64,000 bases of DNA from Paraspadella gotoi (Eukaryota > Animalia > Chaetognatha), in NCBI GenBank assembly GCA_051294375.1, contig CM119267.1, forward strand, positions 26,272,042-26,336,041, read 5' to 3'. Positions within the stretch are counted from its first letter, which is position 1, and every line of letters begins with the position of its first letter. This document shows positions 1-64,000 of the stretch, one piece after another. The position numbers and the translations under genes were made by a program. The notes below the pieces were generated by a model. That model did not search any database, was not told the DNA's origin, and saw nothing but the letters and a program-made list of their open reading frames with translations.

Positions 1-1086
1 GAATGGCGATTGGTGCAAACCTATTTTTTTAGGCCATGCCCCGTCGTGTTAAATGTCGTGAAGATACAAACAACTTTTGGAATATGACACACCCTAAGGC
101 GATATCCATTGCTGAGAGGAAAAATATGATTGTCCCTAGAAACATTAATGTCTATATGGATGATTGCTGGTGTACTGTAAAATATCCAACTCCACCCAGA
201 CGACCAGGACTCCGTAGCGGTACCGCACAAAACTCGGATCCAGCTGCTGAATTCAATGATTGTTTGAATGAGGTTCATCCCCGAATCCAGTTCACCCGTG
301 AAGAAGAATCTGAACAGTCAATTGCTTTTTTAGATGTACACCTCACACTCGCAAGACCGATGGCACACTTATAACACGTATTTACCGCAAACCCTCTAAT
401 ACTAACCTCTGCAACAAACCCCAATCTTGCCAAAATCCCCAAATAACCATTGTTTCCTTCAAGGGTGAACTTTGTAGAGCTTTCCGCCTTTGCTCTTCAC
501 CTACCCAGACACAGAAAGAAATCCAATTTACACTTGACATGTACGAAGACAATGGCCAAGACAGGAAAAAATTAGAAACCATTGCTTCTAACTACCAGCC
601 ACCATCTCTCAACGCAATAACACAGACAAAAAACATACTAAAAAACACATGAACAGCACTGAAGACATACCTAACAACCTCTTTGATGTTCTTTCATTTC
701 GAGACCACTCCCCCTTTGCAGAAGAAACTCGCCCATACGCATGTATACCTTACATTCCGAGCCTGGCACATTCACTTAAAAGATCACTTACCAAGGCAGG
801 CGTCAATACTTGTTTTACTTCTGGGGCAAAATTGAAAGACATTCTTTGTAGCAAGAACCGCACCCATCCTGACCCAACTCTAAAAAAGGGAATATACAAA
901 TTTAATTGTCCTTGTTCCGAAAAATCTATTTATATTGGTCTAACATCTAGAAATTTTCAAACGAGATTGAAAGAACATGAACGGGCAATTGAAAAGCAGC
1001 ACTGGAACCACTTAGGTATTACCCAACACCATGAACTTTGCCCTGAGACACCAGACTTTTCAAATGCGTCAATTGTAATTATATAA
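1..1086 (+). mobile_element. Penelope-like retroelement fragment (RT C-half + GIY-YIG endonuclease), frameshifted, cut by the window edge
   Basis: ORF 36..374 has the RT motif YMDDCW and 'LNEVHPRIQFTREEE...IAFLDV'; after a frameshift 'YRKPSNT' follows; ORF 649..1086 has 'PYIP...L...L' and GIY-YIG 'GIYKFNCPCSEKSIYIGLTSRNFQTRLKEH'. Confidence 0.9.
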
Positions 1087-1599
1087 GTTTTTTGAAAATA
1101 CCTCTGAAATATTAGATAATTAGACAAGGGGAGTAAGCAGAGAAAACTTCCTATTCATAAAAAAATTGAAAATGAATTTGTCATATTGTTATTTAGATTA
1201 ATTGACTAAAAAATATTTGGGTAAAAAATATTCATCTTTGTCTCGGTTAACTATTAAGTTATTGTTAAAGTTTTGTTTTAATAATATTAATATTCTTTTT
1301 GTATTTCTAAAAGCAATGGTTTAAAATTTTGTAAGCGTTTCAAGCTATATTGCTTCATCTTTTTTTTACTATTTTTGATCTAGTAAGCTTTTTTATTGAT
1401 GGTCAAGGGTTATGGTCAGACACAGTAATGTCCAGTAGTGTATATCGCACATATTACAAAAAGTAACAATCAATTAATTTGGCTCAGAAACAATTTTAAA
1501 GGGACAAAATCAGCACGAGACCGTTTCGCCACGTTATTTTTCATTGTGACTTAATTAAATTCTTCCTATTTAATTAATTCAGTTCATACTTTTATGTTT

Positions 1600-1852
1600 A
1601 TTTACTCAATTTCATTAAATAAATTTAAATTGAATTCATTTAATTTATTCATTTTTTCAATTCATTTTATTTCATTCAATTCATTTTTTAATCAATTTAT
1701 TTATTCATTTCATTCATTCATTTCATTCATTCAAGTCATTTCGTTTAATTCATTTCACTCATTCATTCTATTCAATTCATTTCATTCAATTCATTCATTC
1801 ATTCATTCAATTATTTCATTTATTTCATTCATTAAATTTATTCATTCAGTTC
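1600..1852. repeat. Degenerate (TTCA/ATTC)n low-complexity tract
   Basis: Direct reading: ttcattcattcatttcattcaa repeats; explains spurious ORF 1594..1938. Confidence 0.85.
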
Positions 1853-3628
1853 ATGTGTGCGGCATTTATGAAAAGCTAAAAAAAGCGGGTGCTCATAAAA
1901 CTAACATTCTTTTCTGTCATTTAAAAGCTTGTTTATAAAAATCGGAATAGAGTATGCTTCATTGCTACAACTTTTCCTTTGGTGTCATTTTACGTGGCTC
2001 GAGCTCGCCTGGTATTGCGAGGGTTTTTATGAAATTTAAAATTATTTGTTCATTCTTTCGCCCCATCCAAGTTCTGGCGGCGTGAGCAGTACTTCCTCCG
2101 GCTTCAGCAGTGGATCGTCCGGGTCGTCCTTCTCGTCGTCGTCGTCGTCTTCTTACGGAGGCCGCTCATCCTCCGGCTTTCCCACTTCCTTCTCTTCTCA
2201 CTCGGGCTATCGACTTCGACATCAACTAAAACCCGTTCAACTCGATGAAGACTTTTTTCTCAGTTGAAACTCGCTCTTCTTTTTCCGCACCGAGTATAAT
2301 AGTTTTGCAGCTATACGCACTGCTTGGCGGCGAATCAACTTTTCTCTACAGGGTTATCCTCCCTCTTATTTTCGATTAGGAGGGACTTTTTCATCCTTCT
2401 CTGTGGTCGAAAAATAGGAGGTCGTGTTAAAGTTTGGAATCGCGTCGCTGCTGCCGTTGCATTGCCACCTCCTAGAATTTTCTACCGTTTCTTTTTTAGA
2501 CCTCTTGAATGAAATGGTTCTCGGCGTAAAAGCGCTTCCCTATTTTAATTTTTTCGAATACTTTTCATTTTCTCTCTTTATTACCCATTTCCTCTCCCTT
2601 AAGTTTTTCTTGGCAAGTGCTGCTTGTTTGCAACTCAATAGATTTCTAGTCTTTCTTCGACCTTCATGATTTTCATGATTTCGCGACTCAAAATTAAAAT
2701 AGGAAAACCGGCGTCCATTGAATGAGATTTTGTTAACTGCGATGCCTCTATTTTAAAATCGTGATAACTCAAATTTGCAAAACTGGAAAATATTTCGGAT
2801 TCGCGCAATTTTATTTTTATTTTTCGTTTTATATTTAGTTTTATCGCAATTTTCGTATGAATTCTGCGCTTGTTTTTCGCTCGCTCTGTATATTTACTTA
2901 CGATCTTGGAAAATGAATAAGTCGCCGAAAATATTTATAGTTTTGGTAACTTTTGTAACTTTTAATTCAAAGATCGAAACTAATATTATGTATATGTAAA
3001 AAAAATGAGCTTCTGATTCAAATGAGCCTATTATCAGAAATACCAGAGTGAGGAATAAAAAAAAGTGGTATTTGAAAACATTCTGCTTTGAAATAAAAAT
3101 TTTTAAACGTTAAAGTTAATTTTTTTGTGTGTGTATAAATGTCTATTAATATAATATGGCTTAATACTAAAATCAAACGATGATTAAAACTCTCAGAAGT
3201 TATAAGTATAGGTATACTAATATATTAATAAAATATTATCCTAATATGATAAATGATTGTTTTTGTAAAGTTGTCATAAAAATTGAGAATACCAGATTCT
3301 CGTTGACATCCTTATTTTCATTCAAAAACTTTTGGCGACTTCTTCATTTTCCAAGATGGTAGTAATTAAGTTTTTTTATAATTTGGCTTTTGTAATAAAC
3401 ATGCCACCTGTCATGCCCGAAGTTATTTAACTGACCGAGTTCATTTCTATTATAATACCGTCTAAGAATCTTCAAGACAATCCGGCTTTATATGATAATC
3501 TCTTAATTAGCAGTTTCTAACAATCACATAAACTTTTATCTAAAAGTTATTCTTTAAGAAAACTTGAGCTGTGTTTAAATGATTAGAAAAATTTGATAAC
3601 TTTGAATTTAGATCCCTCAAACACAGTA

Positions 3629-5391
3629 CAGTAGCATCAGTCGAGAATTTCTGAGACAGCAAGCACTGTAACTCGAGTACAAATGATAATTTGAAAGCGA
3701 GTTTTTGTCTTGTTATCGAGTAAGGTAAGCCATTGCTCTACGACCACTTTTGGGACATAGCAGTTTATTGTAAAAATTGACCTTGAGTGGGATTCGAATT
3801 CTATCATTCCATACTGCGTCAAAGTAGGGGTAGCCGCACTCAATGGGGTGAGTCAAAAATTTAGAGTGAGTACATGCTCAAACGAATATTTAGACATTTT
3901 TAAGAATACTTTCAATGGACAAAAAATTTCTAATATGGCTCTATACCCTAGTAATTAATTTTTTAATATTTATTTATAGATAGGAAAGGCCAAAAAATTT
4001 CTTTTAGATATTTTTAATTTTAAGACCAGATTCAGATAGCTCATAAAAAGTTGTCTACACAAAGTATAATTCTTTTTTCAATATTTTTACGATAAGTGTG
4101 TCAAAAATAAGAAAAACTGTAAAAAATGATCATCATCATCATCTTTCGATGATTTTATCAGTTTTTTTATATTTTCACTTAGAAAACGTAAGAATTTTTA
4201 AAAGCTGTAATTATATTTCTTGTTTAACTTTTTATGCTCTATCAGAATCCATCAAAAAAATTTAAGATTTAAAAAAAAATTTTTTTGCTCTATATAGTAA
4301 TATAATATTTTTAATTAGGCTAGTACCCTCAGAAGAAAGCATTTTTGACAAAAAATATTTTAATACCATAATCTATGGTCATGATAGATTATTTTAACGC
4401 TGTATACATTAGCATTTAAATTTCATCGGCTATGGCTAGTCAAAGTTTTAGTTTTTAACCACTCGGCCATCTCGGAATTGAAAAAAAAAGTTTTAAAAAC
4501 CTTAATATAAATTTTGGTTTTCCTATTTTTTTTAAGCCAACCAAAAACTTAAATTATTCTTTTTTCAAAATAATTTCATTCTTTCATTCTCTCAATCATT
4601 AGCCTATTTTTTGCTTTTTTATTTTAAAAAAATATCAATATAATGAAATTTACTAAAAAAAGATATATTAGCTATAATCCGTCCAGGAAGGTTTCAGAAG
4701 GTTGTCATTCTGCCACAATTAGGGAAATCTGAGTTTCAAGGAATCGTAATAATACTAATACCGATAGCGGTAATAGTTTAGAGATGAAAAATGATAGTGC
4801 GGTTTCTTACTTTTGTTAAAGGAAAATAGATTTTAAAACATATCACGAATATTCTGTGAGAATTGTCGCTTATTCTCATGCAAGCGGGCAAGTGTCTGAT
4901 GCTTCGCCCGTAACGAATTGTCTCATCGTGAGTCACCAAAGAAAAGTTGTAAAGGTTAAAACGGTTTAATTCTTTATAGAGATCCCTCAGAAACTTGTAA
5001 ACGCTTAATAAAACACAAGCAACGTGAAAATGTTCGACGTCGCTGCTTAACAACAACAACAACAAAATTTCAAACATTAATGAATTTTTTGTTTCCCCCC
5101 AAAAAAATAAAAGCGAACCTACAGCTTTATATAATTTAATTTGAACAAAATTTTTTAGAAATCATTTGACCGAGCGCTAAGCGCGCCGGATTTCAGGTTT
5201 CAGGTTCAAATCTAGCCGAAGTTACTTTTTACCATAAGTTTCGATGTCCCAAATTGGTCGTAGAGCAATGGCTTACCGAAGGGGGAGTAGCCATATGTGT
5301 ACTCGATATCAAGACAAAAACTCTTTAAAATTATCATTTGTACTCGAGTTATAGAGGTTGCCGTCTCAGAAATTCTAGACGGATGCTACTG
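3629..5391. mobile_element. Non-autonomous Tc1/mariner-type DNA transposon with long imperfect TIRs
   Basis: TA|CAGTAGCATC... at 3627-3638 and ...GATGCTACTG|TA at 5382-5393; ~150 bp imperfect inverted similarity (ctcgagtacaaatgataat, gtaagccattgctctacgacca); TA TSD; no transposase ORF. Confidence 0.8.
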
Positions 5392-5950
5392 TATGAATTC
5401 AGTTTCAATATTTTATAGACGTAGATGACGTTGAGTCCCAATTCTGGTCATTTTTAGCCTGCGAGTTTCAGTCGTAATGCTTACCACCTGTTGTATTATC
5501 AATAACAAAGATTTTGATAGTTAACAGTGAATACGGATTTGTAGTTTAACCTTGCCAAACATAACCCGCCTTTTCCGAGGCTAATTGTTAGCGACGGTGG
5601 TAGGACGAGTTCCTTATAATTTGTAATTAATTCATACAAGAATATGGATAAACCGGTTAACGAACCAATCACGACGGCGCGACTGTCAGACTTAACGTTC
5701 TGTGATTTAATAATGCAACAGGACGCTAATCCTAAGCATTTGGGTTGGAAGGAACTCATGCTACATTCGTTGCGAACGTGAATCCCAGGTGAAATCCGCC
5801 GCAACAAAAAGTCATTTTGCAAAGATACGAACTGTTTGCATTTTTAAACGTTGCATAACGATTTTGATAAATTGGAATATCGTCTTTTGTTGTTTCATCT
5901 AGTTTTTACTCAGTTTTTTTTCTTTTCAATTATTTTTTTTTTTAGTTTTT

Positions 5951-6719
5951 AGTCGGATCTGCTTATCAGCAGATCCCGACTCTATAATTCACTTTGTCGG
6001 TCCGTCGGTCCGCCCCCTCAATATTGTCGGGCACACACTTATATCATGTCAGAACATCAAATTATGATAAATTATGCAAAAAAAATTATGTCCGTCTGTC
6101 CGTCCGTCCATCCCACCTTAGCAAAAAACACCAATTACTCGTGATTGGATGGATGGATTTGAATGAAATTTTGTGTGTGGGTAGGGAAGTGTGTGATTGA
6201 GCTGGATATAAAGTTTCGATGGAATTGTCTGAGTGAAAATGAGTTTGAATGGAAAAAACAAAAAAATATATTTCACTATTTGAACACCAATTGCTCATGA
6301 GTGGATAGGGCGATTGACCTTGAATTTGGTATGTGGGTAGGAAAGTGTGTGATTAAGCTGGAAATCAAATTTCGATGGAATTGTCTTAGTGGAAATGAGT
6401 TTAAATGGAAAAAACAAAAAACCTGTTTAACTAATTGATTATGCTTATTTTTCCTTTTATATAAATTTAAATGCAGGATGTATTAATTAATCAAATAATT
6501 AATCAATTAGTCAATTAATTAATAAATAATTAATCAGTCAATAACTCAAGTCAATCATTATCGGCATTATTCTCATCATCGTCATTGCTTTTGTCGTGGT
6601 TAGTGACGAAAAGACCTAATTAATTAACTAATTAATTAACTTGAATAATTTAATTATTAATTAATTAATTACCGATAATGATCGTTGGCAGATCCGACAT
6701 TGTTTGTTCAAACTTGTTT
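5951..6719 (+). mobile_element. Helentron-associated non-autonomous element (HINE/DINE-1-like), family 1
   Basis: In a T-run; 5' subTIR GTCGGATCTGC with adjacent inverted copy GCAGATCC(C)GAC, (GTCC/GTCT)n microsatellite, 3' subTIR GCAGATCCGAC followed by a gtttg-ttc-aaac hairpin. The same 3' end recurs at ~7650-7680, ~12652-12683, 23516-23547 and 23742-23773. Confidence 0.75.
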
Positions 6720-6988
6720 AGTAATAACAATATATAAGTATTCCGTCTCATGTTAAGAGTATAAAGATTTAGCTGTAACACTAAAATTAAAATCATCCCT
6801 TTTTGATATGTAAATTCAAGTCCTTGTAACAGGTATATTTCGGCCAAAGCAGTGACTTTACATTCTTACTCTGTTTTGCATTATTGGTATCATTTAACAT
6901 TCACTTTCCAAATAAGTTCTTATACATTTCCCGTCTTTTAATCATTATATTGACAGAAAATAACTTGAACTTTAAAATAATATAAAAA

Positions 6989-9900
6989 ATGGTTCGTTTA
7001 ACCCCGGAGTTGATTGCACAAGCAGCTCAGTTCATGAATCCCGTCAAAGACTACGAACTGGATCTGAGAGGTGAGTGAAAGCGATTAACTTATTTTTCTC
7101 GCCATAATTTTAACTAAACTTGAAAAGAAATATTCCTCTCCTCCTCGCCGCCGCCGCCGCTGCTGCAGGATACAAAGTGCCAGCGATCGAGAACTTGGGC
7201 GCGACGCTGGATCAGTTTGACACCATCGACATGACGGACAACGAGATTCGCAAGTTGGATGGATTTCCATTGCTCAATCGTCTGACCAATTTGTTCATCA
7301 GGTTTCCTTTTAATTTCCTGCTCCGCTTTTCAAAACAACTCATATAAATTATTAATATATTTGAGATTTTCCTGCAGCAATAACAAGGTCTGCCGCATCG
7401 GCGAGAATCTCGAAGCGGTCTTGCCCAAACTGAGAACGTTGATCTTAACCAACAACGCCATGGCGGAGTTGGGAGACCTTGACCCGCTGGTGACGGTCCC
7501 CACGCTCGAGATCCTCAGCCTCCTCAGAAATCCGGTGACGACGAAGAAAAATTATCGCTACTACGTCATTCACAAACTTCCGCAGTTGAGGTAAGTTTCA
7601 TATTTTGGGTTTTTCATCAGATCGATTTGATTAAATCAAAATTTCTCCTAACAAGTTTGAGTAAACAATGTCGGATCTGCCTACGATAATTAAGCTGTAA
7701 TAAGCTCATCTGATGATGAATCATGGTAATTTTTCTGACTCTCAATTTGTGAATTGTGGTTATAACAAATCATAACAGACTTCTTAATAAATCTACATGG
7801 TGACAATTTTACAATCGCCGGTAAAAAAACTCAGTCATTTCCAAACCCATCATCGACGTTAACTGAACTGCCGTAATACTGAGAGGAGTAAGGAATCTTC
7901 GAAGTAACGAAACAAGAGTTTTATTCTCAGAACAGAGTGATCACAAAATAATAGATGAAAATTCTTTGCTCTTTCTTTTGTGAGCCAGAAGAACCAAGTG
8001 ACAAGCAAATTCACATCAAGCCACTATCTCTAATTTAACCAAGGCTGGGCAGTACACTGGTTTTTTTAACCATGCAGTCTTTGTGTATAGACTTTCTATT
8101 TCGTTGTGTTTTAAGATTTAGAGAAAAACAACCATGCAGTCTAAAATTTTCACAATCCTGTACAGTTTCTGGTATAATTTCAAGTGCTTAAAACGATTAA
8201 CAAGATGTCGTCAATCAGATTTTGCGTTAGACCTACGCACAATTGACCGGAAGTTGACGTTGACAACAACATGGAATTTTTCTATGTTCTTTAATTGCAA
8301 GATAAGAAAATAGTTTTATAAAAATAATAATTTCCTAAATTTTAAGTTCCTCTCATTATTTAATAAGTTTTACTTTAAAATTTTTTTTAAAAAAGGCTCT
8401 TACCTATAGTGGGCGTGTCCAAAACTGGAAAATGACGCTCAAAAACTGATAAAATACGCAATATTAATAGTTTTTGAACTACTATAAATATAATGGTTTT
8501 TTATTGTCAAATGATAGTTGTATCACAAAGAATTATCATATATATCATAAAAAACTTTCACAGCTCTAAATAGACAAAATAAATATCAGTTACAAAAGAT
8601 TCGTTTCTTAGTAACTGTTAAAATTCAGAATTAATATTATTTCTTTATTCGTTGTTGAAGAAACATATGCACAGGAGATAATGATTTAGTATTAAGCATA
8701 TAAACTTTTTTTTTTGACTACTTTTTTGCCAACATTTTGATTCTTATGAACTAATCATTTTTAAAGGCAGTCCAGAGTAAAATTTCAATTGTTCCAGAAA
8801 AAGTCATGTAGAGAGAGAGAGAGAGAGAGAGAAAGAGAAAGAAGCAAAATACAAAAGAACTGCCTTGAAAAATGATTTGTTCATAAGAATCAAAATATTA
8901 GCATGAAAGTAATAAAAATGAACTAAATATTTGTTATTCCTTGTCAAAACAATAAAATATTTAATAATTTTACATTGCTGTATTATTTATTATAATGAAA
9001 CTTGATATGATATACTCAAGGTTTGAATAAGAGTCGTCTTACTTCTAAAACCCTTGGGATTAAAGTTAAATGAAACTAAATAGAAAAAAACTAATTCATA
9101 AAGTTTATACAGTTTATTAAAACTGATCTTATATTTGTATCAGATTTTAAACAGTGAACATGTTTCAACTTTTAATTCAAGTCTTCATCCGCATTTATGA
9201 ATTGCCAACAGTTTTTTACTTCACAAGAAATATTTGGGAGAGAAAGGAAGATAGAGTGAGAATTAGGTGAGAGTAAGGGAAGAGAGAGAGAGAAAAAGAG
9301 AGAGAAAGAGAGGGGGAAAAAATTTCAACAAAGATTTGAGAAAAGGATAGAGGTCAAGGTGAAGACAGGTTAGGTTTAGGCCAGAGAGAGAGAGAGATAG
9401 ATATTGAAAAAAAACAACATTTTCACTGTTTAAAGAAAAATCGTTGCTTGAACTACTTCAAACTCTTTCTAATTCAAAAACGAGACGAAAGAAAGGATTT
9501 CACATAATGGTATAAATGATAATTTTTTTATTGCTGGATTAAAGGTTTTTTTTAAGGAAAAGAAAAGAAAATTATAAATCTGATTAACTTTTTGATGCAT
9601 GGATATTGTTAGTTAATTTATTCATTAATAATTATGAGTAAAAATTAGGTTAACTTTTAAAAATAATAAATTTAAAATTTTATTCCTAGATTTGTATTCC
9701 TTGCAAAAAGTTGATATAAGAAAATCTAATTTTTATTCCAAAATTATGTCATTAAGAGGAAAGGTCATTCGGCATAACAATACGTATTACGTAATCATTG
9801 ATGTATTAAAGCTAATATATCGAGAAATACAGTATAATCATCAGTAATCACAAAAAAATAAGTTTTTATTTATATGTAAACAATCCGTTTTTAATCTGGT

Positions 9901-12900
9901 TGTTAAAAAATTCTAGGTAAGAAGTTAAAACACGGTATGGGTTAGTTTAGAAGGGGAGAATTAAACAATTAATCTTGTTACTCTGTTGGTTTGTAGTCGG
10001 GCATTGCCTAGGTTCACCCCGCCTATAAGCATGACTCTTTCAGTTGTGACCCGGTGGCTCATTGAGTAAAGCCATCAGCTCATGACCACTAGGTACCGGG
10101 TTCAATACCAACCCGGTACCTACCCTGTGGGAAGCGTGAGGACGGCCGTAAGCCGCCTTGGGGCGTGGCAACCCCTCAAGCCTGTTCCAAGCCCAGGACC
10201 CGTTCCATGGCTACTAAAGGGGGTTATAGAAGTTACGGATAGTCTTCAGCCCACTTAGCGCCTTATCCACACTGGTGAGCCCATCCTGTCGAGCGCATTC
10301 CAACCTTCTGATTCCAGGCCCATGGACGTGCCAAAGATTGCTCCCCTTCCTCCACTGGAAGCAGTGCAGGGTGGGTTACAATCTGGGGGCATGTAGTCGG
10401 GCATTGCCTAGGTTCACCCCGCCTATAAGCATGACTCTTTCAGTTGTGACCCGGTGGCTCATTGAGTAAAGCCATCAGCTCATGACACACTAGGTACCGG
10501 GTTCAATCCCAACCCGGTACCTACCCTGCGGGAAGAGTGAGGACGGCCGTAAGCCGCCTTGGGGTGTGGCAAACCCTCAAGCCTGGTTCCAAGCCCAGGA
10601 CCCGTTCCATGTCTGCTAGAGGGGGTTATAGAAGTTATGGATAGTCATCTTCTATAGTTAAATAGATGGTAAAGAAATTCGAGCTACAATGAATTAAAAA
10701 TTTGATTAGCAATCTTAAAAACATTTATGAAAATGTAATAGAGAGATATTTCGATAAACATGTTTCAGTTAGAGAGAATTCAGGGTTAAAGTTTAAAAAT
10801 GTTTCATTTTCAAGGATACAAGTTGAAATTTAAAAATGTCTCTCTATTACATTTTTCTAATTCAGTAATAAAAAATTCATAAAAAATATCAGATGGATTG
10901 GCCTTTTCGTTTGACCTGCAACTCTTCAGATAGGTTTCTTTTATTTTATATTATAATTAAAACCGATATAAAATGGGGTAGAATGCATCAAATGTTTAAA
11001 GTGAATACATTTTCGGAATCGCCAGGAGCTCGGCTTTCTGAATTTGTACTCCATTTTGGCCTATTTTGAAGTTGAATTGAATGACCCTTTTTCTTAAGTT
11101 GGTCAAAGTGAATTATAAATAATTATAAAAACTTTCATTGAATCAATTCCCCTTTTTTCGCTCAGAATTCTCGACTTTCGGAAGATTAAACAGAAAGAGA
11201 AGGATGCGGCCAAGAAGATGTTCGGTGGAACGCGAGGGGCGGCGTTGGCGGCCGAGTTGGGACAGAAGTCGAAAACGTTCACCCCCGGCGCGCCCTTAGC
11301 TCCAGGAGCAACTAGCGCCGTCCCCTCGCCTCAAGTCCGACAGGATATGGAAGCCATTAAGGTAATTATATCATTTACTAATGTACATGTAACGTTTAGA
11401 AAAAACAATTTATTTTAACTATAAATTTTTATGAATAAGATATAATAAAAAAATAAAATATAATGAGGGTTATAATTTTTCAGCGCGCCATTGCTAATGC
11501 AAAGTCTTTGGAGGAAGTGGAGCATCTGAAGAACCTTCTTCGCGCCGGCCAGGTCCCGTCCCCGCCGACCAATCCAATGGGCACGGCGGCCATCCTCAGT
11601 CAGTTGCATCAAGCGGCCAACGGGTCTGCAAATGGGACGACCAACGGTAGGAAAATGCCCTTCTTAATTCTCATTTTCATCCACTCTTACTGCTTACTGC
11701 TTCGTCAAAAGCCTTTTGTTTTAAGTCAATTTCCCTCCTTTTCCGAGGTACAAACACAAAGTCTTTGTCAAAGACTCAAACCGGAGGATGACAAGTTCAG
11801 CACAGTCCTGCAAATCGGAGCATAAGTGACAGCTATGCGGTTATATTATATATATTACATGTATTTAATACAGAGATGTGGACGCAATCCGGAAAGCGTA
11901 AGCGAACACTGTGGAAGCGGCCGATTTTTGAAGAACCCGAAACCGGGAGCGATAGAAAAATTGAGAATAAAGGATTGAACCCGGAAGCTATAATAACCCT
12001 GCGTGTTCGCTTCCTGGTCATTTGTTTTTATTGGTTAGAAATGAAAGATATTTAATGTATTAAAATCTTTGCAACCCCCTGCTCTTTCTTGATTTTTATT
12101 TTTAAAATTTTTTTCCAATATTTATTTTCAACATTTAGAATTGTTTGCTCATAATTTTTTTATTCACTTTTTCTTATTCTCTTCTTTTATTTTTTGGTTT
12201 TCTTTTGTTCTCTCTTCCTCTTTCGTCAAGAATCTATGAAAAAAATTACATTTATTTTTTTAATTATTCTTTTTAATATATTGAAATAAAATCTGAGCTG
12301 AACAAAAGATTTTTTCTATCTGAAAATAACTGTAATTATAAGTTAAATTAAAATATAAATTAAACTTTTTTAATTCTATAAAACTAAAAATTTTATTTCT
12401 TATATTTTTGTTGTTTTTCTTTAAATGTAAGTTTACTTTTTTTTAAATCCATAAGGTTTTTTATGTTACAAACAAGTTTGAACTAAAAGGATTGATCTGT
12501 TTTATTGGCAATATTGCATAATATTGTGCTTATACATACTTATATCTCTAACACACTCTCTCTCTCTCTATCTTCTGTTTTTCCCCTCTCGCACTGAACA
12601 AAAAAGCAAACAAAAAAATATATATAAAATAAATAAATCCAAATTATTAATAAACAAGTTTGAGCAAACAATGCCGGATCTGCCATGATCATTAGAGGTA
12701 ATTAATTAATTAATTAGTTGAAAAATAATAAATTATTTAATTAATTATATATTGATTAATTAAAAGAATAACATCGAACATTTGGGAGCTCAAATGTTTT
12801 GAACAAATACAACGATGACGAATACAATGACGAAGACGACGACGAATTCTTTGTACTTTGTGACCCGTAGTACAGTAGTGGTCAATAAGAATGAACTGTT

Positions 12901-15198
12901 CTTACCTGGCCTTGTCATGGCTGACCTTTTTTTCAGCCAATGTAAATACTAGTTGTTATTTTTTTTATCATTTTTGCTCTTTTACTGTTTTTGATAATAC
13001 CAGTTTTTCTCTATCACAAAAAACACGCCTCAAATTTTTCTATAAATTCTTGTTTTGAGTCACCGCAAACATTATAAAAAAATTTCAATTAATTAAATAA
13101 TTAATGATAGCGACCACGACAATGATAATACCGACGATGATAAATTGATTGATTGCTTAATTTTTTGATTGATTAATTAAATATTTGATTAATTGATTGA
13201 ATAATTAATTAACTGATCAATTTTGGCATTGTTAGCTCAAAATTTGTTTGTTTTTTCATCTTTTCATTATGATGATTATGATGATAATAATGATGATAAC
13301 AAGGTCCAAGGATAACACCGTCATGATTAATTGAATGATTGATTGATCAATTAAATGAAATTCATATCAGGCCTGTTAGTTTTTTAGTTCTTTTTGTCAG
13401 GTCACTGACCAGGACAAAAGCAACAACGAAGTTGGAGATGACGATAATGATAACACTGACATTGTTTAATTGATTGATTAATTAATTGGTTCTTTTAATA
13501 ATTTATGGATAAATAAATTTATTAATTAGATGATTGATAAATTCATTGAATAATTGATTGATTGATAAAAAAATTGATTCATATATTTTTTGATTGATTA
13601 GTTAATTGACTGATTGATTAATTAATTGATTAATTGAATAATTAATGCAGCTTGTATTTACATTTAATAAAAAAGAAAAAAGCAAATAGGGAAACAGGTT
13701 TTTTGTTTTTTTCATTTCCACTCGACCGATTCTTACAATCTTACAAATCTTACAATTTTTCATAATACAAATTTTACTTGTTATTTGTTAACAAAAAAGA
13801 TTGTTTAAAATTATTCTACCAATGAATTACATGTCTAAAAAGAATATTTTTATAAATAATAACAAATGTGAAATTTTTAAAGAAAGGAAGCGATGTGCAC
13901 TCGAAACCGAAAGCGATCCGGGCTAAAAAACTAGGGATTGCACCCGAAAACGGGAGCGGGAGGGGTCTTGAGAAGCGCCGAAAAATCGATCGCTTCCACA
14001 TCTCTGATTTAATATATATTCTCTTTTTAATCAATTAGCCCGAATACAATCATCATTTTTATCGTCGCAATCGCGACGATATTGCTGTGGTTTTGCACAT
14101 GAGTGGCGTCGTCGTCGGCGTTCCAACTTATAGATCGCTTATTTGATGATTAAATTTGGGTGTATGAAGCTAAAAATTTATATACAGCTTCTTAAAATGT
14201 CCTTAAAATTGAGTCAGGACAGTTATTAAATGTTTTGTTTACGTTTTATCAAAACAAACAAATTTTCTCTTTCTCTTTTTTCTTTTAATTATATGTCTCT
14301 CTCCCTCTCTCTTTTCCCTAGTCACTGATTCATAGGAAAAAAGTTTGCAGCTGGTTCTGCAGGGGCTTATTCTTTTTCTCTCTTTTCTCCTGCTGCTTCT
14401 GCTGCTGCCTATTGAGTCTGCAGCTGGCTCTGCAGGGTCTTTTTTTTCTCTTTTCTCCTCCTGCTTCTGCTGCTGCCTTTTGATTTCTTTATTTTCCTCT
14501 CTCTCTGTCTGCGTTTTTATTAAAAAAAAATTGAATTAGGATTGAGCTCGTAAAATTAATCATTAATCTTTTTTTTTTTTTAACTTTAATTTTCCTCGGT
14601 ACTTTATTATTTTTTTTAATTGACAATCGCAAAATATAATTTTTCTTTCTGTTTATAAATTAATTTTCTTTTTTCAAATTTTCTTTTTTTTTAGTATCAA
14701 AATTTGTCGTCAATCCAGATGTTTCTTATGCGATTGCGACGATCCTTATGCTTTTAAGATTTTTTTAATAGGCAAATATCAAAGCAGTGTATAGCTGATA
14801 ATATTATGGTATGTATTTTTATTTTTAATTAATTTTTTTAAAAATTATTTAAAAGAAATTTTAAAATGTGATCAATGAAACCGCTAAAAATTTAAAAGCT
14901 GATACACAGTACAGATACTACCAATGATTTCAGCCTTTTGCCATGTTGCACCGAGCTGTTATTACTTTTGATCTTGTCATTACCGGTTAAGGTTTACACA
15001 GACTAAAAAAAAAGCCGTGTGTAATAAGAGAATATTTAATATTATTTATTAATTCAATATACTCATTTTCCCTCTTCGAATTCCCTTTCTTGCTTCAACC
15101 TCTAATCTCTTTCTTCTTTTCTCTCTCGCTCTTCCCACCGTCGCACCCCTTTCATTTCAGGTCTAGAGGAAGAAGAGGAAGAGATGCAAATGGGTTGA
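6989..15198 (+). CDS. SNRPA1: U2 small nuclear ribonucleoprotein A' (LRR protein); exons 6989-7070, 7169-7301, 7378-7590, 11166-11361, 11484-11646, 15161-15198
   Basis: Spliced translation MVRLTPELIAQAAQFMNPVKDYELDLRGYKVPAIENLGATLDQFDTIDMTDNEIRKLDGFPLL...NPVTTKKNYRYYVIHKLPQLRILDFRKIKQKEK...AIKRAIANAKSLEEVEHLKNLLRAGQVP...GLEEEEEEMQMG*. All introns are GT-AG with consistent phase. The short acidic last exon is the least certain. Confidence 0.95.
9992..10650 (+). mobile_element. TRIM with tRNA-like sequence in its LTRs (Helenus-like), family A
   Basis: Two ~257-bp direct repeats (9992-10248, 10392-~10650) starting TGTAG; each has A-box TGGCTCATTGAGTAAAGC and B-box GGTTCAAT(A/C)CC; the ~143-bp spacer has PBS-like TGGTGAGCCC (10273-10282) and PPT-like CTGGGGGCA before LTR2. 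No TSD resolved for this copy. Confidence 0.75.
11871..14006. mobile_element. Non-autonomous hAT-type DNA transposon in SNRPA1 intron 5
   Basis: TIRs CAGAGATGTGGA / TCCACATCTCTG; perfect 8-bp TSD ATTTAATA at 11863-11870 and 14007-14014; no coding capacity. Confidence 0.88.
14057..14760 (+). mobile_element. HINE/DINE-like non-autonomous element, family 2 (uninterrupted copy)
   Basis: T-run, 5' ATCGTCGCAA with adjacent inverted GCGACGAT, (GTC)n tract, 3' subTIR GCGATTGCGACGAT followed by a short hairpin atccttatgcttttaagat and T-run; homologous to the copies at 21001-29602 and 29897-34668. Confidence 0.7.
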
Positions 15199-15424
15199 AA
15201 ACAATTCTCACGTCTCCATTCATATCCTCTTCATTTCAATCTTCATATTTTTTTCATATTTTGAAAGATTCGAAAAATTCTTCGTTTAATTAATTCGAAT
15301 TTGTTTGTTAACTTTCCTTGTCTATTTTTTCTGGAATTAATCGTATAAGCTAATCAGCTAAAGATTATTTCTTTTGCAGAGAAGGTGTAAGAAATAAATT
15401 TGTGGTTTTGAACGTAAAGAGAGG

Positions 15425-18400
15425 ATGAGTAAATCGATCTCCAAGCGAGCCAGGGCTCGGCCCAGGGCTCGACCCTACTCGAATCTGGCCTCGGCCCATT
15501 CTTTTCTCTTTCAACTAATGGGTCAAGAGCCAGAGTTAGACGTTGTGGCTCTTGACCACGCATATGCCCGCGCCTGGAACCTTCATCCTCAAGCTTCGCG
15601 TGCCAAGCCGATGGTGACACTCTTTATGACGCCTGGCCTCAGATCAACGGCGAGCTTGACGGGTCGGAACGGAAATCGCGGGGAAATGGCCACGGTTAGT
15701 CTTGTCTTTCGATTTCGAACAAATGTAGGGTTTTTACAATTTGAGCGTGATTTTTATTTTTGAGGCGGATAACGGGGAGGAAATAGACGTGGTGGGCGTG
15801 GATGACAAACTCTCACTCTCCTATGACGTCGGAAGAGCGAAGACGTCGATGCGCGAGTGCGAGGAGGGACTCTCCTTCGTTCGAGAAGTCCAAGTCGCCG
15901 ACGAAGGTTGGGAAGAAAAGCTCGTCAAGTCCGGTGAGTACTGAGTATTGTAGGACTAAGCTCTGACGAACAAAGCCAGAGGTTTTTTAAATATATTCTT
16001 ATACCGGCCAAGGTAGAATGATGGCTATATAGTTAATATTAAGTTTCTAAAAAATCCTACCATAAATATAGAAAATATTAACCAAAATCTTTGGAAAATT
16101 CATACCTTCTTTGGAAGATTTTCGCCATAGAAGATTTTTCCCCAATCTGACTCCCAGTTGAAAACTCTTAGAATTCCGATCGTTAGCTCCTCTTTTACTT
16201 TGATTTTGAAAAATTAAGGTAAAAAACTTTTATTTCTTTAGTTTTTCAATATATAGACATCTTCATCTTGCCAATAATTTTTTGGCTTGGAAATTGCTTA
16301 GTCAGGCAGCTAGAATTATTTGAATAAAGGCTGGAGCTTCATTCTCTCAGGAACCAAAAGTTTTATGGACTTAATAGTGGGCTACATTATATCTGTAACA
16401 TTGCCTTAAAAACTTAATACTCAATTGTTTATTACACTCTATTTTTAACAAATACGATTCGCCCACAATTTGGCGATTTTACCATTTTTACCATTTAAAA
16501 AAATCTGAGTAAGTCTATCTCAACTCAGTAAAGTACGGCAGTGGTTTATTTCGTATCATTGGATTTGGCTCATGGGGTAGGTTAAGTGGAGACGAATCCG
16601 TTATTCTTTACTCGCTCAGTAGAACGATGATGATTTCTTAAGCTTCACATTTTTAGGATGGTCGTCGACGCAATCACGTTTTTTCAACAAGGTCGTCCGC
16701 GAATTGACCGCGGACAGATTGGCGCGACTTAGCTTAGTGGGGACGAAAGACGAGGCCCTGCAGATTCGCCTTCTCGTAGACAAAACTTCCAAAAGATTCC
16801 GCCAGGTTTTAGCGACGTTCCAGTGGGACCGGAGACTGTGCGCCTGGCTGCACAAAGTCGTCGTGGACCATTTCCCGAGATCATATATGGTTGCCTATCT
16901 GGACATTCTCCAAACTCTCAAGTAAATCGGCGTCATTCCACTGTAACTTTGATTTGGTTTTTTACTCATTCACTCAGTCACATTCAGTCATTAATTTTGA
17001 TAAAACGACGACGTAGGAGCAAACTTCCGAGTCTCGTCGATAGACTTCTCTGCGCCGCTCCACTTCCTTCTACCGCCGACGCCAAGCCGACGCCAAAGTC
17101 ACCACCTCATCCTTCGCCCAAGTCTCCACCGCCCGCTTTGCCGACCGGTGAGCACGAAAGGAAAAAATCAACTCTGATTTTCTTCGCCATTTCATTTTTT
17201 GGTCTGCAGAAGTCGCCGATCCGGAAGCACTTGCCTCTCTTCTCAAGCGGCCCTGGGATCCGCTGGGAAGCGTTTTCATTCAGCAGCGCCTCCGCCGTAT
17301 GCCCGCCAATCCCATATTTCTGTTAGCGGCCGACATTCCTCCTGCCCCAGGAACGACTTCCTACACAAAACGCAAGAAGTTTTGGCATCAACAGTTATCT
17401 GCCCTTGGGAAAGTGGTAAGTACAATAAATATACTAATCCATTAATGTTTGGGCGGAAACAAAATCTTAACTCGCCAGACGGGCTTATGCCTTAAGTCAA
17501 TGAATCAGTGAATGACTATCATCGCATCAGTGAATGACTATCATCGCATCAGTGAATGACTATCATCGCATCATTGAATGACTATCATCGCATCATTGAA
17601 TGACTATCATCGCATTAGTGAATGACTATCATCATATCAGTGAATAACTATCGTCGTATCAGTGAATGACTAATTGACTATCATCGAATCAGTGAATGAC
17701 TATCATCGCATCATTGAATGACTATCATCACATCAGTGAATGACTATCATCGCATCAGTGAACTACTATCATTGCATCAGTGAATTACTATCATCTCATC
17801 AGTGAATGATTATCATCGCATCAGTGAATGTCTATCATCGCATCAGTAATTAATTATCGTCGAATCAATAATTGGTTATTGTCGCATCAATTATTGGTTA
17901 TCATCACATCAATTATTGGTCATCATCGAATCAATCAATTACTATGACATCAATCAATCAATTACTATTTCATCAATAATTCGTTATCACATAAATCATA
18001 CTGAAGAGACACATTAAAATCCGATTCTTTTTAAGATAGAAATCACAGGAGAACGGCATTCTTTTCCTTTTTTTCCGTTCTATCTGAATATATGACTTTT
18101 GTTAGACTTTTTAAAATTCTTGGCCCTTCCCAGGAGCGCCAAAGTGCCATGAGCGTCAAAATTCACATATATTTGTAGATTTCTTGAACAAGTTCTATTT
18201 AAATTTAATTTTCTAATATAATTAGTTCATTCCTGACTAGAATATTGCATTGCAAGTTAATATATTAAAAAAATAGTTTTAGGTGTATGGTGGACTAAAA
18301 TCCACCAACCGTTCATCAGCGGCCATTGGTGCCGGAGGCAAGTCATTCGCCTCCCAACCCAAAGGTCCGGGGTTCTAGCCCGGTGGTCGTCTGGCAGTTA

Positions 18401-21400
18401 AGAGGGACGGGGCGCTTAACCCGCCTGTAACATGGTGTTACAGCCTGATCCGAAGCTCAGGGACTGCTTATATTTAACGGTTCTGTCACTAACACATAAC
18501 AATAATTACTGTCTCTTCAGGTGGTTATTATGTTGAAAAACTACTTTTACAAACCGGAAGTTACCAAAAACAGCAAAAAATAAGTTCTAAAGCTACGAAC
18601 TAATTTTATAAATTCGCTAGATATGTTACATGTTCTTTTTTATCATTTATTTTAAAAGTTTAATTTAAATATTTTATTTTGTTATTAGATATTGTTTAAT
18701 TATGCAGACGCGCAAGCTTTTTTACTTTAACTTTGATGTTTAAAATGGCTGATGAACTTTCATTGTATTTTATGTCAGATACCTAAATCAATAATACCAA
18801 TATACAGTCTAAGAGACAGTAATTAATGTTATGTGTTAGTGACAGAACTGTTCAATATAAGCAGTCCCTGAGCTTCGGATCAGGCTGTAACACCGTGTTA
18901 CAGGCGGGTTAAGCGCCCCGTCCCTCTTAACTGCTAGGCGACCACCGGGCTAGAACCCTGGACCTTTGGGTTGGAAGGCTAATGACTTGCCTCCAGCACA
19001 AATGGCCACTAATGAACGGTTGGTGGATTTTAGTCCACCATAATACATTTTTTTTTCCGGATTTTTTCATTTATTCTCTTTGATAGTAACGTCTGATGAG
19101 ATAGTAACTTTTTTAATTGCGCTGCAAATTCTCGCGAAGAAACTCAATATGCTAATAATTTTAAATGTTTATAATTTTTTTATTACAATATACAGAAGGC
19201 TTCATATTATAAAATGTGGTACCCCTTTTTTTGTGACCATAATCTGTTCCCACCAAAGTACTCGATCGAATTTTATGAAATTTTACATATACAGTTCTAA
19301 TGACGATACAAATGGAACTATCGAGGCGAATTTTGATATTCAACCCCTGACAAGAGATACAGGGTTCTAGGGCTGGTTGCATCAGGTGCATTAATGTCTT
19401 AAACATGTAAAAAAAACATTTTTGAACTAAAATTGATAAATTTTCAATAATTAAGCATTGTTTGAAGATGCATGGTTCATCGTTTTACTTACAATTTTCC
19501 AAAATTATTCCAAATTTGACTTGAACAGATGATGTTCATGAAGATGAAAATTAAGTTAAACTAACATTTTTGAGGTAATAAATAGGTTTTTGTGAAAGAG
19601 TAAACGTCTGTGCAATTGTTCAAAACAAAAATATTTGAAAAATTTTTAAAAAATTTTTGATCATTTTTTGCCCCAATGGGTGACCCCCCAGAGGGCCCAT
19701 ATCTCATCTAAGGGGTCAATTATTAAAATTCGCCTCGATATTTCTATTTGTATTCACATAGGGATCGTTCATTCCAAATTTCAATAAATTTGGTCCAGTA
19801 GTTATCTCGGAACGTGTTCTGGTCACAAAAAGGGGTACTATGGGAACGGAGATAGCCTGTGATACCCGGGGCGCGGGGTATCTTACCAACTGGCGTAGGG
19901 GCTGCGGACCCTCAGTGACCGCCTCCTGTCACTGGCATGTTTATACCGGCACCGTCACATTTAAGCCAGAACCGGGATACCCAGGGATTGAACCCGGGAC
20001 GCACGGATGGAATGAGATGATTTAGCCTGCTCAGCCATTGAGACGAGGCTGAGGACGACAGCAGTGAGGCAGCTTTAAGTCTTGCTGCCACAGGATCCCC
20101 CACCAGACTTCTCCACAGGGGCCTAATCCTGAGGAGATGTCTGAGAGAAGGTTTTGATCTCATTGCCATAGTGAGAGCGAGCGGGCGAGCGAGCGAGCGA
20201 GTCTGGAGCGTTACCAGAGAAGTAGGGCATAGGCATGATATGCATACCCTAAGCGACGTAAGCGTGGGCGCACGGTGCGCAGCGGTTGCGTGTTCAAGAG
20301 TAGGGCTCACCACTTATGGCAACGGGAGGATAGCCTGTGATACCCGGGGCGCGGGGTATCTCACCAACTGGCGTAGGGGCTGCGGACCCTCAGTGACCGC
20401 CTCCTGTTACTGGCATGTTTATACCGGCACCGTCACATTTAAGCCAGAACCGGGATACCCAGGGATTGAACCCGGGACGCACGGATGGAATGAGATGATT
20501 TAGCCTGCTCAGCCATTGAGACGAGGCTGAGGACGGACAGCAGTGAGGCAGCTTTAAGTCTTGCTGCCCAGTACAATTTATATATGAAGCCTTCTGTAAT
20601 TTTGTTTAAAACTTATGGAGCTTTGTTGTTTACGCGATATGTGATGATAAAGAAATACGATCAAAAAGTTATGGCGGCATAGTTGGTTTAATACACATTT
20701 AGTTATTTAAGTTAATGATGAGTTAGCTACTATAAAATATTTGTTAGTATATATTTTATATTTGTATATTTTTTTAAAATTTATATTTGTTAAAATTCCT
20801 TTCTTGTTTTTATACTAAATATAAAAATGTTTTCTTTTAGATTCCGATTACCGTTCATTCGAACTTAAACAATCCAGGAATGGCTCAGCAATGCCTCGAG
20901 AATATGATCAACACGATGCGTCTCAAGGTGAATTACGTTTTCCTTAAATTTTGCTTTTGTCCCTCTTAGTGGTCATCGTTTCTTTGTTTTCACTGTGTTT
21001 TTATCGTCGCAATTGCTTTGCGTTTGCGACGATCTTGTAACGCTTTTGCGCATAACTTATCGATCGCCTTTTTGATGATTAAATTTGGGTGTATGAAGCT
21101 GAAAATTTATATACAGTTTTTCATCATCGAGGTCCTTGAAATTGGGTGAGAACAGTTATTAAATATGTTTTGTTTACATTTTATCAAAACAAACAAATTT
21201 CCTCTATTATTTTTATGTCTCCTCTCTCTCTTTTAATTAATATAATTATATGTACTATGTAGCTCTCTCTCTCTTTTCCCCAGGCTGATTTATCGGGGAA
21301 AAAAAGTCTGCAGCTGGCTCTGCAGGGGCTTTCTTTCTTTTTCTTCTGCTGCTGCCTTTTGCTAACTGATGGGTAGGTCCATCATCTCTATCTCTGGCAG

Positions 21401-24400
21401 TGATTTCTACTCGGGTATTTTCAAAACAATAAAATTGAAACTTATATAACTTATTATTCTTTTGTTTCACTGATTAATATAAAACAACGCTTTATTTAAA
21501 AAAACGGTTGGCTATAGTTATTTCTCCTTTATAACATCGAACTCACTGGTGAATTTCTATGCTTTCAAAATACGGTAAGACATAATTTCTTTTTACCTTA
21601 AGATGAAACTAAAACGATTTTTCATGGTAAGGGCAACTTTTAAAGATTAAATTGCTCGTCAGATCTATTGCCTTTTTTAGATATACTACAGCTTAGGCAA
21701 AAAAAACGGCAAGCTATATTTTAAAATTTTTTTTTCCATTTTTTCCACTATTTTTTTCTCTCTTGAACCTTCTCTCTGTCCCTTTCTTTCTCTCTCTTTC
21801 TCTCTGTCTTTTCTCTCCATTCTCCGACTTTTCTGTCCTCATATTTCTCTGTGTCATCCCTTCTTTTCTTCCTTTACATTTTTTCTCTTCCTCTCTATTC
21901 CTGCTTTTCTCTCCCTCTCTGATACTCTTTCTTCCCTCTTTCTTATCTTTTCTTTTCTCTCAATTGTTTTCGTTCTCCCCCTTTTCCCCATATATTAATT
22001 TCTTTCCACTCTTTTTCTCTCTCCCTGCAACTTTTTTTTCAACTATGCTCTCCTCTCTCTTCTCTTTTTCTCCTTCTCACTCATTTTTGGCATTATATCA
22101 TACTGGATGTATAAAAATCTTTAAAAATGTATTGTAAGAAAGAAAATATTGGGTTGCGTATGATTTTTTTTCAAAGTTTGGTTGCCTAGCAGATTTAAAA
22201 AATCGACAGATTTTTGCGGAAATTTTTTCCGCAAAAACTGTCGATTGAAGGAGGAAAAAAATTACTGACGCTTTCCATTACATTAAAAGAATGCGGTTTT
22301 TTTTTAATTTGTTAACCTTAGTAATATTTCTCATCTATTAAAACTATAAAATAAGTCAAAAACCGAGTTTTAATTCAATATAAACGCACCTCACAAATTC
22401 ACAAATTAAAAGTTGATTTAAAAATTTAATTGCTAAAACTATTAATTTTTTGCCCTAATTTTTTAGGTACTAGAAGCACGTTGAAAGGGAATATTTGGCA
22501 TCTCGACCAAAACCTCGTACGTTTTTAAAATCGGCTAATAAATAATGATTTTTCGCTTACGAAGTTTTTATTCGTTCACCGAATTCCGATCGAATAAAAA
22601 AAATTTAAAAAATTTTTAAAAATCGATTTTCGTTTTTTTGTTAAAGTTTTCGATCTTATAATTCATTATAATTTTTATAATGAGAAAATATTTTTAAAAA
22701 AAATGTATATGAAATTGGTACAACTAATATAAAAATTATCCATTCTTTAATAATTAGCTATCTTGCCCATTACTTTGGACAGGTTTTGGTGGTTTAAGGC
22801 CTCCATCACTCTTCAAGATAATGGCGGTCTCTGCAAGCTTTTAATGAAGACTCACTCACAGTCTGGTTTATACACTCCCAGAGTACCTGGCTTCCTTATC
22901 AAGGAAGTCGAATAATGTTTCAAAGAATATTACAATTCAAATTGCACATAGATTTAAATGGTTCATCGCTTTTGTCTTGTAAGTCGCTATGCCTATGTTT
23001 AACATTAATTATTTTAGTTACTATGGTAATGGCAAAAAACAATTATAATTATTAGCATTTTATCATAATTTTTTAGCCACACTACGAATAAGTAAGACGA
23101 ATAATTAAGTGAAAAAGAATCAAATTATAATGAAAAAAATATTTTTTGAACAATTTTAAATGTAAATATCAAAAGTAAACCAGAAGCGCAGAGACGACCG
23201 CTGCCAGGAAGATCTGGCAAAACGCTGCGTCTTAGGAGTGCCGAAGAGAAACCGTGCAGCGGCACCAAATCCAAACAAAGAGCGAGCCAGGGTCGCCGCG
23301 CCTTTACTTGACAGTGAACGAATGAGAGGTGGCCTGAATCCCAGCGAAGAGAGACAATCTCTGAGGGCGATGGGCCGAGAAAAAGAGAGCGTTGGAACAA
23401 GGAACTCGGCGAGACTGGAAGTTGTGACGAGTCGAGATGCGCAGTGATGAGGCTGCAAACCAAGGGAAAATGACCACGTGACCACAAATTATTACTTTCT
23501 TTTAAAATCTTTTTTAAACAAGTTTGAGCAAACAATGTCGGATCTGCAAGTTAAGAAAAAGATGCAAGTTAAAAAATGATACAAGTTGAAAAAATGATGC
23601 GAATTTTAAAAATGATGCAAATTGAAAAAATGATATGAGTTGAAAAAATGATGTGAGTGAAAAAAAATGATGCGAGTTAAAAAGAATTTTAAAAATTGTG
23701 ATTTATCATCTGATTAGCTGATTACCGCTTAATTATCGTAAGCAGATCCGACATTGTTTGCTCAAACTTGTTTTTTATATCCAGTTCACTAATCATAATT
23801 TAATCAAAAACCTGATTAAACAATGAAGCGCAAAAAAAAATTATTATAAAGTCTTGTCGGTTGACGGATATGAATAACAAGTCGGGTCACTCTCAATTCC
23901 CAATATTTTACCAACTGCAATACTTTATATCTTAAAAAATGATAATTTTAATCTAAAGGTAATTTTTTTGTCAATCAACGTTTCATTTAACATATTTAAA
24001 ATACAAACCTGAAAAGATATTCCAAAAAAACAATGAATTTGTTGAAGTTGAAACTCCAGTAGTTATTTTTTTCAATGTTTGGAAATCTGTTCTTTTGACG
24101 GATTCGTTGATGCAGGACCAAAAAGAAAAAAAAAACACGAAAAAAACGATTTCGGACGCGGTAAGATCTTTTCGATTCGATAAACGATCTTTTAAAACCG
24201 TACGAGGTTTTGTTTGAGATGCCGATTAGATTTGTGAACATTTTGAAGTATTTTCGTTTAACAATTGTAATAAAATGTAAAAATGTAAATTTTTGATTAG
24301 TCAATTTAAAAATTAATTCATAGGTAACAATGGATGACCAACGGCAAATGAACCAACTCAGAGGTAAAAGAGATGAGAAGTACCCGAAATCTGGAGTAAA

Positions 24401-27400
24401 AAAATTTTCTTCAATGATCTTGACGTTCAAATCTCAAGACAAAAGTCAAAATGGACAAAAATGGCATAATTTTTTTTATTAAAAGTAGCAAAAATTATAC
24501 CAATTCTTGATTAGAAAATGCAGCAGATGATTTTAATTAATCCGTAGTCCAGCCCACTTTGTCTTAGGGTTTAAATTTAATCAATTCTGTTGATAATATT
24601 CTAGCAATATTCAAAAAGTGGTTTTTTTTGCTGAACTTCCTCGATAGAAATCACTGCCCTCTCTATTACTAAAGTCAAAGGAAAAGTCAAAAAAATAGGC
24701 AAAAAAAAGTATATTCTCTGAGAGGGAGCTCGCGAGCTGAAGTAGAACCCAAGACAGAACTCAAATCTCTCTCTTTGCTCCTTCTGTCGTCGCTCGCTGA
24801 GGAGGAAGGGAAAGGGAGGAAAAGAGGCGGAAGAGGAAGAAGAAAAGGTGTCTCGAACGAGAATGGGGAAGAGAAATGAGGGAATCCAGTGAAATATACT
24901 CATCCCTCTATCTGTGCCTCACCCTTTATCTGAGATGACTCGACGGGTCATTGACTGACGTGTCGGGTCATCGTGAAGAAGAGAAAAGGAAAAAGGAGGA
25001 AAGGAAAGAAAGAGAGGAATGGGAAGAAAGGGTGAGGAGTGGGGTCCCGGGCATAATTTTATGAAGGGGGGCTGCGCATCAAGAGAGATTCTCTGTTCTG
25101 TGACGTCTAAATGAAGGTTAGTATGCATATAAATACAATGTCGACTTCTCAAGCTCTACTCAGCTTTGGGGGTTGTCCTAAGATAAGTGGGAACAAGGCC
25201 TAAATTAGCCATTCCGGTGTTAGTACACTGTTACAAAATTACAATAAAAATTTAACACTAAACAAGACTTTGGAGGCAATCTTTTTTTTTTTGTTAGGAA
25301 TCCTTGTCGTTGTCTTTGTCCTTAAAGGGTTTGTTTGGTCTTCTTCTTCATGTGATTGCTGAGTTCTTCTACCATTGTGGCCAATCACCTCTTTGCCGGG
25401 AATCTGTCTCCTTCTGGAAATCGTTGTCCTTTCTCCTATCTGCTGAGGATCTTGTCTTTGTGGTATCCGTCAGAGTGACTTGAGTATTACTCCTTAAGTA
25501 TATTTGGAATCCAATCTTCCGTAGGAAGCCGTCTTTGCAAGACCGAGATAATCTTTGTTCCAGTCAACCTCTCATCAGGGCCGCAAGAGGAATCTGCAAT
25601 CTTGTTAGGGAATTCTTCAGGGTTTGCCGTTGGTGGCAATAATATCCGCGAGTGCCGCGTGTGGCGATAATATCCGTTTTTGTTTCATCAGTTTTTTTTT
25701 TTTTTGTGTGTGTGTAATCAGCTTGGGTCGTAGCTACTTTGTATGTACAGGTCGGAGAGGGGACTACTGTGGCCACGAGTATTCCCCATTCCACGGTCAG
25801 CCTATACATTTGGGGCGGGTTGTTTCCGTTGTTTCCGCAGTTTCATGCCTCTGCTGTTCCCGGTTGTGAGGCGCGGTGACCGTAGGCGTTCGTATCGCAT
25901 CTGGGCGCAGCTTCTTCAGCACTCTGCGGTGGACGACTCTGTCGTCGTTCCATATTCTGGCTTCACCAGGTACATCATGACTCTCACTTCATGTTGACTG
26001 GATATTTGGGCCAGAGTTGACATTGCAGTCCTCTGAATCCCGACGTAAGTTGATCTTTCCAAAATTGATTTCTTGTCTTCTCAGAATTTGTATATGCCTG
26101 TTATTCCACTTTTGCTCGCCGACAGATTCCACTCTTGTTCGCCGACAGATTCCACTCTTGCTCGCCAACAGATTCCACTCTTGCTCGCCGACAGATTCCA
26201 CTCTTGCTCGCCGACAGATTCCACTCTTGCTCGCTGACAGATTCCACTCTTGCTCGCCGACAGATTCCACTCTTGATCGTCATGTTCCACTTGATCGTCA
26301 TCATTTTCCTGTTGATCGTCATCATGTTCCTCTCTTGATCGTCATGTTCCTCTCTTGATCGTCATCGTGTTCCTCCTCTGTTCACCGTCAGATTTTTCTC
26401 TTGTTCATTATCAGATTCTATTCTTTTATTTTCTTATCAAAATTTATTTTGTCCATCTGAAATGCTTTGAAGTTTTTGTATAAAGGTCAAATTTTTAAAT
26501 TTTTCTTCCGGTGAAATATAGATTCTTGCGTCTCTCTTCCGATGGAAATACGTCTCTCTTCCAATGGAACCGCGTCTCTCTTCCAATGGAACCGCGTCTC
26601 TCTTCCGATGGCACCGCGTCTCTTCCGATGGAACCGCGTCGCTCTTCCGATGGAACCGCGTCGCTCTTCCGATGGAACCGCGTCGCTCTTCCGATGGAAC
26701 CGCGTCGCTCTTCCGATGGAACCGCGTCGCTCTTCCGATGGAACCGCGTCGCTCTTCCGATGGAACCGCGTCGCTCTTCCGATGGAACCGCGTCGCTCTT
26801 CCGATGGAACCGCGTCGCTCTTCCGATGGAACCGCGTCGCTCTTCCGATGGAACCGCGTCGCTCTTCCGATGGAACCGCGTCGCTCTTCCGATGGAACCG
26901 TCTGATGGATTCTCATTTTTTCAGCATGTGCAGAACGCCTTGTTTGAACGTTTTGGATGCCTCGCTCTACCGTCCAGATTGCCTCGCTTGAGCATTTTGA
27001 ATGCCTAGCTTGAACGTCCCAAATGTCTCGCTTGAATGTCCCGAATGCCTCATTTGATTGTCCCAGATCTCTTGCTTGATTGTCCCGTATGTCACGCTTG
27101 ACTGTCCAGATTGATTTGCTTGACTGTCCAGAACGCTTCACACGTTCGCCGAGAAAGATCTCCCATCTAAATTTCCGTCCTTTTTTCTTTTCCCCTCCAA
27201 ATGAAATCCTTTTTTCTCAAAAATAACTTCTTCGATCGTCCATCGTAATAAAGGTCAACTTCTTAAAATCCTCGTCAGCCATCTTTCTTCCGCTCGAGAC
27301 TTGGATCCTTCTGGCTTTGAACTTTGGATCCGCGGCCCGTGACTTCACTCCGTCTTTGTTGAAAGTTGAGAGCCGAATTCTGAGAGAAAGAGAGAGAGAG

Positions 27401-29021
27401 ACTCTCTGAAATTTCGCATCTTTGGTCTTTTTCGAGGCTCGGTTTTCCTGTTTATTTTGGTGTCGTTTTTGCTGAATCCATCGCCAGTTTTCATCTTTGA
27501 TCGCATCTTCCTGTTTCCATCTTCTTTCCATCTTCCATCTTTTAATTGATCGCATCGTCGCCTCTTCATCGCGATTGCCTTTATTTATAATTACGTAATT
27601 GTCTTCTATTTTTAAAGGGGTCTTTATTTTTATGTTTCGATCCCTCTCTTTTTTTTTTCTTGCTAGATCAAAGGTTTCATGCATTTAGATTAAATTGGAG
27701 TTAATCAAAACAAAACATTCCAATGTCAGGGACGCTCCCCTTTTTCACTTTCAGGAACAGGAATGAAAACAAAAATTGCGGAAATTGGCATCCCTCCAAT
27801 ATTTTACATAAAACAATCCCGAAATGCACATTTTGAAATAGACTTTTCCGCGTATAATTTAAGCGTCATTAAACGAGGAATTCCTCCAAGCAAGAAATGG
27901 ATACTTAAATTAAAGCTGAGGGACCAAAATTTGAGTTCACATGTCCTTAAAGTTGCAGGGTGGGGCCACTCCGTTACATTGTTACAGCTCTGTCTGGGTT
28001 CCAGATTTTTTTTTTTTTTTTTTGGAAAGAATCATCTCCTAAAATGATTCATCTACAGATGAAATCCATTCTGACGCTCTTCTAGGGCAAAATTCGTTTT
28101 CCAGGTGGCTCGCCCTCGTCATCCTTTTGCTCGCCCTCGTCATCCTTTTCCCGGCGTTTTCATCCAAGATGTCCAAGATGTCCATCTGCTTTGTCCGTTT
28201 CTTTCGTGTCCTCAGTCCCGTGTCCTCAGTCCATCTCCTTTATCCGTCTCCTTTGTCCGTTTGCTTTGTCCGTGTCCTCAATCCCGTGTCCTCTCGAAGA
28301 TCTTGCACTTCGCCTTGGGATCCCGTCCTTGTCCCGGATTAACCGTCTTCATCGTTGTCCTTATTTTGTCCACTTTGTCTCCTGGATCTTGTCCTTCCTT
28401 GTCTTCGAAATTCGCTGTATTTTTCTCGGATATTGTCGTCTCCCTCGTCGCCGTCTCCCTCGTCGCCGTCTCCCTCGTCGCCGTCTCCTGCGTCGTCTCC
28501 TTCTGCGTCGTCTCCTTTGCATCGTCGCCGCCTTCGTCGTCTCTTTCGTCGTCGCCGCCTTCGTCGTCTCTTTCGTTGTCGCCGCCTTCGTCGTCTCCCT
28601 CGTCGCCGCCTTCGTCGTCGACAGTTGAGAAACGAGCACAGGACTCATCCACAGGGAGTGGGTTCGAGGCGCGAAAATGGCGACACTAACAGATGGGTAG
28701 GTCCATCATCTCTATCTCTCTATTACTAAAGTCAAAGGAAAAGTGAAAAAAATAGGCAAAAAAAGTATATTCTCTGAGAGGGAGCTCGCGAGCTGAAGTA
28801 GAACCCAAGACAGAACTCAAATCTCTCTCTTTGCTCCTTCTGTCGTCGCTCGATGAGGAGGAAGGGAAAGGGAGAAAAAGAGGCGGAAGAGGAAGAAGAA
28901 AAGGTGTCTCGAACGAGAATGGGGAAGAGAAATGGGGGAATCCAGTGAAATATACTCATCCCTCTATCTGTTTTGATTTCTTTCTTTTTTTCTGGCTGCC
29001 TCTGCTGCTGCCAAAAACGAT

Positions 29022-29052
<31 letters not shown>

Positions 29053-29779
29053 GCGTTTTTATTTTAAAAAAAAATTAATTAGGACTGAACTCATAGAATT
29101 AGGCATCACATTCGTACATGTTATCATTTTGCTATCGCAACATCGAGTTTTTATTTAGTTCTTTCTTTTCGTCATTCTCTCTTTATTTTTTTTTCTTTCC
29201 TTCCTATTCTTTCTTTCCTTTCTATTTTTTCTTTCCTTTCTATTCTTTTTTTTCTTTTCTATTTTTTTTTCCTTTATATTTTTTCTTTCCTTTCTATTCT
29301 TTCTTTTCTTTCTATTCTTTTTCCTTTCTTTCCTTTCTATTCTTTCTTTCCTTTCTATTCTTTCTTTCCTTTCGATTTTTTCCTTTCTATTCTTTCCTTT
29401 CTATTCTTTCTTTCCTATTCTTTCTTTCCTTTCTATTCTTTCTTTCCTTTCTATTCTTTCTTTATATTTATTCTTTTCTTATTTTTCTTTCTGTTTATAA
29501 ATTAATTTTCTTTTCTCAAATTTGATTTTTTTTTAGTATCAAAATTTGTCGTCAATCCAGATTTTTCTTATACGATTGCGACGATCCTTATGCTTTTAAG
29601 ATTTTTTATTTAAAATTAATGTATTTACAGTTGCGCGAATTAAGGCAACACTACTCGCCCGATGAGCGGCCCATCGTTCTCGTTGGTTGGGGCGTCGGCT
29701 CTCTGGTCTCGACTCACGTGGCTCTGCTGGAAGTCGCTTCTGCCGTCGTTTGCTTGGGTTTTCCTTTTTCTGGCATTGG
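15425..29779 (+). CDS. KANSL3: KAT8 regulatory NSL complex subunit 3, 5' part only; exons 15425-15694, 15765-15933, 16657-16921, 17017-17147, 17210-17415, 20841-20927, 29631-29779
   Basis: Spliced translation matches KANSL3 motifs: LFQL...ELDVVALDHAYARAW, DRLARL, AYLDILQTLKSKLPSLVDR, ALASLLKRPWDP, KFWHQQLSALGKV|IPI, QQCLENMI, RPIVLVGWGVGSLVSTHV...AVVCLGFP (alpha/beta-hydrolase fold). Downstream exons were not found in the window. Confidence 0.92.
17503..17850. repeat. 22-bp minisatellite (ATCAGTGAATGACTATCATCGC)n, decaying toward ~17990
   Basis: Direct tandem units without spacers, in KANSL3 intron 5. Confidence 0.9.
18286..19042. mobile_element. Inverted-repeat element (MITE-like, or tail-to-tail SINE pair) whose ~232-bp arms contain a tRNA-like head
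   Basis: 18286-18517 is the reverse complement of 18811-19042 with few mismatches; each arm has the terminal hairpin TGGTGGA-ctaaaa-TCCACCA, an A-box-like TGGTGCCGGAGG and a B-box GGTTCTAGCCC; TA at both outer ends. Confidence 0.8.
19193..20596. mobile_element. Tc1/mariner-type MITE interrupted by a TRIM
   Basis: TA|CAGAAGGCTTCATAT ... ATATGAAGCCTTCTG|TA; the imperfect inverted arms continue (gtaccccttttt-gtgacc / ggtcacaaaaaggggtac; tcgaggcgaatttt / aaaattcgcctcga). Confidence 0.8.
19839..20570 (-). mobile_element. TRIM with tRNA-like sequence in its LTRs (Helenus-like), family B
   Basis: Near-identical ~255-bp direct repeats 19839-20092 and 20315-20570; 4-bp TSD GTAC (19835-38, 20571-74). 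On the minus strand the LTR reads TG...ATA with A-box TGGCTGAGCAGG and B-box GGTTCAATCCC, PBS-like TGGTGAGCCC 2 nt after the 5' LTR, and PPT-like CTGGTGGGGGATCC before the 3' LTR. Confidence 0.85.
21396..24658. mobile_element. Unclassified non-autonomous DNA transposon inserted in an LTR of element X
   Basis: 14-bp perfect TIRs GGCAGTGATTTCTA / TAGAAATCACTGCC; removing it restores the LTR with an extra CTCT (apparent 4-bp TSD in a CT-repeat context). Confidence 0.8.
26104..26275. repeat. 23-bp tandem array (CCGACAGATTCCACTCTTGCTCG)n inside element X
   Basis: About 7 near-identical units; a longer, indel-noisy version lies at ~59585-60080 in copy 2. Confidence 0.9.
26527..26901. repeat. 22-bp tandem array (GATGGAACCGCGTCGCTCTTCC)n inside element X
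   Basis: Homogeneous core units with diverged flanking units; the equivalent array in copy 2 coincides with the N-gap 60341-60608. Confidence 0.92.
29200..29465. repeat. Pyrimidine-rich tandem repeat (ctattctttctttccttt-like)
   Basis: Direct reading; explains spurious F/S-rich ORF 29118..29525. Confidence 0.8.
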
Positions 29780-29994
29780 GTAAGGCTGGATAGTATAGCG
29801 TAGCAAAAATATTAAAATCAAGTAGAATCAAAATTTGAATAGTAGATCATGAACATGCTTGTACCTGTGAACATTTTTAAATAACAAAAAAATTTCGTTT
29901 GCGACGATTTTACCATAGTTTTGCACATAAGTGGCGTAGGCGTCGTCGTCGTCGTTCCAATTTATAGATCGCCTTTTTCATGATTAAATTTGGG

Positions 29995-32900
29995 TGTGAG
30001 GCCGAGCTACCTCGACTCTCTCTCTCTTTTCCCTCAACAGCCACATGACCTCAGACTTGACTTGACTTGATAGGCGTTCGTGCCTCACTCTCTCAATGCT
30101 GTCGTCGTATGTGTCGCGCCTCGATTTGATCTATCGAGATCCATTCCGCAAAGAATTACATCTAACTCGAACACTTTGAAAACTCTAGCTTCTTCAACTT
30201 CTCTTCCTGAGCTCATTAGACCAGCTATCTCACAGCTTCTCCGGTGCTTGCTTATATAATTCGGGCTATACTCTTTTCCCACAAACGCATCCTTCCTTTC
30301 TCGATGAGTCACTGGCCTTACACCCACATACCTTATAGTGGTTAATCAGGTTTGCTTCCTGACTGAAAGATTACATCACATTTTCCGCAACTGAAAGACT
30401 TCTTCTGACTGGATACCTTCGTGAATTCCTTTTTTGTGTGTCACAAGACCGGCTCTCGACTTGCATTCTGTTCTCCACAGTAAGACAAATAAATCTATTT
30501 TCTCTTCTCCCAACATTCCTTGTTATGCTGTCCCCCCTCCACTTATGCCCTAGACTCTTTTCCCATTCCTAACGGTGGTCCATCCTCTCCTTTACTCGAA
30601 TTCTCCATAGCTTTCGGTCTTTTGTCATACTCCTATATCGCACACATCCATCCCAGCTCTCTTAATATTTTTCTCCAGTAGTGGTGGGTCCTTCTGTTTC
30701 CTTTACACTTTTAACTCCATTTCTCTAGTTCGCTCATCCATCCAAGGATTACAGCCTTGGCTATTCGGTCATCCTCCATCCTCATCACATGTCCTATCCT
30801 TTCTAAACACTCTCTTTTCAATTTTCCATCTTATGCTTTTTATCCTCAGGTGAGATCTCACATCCTGCATGTTAACACCTTCCTCCTGCATTTGAATCAA
30901 CGGAGGCTTATTCCTCGTTCTCACACAACAAATCTATATGCTTTGTCTACAAAAGCTCTGAAGAGATTTTATTTCCCTTAGAGTCCAAACTCTTACGGCA
31001 ATGTCCAAAAAGAGAGTTTTCTACGCATGCTTCTATTATTCTTGCCTGCATCCTCTTGGATAGGCTCGACCCACTGAGCTGTTTTTAAGCTTCCACAAGT
31101 CTTATTTGCTCTCTTTGATTCTGTTCTTCACATCGTCCTTCCATCCCATCCAGTCTGCCTAACATCCTCACCCCCACCACTACCTTCTCTACAAATTCAA
31201 GTTTCTCTTCTTGTCATCATTGTTCCTTTCCATCATATCTCCCATGACCTCCTTAACTATTCCCACTCCTCCTTCCACTTCCTTTTCATCCCCTACTAGA
31301 GTTGTGTCATCACAAAAGGGCTCTTATCAATAACTATTCCAATGGACTCTGAATTTCTTTTGCCCACATTTCTCCCTGTATGAAGCTTCCGGTGTACCAG
31401 TTGTGTACTGTATTCAAATGTCATTCCCATTTCTCTTCCGCTCGAGATTTCCTTTCTATCGCTTGCTTGTCTCATCCACCTGCTGGTGATATTATGTTGA
31501 ATAAAATCACAGGAGGTTGGGCATCCTTCCCTTAATCCTCTTTGTGGCACCCAGCTTTCACTAGTCCCCTCTTTCCCTCTTACAGCATATTCCGTCGTTT
31601 CATGTAGATTTACCAACACCTTCAGGAGGCGCCATTCAGTCCATACCTCTCCAAGAGCCTCCACAAGGCGGGCTTGTTGACTCTAGGATATGCTTTTCTC
31701 AGGTCGAGCAGTCTTGCTACTGGGTTGAAAGTGTCCACACCCCTCACCCTCCTTGCTTCCAGGTCTAAAGCATCTTCCTGCATTCTAAACATCATCTGTG
31801 TGGCATCTGCTGTTGATCTTCCGCTCCTGATCCGCGATTGATCGTCGTCCAGAAGCTCCATGTCTTCTGCCCATTTCTTTAGCCTGCTAGCTACAGTCCT
31901 CGCCAGTACTCTGCTTGCCAGGATAATAGGCAAACACCTCTGAAATTGTTGGGTCGTTCTTACCCTTTTCTTTCCATATTGGTACAAACATAAACCTTCT
32001 TTTTAAGCTGTCCTCCCAACTATCCGCATCCCTTTCAAACATGAAGAACCCAATCTTGACCAGCTCGTCTAATACAGGATTCCTCCTCCTCTCAGCAAGT
32101 ACACCAGTCTGACTCCATCTTCCCTGAGCATGCCTCTCTCATTCTAGCACTAATTCCTTCACTATTTCTTCTTTCTCTGGGCTTTGTTAAGAGACTCTCG
32201 CCACTTCTCCGTCCTTGCATCTTTTCTTAGGTCTGTTCACAGTCCACAGCCTTCATGATCTCGTCCGGGCAGTTCTCAAACCTTTCGCACCCAACTTTGA
32301 GAATTGAGCTTTGAAATCTTCCTTTGTTAGCGTAGTTACATTTCTTTTCTTCACCCTCTTGTCCCTAGCTGACGTAACACCTTATACATTTTGCCTATGT
32401 CACCCCTGTTTCCTGCATCGCACACTCCTTATAATTTTCCATCCACCATCCCTTTCCCAATCTTCTCTTCGTCTTATTCCATAAGTTTCTTGCCGCTTTT
32501 AGCTCTATCCTCACTCTTCTCAGCTCTTCCCCTTCCTGTCGACTCTCCATCATCTGGTTCCTCTTGTCCAGTAATTCCGTTACACCTCTTTTCATGAACA
32601 CTTATCTCATCCTCTCTTCCTGCCATCCATGGATCTGACACGCCTCTGTCTCTCTTGCCACATGCTGATTCCGCCGCCTCATCACGCATTTCGCTAATCT
32701 GCACCAGTTGGATGAATAAATTGTCCGTGTCATCTTTGTTCAGCTCAAGCTTTTTCCTCACTTCCCCTTGATATTTTCTTCCGTTTCCTCGTCTTTTAAC
32801 AGCTCCCATCTTATCTCCGCTCTCTTACCTTCACGAAATTCTTCCTCCACTTCTTGTTCTTCAACTTGAGGACCATCTTATTTTGCTTGTGGTCGGATAG

Positions 32901-34242
32901 AAACAGATTCGCCTACCGTCTTTACTTTTTTCACAAAATGATGTCGTTGGTTCATCCTCATGAATGAAGCCGTCGAGCTCATACCAGTTTCCGTTTAGGT
33001 CGAGAACCAAGTTCCCTGTTTTTTCTTTGTAGAGACTATTTACCCCAGCATACGCCATTTTCTTCACACCAAGTCATCAATTCTCTCCCTTGCTCATTTG
33101 ATCTAACCAGTCCAAACACTCCTGTTTGTCCGGTTCTCCCTTCATCTCTTCCGATGTGTGCATTGAAATCGCCCCCTCAATTAGAGCAGGTTCCTCACGC
33201 TTGGCCCAGTTCATGTGTTCCTTCAGCGATTCTCCTCGTTCTCCTTATTTACTATTAAATTCTCTTTTTCTCACTGGCATGTACGTCGACACGAGCGTTA
33301 TCTCTCCTAGCTTAGATTGACACGCATCTTTCTGAAAAAACGCTTCTTTGGCCTCCTTCGCTCCATTTCTTCTATGTGCTTGTCTCTTAACAAGATCCCT
33401 GCCTTGGTTAGAGTGAATTTATTACAAAACAGCTTCTTCATCCTGTCCCATCTAGTACGCCGTCTTTCTCTCGCCATATCTCGCTTAATAAAAATTACAT
33501 ACCCATTCTCTTATTACCGCTTCCCCGATACTATTGCCTAGCTTTTCTCAGATTTCTGCCTTCCAGTGACATTCTCTTGCACATTTCCACTTGTTGACAA
33601 TGTTCACTGCTTAATTTCCACGGTTCTTGTCCCCCTTTTTCTTCTTCCTCTAACTTCTCCTTCTCTTTCCTGCTTTTTCCTTTCTTCTCTGTTCTCCTCT
33701 TTTCTCTAGCTAGATCTTGATTTGTCTCTTGGCCCCGGGTTTGGATGTATGTTCACCAGACGCCGCCCTTATCGTCCATCATCCTTCTTCTCTCCTCGTC
33801 TATAAAATAAATCATACGACGCACCTTGAGAGGCTGTAGCCATTTTCTGTTTTAGGAGGTGACATGGGTGGCAAGTTCCATGCCCACTCCGTTGCCCATA
33901 AAACGGATCGGGGATCCACCTCTCCGGCTTGACCTTCTCCTTGTTTTCTGAGCCTGTCGTCTCTTTTGCCATCCCATGGGATGTTCCCGCTGGCACCGCG
34001 AGGAGGTTGAGACGTTCTGCCAGCACATGACCTCAGACCTCAGGTCATTGGTCTCGTCGGTCCCGGGCTTCAACGGGTTTCTTCGTCGTGGCCGTAGCAC
34101 GAGAGACAACCGTTTCAACCTTCGAAACTGTACACATTTTATTGCTCTTATGTTTCAACATATTCACTATGTTATGTCTCTTCAATGTTTTACCTCATAC
34201 ATAATAAATGTCTCCCTACTTCTCTATGTCGTGTCTTCCACA
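29995..34242 (+). mobile_element. Probable solo LTR (~265 bp once the LINE is removed)
   Basis: Pieces 29995-30056 and 34039-34242 join; TG(TG)AGG start, TTCCACA end, AATAAA ~35 nt before the end, short GTG(T) duplication. The exact left boundary is ambiguous. Confidence 0.55.
30057..34023 (-). mobile_element. RTE-like non-LTR retrotransposon (LINE), near full length but heavily frameshifted
   Basis: RT motifs 'RSGRSTADA', 'LDLRKAYPRV', 'GLREGCPTS'; endonuclease-like fragments ('NWYELDGFI'); C-terminal zinc-finger relic (ECKSRAGLVTH); (TCAAG)n tail at ~30057-30070; 15-bp TSD CACATGACCTCAGAC at 30042-30056 and 34024-34038. Confidence 0.85.
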
Positions 34243-35253
34243 GTGTATGAAGCTGAAAATTTATATACAGCTTCTCATCATCGATGTGCTTAAATTTGAA
34301 GTCTGGACAGTTATTAAAATTGTTTTGTTTATGTTTTATCAAACAAACAGTTTTTTTCTTTTATTTTTATATTTCTTTCTCTCTCTCTTTTCTCTTTTAA
34401 TTAATTTAGCTATCTCTACTCTCTTTTCCCCGTGCTGATTCAATCGGAAAAAAAATGAGTCTGCAGATGGCTCTGCATGGGCTTATTCTTTTTCTCTCTT
34501 TTCTCCTGCTGCTTCTGCGTTTTTATTTAAAAAATTAAATAGGATTGAACTCGTAAAATTAGTGCATGTTATCATTTTGCTATCGCAACATCGGGTTTTT
34601 ATTTCGTTTTTATTTTATTTTTTTTTTTCTCTCTCTATGCAATTGCGACGATCCTTTCGCTTTAAGATTTTTATTTGTCAATTTTTCGCATCGCCCATAT
34701 TTATGACATAGTATCACCATATATAATCACAAACAATTTAAAATGGGTTTTTTATTTATTTTGAAAGCAGATTCGAATTCCTCAAGAAAAGTTGATAAAA
34801 GGAAATATATACTCTTTATGTTCTCTAGTACAAGACAACTAATATATACCTGTTACTTTATTATATATGTCGCCGGAGAGGCATGGCGGGCCACGATGAG
34901 CCACTGAAAAGAAAAAGGGGGAGAGAGGGTAGAACGATTAGTGGTGCTGCACCGTACCAGCACTTGTACACATACAGGCGCCATGCAGTCGCCATGCAAA
35001 CTTGACACTCGACACTCGCTCCCACGGTGATTTCACTCACGGGTGAGACAGCGAGGAGGTCCTGCGGGGAAAGTGACTATTCACCGCGACCACTGCTGAC
35101 TCACTAGTTTAGTAGTGGGTAGAGACTAGAGACCATGCGTACGACGGCATGACCTAGGGTACACGACACACGGGGAGCACAGGGACACCCATACCTAACT
35201 CCAACACCCAAACCTAACCAAAGAGTGGCTGAGGAGGCGAGAGACGAGAGGCG

Positions 35254-36477
35254 TCAGAAGGCCCTCTCCTGAAGGCCAGCGTTGAGAGATCTGGAAAAAG
35301 GTGCGGCGACGTCCGCAGCTGAGGAGCCGGAGGCAGAGGAGACATACGGCCTATCGCAACGAGTGAGCGGAGTTGGAGAACGAGAAACCGCGATGGAGTT
35401 TAGTGTAATGTTCGAAGACGCGCTGGTCATGTGCCCCGCTCGGAGGCCCAACGGCAGTGACCCATGACCTCCTCCTTTGAGGCGCCAAGCATGAGGAGTG
35501 TGATGGCACACCCAGCGCGGGAGCCGTGAGCGGTGAGGCCTGGAAGAGCGTCGTCCGGGAGATAGACGCGAAGACGTCTTGTAGCGTTGTTGGAAGAAAA
35601 CGGAGCGTCGAGGACGGCGTCGTGCCGTGGGGACTTGGTCGGCCGAAACAGGAAAGAGTTGACCACGTCGAGGCCATTAGAAGCGCAGAGCGAGACGTAA
35701 CGGTCAAGAGCCAGAACCGGGCAAAGAAGAGGCTCGTCAGGGACGGCGGGAACGACGAGGAGGTCACCGTCGTTCTGGCGAATCGTCTTACCGAGAGTAT
35801 GATTAAAGAGCAAAGATCCACAATGGAGACGAGTGACCTCGCGGCCAATGGCGCGGCCAAGGTCACCTGCGCGGTCGCCGGCGAACCATTGGGAGGTGAA
35901 AAAGGCGAGATCGCGAAAGAGAACGAAGCGATCGGGGAGGAAGGGAGCGGAGGGAGGGAGAGTCGATACGACGCGAGATCTCGGACGCGAGAAGGCGAAG
36001 GTGGGTGGAGAAAATGGGTGGAGACTGACGAGGAGTAACGTGGGCTTTGCATTGCTCGACGGAGACGGCCTTGAGCCACTTAGAGACCAGAGGCGAGGCG
36101 CAGGGGTTAGAACGCGGATTGGCGGGAGAGAAGGCGTCAACGCGGCCGATGGAATTGAAGGCCGCCCTGAGCTTGCCAATGATAGAGTCGACAGTGCCAG
36201 CGGCGAGACGAAAGGGGCAGAGACAGGGGTGAGAGCCGTGAAGGCCAACGAAGGGACATCCGAGAGCGTGGACTTGGGTGCGACCCCGAGAATCCCTGAA
36301 GTGCAGGAAACGGCAGACGTCGTCGGGGGTCGCAGTAGTGAGAGAACGCGGAGGAAGACGCGGGGAGGCGTGAAGCAGAAATGCCTCGAAATCAGATACG
36401 AGCTTCGACTTCTGCTTCTCGTAAGAAGTGAGATCGATGTGTGAAAAAAGTTCCGATTTACGCGTGAGAAAATTATC
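35254..36477 (-). CDS. ALOG-domain tyrosine recombinase, with frameshifts at ~35945 and ~35430
   Basis: Unlisted frame from 36477: ...SYEKQKSKLVSDFEAFL...TPDDVCRFLHFRDSRGRTQVHALGCPFVGLHGSHPCLCPFRLAAGTVDSIIGKLRAAF...NPCASPLVSKWLKAVSVEQ; then the YR core GDRAGDL, GKT, LCPV, FLFRP, HGSRAG, GHCRWAS, HYTKL. Confidence 0.88.
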
Positions 36478-36498
36478 CTGAAACGAAACGAAGAGACA

Positions 36499-39290
36499 TT
36501 AAACGCGAGGTAAAACACCAAAAGACGAGCGAAGAACAGAAAGAAGATGGCGAGAGAGCTTGGTAAGCCCAGACGCATTAAGATGTACATCATCCTTAAG
36601 GTCGGCGAATTTAATGTGTTCATTCGAAACAAAAGTCCAATCAGGGCGAGCACAGAGAGCCCGCAGCGAGTCGTTCCCAAGTGCAATCCTGCGATTGATG
36701 GGAGAGGAACGAGACTGACAGATCCCGGAGAGGAGGATCCGATGCGCGACCTGGAAAGAGGTCAAAGCCTGAGACAGATAACAGCAAGAAGAAGGGAAGA
36801 GAGAGCGGAAAGAAACGTCGTCAAGGCGAGAGGCGTCGTTGACACCAGCATGGAGAACAAGACCGTCGAAGGAGAAGTCGCGTGAGACCTTCAAAGCCTT
36901 GAGGACGACATCTCTGAGAGTGCCGCCAGAGATGCAGAAGAGAGAAAACTGAAAGGGCGAAGGCCAGCGCAGAGAAAGGAGGGGTCGAAACACAGAATCG
37001 GAGACGAGGAGAATCCTCACGACGGGAGGCGGTAAAGACTGAGGGACGCGAGAAGGAGGGAAGCGGCAGGAAACGGCGAGAAGCCCGAAGGGGAGAGGGA
37101 GGCGATTGGAGGCGAAGCCGGAGGAAGAAGGAAAGTCGAGAACGCCAAGATCGGAGGGAGAAGAGAGAAGCTTTTGATCGGAGATGAAAGGGCGCAAAAG
37201 TGAGTGCCAGGCTGGGCGACGAGAGAAAAGCGGTAGGACAAGGACGGCGTGGCAGGAGCCCCATTCAAGCAGAAGCCGGATCAAAGGAGGAATCATCACG
37301 AAAGGAGGAAAAGCGTAAAGAGTCCCGGCAGGACAGGACTGGGAGAAGACGTTAACACCCTTGGCCCCAGGAGAAGGGTGCGGGGAGAAGAAGGGAATGG
37401 GCGAACCGTGCGGATCGCAGAAGGCATTCGAAGGGAGAGCCATGAGATCGACAGAGAAAGGGCCAAAGAAAGACCAAATGCGGAGACGAAGACCCGAAGA
37501 GAGACGGGCGTCGGAGCGCTGAAGAGCGCGCGAAGGGGCATCGGCAGGGTTGGAGTAGGTAGGAACCCAAAGAAGGGCGAGAAGGGCATTGTGCTCAAGG
37601 CAAAGAAGAAAAAGATCCTTGAGGACCGCTGTGAGCTCAAGGGATCTAGAGCGAAGACCAGACCAGGCGTGGTAGAGAGCCTGATTGTCGACAGAGACGT
37701 CGACGCGACGATTGGCAATCGACGCGGAAATAGCCTGAAGGGCGTAAAACACGGCGGTGGCTTCCTTGACGCTGATGTCGGCGGTAATAAGAGAGTCGGA
37801 CCAATAATCGCGAAGCACCAACGGACCAGAAGGTGAGGCAACCTCCGCACCCCAAGCGTGACCAGAAGCGTCAGTATAAAGACGAAGACTGAGATGCTGA
37901 TGCCGGCGAAAAGGGATAGGATCAGAGCAAGAGTCCACAAACGACCAGAAAGAAATCTCGTCCAAGACGAGCGGAGTAAGCGGAGAGGGAACCTCGGACA
38001 GAGAAGGGATGAGAGAACGGCACTGAAGAGTGAACAGAGAGGAAGCCGGAAAAACAAGGCGAAGGTGGTTGCATTTCCCGATGAAAGACTGAATGTCGTG
38101 GAGGGAAGCAAGACGCGAAGAGAGCAAGCGTTCGCGAAGAGTGCCGAACTTAAGCTTGAGCTTGTCGGGAAGAAAGAAAGCAGAGGAGGCGCTGTCAATG
38201 CCGAAGCCAAGGTGAACTAGGCGTTGAACGGGGGAGATCTGGCTCTTGGAGGGAGAGATAAAGTAACCGAGCAGGTACGCCGTATGGAGAAGACAGTAAG
38301 AGGCCCGTTCCGCCTGATGGAGATGATCGTCCTGTAGGGCAAAGGAAGGAGAAGGCGAGAAAATAAAAGGGAAAGTTAAAGTTTAGGGGCGAGGCCCAAA
38401 AAGCGATCGTCTATCCAGAGCTCAGTGTGGACGCCGCGGTCTCTGAGCCAGTCCGAAAGGACTTCACCGATGGTCGTATAAACATAAGCCGCGTTCTTCC
38501 AACCGAAGGGGAGGGTGGTGTCGCAGAACCACCAACCAGCCCATTCAAAACCGCAGAAAGTGTAGGAGGCGGGAGAGAGGGCGACGTGCTTGTAGCCCTG
38601 AACGTCGTCAAAGGAAGAAAAGAAAGATCCGTCGGGAATAGAGCGGACTATGTCAGAGAGAGGCGTAAGAGAAAAGGGGGTATCACGGCAGAAGAGGTTA
38701 ACTGCCCGCATCGAGTTGATGAGACGAGGCTTGGAAGGCTCAACAGAGAGAGCATTCACGACCCTCGGAGGGGGGTCAGAGTCGACTCGGCCTAGGCAGA
38801 GAATACTGCCCTCACGGAGGCGTTGGGTGATGGTGTCGGAAATAAAGTCCTGGAACTCCCAGCAAATGGGAGCGTTCTGGAAGTACATGTGCGGGGGAGT
38901 GACGGAGTCGAAAGAGCGGCCGTTGAACGTTCCCGTATAATGCGAGAAAAAGGACGGAATGTGCACACCATCGCGGAGCCATGGGCGAACGACCTTATAA
39001 CGAGGAATGTCCTTCATGAGGGACTCCCAAGCATCGAAATTCCGCTTGAGGTTGCCGCAAACGAAAGATTGAGGGTTGCGGAGGCGAAGAAGATCGAAAC
39101 GGGGAGGAAGACGACCGGCGAGGACGTCGGACGGCGAAGGGAGAGCGTTGTAGTCGGGAGCGGAGGCGGGAGAGCCGAGAAGGTCGACCCAAGACACAGA
39201 GGTAGAGGAAGGGCGAACGATAGAAGGATTGAATGAAGGCACGGAGATAAGCGAACGAGCGGCACGACGACGAAGGTACCGAGCGAAGTC
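36499..39290 (-). CDS. Pol: reverse transcriptase, RNase H, DIRS-type adenine methyltransferase-like domain and SGNH hydrolase; one frame break at ~38380
   Basis: RT: SKPRLI, SFDDVQGYKHV, TLPFGW, WIDDR, LGYFISPSKS, HLGFGIDS; RH: LYTDAS, KEA, VDNQA, NPADAPSR; MT: SVDLMA..SNA, YAFPPF; SGNH: LLVSDS, ISGG, HAGVND, DDVHLN. Confidence 0.88.
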
Positions 39291-39863
39291 CTAAAGAGAA
39301 GCGGATAAAGAGGTGAAAGCGAAGTTGGAGACACGTTGAAGCAAGAGCAAGCAAAGATGCCGAAACAGGCGGGGCTCCACCGCACCCGGTGCGGGAGCGA
39401 CGTCGAGCCAAAATCCACCAGAGTTGTGGGACAACTCCTGGAAAGGCTAAAGCGCTGCATCCAATGCAGGTGAGGGATCCGGACATGAACCAACCAGTCG
39501 TAGAACGAATCTGGGCGATGGAGTCCACACTCCAAGAGAGCTGAGGTTGTAGAACAAGCGACAGCTCTCCGCTGTTATGGTTCAGTCCGATCGACACAGG
39601 GCTCAACGAGGGCCAAACACAGTCGGAAGCCGACGCGTTGCTAGGCCGGAGCCGCGAAAGAACAAATCAAAAGGGGGGGGACCCTACATGACAATCATGC
39701 GAACGGATCATACGCATAGTTGAACCGACAGAACACTCACCGTAGATCCAATAGCGATGGAAGGCGCGACGAGAGTGATCTGGAAACAAGAAGCCGACAT
39801 CTATCACAGATCGGCGCATGAAACACTGACAGTTCGATAAAAGAAAAATAAAAGGGTAAAACA

Positions 39864-41200
39864 TTAAGTCTTGGAGTCTGGACAGTCGCGGGCCATGTGG
39901 CCAGCTTTCAGGCACTTAAAGCACTTGTCCGACGAACTAAACGTTTTCTTCGAGGGTGAGGAGCGTTGAGAACTGCGAGACCCGTAAGAGTAGTAACGAC
40001 CGCGGGAATATGAGTTGCGGCCATTGTTAGAGAAAGAACGACCCCTGGAGGAGTCCTTCTGAAGAAGAAATCTATCCACGCGGCGAGCGAGGTCGGAATT
40101 GGCGCGGCCCGTCATTTCGGCATAAATCAGGGCGGCAACGCCAGGCTTACGAGCATCGACATGAGCCTTGCAGGCATCAAGAACAACGTCGAGGTTGGAG
40201 CGGAAATTGCGGGCCTCAACCCTTCGAGTCGAAGCCATGGACTTCGAGGAAGCCATCTTGCGTAGCTGGGACATGTAGTCGAAAATAACGTCGTAGAAGC
40301 ACGGAAGGGGCCGGGATTCATCAGCCATGCGGCGCTTACATAGCTCGATAAGCTTGGTCCGAACATCCTTCATGCTCTGGAAAGACACAAAGCGTTAGGG
40401 AGGGGAAGAACCCGACCTGGGAACCCAAGAGAGGAAGAAAGGAGACTAAGAGAAGAGATAACGTAATAAACAACATAAAAAGGGCTGACCTCGGTGGCGA
40501 TCTTGTTGAAGGACTGGGACAGACACTGACGGTTGGCTGACTTGGAAGTGGAAGTAGAGGCAGAATCTTCAGCGGGAGCGTCGGTCTTGTCGTCATCAGC
40601 ATCGCTGAGGTCCGAATCGGAGACATCCTCATACTGGACCAGCTTGACGGGTTCAGGAGTGGCGGGCACGTCAGAGTTGGAAGACGTGGAAGGAAGGACA
40701 TCGCCGGACGCAGACTTGGAAGACGAACTCTTGGAAGTGGACTTGCTGGACGAGGATCTCGAAGACGACTTGGACGAAGAAGGCGGGACAGAGGATTCCC
40801 TGGAGCGCTTGGAAGAAGACGAAGACGGGGAAGAGGAGCGCTTGGATTGAATGGCCGACATGAAATCGTCGCGAAGCAGGCGGCGAAAAACGGACTTGAC
40901 CCTGAGAAACTCCAGTCTGCTAGTGACGGTAGTGGACTTGGAACTGCCAACAAAGAGAGCCTGGATGAGAGCGAAGGCTTCACGGCCGTCTTCAGAATCG
41001 GCACCGATGAGACGAAAGTCCTGGAGAGAACACACGCCGTTGGAGGTGAGCTTGGTAACGGAAGCGGGTTGAAGGCCGTAATGAACACAGACGCTCTGAA
41101 CACGGCGATCAAGACGGCAGTCGGAGCCGTAAGGGTTGAGGCCATCGGCGAGAGGAGAGACGGCACCATCGGGAGAATCGGCAGGAGAAACATCCGGCAT
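39864..41200 (-). CDS. Gag-like protein, two exons (41200-40490, 40376-39864); Ser-rich N-half, C-terminal CCHC zinc knuckle
   Basis: ATG at 41200 (MPDVSPADSP...); a 113-nt GT-AG intron 40489-40377 joins ...KIATE|SMKDVR... in phase 0; ends with CFKCLKAGHMARDC. Confidence 0.75.
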
Positions 41201-41459
41201 GATGTAAAGGAGGCCGAATATAATGTCGATAAAAACTGGAAAAATATAAACCTGGGAAAGGAAAACAAACAAAAAACGGAAAAAGGGCGAAAAAGAAGGG
41301 AGAAAAGGGACGAAGGGGAGAGGGGGACACAGGGATGAATGTCCAAACGGAGTCCTGAGGGAGCGAGTGCGACAACGAGTAAAGGAGTCAACCGTGAGAC
41401 GGGATGATTTCACTCACCGGGTGAGACAGCGAGGAGGTCCTGAGGGGGGAAAATAGCGA

Positions 41460-44400
41460 GATGTTAACAGTGATACTGTGATTACCGTGGTACTCTGATG
41501 TTTTGAAAATAAGCGTTAGAGGGGAATGGAATGAAATGGATGAAGGGAATGTACCAGCATCACAGAATCTCTGTATCACAGCCTCAAAACGTTGAACTTC
41601 GATCGAAAGTTGTCCCTGGGATCCTTTTAACTTGAATATAAACGCCATACGACTTAAATGTACCTCGACTTACGCTCGGTTTTCATGGTGAACGGCTAGA
41701 ATCATCTTCGTTCAACCGTGTGCCCAGGGTTCAAGGTACCCCAAATATTCCGGTTCTGGCAAAATGATTTGAAACATGCCAAAGTGACAGTTGACAGCAA
41801 GGGTCCGGAGCCCTGGCCAAACAGTGTGATACCCCTGCGCGGTATGCAAGGCAAACCCACCGTTTGCCCACTCAAATATTGTTAATAGAAATGATTAGGG
41901 CGAGTGTTTGATTCATTGATGATTATTCCTTAAAATTGAAGCGTGGTTTAGGCGTTCATTAGTCACGCGGATTAAAGGTAAAACTATCTACTACGTGAAT
42001 ATGCTTGAAATCATGTGTATAATATTCTTGATTCATGCCAAAATGAAAAATACGGCCCAAGTAACGAAGTTTTATTCCAAAACTGGAAAATCGAAAACTA
42101 GGTCGTAAACGAGTCGCGTTGTCTTTCAAGGAGATATTTCGCAGATTAAACCTCCCCGCCGGTTTGAAATCTGCGATCCTGATAGTCGTCCCACCCGTTA
42201 GGAGATTGCCCAGCGGTTCCCGTGATAGTGATGCCATCGACGGTGGCATCGCACTCTTCGATGTTGGAATCCCGGCCGAACCGATGGGGCGGGTCGAGTC
42301 CTGGAAGTTTGTACGTTGGTGTGCGCCGCAAAAATGATCTGTTTCGAAATCGGCGAGATACCGCGGAGTGAGACTTAAATCATTTGCTGTCGAATCCGAT
42401 GTTGAAGATTAAGAAATATTTGCCAATGTTTCTCTCCATTAACTCTCCAAAAATGGGCGAAGAAAATTAAAGTTGATCGATGATTGTTTTCTCTTAAAAG
42501 CAAAGGTAAGGTATAGGACTTACTACGTTTTCTGTTAGTTCACCTGTGCCGGCTTTCCGCATTTGGCACGACCCACCACCGCAGCTTCGAGTTGTCGTAA
42601 GCCAGGCTATCTCTCGAACCAGGCGTCCTCTTCCACTTTGAAACCGAATGATCGACCAAGTAGCCCCCCAAATGCCCCTCGGCAACCCGCGCTTTCGCTG
42701 GCCCAGTTTCCGCGTTCAAACCGTGGTAGGTGTAGTTTCCCGAAGCCCTGAGATAAACGGAGAAAAAAAGATTCGCAATCTCTCCAGAAATATAAAAGAA
42801 AAAAATAGCTTTAGTAATATAGAATTTTTTTTAACATGGCTCAAATTGAACTTATTTTCACTAAATAATAAATATGAAACAAATATTATATAACGCAATC
42901 GACTGCTGTCCTCCATAATTGTCAATTTTGAAATTTTCGACAGATTTTGTCTGCTTTAAATTTGGATTGGTTTTGTCTTGTTTTTTCTTTTCTCTATCTT
43001 TCTTAGGTCTTTCTCCTTCATGAATATTCAAAACCTTCAGTGAAATCCACGGCGCAGGTGTAACCGTGTCGCCCAGCGTGGCGGAATCGGGTGGAACAAG
43101 CTGCAGCTAAATCCTCCGCGGGAATTGTGACATATGCCGTGAGCGCTGCAGTTGTTGAGGGTGATATCGGCGCATTCATTAACATGCGTTCGGCAAACAC
43201 TTCGTCGGCCCCTGGAACCCCGTTTGCAGTGCAAGGCGTACGAGCCCCGCTGTTGCTGCAAGTCGCGTCGGCGCTACATATGTTCGTCTGCAGGAAATGT
43301 ATTTTCACTGAAAAAGAGTCATTCGTCCAAAACGATAATTACGGAAGAATAAAAAAATAACCTTGATTCGTCGATGTCGTCGACTGCACGATTTACCGTC
43401 ACCTTCGTATCCGCACAACGCAAGCGCAAGGAGTAGTCCGCACAGCGGTAGTTGCTGCACATTCGCATTCACGTCGCAAGTGAGGTTTCCTTTGGCCATT
43501 AGAATCGCCAATAAGTTATTCGAACGTCACAGAATCATGCTGACAAACAATTCGTTGAGGTGAAACAATCATTATTGGAATCAAACCAAAGTTTTGCGCA
43601 TTCGTCGATGTCGGTGCACACGGTATCCGTCTCCTCTAAATCCTGGTTTGCACCTAAGAATCAAAAATATTGATCAATTTTATTTAAGCTAATTTTAAAT
43701 CAATTGGATTTTATATCGATTTCACGAAACCGATCACTTAATATTGAATTAAAAACACAGTTTGATTCAAAAACGATCGCGAAGATTGCGTAAATACGTG
43801 ATCGCCTCCTAAAAAAAAAAACGCCAATTGTTTTCTTAATCTCTAGCAAATGTCTCACTTGCAAGTGTAACTTGCCGACACTGTTGGTGCAGAAGGCGTC
43901 TGCGTTGACATTCGTTGATTTTGACGCCGTGCATTCGTCGACATCTGTACAGAAGCTGCGATCCGCACCTTTCCGTACCCTTGGCGACAGATGCTTGGAA
44001 AGAACCTGAGGGACTAACTTATAAATGAGTATTTGAGCGTTTAGCGTTTGAGCATTTAGAATATTTGAGAATTTTCATCCCGACCCTGGACTGTTGCTGG
44101 CAGTCGGCCAGGTTGTGGCAAGGGATTGGACGACACTCGTTGACATCGGTCCCGCAATTTGCGGCTTGCCCGTCCCCGCTGAATCCGGCGTTGCCACACG
44201 CACGGTAATGAACCCTCGTTGTTGAGCCGCAGTTGGCGTGTGGGGGTGGGTGGGGGGGGGGGTGGTGAAAACACTCGGAGGGAATGCTCCCGCGCATGTC
44301 GTTTATGTCCTGGATTGATGTGGAGAATTAACTTCTGACTTCTAGATTGTTATCTCGCACGGTAGCCTTGTTTCTCCATGGCGACGAACCTTGACAAGTC

Positions 44401-46118
44401 TTTCACCCGTCTCCGTGGTAACATGTTTGCAAGCAGGCGTATCCCCTTGCTAGTGCCCACAGCAGTCCGAGTATCTTGTCGCAGTGATCGCTCCAACGGA
44501 TTCGCGCAATTGATCTCTGTTACACAAATCAATACATGTTTTATATCCCTCCTTTTATCCTATTCAACATTCCTAAAAATTTAAGTAATTTTTATTAATT
44601 ACCATCCATTTACCGTAATTCATTTTTTCCTCTTTAAATAATTCGATCATCAACTACTTTCCGAGAGGGCCGTGTCCATCGCCTGAGCGCGTTCTTGAAA
44701 CGGAAGTCATCGACGTGTTTGAGCTTGCTTTTGATCCCGAGCCATGTTGGCTGATGATTTCCCTCAACGTCGTTTCGATCGCGAACACGTTGACGGGTGA
44801 TCTATAGTCAGAGAGTCCCAAAAGTTGGCGCGTGAGATGTTTTGCTCGTGATAATTAATTTCGTAAACTCTCCTCCGAACAAGCTTAATAAATCGAACAA
44901 TCAACGCTGACCACTGAGCAAAACGAAAAGTCCCATCAAAACCAATTCGAAACATTCTAACCTTCTTCTACCAAAAATATGCCACCCCTCACATCACACC
45001 TTACCTCACTCTCGCTCATTCTCTAACTACCCGCCGTCCTCGACCTCGACTCACCGCTCCACGTCAGAGACGACGTTCCTAATTCCGCTTGAAAGTTTTC
45101 GGCTTCTCGAGGGCGATGGTTATCCTGCACGCCGAGCCGAAAGGATGTTCCGTTCAGCTCCCCGTCCAGCAAACTTGAGTCGCGCATCTTTCCGGTCGTC
45201 TCCAGTCGTAGTTCCATCGCCAAAGCATTCTTCGATCTTTGCAGCTCATTCAGGCGTCCAGTGTTGTGGTGCCTACCGTGGCGGCAGGAATTTCGAATAG
45301 ATCGTATCTCCTCTTATTCGTGTGTATGATAAGGGTAATTATATAATGTTAATAATAGACAGTAAATTAATAAAAGATAGAAATATAAGAGCTTCTCACT
45401 TGTCTGACGATCGGGGCCGCTGCCTTTCGACGACCGTGTGTGCGTTGTCATCAAGCCTCTTTGCATCGGCCTCGGGCAACATCGATCGACGTCTTGATCC
45501 TCTCTCGTGCGTCGGATTCGAGTCTCGTGTGCGAGAGAACGAAACTCCATGAACTTCTCCGTGTGGACTGAGACGAGATGCGTGAGGGAGTCGAGTTGGG
45601 CGTTGAGGTCACTCTGTCCCTGAAAATTGGAATCATAATTTAATAATATTAATAATTGTAATAAATTAATAATTGGTCATCGATTATCCACCTTTCGTTT
45701 AAGCTTTCGCTTTCGTTTTCATTCAATGACTCACTCTGTGCAAATTTAGATTCGTTGGTTAAGTAGAGGATGAAGCAGAGAAAGAAGAAACCAACACCAG
45801 CGACCACTAAACCGCAGATTTGGGATTCTCGACAACTATAAAAACAAAAGGGAAATGTGATTGGTGTTTAGGGAGAGCAACACGCACAATTGGCGATGCT
45901 TGATCAAATTTAGAATAAAGGGAGAAAAACTATTGTAGATTGTCAATCTAACGTCACGCCCATAACACTTCTTTGTTCAGAATGAAAGCAACTGTTTGAA
46001 GCGGCGCGAACTGAAAAGCCGTTGGAATGAATAAGTTTTTTCATCAAAGGATCTTATTCGCTTTGTAATTCATTTTCGCTCCTCAATTTCATAATGTTTT
46101 TACTCGCAATCCCGGGAA

Positions 46119-46190
<72 letters not shown>

Positions 46191-46322
46191 AGAGACGGTT
46201 GTCGGGGAAAGAAAAAATTGCAGGACGTTCCACCTTCGATATTCTTCGTTTTCCGCTTTGTCAGAGGAGCTAGAAGACAAACTAGTTTTTCGAACTTCCT
46301 GTTTCGTGTCCGCTTCTTCCAT
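41460..46322 (-). pseudogene. Multi-exon gene for a probable type II membrane protein with Ca-binding EGF repeats, a C-type lectin-like and a CUB-like domain; frameshifted as assembled (pseudogene or low-quality consensus)
   Basis: Hydrophobic exon 'ICGLVVAGVGFFFLCFILYL' (~45740-45835); RIRRTR basic site (~45510); several DVNEC/DIDEC/DVDEC EGF units with G(F/Y)xGDG (43060-44310); CTL-like 'GGYL...WWV' and 'GWDD' (42140-42740); CUB-like 'RFCDAGTFPSSISFHSPLTLIFKTS' (~41490-41580). Start and exon limits are approximate. Confidence 0.6.
46121..46195. repeat. (GA)n microsatellite
   Basis: Direct reading. Confidence 0.95.
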
Positions 46323-47796
46323 CCGGTTTTTTTTTCTTCAATTCCGCTTCCGGTTTCGCTTTCACTCTGCATCGACTTCTTTTCTTTTCCGCTTCGAATT
46401 CCATTTCTTTTTTAGTTTTTAATCTCCTCCTCTGCCTTCCATATTCGCTGCGCAACAAAAACACCGCAAGAACGGATCTAAACGGTTTTTTCTAACTCGT
46501 AAAATATCAATTTTTGGCGGCCGGAAGAAATGGGATAAAGGGGAGGCGTTTGGCACCCTATAAAGTCGCTGGGGCCCCTTTAAGGCTCTCTCTCTGCTTG
46601 TCTGCTTGCTCTCTCTCGCTTTCCTCTTTTTCGCGTTCCCTTTCTTTCTTGGAGATTTTTTTCCCTTTTTTTCTAATTTTCACTCTTCTCTACTCTGACT
46701 AACACATGTTCTCATCTCTCTAATCTATCTCTCTCTTCTCTCATCTCTCTCTCTCTCTCTCTCTCTCTCTGCCACTGACATTTGAGGCGAAATCACCCGT
46801 TAATTGGATCCGCATTCTGAAGCTCTCATATTCACTCGGGAATCGAATGACAGAGCGCCTTCCTAAACTCTCAAATAGGCCTCACCTCCGAAAGGGAAGT
46901 CATGGACGGACGATTTTTCCGCCATTAACGATTAATACGCCGTCACTTTCCGGGAAACGCAGAAACGTGGAAACGCGCAGCACAGCCTTTTTTTTCATTT
47001 TTATATTACCTTCGACTTTTGAATTTACGTTTTTGCGCATCAATAAATCACAGTCAGTGAAACAACCATACTCTTGTTTAACCACCCGCTCCACAAATCG
47101 CAGCTCGTAGGGTAAGGCCACAGAACGCAACTTGTTGAAACTCCGAGATGAAAAGGCGAGAGAAACCTGAAGTGGAAATCAAGTTATGGGACCGATTATT
47201 CATAAATATAATAAAAGTAAAGCAGTAGTAGTAAATTGGTTTTAAAAAAAAAACGAAAATTTAATTTTCGATGCTTCACGTTCGGTTGATCATTATAGTT
47301 TTTTTTACATACTATTTAAAGATGTATATCAAAACTCGACGCAACCTAAAATAACTAAGGAAATGATTTGTAAGTAACATAGTAAATTGCTATCCCATTT
47401 TGAAAATTTTGTTTATGAAATACGTACATTTCTTACATAAAAAAAATAATTATAATTGTTAATGTTATTTATAATTTTTAAAAAAAAATACACGGTCTAT
47501 AAAGCGTTCTGACTTGTGGCGACTGCCAGTGGCAAATAAAAGAAAGTAAATCCCCGAACGACAAAAAACAAAAAAAAAACAAACCACAAAAACACGAAAA
47601 ACCCCCATAGTCGTTTTTTTTTTTTTTCGCCGAAGCGACCTTTACTTGAAATTCCCCCGGGAACGATTTTCCTCCTTTTGTCCTCGAGAGATTTCCCGTT
47701 CCATCTCTCCTCCCCTTTCCCTCCCTCGCTCTTTCTCTCGCTCTCCCTCTCGCGCCTCTCTCTCTCTCTCTCGCCCCTCGGCTTCCGCCCCCGAAC

Positions 47797-48053
47797 CCAG
47801 TGTCGTCTTCCGTCCCGTTGGCGAGGAGCGAAATTTGAATCCGCCGACATCGTCATCCGGAAGGGGTAGAGAGTGGACCAAAGGGGTGTGTCTGAAGAGT
47901 GGTCGGAGAGCTGGTGTGACAAGAGTGGGTGGAAAGGGGTGGATCAATGGTGAGCGGGTATTACAGACTCTGCGGAAATATGTTCGTTCTAAGTTGAAAG
48001 CGTTACTCAGAATGCCGTTGATGCAGTGGATGGGATCATCGCGGCCAATTTGC
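47797..48053 (-). other. Possible coding exon of an unidentified gene
   Basis: GC-rich open frame between catag| and |gttcgg (QIGRDDPIHCINGILSNAFNLERTYFRR...DDDVGGFKFRSSPTGRKTTL); no recognisable homology. Confidence 0.3.
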
Positions 48054-48623
48054 TATGAGGAGGGTCAGTCTGGTTTTATTTTGGATTCCCACTTTTTTGT
48101 TCAACAATTTTTTTTTGTGTTTTTAAAATCCACGGTTTCGATATTTTTTTTTGTTTGATTTATATTTACGTAGAAGCCGAACGGAAGCATAAATTTATGA
48201 CGTCTTGCTGTTTTTGTGTTCTTATTTTTATATTTTTTTTCGCTAATTTTAATGTTTTTAGGAAAATCCAAAGGTGCCCCGCCGAAAAAAAAAAAGGGGG
48301 GGAGAAATCGTCGAGCAAAAAAGGGAAAATAAATTGGGTGTCCCATAACCGAAGAAACGATTGGTTTAATTCATTTCTGCTTTCTTCTTTTTACGAAATA
48401 TATAACTCCGTGTTGAAACAAGTCGAACCAGATGTAAAGGACGATAAAAGTGACGGAATAGTCAAGGATTCCATTTTAGTTTGGGTCATTAAAACTTGCT
48501 TAGCTTTTGACACAAATCTGCTCATCTTACGTTAAATTCTACTTTTCTTCATCGAAACAAAAAGAGACACCGATATTGGCCACTCGTTTCTTAAAAAGTA
48601 AGACGATTAATGTAAGATGACCA

Positions 48624-48723
48624 NNNNNNNNNNNNNNNNNNNNNNNNNNNNNNNNNNNNNNNNNNNNNNNNNNNNNNNNNNNNNNNNNNNNNNNNNNNNN
48701 NNNNNNNNNNNNNNNNNNNNNNN
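48624..48723. other. Assembly gap (others at 58904-58993 and 60341-60608)
   Basis: Runs of N. Confidence 1.
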
Positions 48724-48884
48724 TATTAAATGTAAATGCAAGATGTAATAATTAATCAAATAACTAATTAAATTAATTAATAATTAAATAATTAGTCAAT
48801 CAATTAAGTCAATCATTATTGGCATTATTATCATCGTCATCATTGCTTTTGTCATAGTGACGAAAAGACCTAAAAACAAACATT

Positions 48885-49144
48885 TGTAGTCGGGCATTGC
48901 CTAGGTTCACCCCGCCTATAAGCATGACTCTTTCAGTTGTGACCCGGTGGCTCATTGAGTAAAGCCATCAGCTCATGACCACTTGGTACTGGGTTCAATC
49001 CCAACCTGGTACCTACCCTGCGGGAAGAGTGAGGACGGCCGTAAGCCGCCTTGGGGACATGGCAAACCCTCAAGCCTGGTTCCAAGCCCAGGACCCGTTC
49101 CATGTCTGCTAGAGGGGGGTTATAGAAGTTACGGATAGTAGTCA
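48885..49144 (+). mobile_element. Solo LTR of tRNA-bearing TRIM family A
   Basis: Near-identical to the LTRs at 9992 and 10392; TG...CA termini; 4-bp TSD CATT at 48881-84 and 49145-48. Confidence 0.85.
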
Positions 49145-49256
49145 CATTTGAATCCGACAAAGTTTTAATTAGATAACCAGTCTGGGTGTCATTCTGTTCG
49201 TTTTTCCAAGCTCTTTTTAACTAAAAAAGTTTTATTTAAAAAAAAAAGCTTTTTCT

Positions 49257-51445
49257 CCCGGGCCAGGGGTGTTGAAGTGTCAAAATATGGAAATTCACTA
49301 TTTTTTAGTATTTTTTAGCTTTTTCCAGTTAATTTTTTTAATATAATAATCTTTAATCAAGTTAATTACTTCTGATAATGATTTTAATTTATCCTATTTA
49401 ACTGTTTTTAAAACATTCATTAAAAAAATATTAGTTTTATATATATATAGTATTTAAATATTTTTTTAACATTATAAATTATAATTTATTATTTTTTTAA
49501 AGAACTTATTTTAATCATGGTAATGAAAATATTTGATAACTTTAAATGCTTTAAGGCGACTTACCACAGCTTCAAGTTAATTAAATTAATAATGTTTTTT
49601 AAAACTGAAAACCCTAAAAACTTCTATGATCCAAAGCAATTAATTTTAATTTTTAATCACAAAATGTAATTGTTACAAGATAAAATGATTTAAATAATAT
49701 TCGGATAATATTATAAAAAAAAATTTATTTAAAAAATAATTAAAAAAATATCTGCATATAAATTTTGTACGGATAAGAGTAATAGTTTGGTTTAACTCTA
49801 TATACAAATATTTTGTTATTAAATAAAATAATTTTTTTTTAATATGCAATTATTTAAAAAAAATAATTAATTGGTTTTTACTTTTTTCATTAAATAATTG
49901 TTTAACGAAGAAGCTTTGTTTTTCTTACTAAATCTAAAAACACAAGGAAAAGAAAGTTAGGATTTATAAAAGATTCATTAAAAATAACTCCCTATTATAG
50001 TCAGATTCATATATTTAAATTTATAAATTAATTTATATACTATTTTACTATATAATAATATTGTTTATTGTTAATTAATTTACTAACTAATTTAATGAAT
50101 ATGTTAACGATTTTATTTTTATCATTGTTATTTGTTAACAAATTCATTAAATTTTCTTTGTAATCTCTAAAAACAACAAAAAAGAAAGGATCAAACCATG
50201 AATATGTTAACAAACATTTTTATTATTATTATTATTTTTATTATTATTATTTTTAAAAAAAATTTTTTTCTTTTTTTTTCTTTCTAAATTAAAAATTTTA
50301 ATTAAAATATAAATCATTTTTATGCTAGCATCCCACGTAAGTCCCTCCCCTTGCCCTAACCTCCGCTTTGGGTCCAAGCATGAACCTTGAACCTATCATC
50401 GCCCATAAAACTTTTCCCCATCTGTAACTTTCCAGTTGGGTATAACTTCAACAACCTTGTTGATCGTAATGCTAACTTTTACTTATTCAACCTGAATTAC
50501 AACTACCTCAAATGTTAAAACTAATAACTAGAACATTAGTTTCAGTTCATTAACAAAATTATTATTTTCTATGCGATATTGCGATAGCAAAATCGCTAAT
50601 GAATATTAAAAATATCATTAATAAATATATTTAATTTATTTAATGAACCCGTTTTATTTGGTTTTTTATTTTTAATTAAAATTAAAACAGAAATAATTTT
50701 TTGCAGGGTTGTTTACACACACATCGGGTAAAACGTTGGCAAACGCTACTTATTATTTCCCTTAAAATATTTTTTTTTAATAAATAACAATTTAATTTAA
50801 CAACAAAATATTTTTATATAGAGTTAAAGTAAACTATTACTCTTCTCAGCACTAAATATCATAAAATAATGATTTGCCCCAAACATATATGCAGAAAATA
50901 ATAATTTATGTTTTTAAATTAATTTCATAATAAAATCTGGATAGTGGATATCATTTGAATAATTTTATCTTTGTTGTAACAATTTTATTATATGATTAAA
51001 AAATTTATGAATTGCTTTGTTTTTAAAATGAATCTTTAAAAAAAACTTTTTAAAAAAAGGTCACAATAGTTTTTAAAGCTTTTAATTATAAAAAAATAAT
51101 TAACTATGTTAATTAACTTAAAAAACCATTTAAAATTATCAAATATTTTTATTATCAAGATTAAAATATGTAATCCTTAAAAAAATAATAAATTATCATT
51201 TGAAAATATTAAAAAAGACAATTTAAAAATTTTAGCTCTTTAACAACCCTTAGCTTAAGCCCTAAACTAATATCTTTTGTGAATGAATGTTTTAAAAATA
51301 GTTAAATATGATAAATTAAAAGCATTATCATTAGTAATTAACTTGATTAATGATAATTATATTTAAAAATTTAATGAAAAAAGCTAAAAAATACTCATAA
51401 AAGGTGAAATTTCATATTTTGGCTTTTTAACACCCCTGGCTCGGG
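49257..51445. mobile_element. AT-rich foldback element with ~600-bp imperfect inverted arms
   Basis: CCCGGGCCAGGGGTGTT... at 49257 versus ...AACACCCCTGGCTCGGG at 51429-51445; inverted similarity traceable to ~49850 / ~50770; TSD not resolved. Confidence 0.75.
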
Positions 51446-51601
51446 CGAAAAAATATTTTTTATCGTCGCAAACGCAAACGCAAAATATAATCTCGGAAAA
51501 AATTATTTAACAACACAGTTTCACACGATATGTAAAAGTTAACTGACAGTACCACGAGGACACACTGTAATTCAATTATGAATTTATTATTGAAACAGAA
51601 A

Positions 51602-51751
51602 ATGGGCTTCGGTTCTGTTCGAGAAATGAATGGACAACAAATTCTAGATTCACACTTGGCAATCAACTCTTACGTCGAGGGGGTATCGGCTTCACAGTCC
51701 GACAATGTCATCTTTGAGTCGTTGCTTAACGCAGGCTTTGAACCCAGTAAG
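51602..51751 (+). CDS. First coding exon of a protein with an EF-1beta N-terminal (GST-C-like) domain
   Basis: MGFGSVREMNGQQILDSHLAINSYVEGVSASQSDNVIFESL resembles EF-1beta MGFGDLKS..G...L..YLA..SYIEG...SQ.D..VFEA; ends at donor AAG|gtcagc; later exons not seen in the window. Confidence 0.65.
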
Positions 51752-52819
51752 GTCAGCTTTCAAACTCGAATTAAGAGATTAATTTTCCGACTGTAAATTT
51801 CAACTTTGAAACCTAACTTCGATAGTTATGCTTAGTAAATCATATTCATTGAATTCATTTATCTATTGAATTGATTTTATTCTTTAATTTATATTTTATT
51901 CCTTACATTTTATTCAGTTAATCATTCTCTTTATGCATTTTATTCCATCAATTTAATTCAATTCATTTTAGTTCATTCATTTAATTTATTTATTTAATTT
52001 ATTCACAGATTTTATTTAGTCCTTGCATTTTTTAATTCATTTAATTTATTAAGTTAATTAATTTTATTTGTTTATTTATATGCATGGATAAATATTTAAA
52101 TGTTTGGCTATGCTTCTTTAATTAAAGAAGTGATAGTAAAAATCGGTTTGTATATAAAGGACAAAAGAATTTTGTATTATAGAACTCCTAATGATAAAAA
52201 GTTATAAATTTTGGCCTGCCTCATTATAAATATGTTTCAACTTCTGATACCATATTAAAATTCCTCGGAATCTTATTTGGAAATCTATTTTAATAGATGA
52301 TAAACAATTTGGCAGGTCAAATTATTTGATAATATTTTTAACCCAAATTGTTTATATCGAAATTCTAATATATCTACAGGGGTGGGACCATATATCTGGA
52401 CAAAATTTAATGTCCTGCCCTGTCTAAACGATTTATTGATACAATAATAAAATCAGTGCCAAAAGATTTTTCTGGTTTTTTACTTGATGATGATGATATA
52501 CAATGAAATAAAATTAACTTAAGCAACTACAAGGCGTTGTGTGTGTTTTAAAAACATCTAGTCGTTTTTATGCGCGCTCATTGTATTACATATAATAAAG
52601 ACATATTATCATATTCAGAAACGATCACTGAAAGTGTCTCTTTAATTTCTTATCTTCAATCTTCTATTTTAAGCTTTTTATAACCATCCAAATTAAACCT
52701 ATTTCAATTTAAAAAGAAAAATTTGGAAGATGTTAACATATATGCCCAAATCATCAAATACTTTGTATTTCTTGCCGTCTTGACAATTTTATTATGCATT
52801 CAGAAATCTTATATGATTA

Positions 52820-54658
52820 ATTTAGTAGTTAATAGTTTGATTTGGTCTTTTCATGCCAATAATATAAAAGGAAAACAAATTATTTCTGGAAGTAACATAA
52901 TATTTATTTTTAAATAAGCACTGATCTTCAGAGACTTCTGTCTTCCTCAAAGGTGCATATCAAATTAACACAAATTTTACAAAACAGTTTTAGGTAAGGT
53001 TTCTACTCTTCCATTTGGCTGAAAATCCATTCTCCTCACTCTGGCCATTTCTTCTCCTCTCTGCCTTTGAATTCTATAGGCTTGAGATGACCTTAAACCA
53101 AATTGTTTTTGTCTTTTATTTTCAAAGGTGACCTTAAGAGCTTTGTCCCATTCAGTGTACCAGAAATTAAAGATTTTTTAGAAATAATCTTTAAACATGC
53201 TATTTTGTTTTTCACAATACATATTACCGTTTGGTTAATATGGGTCCTATTGGTAATTCCCTTTTAACTGTTGGTTCTGAATGTTTTTTACAAAATCTTG
53301 AAAATAGGGCATTAAGCCCTAGGAATTTATCATTAGCTAATTTTAATATTGATAATTTTACCTTTTGGCGTCATTATGTGGATGATATTTGAAATAATAT
53401 TCCACGAAGTTTTGATATTGAAGCTTTTATGACATACATTAATTCTTTTGAACCAAGAATTCAGTTTACTTTTGTTTCACAAACTACAAATGAATTTTCT
53501 TTCCTGGATATAAGAATTTTTAAAGAAAGTGGAAGCATTAAACACTAGTGTATTTAGAAAGAAAACGCACACAAATTTATATACCTATTTCTCTTCCTTT
53601 TGTGATTTTAAATCTAAAAAATCTATTATTGAAACCAGTACTAGAAAGAGCCTTAAAATATTGTTCTACTGAACAGTTGTTAAAGGATGAATTGACTTTA
53701 ATAGAATCTGTTCTGTACAAATGGATGGGACAGAGAGAAAAGGCAAAAGAAGTAATATTAAAAACTGAAAGCAAGGTTCAAGAAGAGGAATTACAAAAAT
53801 AAGAAATCCTATTATATTTGATGAAATCAAAAAACAAAATAAAGTAGAACAATTAACTAAAAAAAGAATGACAATTCCTTTTCCTGGCCTGTAATAGCTT
53901 CTACTTTAAATAGGATATGTAAACGTTTTATATTTTACCTGCTTACAAAAGTTGTAATACAATTAAACAAAACCTAATTAAACTTAAAGATCCGGTCCCT
54001 GATGAACAAAAATCTGGTATTGTTTATCAAATCCCTTTAAAATGTGGTAAAATGTACATTGGGGAAACTGACAGGTTGTGGGAAAAAAGAAAATCGGAAC
54101 ATAAGAATTATGTAAAAGATAATAAAATAAAAGATTCTGCTATTTTAGAACATCTTTTGATTGCACTAATACCTGTCAATTTCCTGACCCAGGGGTTATT
54201 TGGGATGAATGTAAATATTTAGAACAAGAAAATAATAAATTAAAAAGATTGTCCTTAGAAAGTATTCATATTAAAAAGAATAAACTTAAAACAGTAAATA
54301 GAATGAAGGAAATTTGAGCACTGAATGGGACAAGACTCTTAAGGTCACCTTTTGAAAATAAAAGACAAAAACAATTTGGTTTAAGGTCATCTCAAGCCTA
54401 TAGAATTCAAAGGCAGAGAAGAGAAGAAATGGCCAGAGTGAGGAGAATGGATTTTCAGCCAAATGGAAGAGTAGAAACCTTACCTAAAACTGTTTTTGTA
54501 AAATTTGTGTTAATTTGTTATGCACCTTTGAGGGAGACAGAAGTCTCTGAAGATCAGTGCTTATTTAAAAATAAATATTATGTTACTTCCAGAAATAATT
54601 TGTTTTCCTTTTATATTATTGGCATGAAAAGACCAAATCAAACTATTAACTACTAAAT
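52820..54658 (+). mobile_element. 5'-truncated Penelope-like element with an inverted copy of its 3' terminal repeat at the 5' end
   Basis: Decayed RT 'WRHYVDDI...INSFEPRIQFT...FLDI...FRKKTHT' and GIY-YIG 'KSGIVYQIPLKCGKMYIGET' in ~53170-54310; 52820-53157 is the reverse complement of ~54320-54658. Confidence 0.88.
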
Positions 54659-55126
54659 CTTCTGCCAAAATCATGACTCTGAAACAAATAATGATTAATT
54701 TAATTATCTGACAATTATCGCTTATTAAATTTTGTTATAAAAGTCATAACAGTACAAAAAAAAAGCGACACTTTTTAAATTATAAATTAAAGGAAAAACG
54801 ATTTGATTTTTAATAACGATTTGATTTTTAATAACGATTTGCTAACTGATGGGTAGGTCCATCATCTCTATCTCTCTATGAGTAAAGTCAAAGGAAAAGT
54901 CCAAAACCCAAGACAGAACTAAAATCTCTCTCTTTGCTCCTTCTGTCGTCGCTCGATGAGGAGGAAGGGAAAGGGAGGAAAAGAGGCGGAAGAGGAAGAA
55001 GAAAAGGTGTCTCGAGCGAGAATGGGGAAGAGAAATGGGGGAATCCAGTGAAATCTACTCATCCCTCTATCTGTGCCTCACCCTTTATCTGAGATGACTC
55101 GACAGGTCATTGACTGACGTGTCGGG

Positions 55127-58100
55127 TAAGGTGGATTATAATGCAATAAATTTTTTCAAAAAGCTCTACCTCTCGATTTTTCTGATACCTCATAACAGTT
55201 ACTTTTAAAATATTAAAAGTAATTCTTTCAAATTGTAGCGGAACACATGCCTTTTTTGACTTTTAGAACTTATCAGAAATCGAATTTTGAGAAAAAAACG
55301 AGGTGATCACGTGACCAGTTTTATTCTATGATGACGATAGAAAAATCCTATTTTCATTGTAATAGCACATAAAATAATAGTTTAAAATGAAAAATAAAAT
55401 CAAAACAAACGTTATCATGACTACAGGTGAAGAAAAACAGAACTAAAATCGGATTTTGTTTCAGCTTTTGGCAAAATAAAACTAGATTGAATTCGCGAGC
55501 GAATGAAACCGTCTCGTCGTTCGAATCCAGTCACTGCTTGGCAGGCGGCGGTCATCTCTTTGACCATTCTTTCCACGTGTTGTGTATGACAACTAAATTT
55601 TGGAATTGAAAGTGGAGTTTCGCGAATTTCTTCCAGTTCAGCGATCGAAAGGCTCGCCGAAAATATTGGCTCGGTACAAGTAGTTTTTTCCCAGTCAATA
55701 AGCTCAAAGATAGTTTTTGCGTTGAGATTGAGACTCGGAGGCTCAAACTTCCTTACATTTGAATCCCCGGTTTCTTTTCCTTCACGTAAGAGCAATATTT
55801 TATCGACGGCGAAAGAGCGAAGAACTCTATCTGGAGAAGCAAGGAACGCCGTTAACTGATTTTCCGGGTGCGCAAACCAAGATTTTGTATAAGGTGCGAC
55901 GATTTGAAAAATTGGCTTGGGGAGAAGTTTCAATAACTCGATTTGTTTTAAAATATGAAATGGGGCGTCCAATACTGAAGAACGACTTTTTATGAGAAAC
56001 CATAAAGTTGCATAATTTGTTGCAATAAAAAAAACTATATTGTTTAAAATTTTACGGGAAACTCTGCTTAATTTAACTTTTTTCATATAAAGTAAAAGAA
56101 GCCGATTTGCATTTGAAACCCAACGAGCGTGAAAAACCGGGCTTGGTTTAATCGATTTTATTTCTTCCATTATTTCCCCGTTTTTGATTGATTTAACCGC
56201 GAAATAAAGAAATTTTTGATCAGAAGAAAGTTCGGAAGCGATTTCGTCGGAAATGTTTAATTCTTCTATTTCACCAATAGGTTTAAACTTGGTGCTCCAT
56301 TCGAGTTTCTCAACATTCGTGAGGAGACTCCCAATCTCTCCCTTAAAAGTTCATTTCCCAGACGTTTTTCCATTTAAGGAAGTAAAAAGATGTCGAAGGG
56401 GCAATTCGTTTGTGTGCAACATGCACACACTCCAAAAACATCGCCGATTTAGCGCTTCAATTCGAGAAAAGACTCCCGATTTGTGGCCGGTGTTAAGAGG
56501 AGTCGAGTCGCCGCCGATCACTTGGATCCCATCACATAAATTATGAGACGCCAAAAAATCTACTATCGATGCTGCTGTTGGGCCAGCAGATTTAGATTCT
56601 GGAGTCACATGGGTTAAATAATTTTTGTCGGGATCACTGATGATTACAATATGTTCTTGCTTTTGTTTACCTTGTTTTTTCATTCCATTTTCGTCCGTTA
56701 TCATTATGCGAGTTTCAATTTCTTTCCCGTCGAAAAAAACCGCATTCACTGTTTCTTCTTTTAAATTTTCAGTTTGAGTTTCGCACATTGACTTCCGAAT
56801 TCTCTCTCTTTCCCGACGCACTTTGTTTCTATCGATTGCAAGCGAAGAATCCTCCGCGGTTACAATTCCGTAGTCCATGAGAACGGCCGTAGAAAGTGCC
56901 GCAACCATCCGATCGGAAGTGTTTGGCCAACGGTCTGCCTCCCGGGCGAGGTTATCTAAACGCCGGGTGTTGTTCTCTAAAAATATTAGACAAAATAATA
57001 ATTTTTTTAGTTTTTCACAACGAATTTTATTTTTATAACAGCAGACATATTTCGAACGTGCATTTTGTTCTGCATCAGTGCTTTAACTGATTTACAAAGA
57101 TTTACAAACAATCTAAAAATATTATAATAATTTTATATAACTTGATTTTTTATTTATAAAGTATTGCATTCTTACCAGATGTCGGAATTCGAGTTGTAGG
57201 CATCCAGGTGAAGTCGTTAACTTCCATCTCGATATCCTCTTGTAAAGTCGATTTAACAGAAATACTTATTTCATTTTGGTTTTCAATAATTTTCTGGTTG
57301 ATAGTATTTTTCAATCTGTTTTAACTTTTTTAATTTCAGTTTTTGCTTATTCCTTAATTTTTTTTTAGTTTTCTCATCTAGAGTTGTCATTGCCATTTTC
57401 CCTTTCCCCTTTTCCTTTTCCTCGTCGCATTTGGTCGAGAACGAAAGAAAGCTCCATTTTTGGAATTCGATTTAGCAGCGGGCAGTGGCAGTCTATATGA
57501 GCCTTCCACTCGCACTTCTCATTGCAACCGGCTTCTTCGCAAGTAAAAATATTGCATTTACAAAGCATTATATTGTAAAGTTCATCGAGACGAGCTTCGA
57601 ATTTCGTGAGTCGAATTTTTCGCGATTGAGATTTTGGTAAGAGTCGAAGTTCAAGCCAATCTTTCCGTATACGCCAGGAAAGAGTTTTTGATGAAACGAT
57701 GGGCAAATCGGAGTTTGTTTTCGTAAAAACATCGATAACGTCTTTGGCAATGTCCTCAAAAAATGCATAGTCAGTTTTTGGTAGCACGGCAGCTTTAAAT
57801 TTGGCATGCGCCAAAACGTCACGTAAGGTTGGTAATTGGGTTTGATCAAGAGGTTTCGATGGTCCAATTATCGAGTTTTCGTTACTCCTCGTTTTAATTT
57901 TACCCATTTTTTAGTAATTTAAATGAGAAACACGTGCAAATAATGAAAATTTAACAAAATTTAAAAAATTTAAAAACATTCGCTGCCAGTGTCAGTCAGC
58001 TGTTCGCTTGACCGGTATGCAATTTAAGAGATTATGTAAGACGCGGAATCCTGACTTCTGATTGGTTGAGACAAATGATCTGACCAATGAGCAGTTTTTC

Positions 58101-58291
58101 TTACTTACGTCATTCAACCAAGTGCAGGATTCTCAAATACACGAGAGGGTGAAACTAAAAAGTTATTATATTAAAAAAGGCATTCAATATTTCATTTTTT
58201 TTGAAAATTTTTTTTCTACATTTCTTCCCTAGGTAATAAATTATCAGAAACGTCGAGAGGTAAAAGCTAATTCAGAAGTCGATCCACCTTT
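55127..58291 (-). mobile_element. Full-length hAT-superfamily (hATm-like) DNA transposon
   Basis: Termini TAAGGTGGAT / ATCCACCTT(T), subterminal inverted repeat (agctctacctctcgatttttctgata / tatcagaaacgtcgagaggtaaaagct), 8-bp TSD GTGTCGGG at 55119-26 and 58292-99; the empty site is visible in copy 1 at ~24960. Confidence 0.88.
55421..57907 (-). pseudogene. DDE transposase, intron-containing, with an in-frame TGA at 56351-56353
   Basis: FFDGK, GGDSTPLNTG, CMLHTNELPLRH, HARW, FAHPEN, CHTQHVER motifs; ORFs 56351..56908 and 55421..56170 share a frame joined by GK*TFKGEIG...LSSDQKFLY; N-terminal ORF 57374..57907. Confidence 0.85.
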
Positions 58292-61200
58292 GTGTCGGGT
58301 CATCGTGAAGAAGAGAAGGAAAAAGGAGGAAAGGAAAGAAAGAGAGGAAAGGGAAGTAAGGGTGAGAAGGGGGGTCCCGGGCATAATTTTATGTAGGGGG
58401 GCTGCGCATCAGGAGAGATTCTCTGTTCTGTGACGTCTAAATGAAGGTTAGTATGCATAAAAAATACAATGTCGACTTCTCAAGCTCTACTCAGCTCTGG
58501 GGGGTTGTCCTAAGATAAGTGGGAACAAGGCCTAAATTAGCCATTCCGGTGTTAGTACACTGTTACAAAATTACAATGAAAATTTAACACTAAACAAGAC
58601 TTTGTAGGCAATCTTTTTTTTGTTAGGAATCCTTGTCGTTGTCTTTGTCCTTGCGGCATCTTAAAAGGTTTGTTTGGTCTTCTTCTTCATGCGATTGCTG
58701 AGTTATTCTACCGTTGTGGCTAATCATCTCTTTGCTGGGAATCTGTCTCCTTCTGGAAATTGTTGTCCTTCCTCGTTGTGGTTCTCCTGAGGATCGTCTT
58801 TGTGGCACCCGTCGAAGAGGCTTGAGTATTACTCCTTGAGTATATTTGGAATCCAATCTTCCATAGGAAGCCGTCTTTGCAAGACCGAGATAATCTTTGT
58901 TCCNNNNNNNNNNNNNNNNNNNNNNNNNNNNNNNNNNNNNNNNNNNNNNNNNNNNNNNNNNNNNNNNNNNNNNNNNNNNNNNNNNNNNNNNNNCAGGGCC
59001 AAGAGGAATCTGCAATCTTGTTAGGGAATTCTTTAGGGTTTGCCGTTGGTGGTGATAATATCCGCGAGTGCCGCGGGTGGTGATAATATCCGCGAGTGCC
59101 GCGGGTGGCTAATAGTGTATAGTTTTTTGTTCCTCAGTTTTGTTTCCGTTTCCGTTTTTGTTTCATCAGTTTTTTTTTTGTGTGTGTGTAATCAGCTTGG
59201 GTCGTAGCTTTGTATGTACAGGTCGGAGAGGGAACTACCGTGGCTACAGTGTTCCCAATTCCACGGTCAGCCTATACGTTTGGGGCAGGTTGTTTCCGTT
59301 GTTTCCGCAGTTTCATGCCTCTGCTGTTCCCGGTTGTGAGGCGCGGTGACCGTAGGCGTTCGCATCGCATCCGGGGGCAGCTTCTTCAGCACTCTGCGGT
59401 GGACGACTCTGTCGTCGTTCATATTCTAGCACTCACCAGGTGCATCATGGCTCTCACTTCATTGTTGACTGGATAGTTTGGGCCAGATTTGACATTGCAG
59501 TCCTCTGAATTCCCGACTAAGTTGATCTTTCCAAAATGATTTTCTCGTACCTTCTCAGAAGTTCGGTATGATGCCTGAATATTTCCACTTTTGCTCACCC
59601 AACAGATTCCAACTCCTTGCTCGCCAGACAGATTCCCACTCTTAGCTCGCCGACAGATTCCACTCTGCTCGCCGACAGGATATCCACTCTATGCTCGCCA
59701 GACAGATTTCACACCTTGCTCGCAGAACAGATTATCACTCCTTGCTCGCCGACCGATTCCACTCATCCTCACGCTCGCCGACCGATTTCCACTTTTTTCT
59801 TGGGGGGCCTTCGCCGACAGATTCCACTCATATGCTCGCCGACAGATTCCACTCTTGCTCGCGAACAGATTTACCACTCTTGCTACTCCGACAGAATATT
59901 ACTCACTCTAGCTCGCGACAGATTCCCACCACTCTAGCTCGCCACCAGACTCCACTCCAATGATACGCCAACAGTACCCTCATGCTCGCCCAACATAGAT
60001 CCCACTCTGCTCGCCGACAGATTCCACTCTTGCTCGCCGACAGATTCTACTCTTGCTCGCCGACTGATTCCACTCTTGCTTGTCATCATGTTTCTCTATT
60101 GATCGTCATCATGTTCCTCTTCTGTTAGTGTTAACCGTCAGATTCTGCTCTTGTTCATTATCAGATTCTACTCTTTTATTTTCTCATCAAATTTGATTTT
60201 GTCCGTCTGAAATGTTTTGAAGTTTTTGTATAAAGGTCAAATTTTTGAAAGTTTCTTCAGGTGAAATATAGATTCTTGCATCTCTCTTCCGATGGAAATA
60301 CGTCTCTCTTCCGATGGAACCGCGTCTCTCTTCCGATGGANNNNNNNNNNNNNNNNNNNNNNNNNNNNNNNNNNNNNNNNNNNNNNNNNNNNNNNNNNNN
60401 NNNNNNNNNNNNNNNNNNNNNNNNNNNNNNNNNNNNNNNNNNNNNNNNNNNNNNNNNNNNNNNNNNNNNNNNNNNNNNNNNNNNNNNNNNNNNNNNNNNN
60501 NNNNNNNNNNNNNNNNNNNNNNNNNNNNNNNNNNNNNNNNNNNNNNNNNNNNNNNNNNNNNNNNNNNNNNNNNNNNNNNNNNNNNNNNNNNNNNNNNNNN
60601 NNNNNNNNTCCGATGGAACCGTTCAATGAATCCTTATCTTTTCGGCATGTGCAGAACGCCTTGTTTGACCGTTTTGGACCCCTTGCTTGACCATCTAGAC
60701 TGCCTCGCTTGACCGTATTGAATGCCTCGGTTGAATGTCCCAAATGCCTTGCTTGAATGTCCCGAATGCCTCATTTGATTGTCCCAGATCTTTTGCTTGA
60801 TTGTCCCGTATGTCACACTTGACTGTCCAGAACGCTTCACTTGTTCGCCGAGAAAGATCTCCATCTGAATTTCCGTCCTTTTTTCTTCTTCCCTCAAAAC
60901 GAAATCCTTTTTTTTTTCTCAAAAATAACTTCTTCGATCGTCCATCGTTATAAAGGTCAACTTTTTAAAATCCTCGTCAGTCATCTTTCTTCCGCTCGAG
61001 ACTTGGATCCTTCTGGCTTTGAACTTTGGATCCGCGGCCCGTGACTTCACTCCGTCTTCGTTGAAAGTTGAGAGCCGAATTCTGAGAGAGAGAGAGAGAA
61101 AGAGACTCTGAAATTTCGGATCTTTGACTTTGGTCTTTTTCGCGGCTCGGTTTTCCTGTTTATTTTGATGTCGTTTTTGCTGAATCCATCGCCAGTTTTC

Positions 61201-64000
61201 ATCTTTGATCGCATCTTCCTGTTTCAATCTTCTTTCCATCTTCCATCTTTTAATTGAACGCATCGTCGCCTCTCTTCATCGCGATTGCCTTCGTTTATAA
61301 GATCTCTTACGTAATTGTCTCCTATTTTAAATTTATGCTTCGTTCCCTCTCTTTTTTCTTGTTGGTTGATCAAAGGTCTCATGCATTTAAATTTAATTGG
61401 AGTTAATGAAAACAAAACATTCCAATGTCAGGGACGCCCCCCTTTTTCACTTTCAGGAACAGGAATGAAAACAAAAGTTGCGGAAATTGGCAGCCCTCCA
61501 ATATTTTACATAAAACAATCCCGAAATGCATGTTTTGAAATCGACTTTTCCGCGTATTATTTAAGTGTCGTGAAACTAAGCATTTCTTTAAACAAGAAAA
61601 GGATACTTGATTTAAAGCTGAGAGGCCAAAAATTGAGTTCACATGTCCTTGAAGCTGCAGGGTGGGGTCACTCCGTTACATTGTTACAGCTCTGTCTGGG
61701 TTCCAGAATTGTTTTTTTTTTTTTTTTTGGAAAGAATCATCCCTAAAAAGATTTGTCTACAGATGAAATCCATTCTGACGCTCTTCTAAGGCAAAATTCG
61801 TTTTCCAGGTGGCTCGCCCTCGTCATCCTATTTGCTCGCACCTCAGATACTGTCTATTTTGCATTCGCCCACTGCGTCTGAGTCGTTTGCTTCGCCCTCG
61901 TCCTGTCTTTTGCTCGCTTTATTTTTTTTATTATCTCTGTCATTTTGCTCGGCCCTAGTTCTGATCTTTTTGCATCGCCCTCCATTACGTACCATCATTT
62001 TGCATCCGCAGCCCTTGCGTCATGATCGCTTGCTTGGCTCAGCTCCTTCATTGTCATCGCTTTTTTGTGCCTGCAATCGTTTTCCGTCCAGATGGTCGCA
62101 TCTGCTTTTGAGGTCCGTTTCTTAATCGTGTCCATCAAAGTCCTGTATCCTTGTCGTACCGGTTTCCTTTTGAGGTCCGTGTCCTCAACATCCCGTGTCC
62201 CATCGAATCGCTAAGATATCCTTGCACTTCGCCATTTGGCGATCACTGCGTTGCTTTGTCCAGGAAATTAACCTTTTCGTTGCTTACAGTGCGTTGCTCC
62301 TTGTCTCGTTCCCACTGTTGGTCTCCTGGATATCTGGTGTCCTTTTCCCTATGTCTCCGTAATATCGCTGGTTAATTTTCCTGGAATATTTGTCCAGGTT
62401 CTTCATCGATCTCCCTGCGTCGATCCGTGCCTTTTGGTTGTGCGTCTGCCATAAATGTGGGATCGTCTCCAGTCGGATATCGTCTTTCCTCTCTGACGTC
62501 GTCTTCCTATCTGCATCATACTCCAAATAGTCTTCCTTTGTTGTATTCCATTTTAATCGCCAGCCCTAAGCGCTTGTCATCTTTACATCGCACTTCTCGA
62601 TCGTGCTCTTCGTCGTCGGATGTCGCCGCTGTTCTGTCGTATCGACGGCCTTGTCGTCGTCGTATCCTTCGTTCACCGCCGCCCTGTTTGTCGTCTGCTC
62701 TTTCGCGTTCGTCTCCGAATCGCCGTCCTTCGTTGTCGATTTGGTTCGCCGCACTAGGTTCGCCGCAACCTTCGTGCCTCCTTCTCGTCGCCCCGTCCGT
62801 ATAACGACTAGCAGCCGCCTCATGCTCCACTCGTCATCTCCGATTTCCGTCGCTCAAGAATCTTTCTGATTTTGCCATCGTATCTTTAGGGACGTCGTGC
62901 GCCGTCGATCCGTCGTCATACCTTCTCTCCAGTTCAACTCGTCTCCGAGCTCGTCCGGTCGTCGCCTCCGTCGCCGCCGTTCGCATTTTCGTGCGAGCCC
63001 GGTCTCCATCTCGTACGTAGTCAGTCCCGCCGCCCTTCGGCTCGTGTAATGCTTGTTTTCGATCGCTCGCCTTCTTAACAGTCTCCTTTTTCGTCGTCGT
63101 CGATCTTAGATCCCCTTCGCGTCTACATGGTTGAGTTAAACATGAGACAGATTGGTATACTCTAGAATGGACCGTATCCCACAGGGGTAGTGGGTTCGGT
63201 AGGCGCGAAAAAGGGCGCCAACTAACTGATGTGGTAGTTCGCAATCATACTCTATCCTTCTCTGAGGTAAAGTCCAAAGGAAAATAGAAGGATCCAAAAG
63301 TATATGGTGCAAAAAAAGATATATCTCTGAAAGGGACTCGCGAGCCTCGAGAGTACGTAACACCTAAGACAGAAACTAAAATCTATCTCTCTTTGCTCTC
63401 TGTGCTCCTTCTGTCGTCGCTCGATGAGGAGGAAGGGAAAGGGAGGAAAGAGGCGGAAAGGGAAGAAGAAAAGGTGTCTCGAGCGAAATGGGGAAGAGAA
63501 ATGGGGGAATCCAGTGAAATATACTCATCCCTCTATTCTGATTTGTTTTTATTTAAACCACAATCGTTGTTAAAAATCAAATGTTTTCCTTTAATCCTAT
63601 CACACAACGAAACGAAAGGATAAATCCAAAAACTTATTAATTTAAATATACAAATATAACCGCGCGGAGAAAACAGAGCAGTTGCCTTTTGCTTTATAAA
63701 AATAAGCATTTCCTCAAAGTATTGCAAAACAGTTAATAAATCGGTTAAAACTAAGAAAGAGTATTATTTGAATATTCATTCAAAATTTAAAAAATCCTTA
63801 GTTTTAAGAGTAATGATTTTTAAAATTTTGTCAGATAGCATGGTCCTACCCACTGTTACCTGGGTTTGGCAAAACCTGTTTTGAAAAAGACGCAGCCCAT
63901 ATCTGGGCTTCTTTTTTTGTATTTTTCCTTGGTGGTTTTTAATTGATTATTTCTTCATTTGGATTTATTTTAAATTGATAGATAGCAGAACTTCATTATT

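Follow-up and report, generated by a model that had tools for sequence, protein, structure and literature searches.

Organization of the element and its surroundings

The minus strand of the 64,000-nucleotide stretch of Paraspadella gotoi DNA analyzed here (the window) carries a tyrosine recombinase (YR) retrotransposon that encodes a Gag with a CCHC knuckle, reverse transcriptase (RT), RNase H, a methylase-like region, an SGNH hydrolase, and a recombinase with an ALOG domain. Its features are listed below from the 5' end to the 3' end.

34860..41451, minus strand: ALOG-type DIRS1-like YR retrotransposon, 5' end at 41451, 3' end approximate only
41405..41447, minus strand: direct repeat A1, 43 bp, with an acceptor-like site and a donor GTGAGT at 41417 inside it
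41252..41417, minus strand: candidate 5' UTR intron, 166 nt
40490..41200, minus strand: gag exon 1, 237 codons from the ATG at 41200, with a folded-looking N-terminal part and a Ser-rich linker; proposed shared leader
40377..40489, minus strand: candidate gag intron, 113 nt, T-rich, changing the frame
39864..40376, minus strand: gag-C exon, 170 aa, with a CCHC zinc knuckle (PF00098, E 8.8e-06) and an ATG at codon 2
39741..39779, minus strand: candidate mini-exon, 39 nt, phase 0-0, with a strong donor GTGAGT and an in-frame ATG at 39800
38376..39290, minus strand: RT-N frame, 304 aa, starting at a phase-0 acceptor and containing RT as far as the catalytic WIDD, a conserved 9-residue tail, and a stop
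38332..38375, minus strand: spacer inside RT, 44 nt, with a branch-point-like stop, a pyrimidine tract, and CAG, and with no GT
36499..38331, minus strand: second pol frame, 610 aa, starting at a phase-0 acceptor; rest of RT, RNase H, methyltransferase-like region, and SGNH hydrolase
35254..36477, minus strand: tyrosine recombinase with ALOG domain (E 1.7e-25), starting at a phase-0 acceptor
35028..35069, minus strand: direct repeat A2, with a donor GTGAGT at 35040
34904..35040, minus strand: candidate 3' UTR intron, 137 nt, with the donor, CACTAAT, a pyrimidine tract, and CAG
34862: AATAAA, near the 3' end of the element

The combination of a gag knuckle, RT-RNase H, a methylase-like region, and an ALOG YR places the element with the ALOG DIRS1-like retroposons described in PMC3537659, and judged by its sequence it is a member of that group, whose marine hosts and terminal direct repeats it also shares. 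The recombinase has its ALOG domain at the N terminus (PF04852, E 1.7e-25), and the close relative P0219 combines ALOG with a weak Phage_integrase match. RT and RNase H lie upstream of the YR, though in two frames. For the methylase-like region, a YAFPPF motif stands at the expected place behind RNase H; the window protein has no Pfam match there, and the distant relative P0009 matches PF05869. Repeats A1 and A2 (35069-35028) are 95% identical over 43 bp, and the terminal direct repeats of the Ectocarpus ALOG element measure 159 bp (PMC3537659). Unlike the elements described in that paper, the one in the window has RT in two frames with an acceptor at each frame, an SGNH hydrolase fused behind the methylase region, and a YR without the FCS-type zinc ribbon, which is absent before ALOG in the window and its close relatives and present in the outgroup YRs.

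The element was also compared with the accounts of PAT-like, Ngaro, and other DIRS-order elements given in PMC6681497, PMC9210276, and PMC4157794. The PAT-like and Ngaro elements described there resemble the present one in having a direct repeat that begins the element and recurs close to its 3' end; the methyltransferase-like (MT) region is shared with PAT-like elements and the SGNH domain with some Ngaro elements. Those accounts give the order as three often overlapping ORFs with RT and RNase H in one, an arrangement reported for all groups and not found here. Ngaro elements are described as having no MT and an SGNH domain after the YR, whereas in the window an MT-like motif is present and the SGNH domain is fused to the second pol frame, before the YR. 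Of the split repeats of PAT-like elements (A1..B1 A2 B2), A1 and A2 were found, and no B1/B2 pair longer than 7 nt was seen, the 3' end being approximate. DIRS-like inverted terminal repeats with an internal complementary region were not found: the candidate 5' UTR intron holds just an 11-nt complement of the 3' tail of the element, and the whole duplex between the 5' and 3' parts was no better than shuffled sequence (91 of 200 shuffles as good). An Rfam search of the element gave no match.

Sequence near-identical to the element occurs in nine runs from three studies. In the four runs examined, long contigs differ from it by 0-5 letters and deleted variants are present as DNA; two contigs exit the 5' end into unlike flanks, and the end at 41451 is marked by loose ends with differing flanks in two contigs of run X8. 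Few differences, deleted variants, and differing flanks are what a recently mobile family would show. In the window copy the YR is broken: comparison with a metagenomic relative (L001) places a frameshift near 35930 and an insertion near 35440-35470, and other copies are without the letters near 35468. Both UTR introns are predicted from sequence only; the 5' one was missing from the preliminary description, and removal of the 3' one would excise the sequence behind A2. In contigs present in each of the four runs, the 3' tail comes immediately after the A repeat (window 35004 and 41399), with a perfect complement of the 5' leader longer than that of the window copy; such contigs may be short non-autonomous forms or may derive from other copies at their A2 junction.

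The element is adjoined by a decayed non-LTR (LINE-like) retrotransposon at 30000-34000 on the minus strand (RVT_1, E 0.00033, at 31622-32002). A host gene encoding EGF-like repeats lies at 42138-47164, also on the minus strand; it has about ten GT-AG introns, and run X8 contains a spliced, diverged copy of it at a depth of 172. A short, very abundant repeat at 34759-34809, with a weak copy at 9688-9728, is flanked by many different sequences in each of the four runs; 26437-29570 is occupied by tandem repeats whose units measure 9, 12, and 15 nt, and a 259-aa repetitive frame is open there; and 55421-57082 on the minus strand holds two adjacent frames (243 and 309 aa) with a transposase-type look, split by a stop and without a convincing Pfam match.

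The two reverse transcriptase frames

The preliminary description assumed a single pol frame, but two were found, and the acceptor-like site that it had mentioned as a minor feature at the frame break opens what would be a separate, essential protein containing the rest of RT, RNase H, MT, and SGNH. The RVT_1 match of RT-N (E 0.0014) is below the cut-off, and its profile matches foamy-virus and other RT structures; the second frame has weak Pfam matches to RT_RNaseH and Lipase_GDSL_2, and PF13472 is matched by many relatives. When the domains are placed by weak alignment to Ty3 RT and by general knowledge of the RT fold, the catalytic aspartates fall on one chain, and the following helix, the primer-grip region, the thumb, and RNase H fall on the other.

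The same break recurs throughout the close relatives. WIDD is present in 86 of 94 close relatives of RT-N, a stop follows it within 12 residues in 76 of those 86 (exactly 9 residues in 46), and none of the 86 reads through from WIDD into LGY. RT-N motifs were found in none of 86 close relatives of the second frame in a search that allowed up to 1,068 residues, and a search restricted to 533-2000 aa returned no close fused form except one gene model from the sea star Patiria miniata. This RefSeq model (P0001) is annotated as one fused protein inside the clade, with about 50 residues of the C-terminal part of RT missing. In a tree of 103 RT-N rows, built after removal of rows lacking the motif and of fragments shorter than 180 residues, the split clade (75 split rows and P0001) received 100/100 support; in a tree of 67 second-frame rows, for which every second close match was used, the separate frames (44 rows and P0001) received an SH-aLRT value of 99. 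In the outgroups RT is continuous, and a variable loop occupies the position of the break. P0214, scored as split in the tree, was rejected as such, as it sits with zero branch length among continuous RTs and looks like a cut-off fragment.

The tail behind WIDD has the consensus RF(L/V/I)GxAPx(L/I/V/F) and is kept as protein: R is found in 84, F in 85, G in 81, A in 75, and P in 74 of the 86 relatives, position +9 is hydrophobic in 72 of 80, and from DD to the stop 9 of 11 codons differ between the window and L001, all synonymously. The spacer that follows measures 44 nt in the window, 112 nt in L001, and, by inference, about 10-49 nt in eight relatives; the spacers of the window and L001 differ in frame. 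An assembly error or private frameshift was rejected, since the break and spacer are identical in DNA runs X1, X2, and X5 of two studies (one may be the source of the window). A GT-AG intron inside RT was likewise rejected for want of any GT in the 44-nt spacer, and a fixed ribosomal frameshift for the differing spacer frames of the window and L001, so neither a normal intron nor a fixed frameshift joins the halves.

From these comparisons, the break in RT is a family trait and not decay, and sequence evidence supports the split well. We think it very likely that in vivo the two halves exist as separate chains. Halves joined near the Leu-Ala of the tail would have textbook RT spacing, and structure alone thus leaves room for a join at the RNA level.

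Candidate splice signals and the probable source of the start codon

The splice signals listed in the preliminary description are all present on the minus strand within a few bases of where it had put them and in phase 0. The last intron base is at 40377 for gag-C (exon AGC ATG), at 39291 for RT-N, where the TAG is itself the in-frame stop bounding the RT frame, at 38332 for the second pol frame (earlier given as about 38335), and at 36478 for the YR, 21 nt after the pol stop; all four acceptors open an uninterrupted phase-0 frame. The first Met is far from the frame start in RT-N (codon 92), the second pol frame (codon 297), and the YR (codon 197), in line with the earlier statement that neither pol nor YR has an ATG near its start; gag-C differs, and with its ATG at codon 2 it alone could do without a coding leader. 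The warning that chance acceptors would be common was justified: ten acceptor-like sites (YAG with at least 11 pyrimidines in 14) occur in 4,518 coding nt, six of them in phase 0. The window alone therefore cannot settle splicing, and relatives are needed.

Upstream extensions of the relatives show a stretch rich in Phe, Leu, Ser, and Pro and then Gln directly before the homologous start, the pattern that a phase-0 CAG acceptor behind a pyrimidine-coded stretch would give, although in protein data CAG and CAA are not distinguishable. At the position homologous to the RT-N start, Gln is found in all 14 relatives whose sequence extends to 40 residues before the W-x-D anchor, a pattern chosen after the first 10 of the 14 had been inspected. 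For the second frame, Gln stands 17-25 residues before LGY in 18 of 21 rows, one of which is the window protein, and three rows have no Gln; in 13 of 20 relatives its offset is the same. Of the four close YR relatives with upstream extensions, three have Gln and the fourth has Lys. The outgroup YRs have Gln within eight residues of the start motif in 7 of 11 scored and none in the other four, so the YR acceptor may predate the split of RT.

At the DNA level, a metagenome scan gave 43 loci, one of them in the clade (L001, which has no gag), and viral and prokaryote collections yielded no DNA of close relatives. In L001, the sole close relative with DNA, the second pol frame and the YR are each preceded by a pyrimidine tract and a phase-0 TAG. 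The stretch between its pol stop and YR acceptor (2819-3063) contains one more acceptor-like site, lacks an ATG in the YR phase, and has a donor-like site, cag|GTAATG, 84 nt before the YR acceptor. Conservation, proposed earlier as a check, is thus seen in relatives for the acceptor signature at RT-N, the second pol frame, and the YR, with DNA of L001 at two of these. Intact copies whose frames have their own ATGs and lack the AG sites, the pattern named in advance as contrary to splicing, were not found in the close clade; P0091, from a basal subclade, begins with a called Met, and its own start codon is possible there. From this conservation we consider it highly probable that the acceptors at RT-N, the second pol frame, and the YR are used in splicing.

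The window offers three candidate donors, two of them coding and in phase 0 (40489 and 39740) and one non-coding (41417). The donor gag|GTCAGC has its first intron base at 40489, in phase 0 after 711 nt (237 codons) from the ATG at 41200, and it is within the range of the host because the GT-AG introns of the adjoining host gene use loose donors. DNA runs X1 and X2 contain a variant joint, 40405>40478, whose end points spare both splice signals of the gag intron. The mini-exon at 39779-39741, 39 nt of open frame, would end at the donor acg|GTGAGT (39740), and an ATG in the same frame lies at 39800. Gag exon 1 has no Pfam family above the cut-off, its single-sequence fold has a pLDDT of 52, and Atlas hints at SAM-like domains with scores of 0.78-0.80, which is a lead only.

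In run X8, which is guessed to be RNA, introns of the neighboring host gene are skipped. Over the element, X8 gave unspliced contigs only, at depths of 3.5-7.3, and a related deleted copy, about 87% identical and at a depth of 24, crosses the RT spacer unspliced. Four joints match no predicted junction, and there are 11 loose ends besides; contigs show presence and not absence, and these are evidence neither way.

Gene models of more distant ALOG elements have one homologous N-terminal domain (leave-one-out E 1e-10 to 1e-17) that is joined to the YR in Mytilus, Argopecten, Lineus, and Branchiostoma and to RT in Mytilus (P0443, E 1e-20). These fusions are predictions from outgroups with a continuous RT, and similarity of their N-terminal domain to gag exon 1 of the window is not detectable, the parallel being one of position only, so the models support a gag-like leader in cis as the source of the start codon only indirectly. 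If splicing does take place, the leader is probably gag exon 1, spliced in cis.

The alternative that comes closest accepts the split RT and the acceptors as real and takes the start codon from the ATG of the mini-exon at 39800 or from another short leader in cis. The perfect GTGAGT donor in phase 0, the in-frame ATG, the ATG that gag-C itself has at codon 2, and the non-coding donor at 41417 all suit such a leader, but the acceptor before the ATG at 39800 is poor, an out-of-frame ATG lies just upstream, and the outgroup gene models have a long N-terminal domain on both RT and YR; we regard this reading as improbable. Slightly less probable still is that the RNA is a polycistronic precursor resolved by trans-splicing to a spliced leader with a terminal AUG, like the leader of flatworms. 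It would account for the operon-like layout and for acceptors conserved at every frame while no conserved donor has been demonstrated, but the element contains in-phase cis donors, and the clade includes an element of the sea star P. miniata; trans-splicing is not known in echinoderms.

A little further down stands the joining of the RT frames by ribosome hopping or by a non-canonical intron, whose donor might for example be the GC of the Ala codon in the tail. The residue at +6 is Ala (GCN) in 75 of 86 relatives, and a join there restores the usual RT spacing, but Pro (CCN), a codon unfit for a donor, follows it in 74 of 86, the intron would be 25-28 nt long in the shortest relatives, the residues behind the Ala are conserved as protein with synonymous changes only, and the differing frames of the spacers leave no fixed frameshift that works, all of which makes this explanation a poor one. 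Translation of the downstream frames of a split RT from unspliced RNA, by re-initiation at non-AUG codons, has a precedent of its type in LINE-1 ORF2 and agrees with the starts of the frames, each 0-51 nt from a stop, and with the unspliced contigs that the sole RNA-like run gave; we consider it very unlikely, as it leaves unexplained why, in relatives with 50-70% identity, a pyrimidine tract and Gln or TAG occur at one and the same codon. Least credible of all is a decayed copy with a mutational RT break and chance splice signals in a C/T-rich strand, a view suggested by the broken YR and by acceptor-like sites about once per 450 coding nt, which for the RT break and the three acceptors is already refuted, because the break and the acceptor signature recur throughout a clade whose frames are long and open.

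Proposed expression program and relation to other retroelements

On the preferred reading, splicing of a gag exon 1 leader in cis, full-length unspliced RNA would be the template for replication, as is suggested by the fact that near-identical copies keep the spacers, and gag exon 1, perhaps via the 39-nt mini-exon, would be spliced to one of four phase-0 acceptors. The predicted products would be Gag, RT-N, RT-C/RNase H/MT/SGNH, and recombinase, amounting to 407, 541, and 847 residues and a leader-YR fusion. The preliminary description had proposed one leader joined to alternative acceptors; the conserved phase-0 acceptors at the pol and YR starts agree with that proposal, while its three products become four. 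The two RT halves would assemble as a two-chain enzyme, possibly aided by the shared N-terminal piece, and we speculate that this piece of Gag might be an assembly tag that gathers both RT halves and the recombinase in one particle. Equally speculative, and no more than a reading of the letters, is the idea that the candidate UTR introns strip terminal replication signals from the mRNAs. The splicing program as a whole is likely from the sequence evidence, and it is reasonably probable that this element, from a split-RT clade, makes four proteins with one shared leader, four phase-0 acceptors, and a two-chain RT.

Goodwin and Poulter reportedly described introns in some YR retrotransposons in 2004, one of them in an RT gene. 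An ordinary intron of that kind restores one RT, which the spacer of the present element does not. A natural retroelement RT that consists of two chains, each translated separately, is not known to us. A literature search found no report of a split RT in a retrotransposon. Foamy virus is described as having a spliced pol mRNA (PMC7828637) and plant Ty1/Copia as having a spliced short gag mRNA (PMC5580714); in these accounts regulated splicing yields separate proteins and the unspliced RNA is the genome, as is proposed here. Unlike the present proposal, both have one continuous RT chain and a DDE integrase, and no coding leader common to four products is described for them. The main text of PMC3537659 contains neither "intron" nor "splic" and reads the stops in animal copies as inactivation. 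The element may best be seen as a variant of the ALOG-type DIRS1-like elements, distinguished by its well-supported split RT and by a likely splicing program.

We lean, by a modest margin, toward a widespread marine clade in which a two-chain RT is cut in the palm just behind the aspartates and a gag leader tags four products. If true, this would be a new way to build a reverse transcriptase, and a clade that keeps the split would show where RT tolerates being cut. It would also imply a further level of control, new for such elements, since through the choice of acceptor the polymerase core, the RNase H half, and the recombinase could each be made in its own amount. The exact junctions predicted here bear on how DIRS-type elements express pol and YR frames that have no ATG. 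Some animal ALOG elements deemed dead from the stop codons in their RT may be intact by design.
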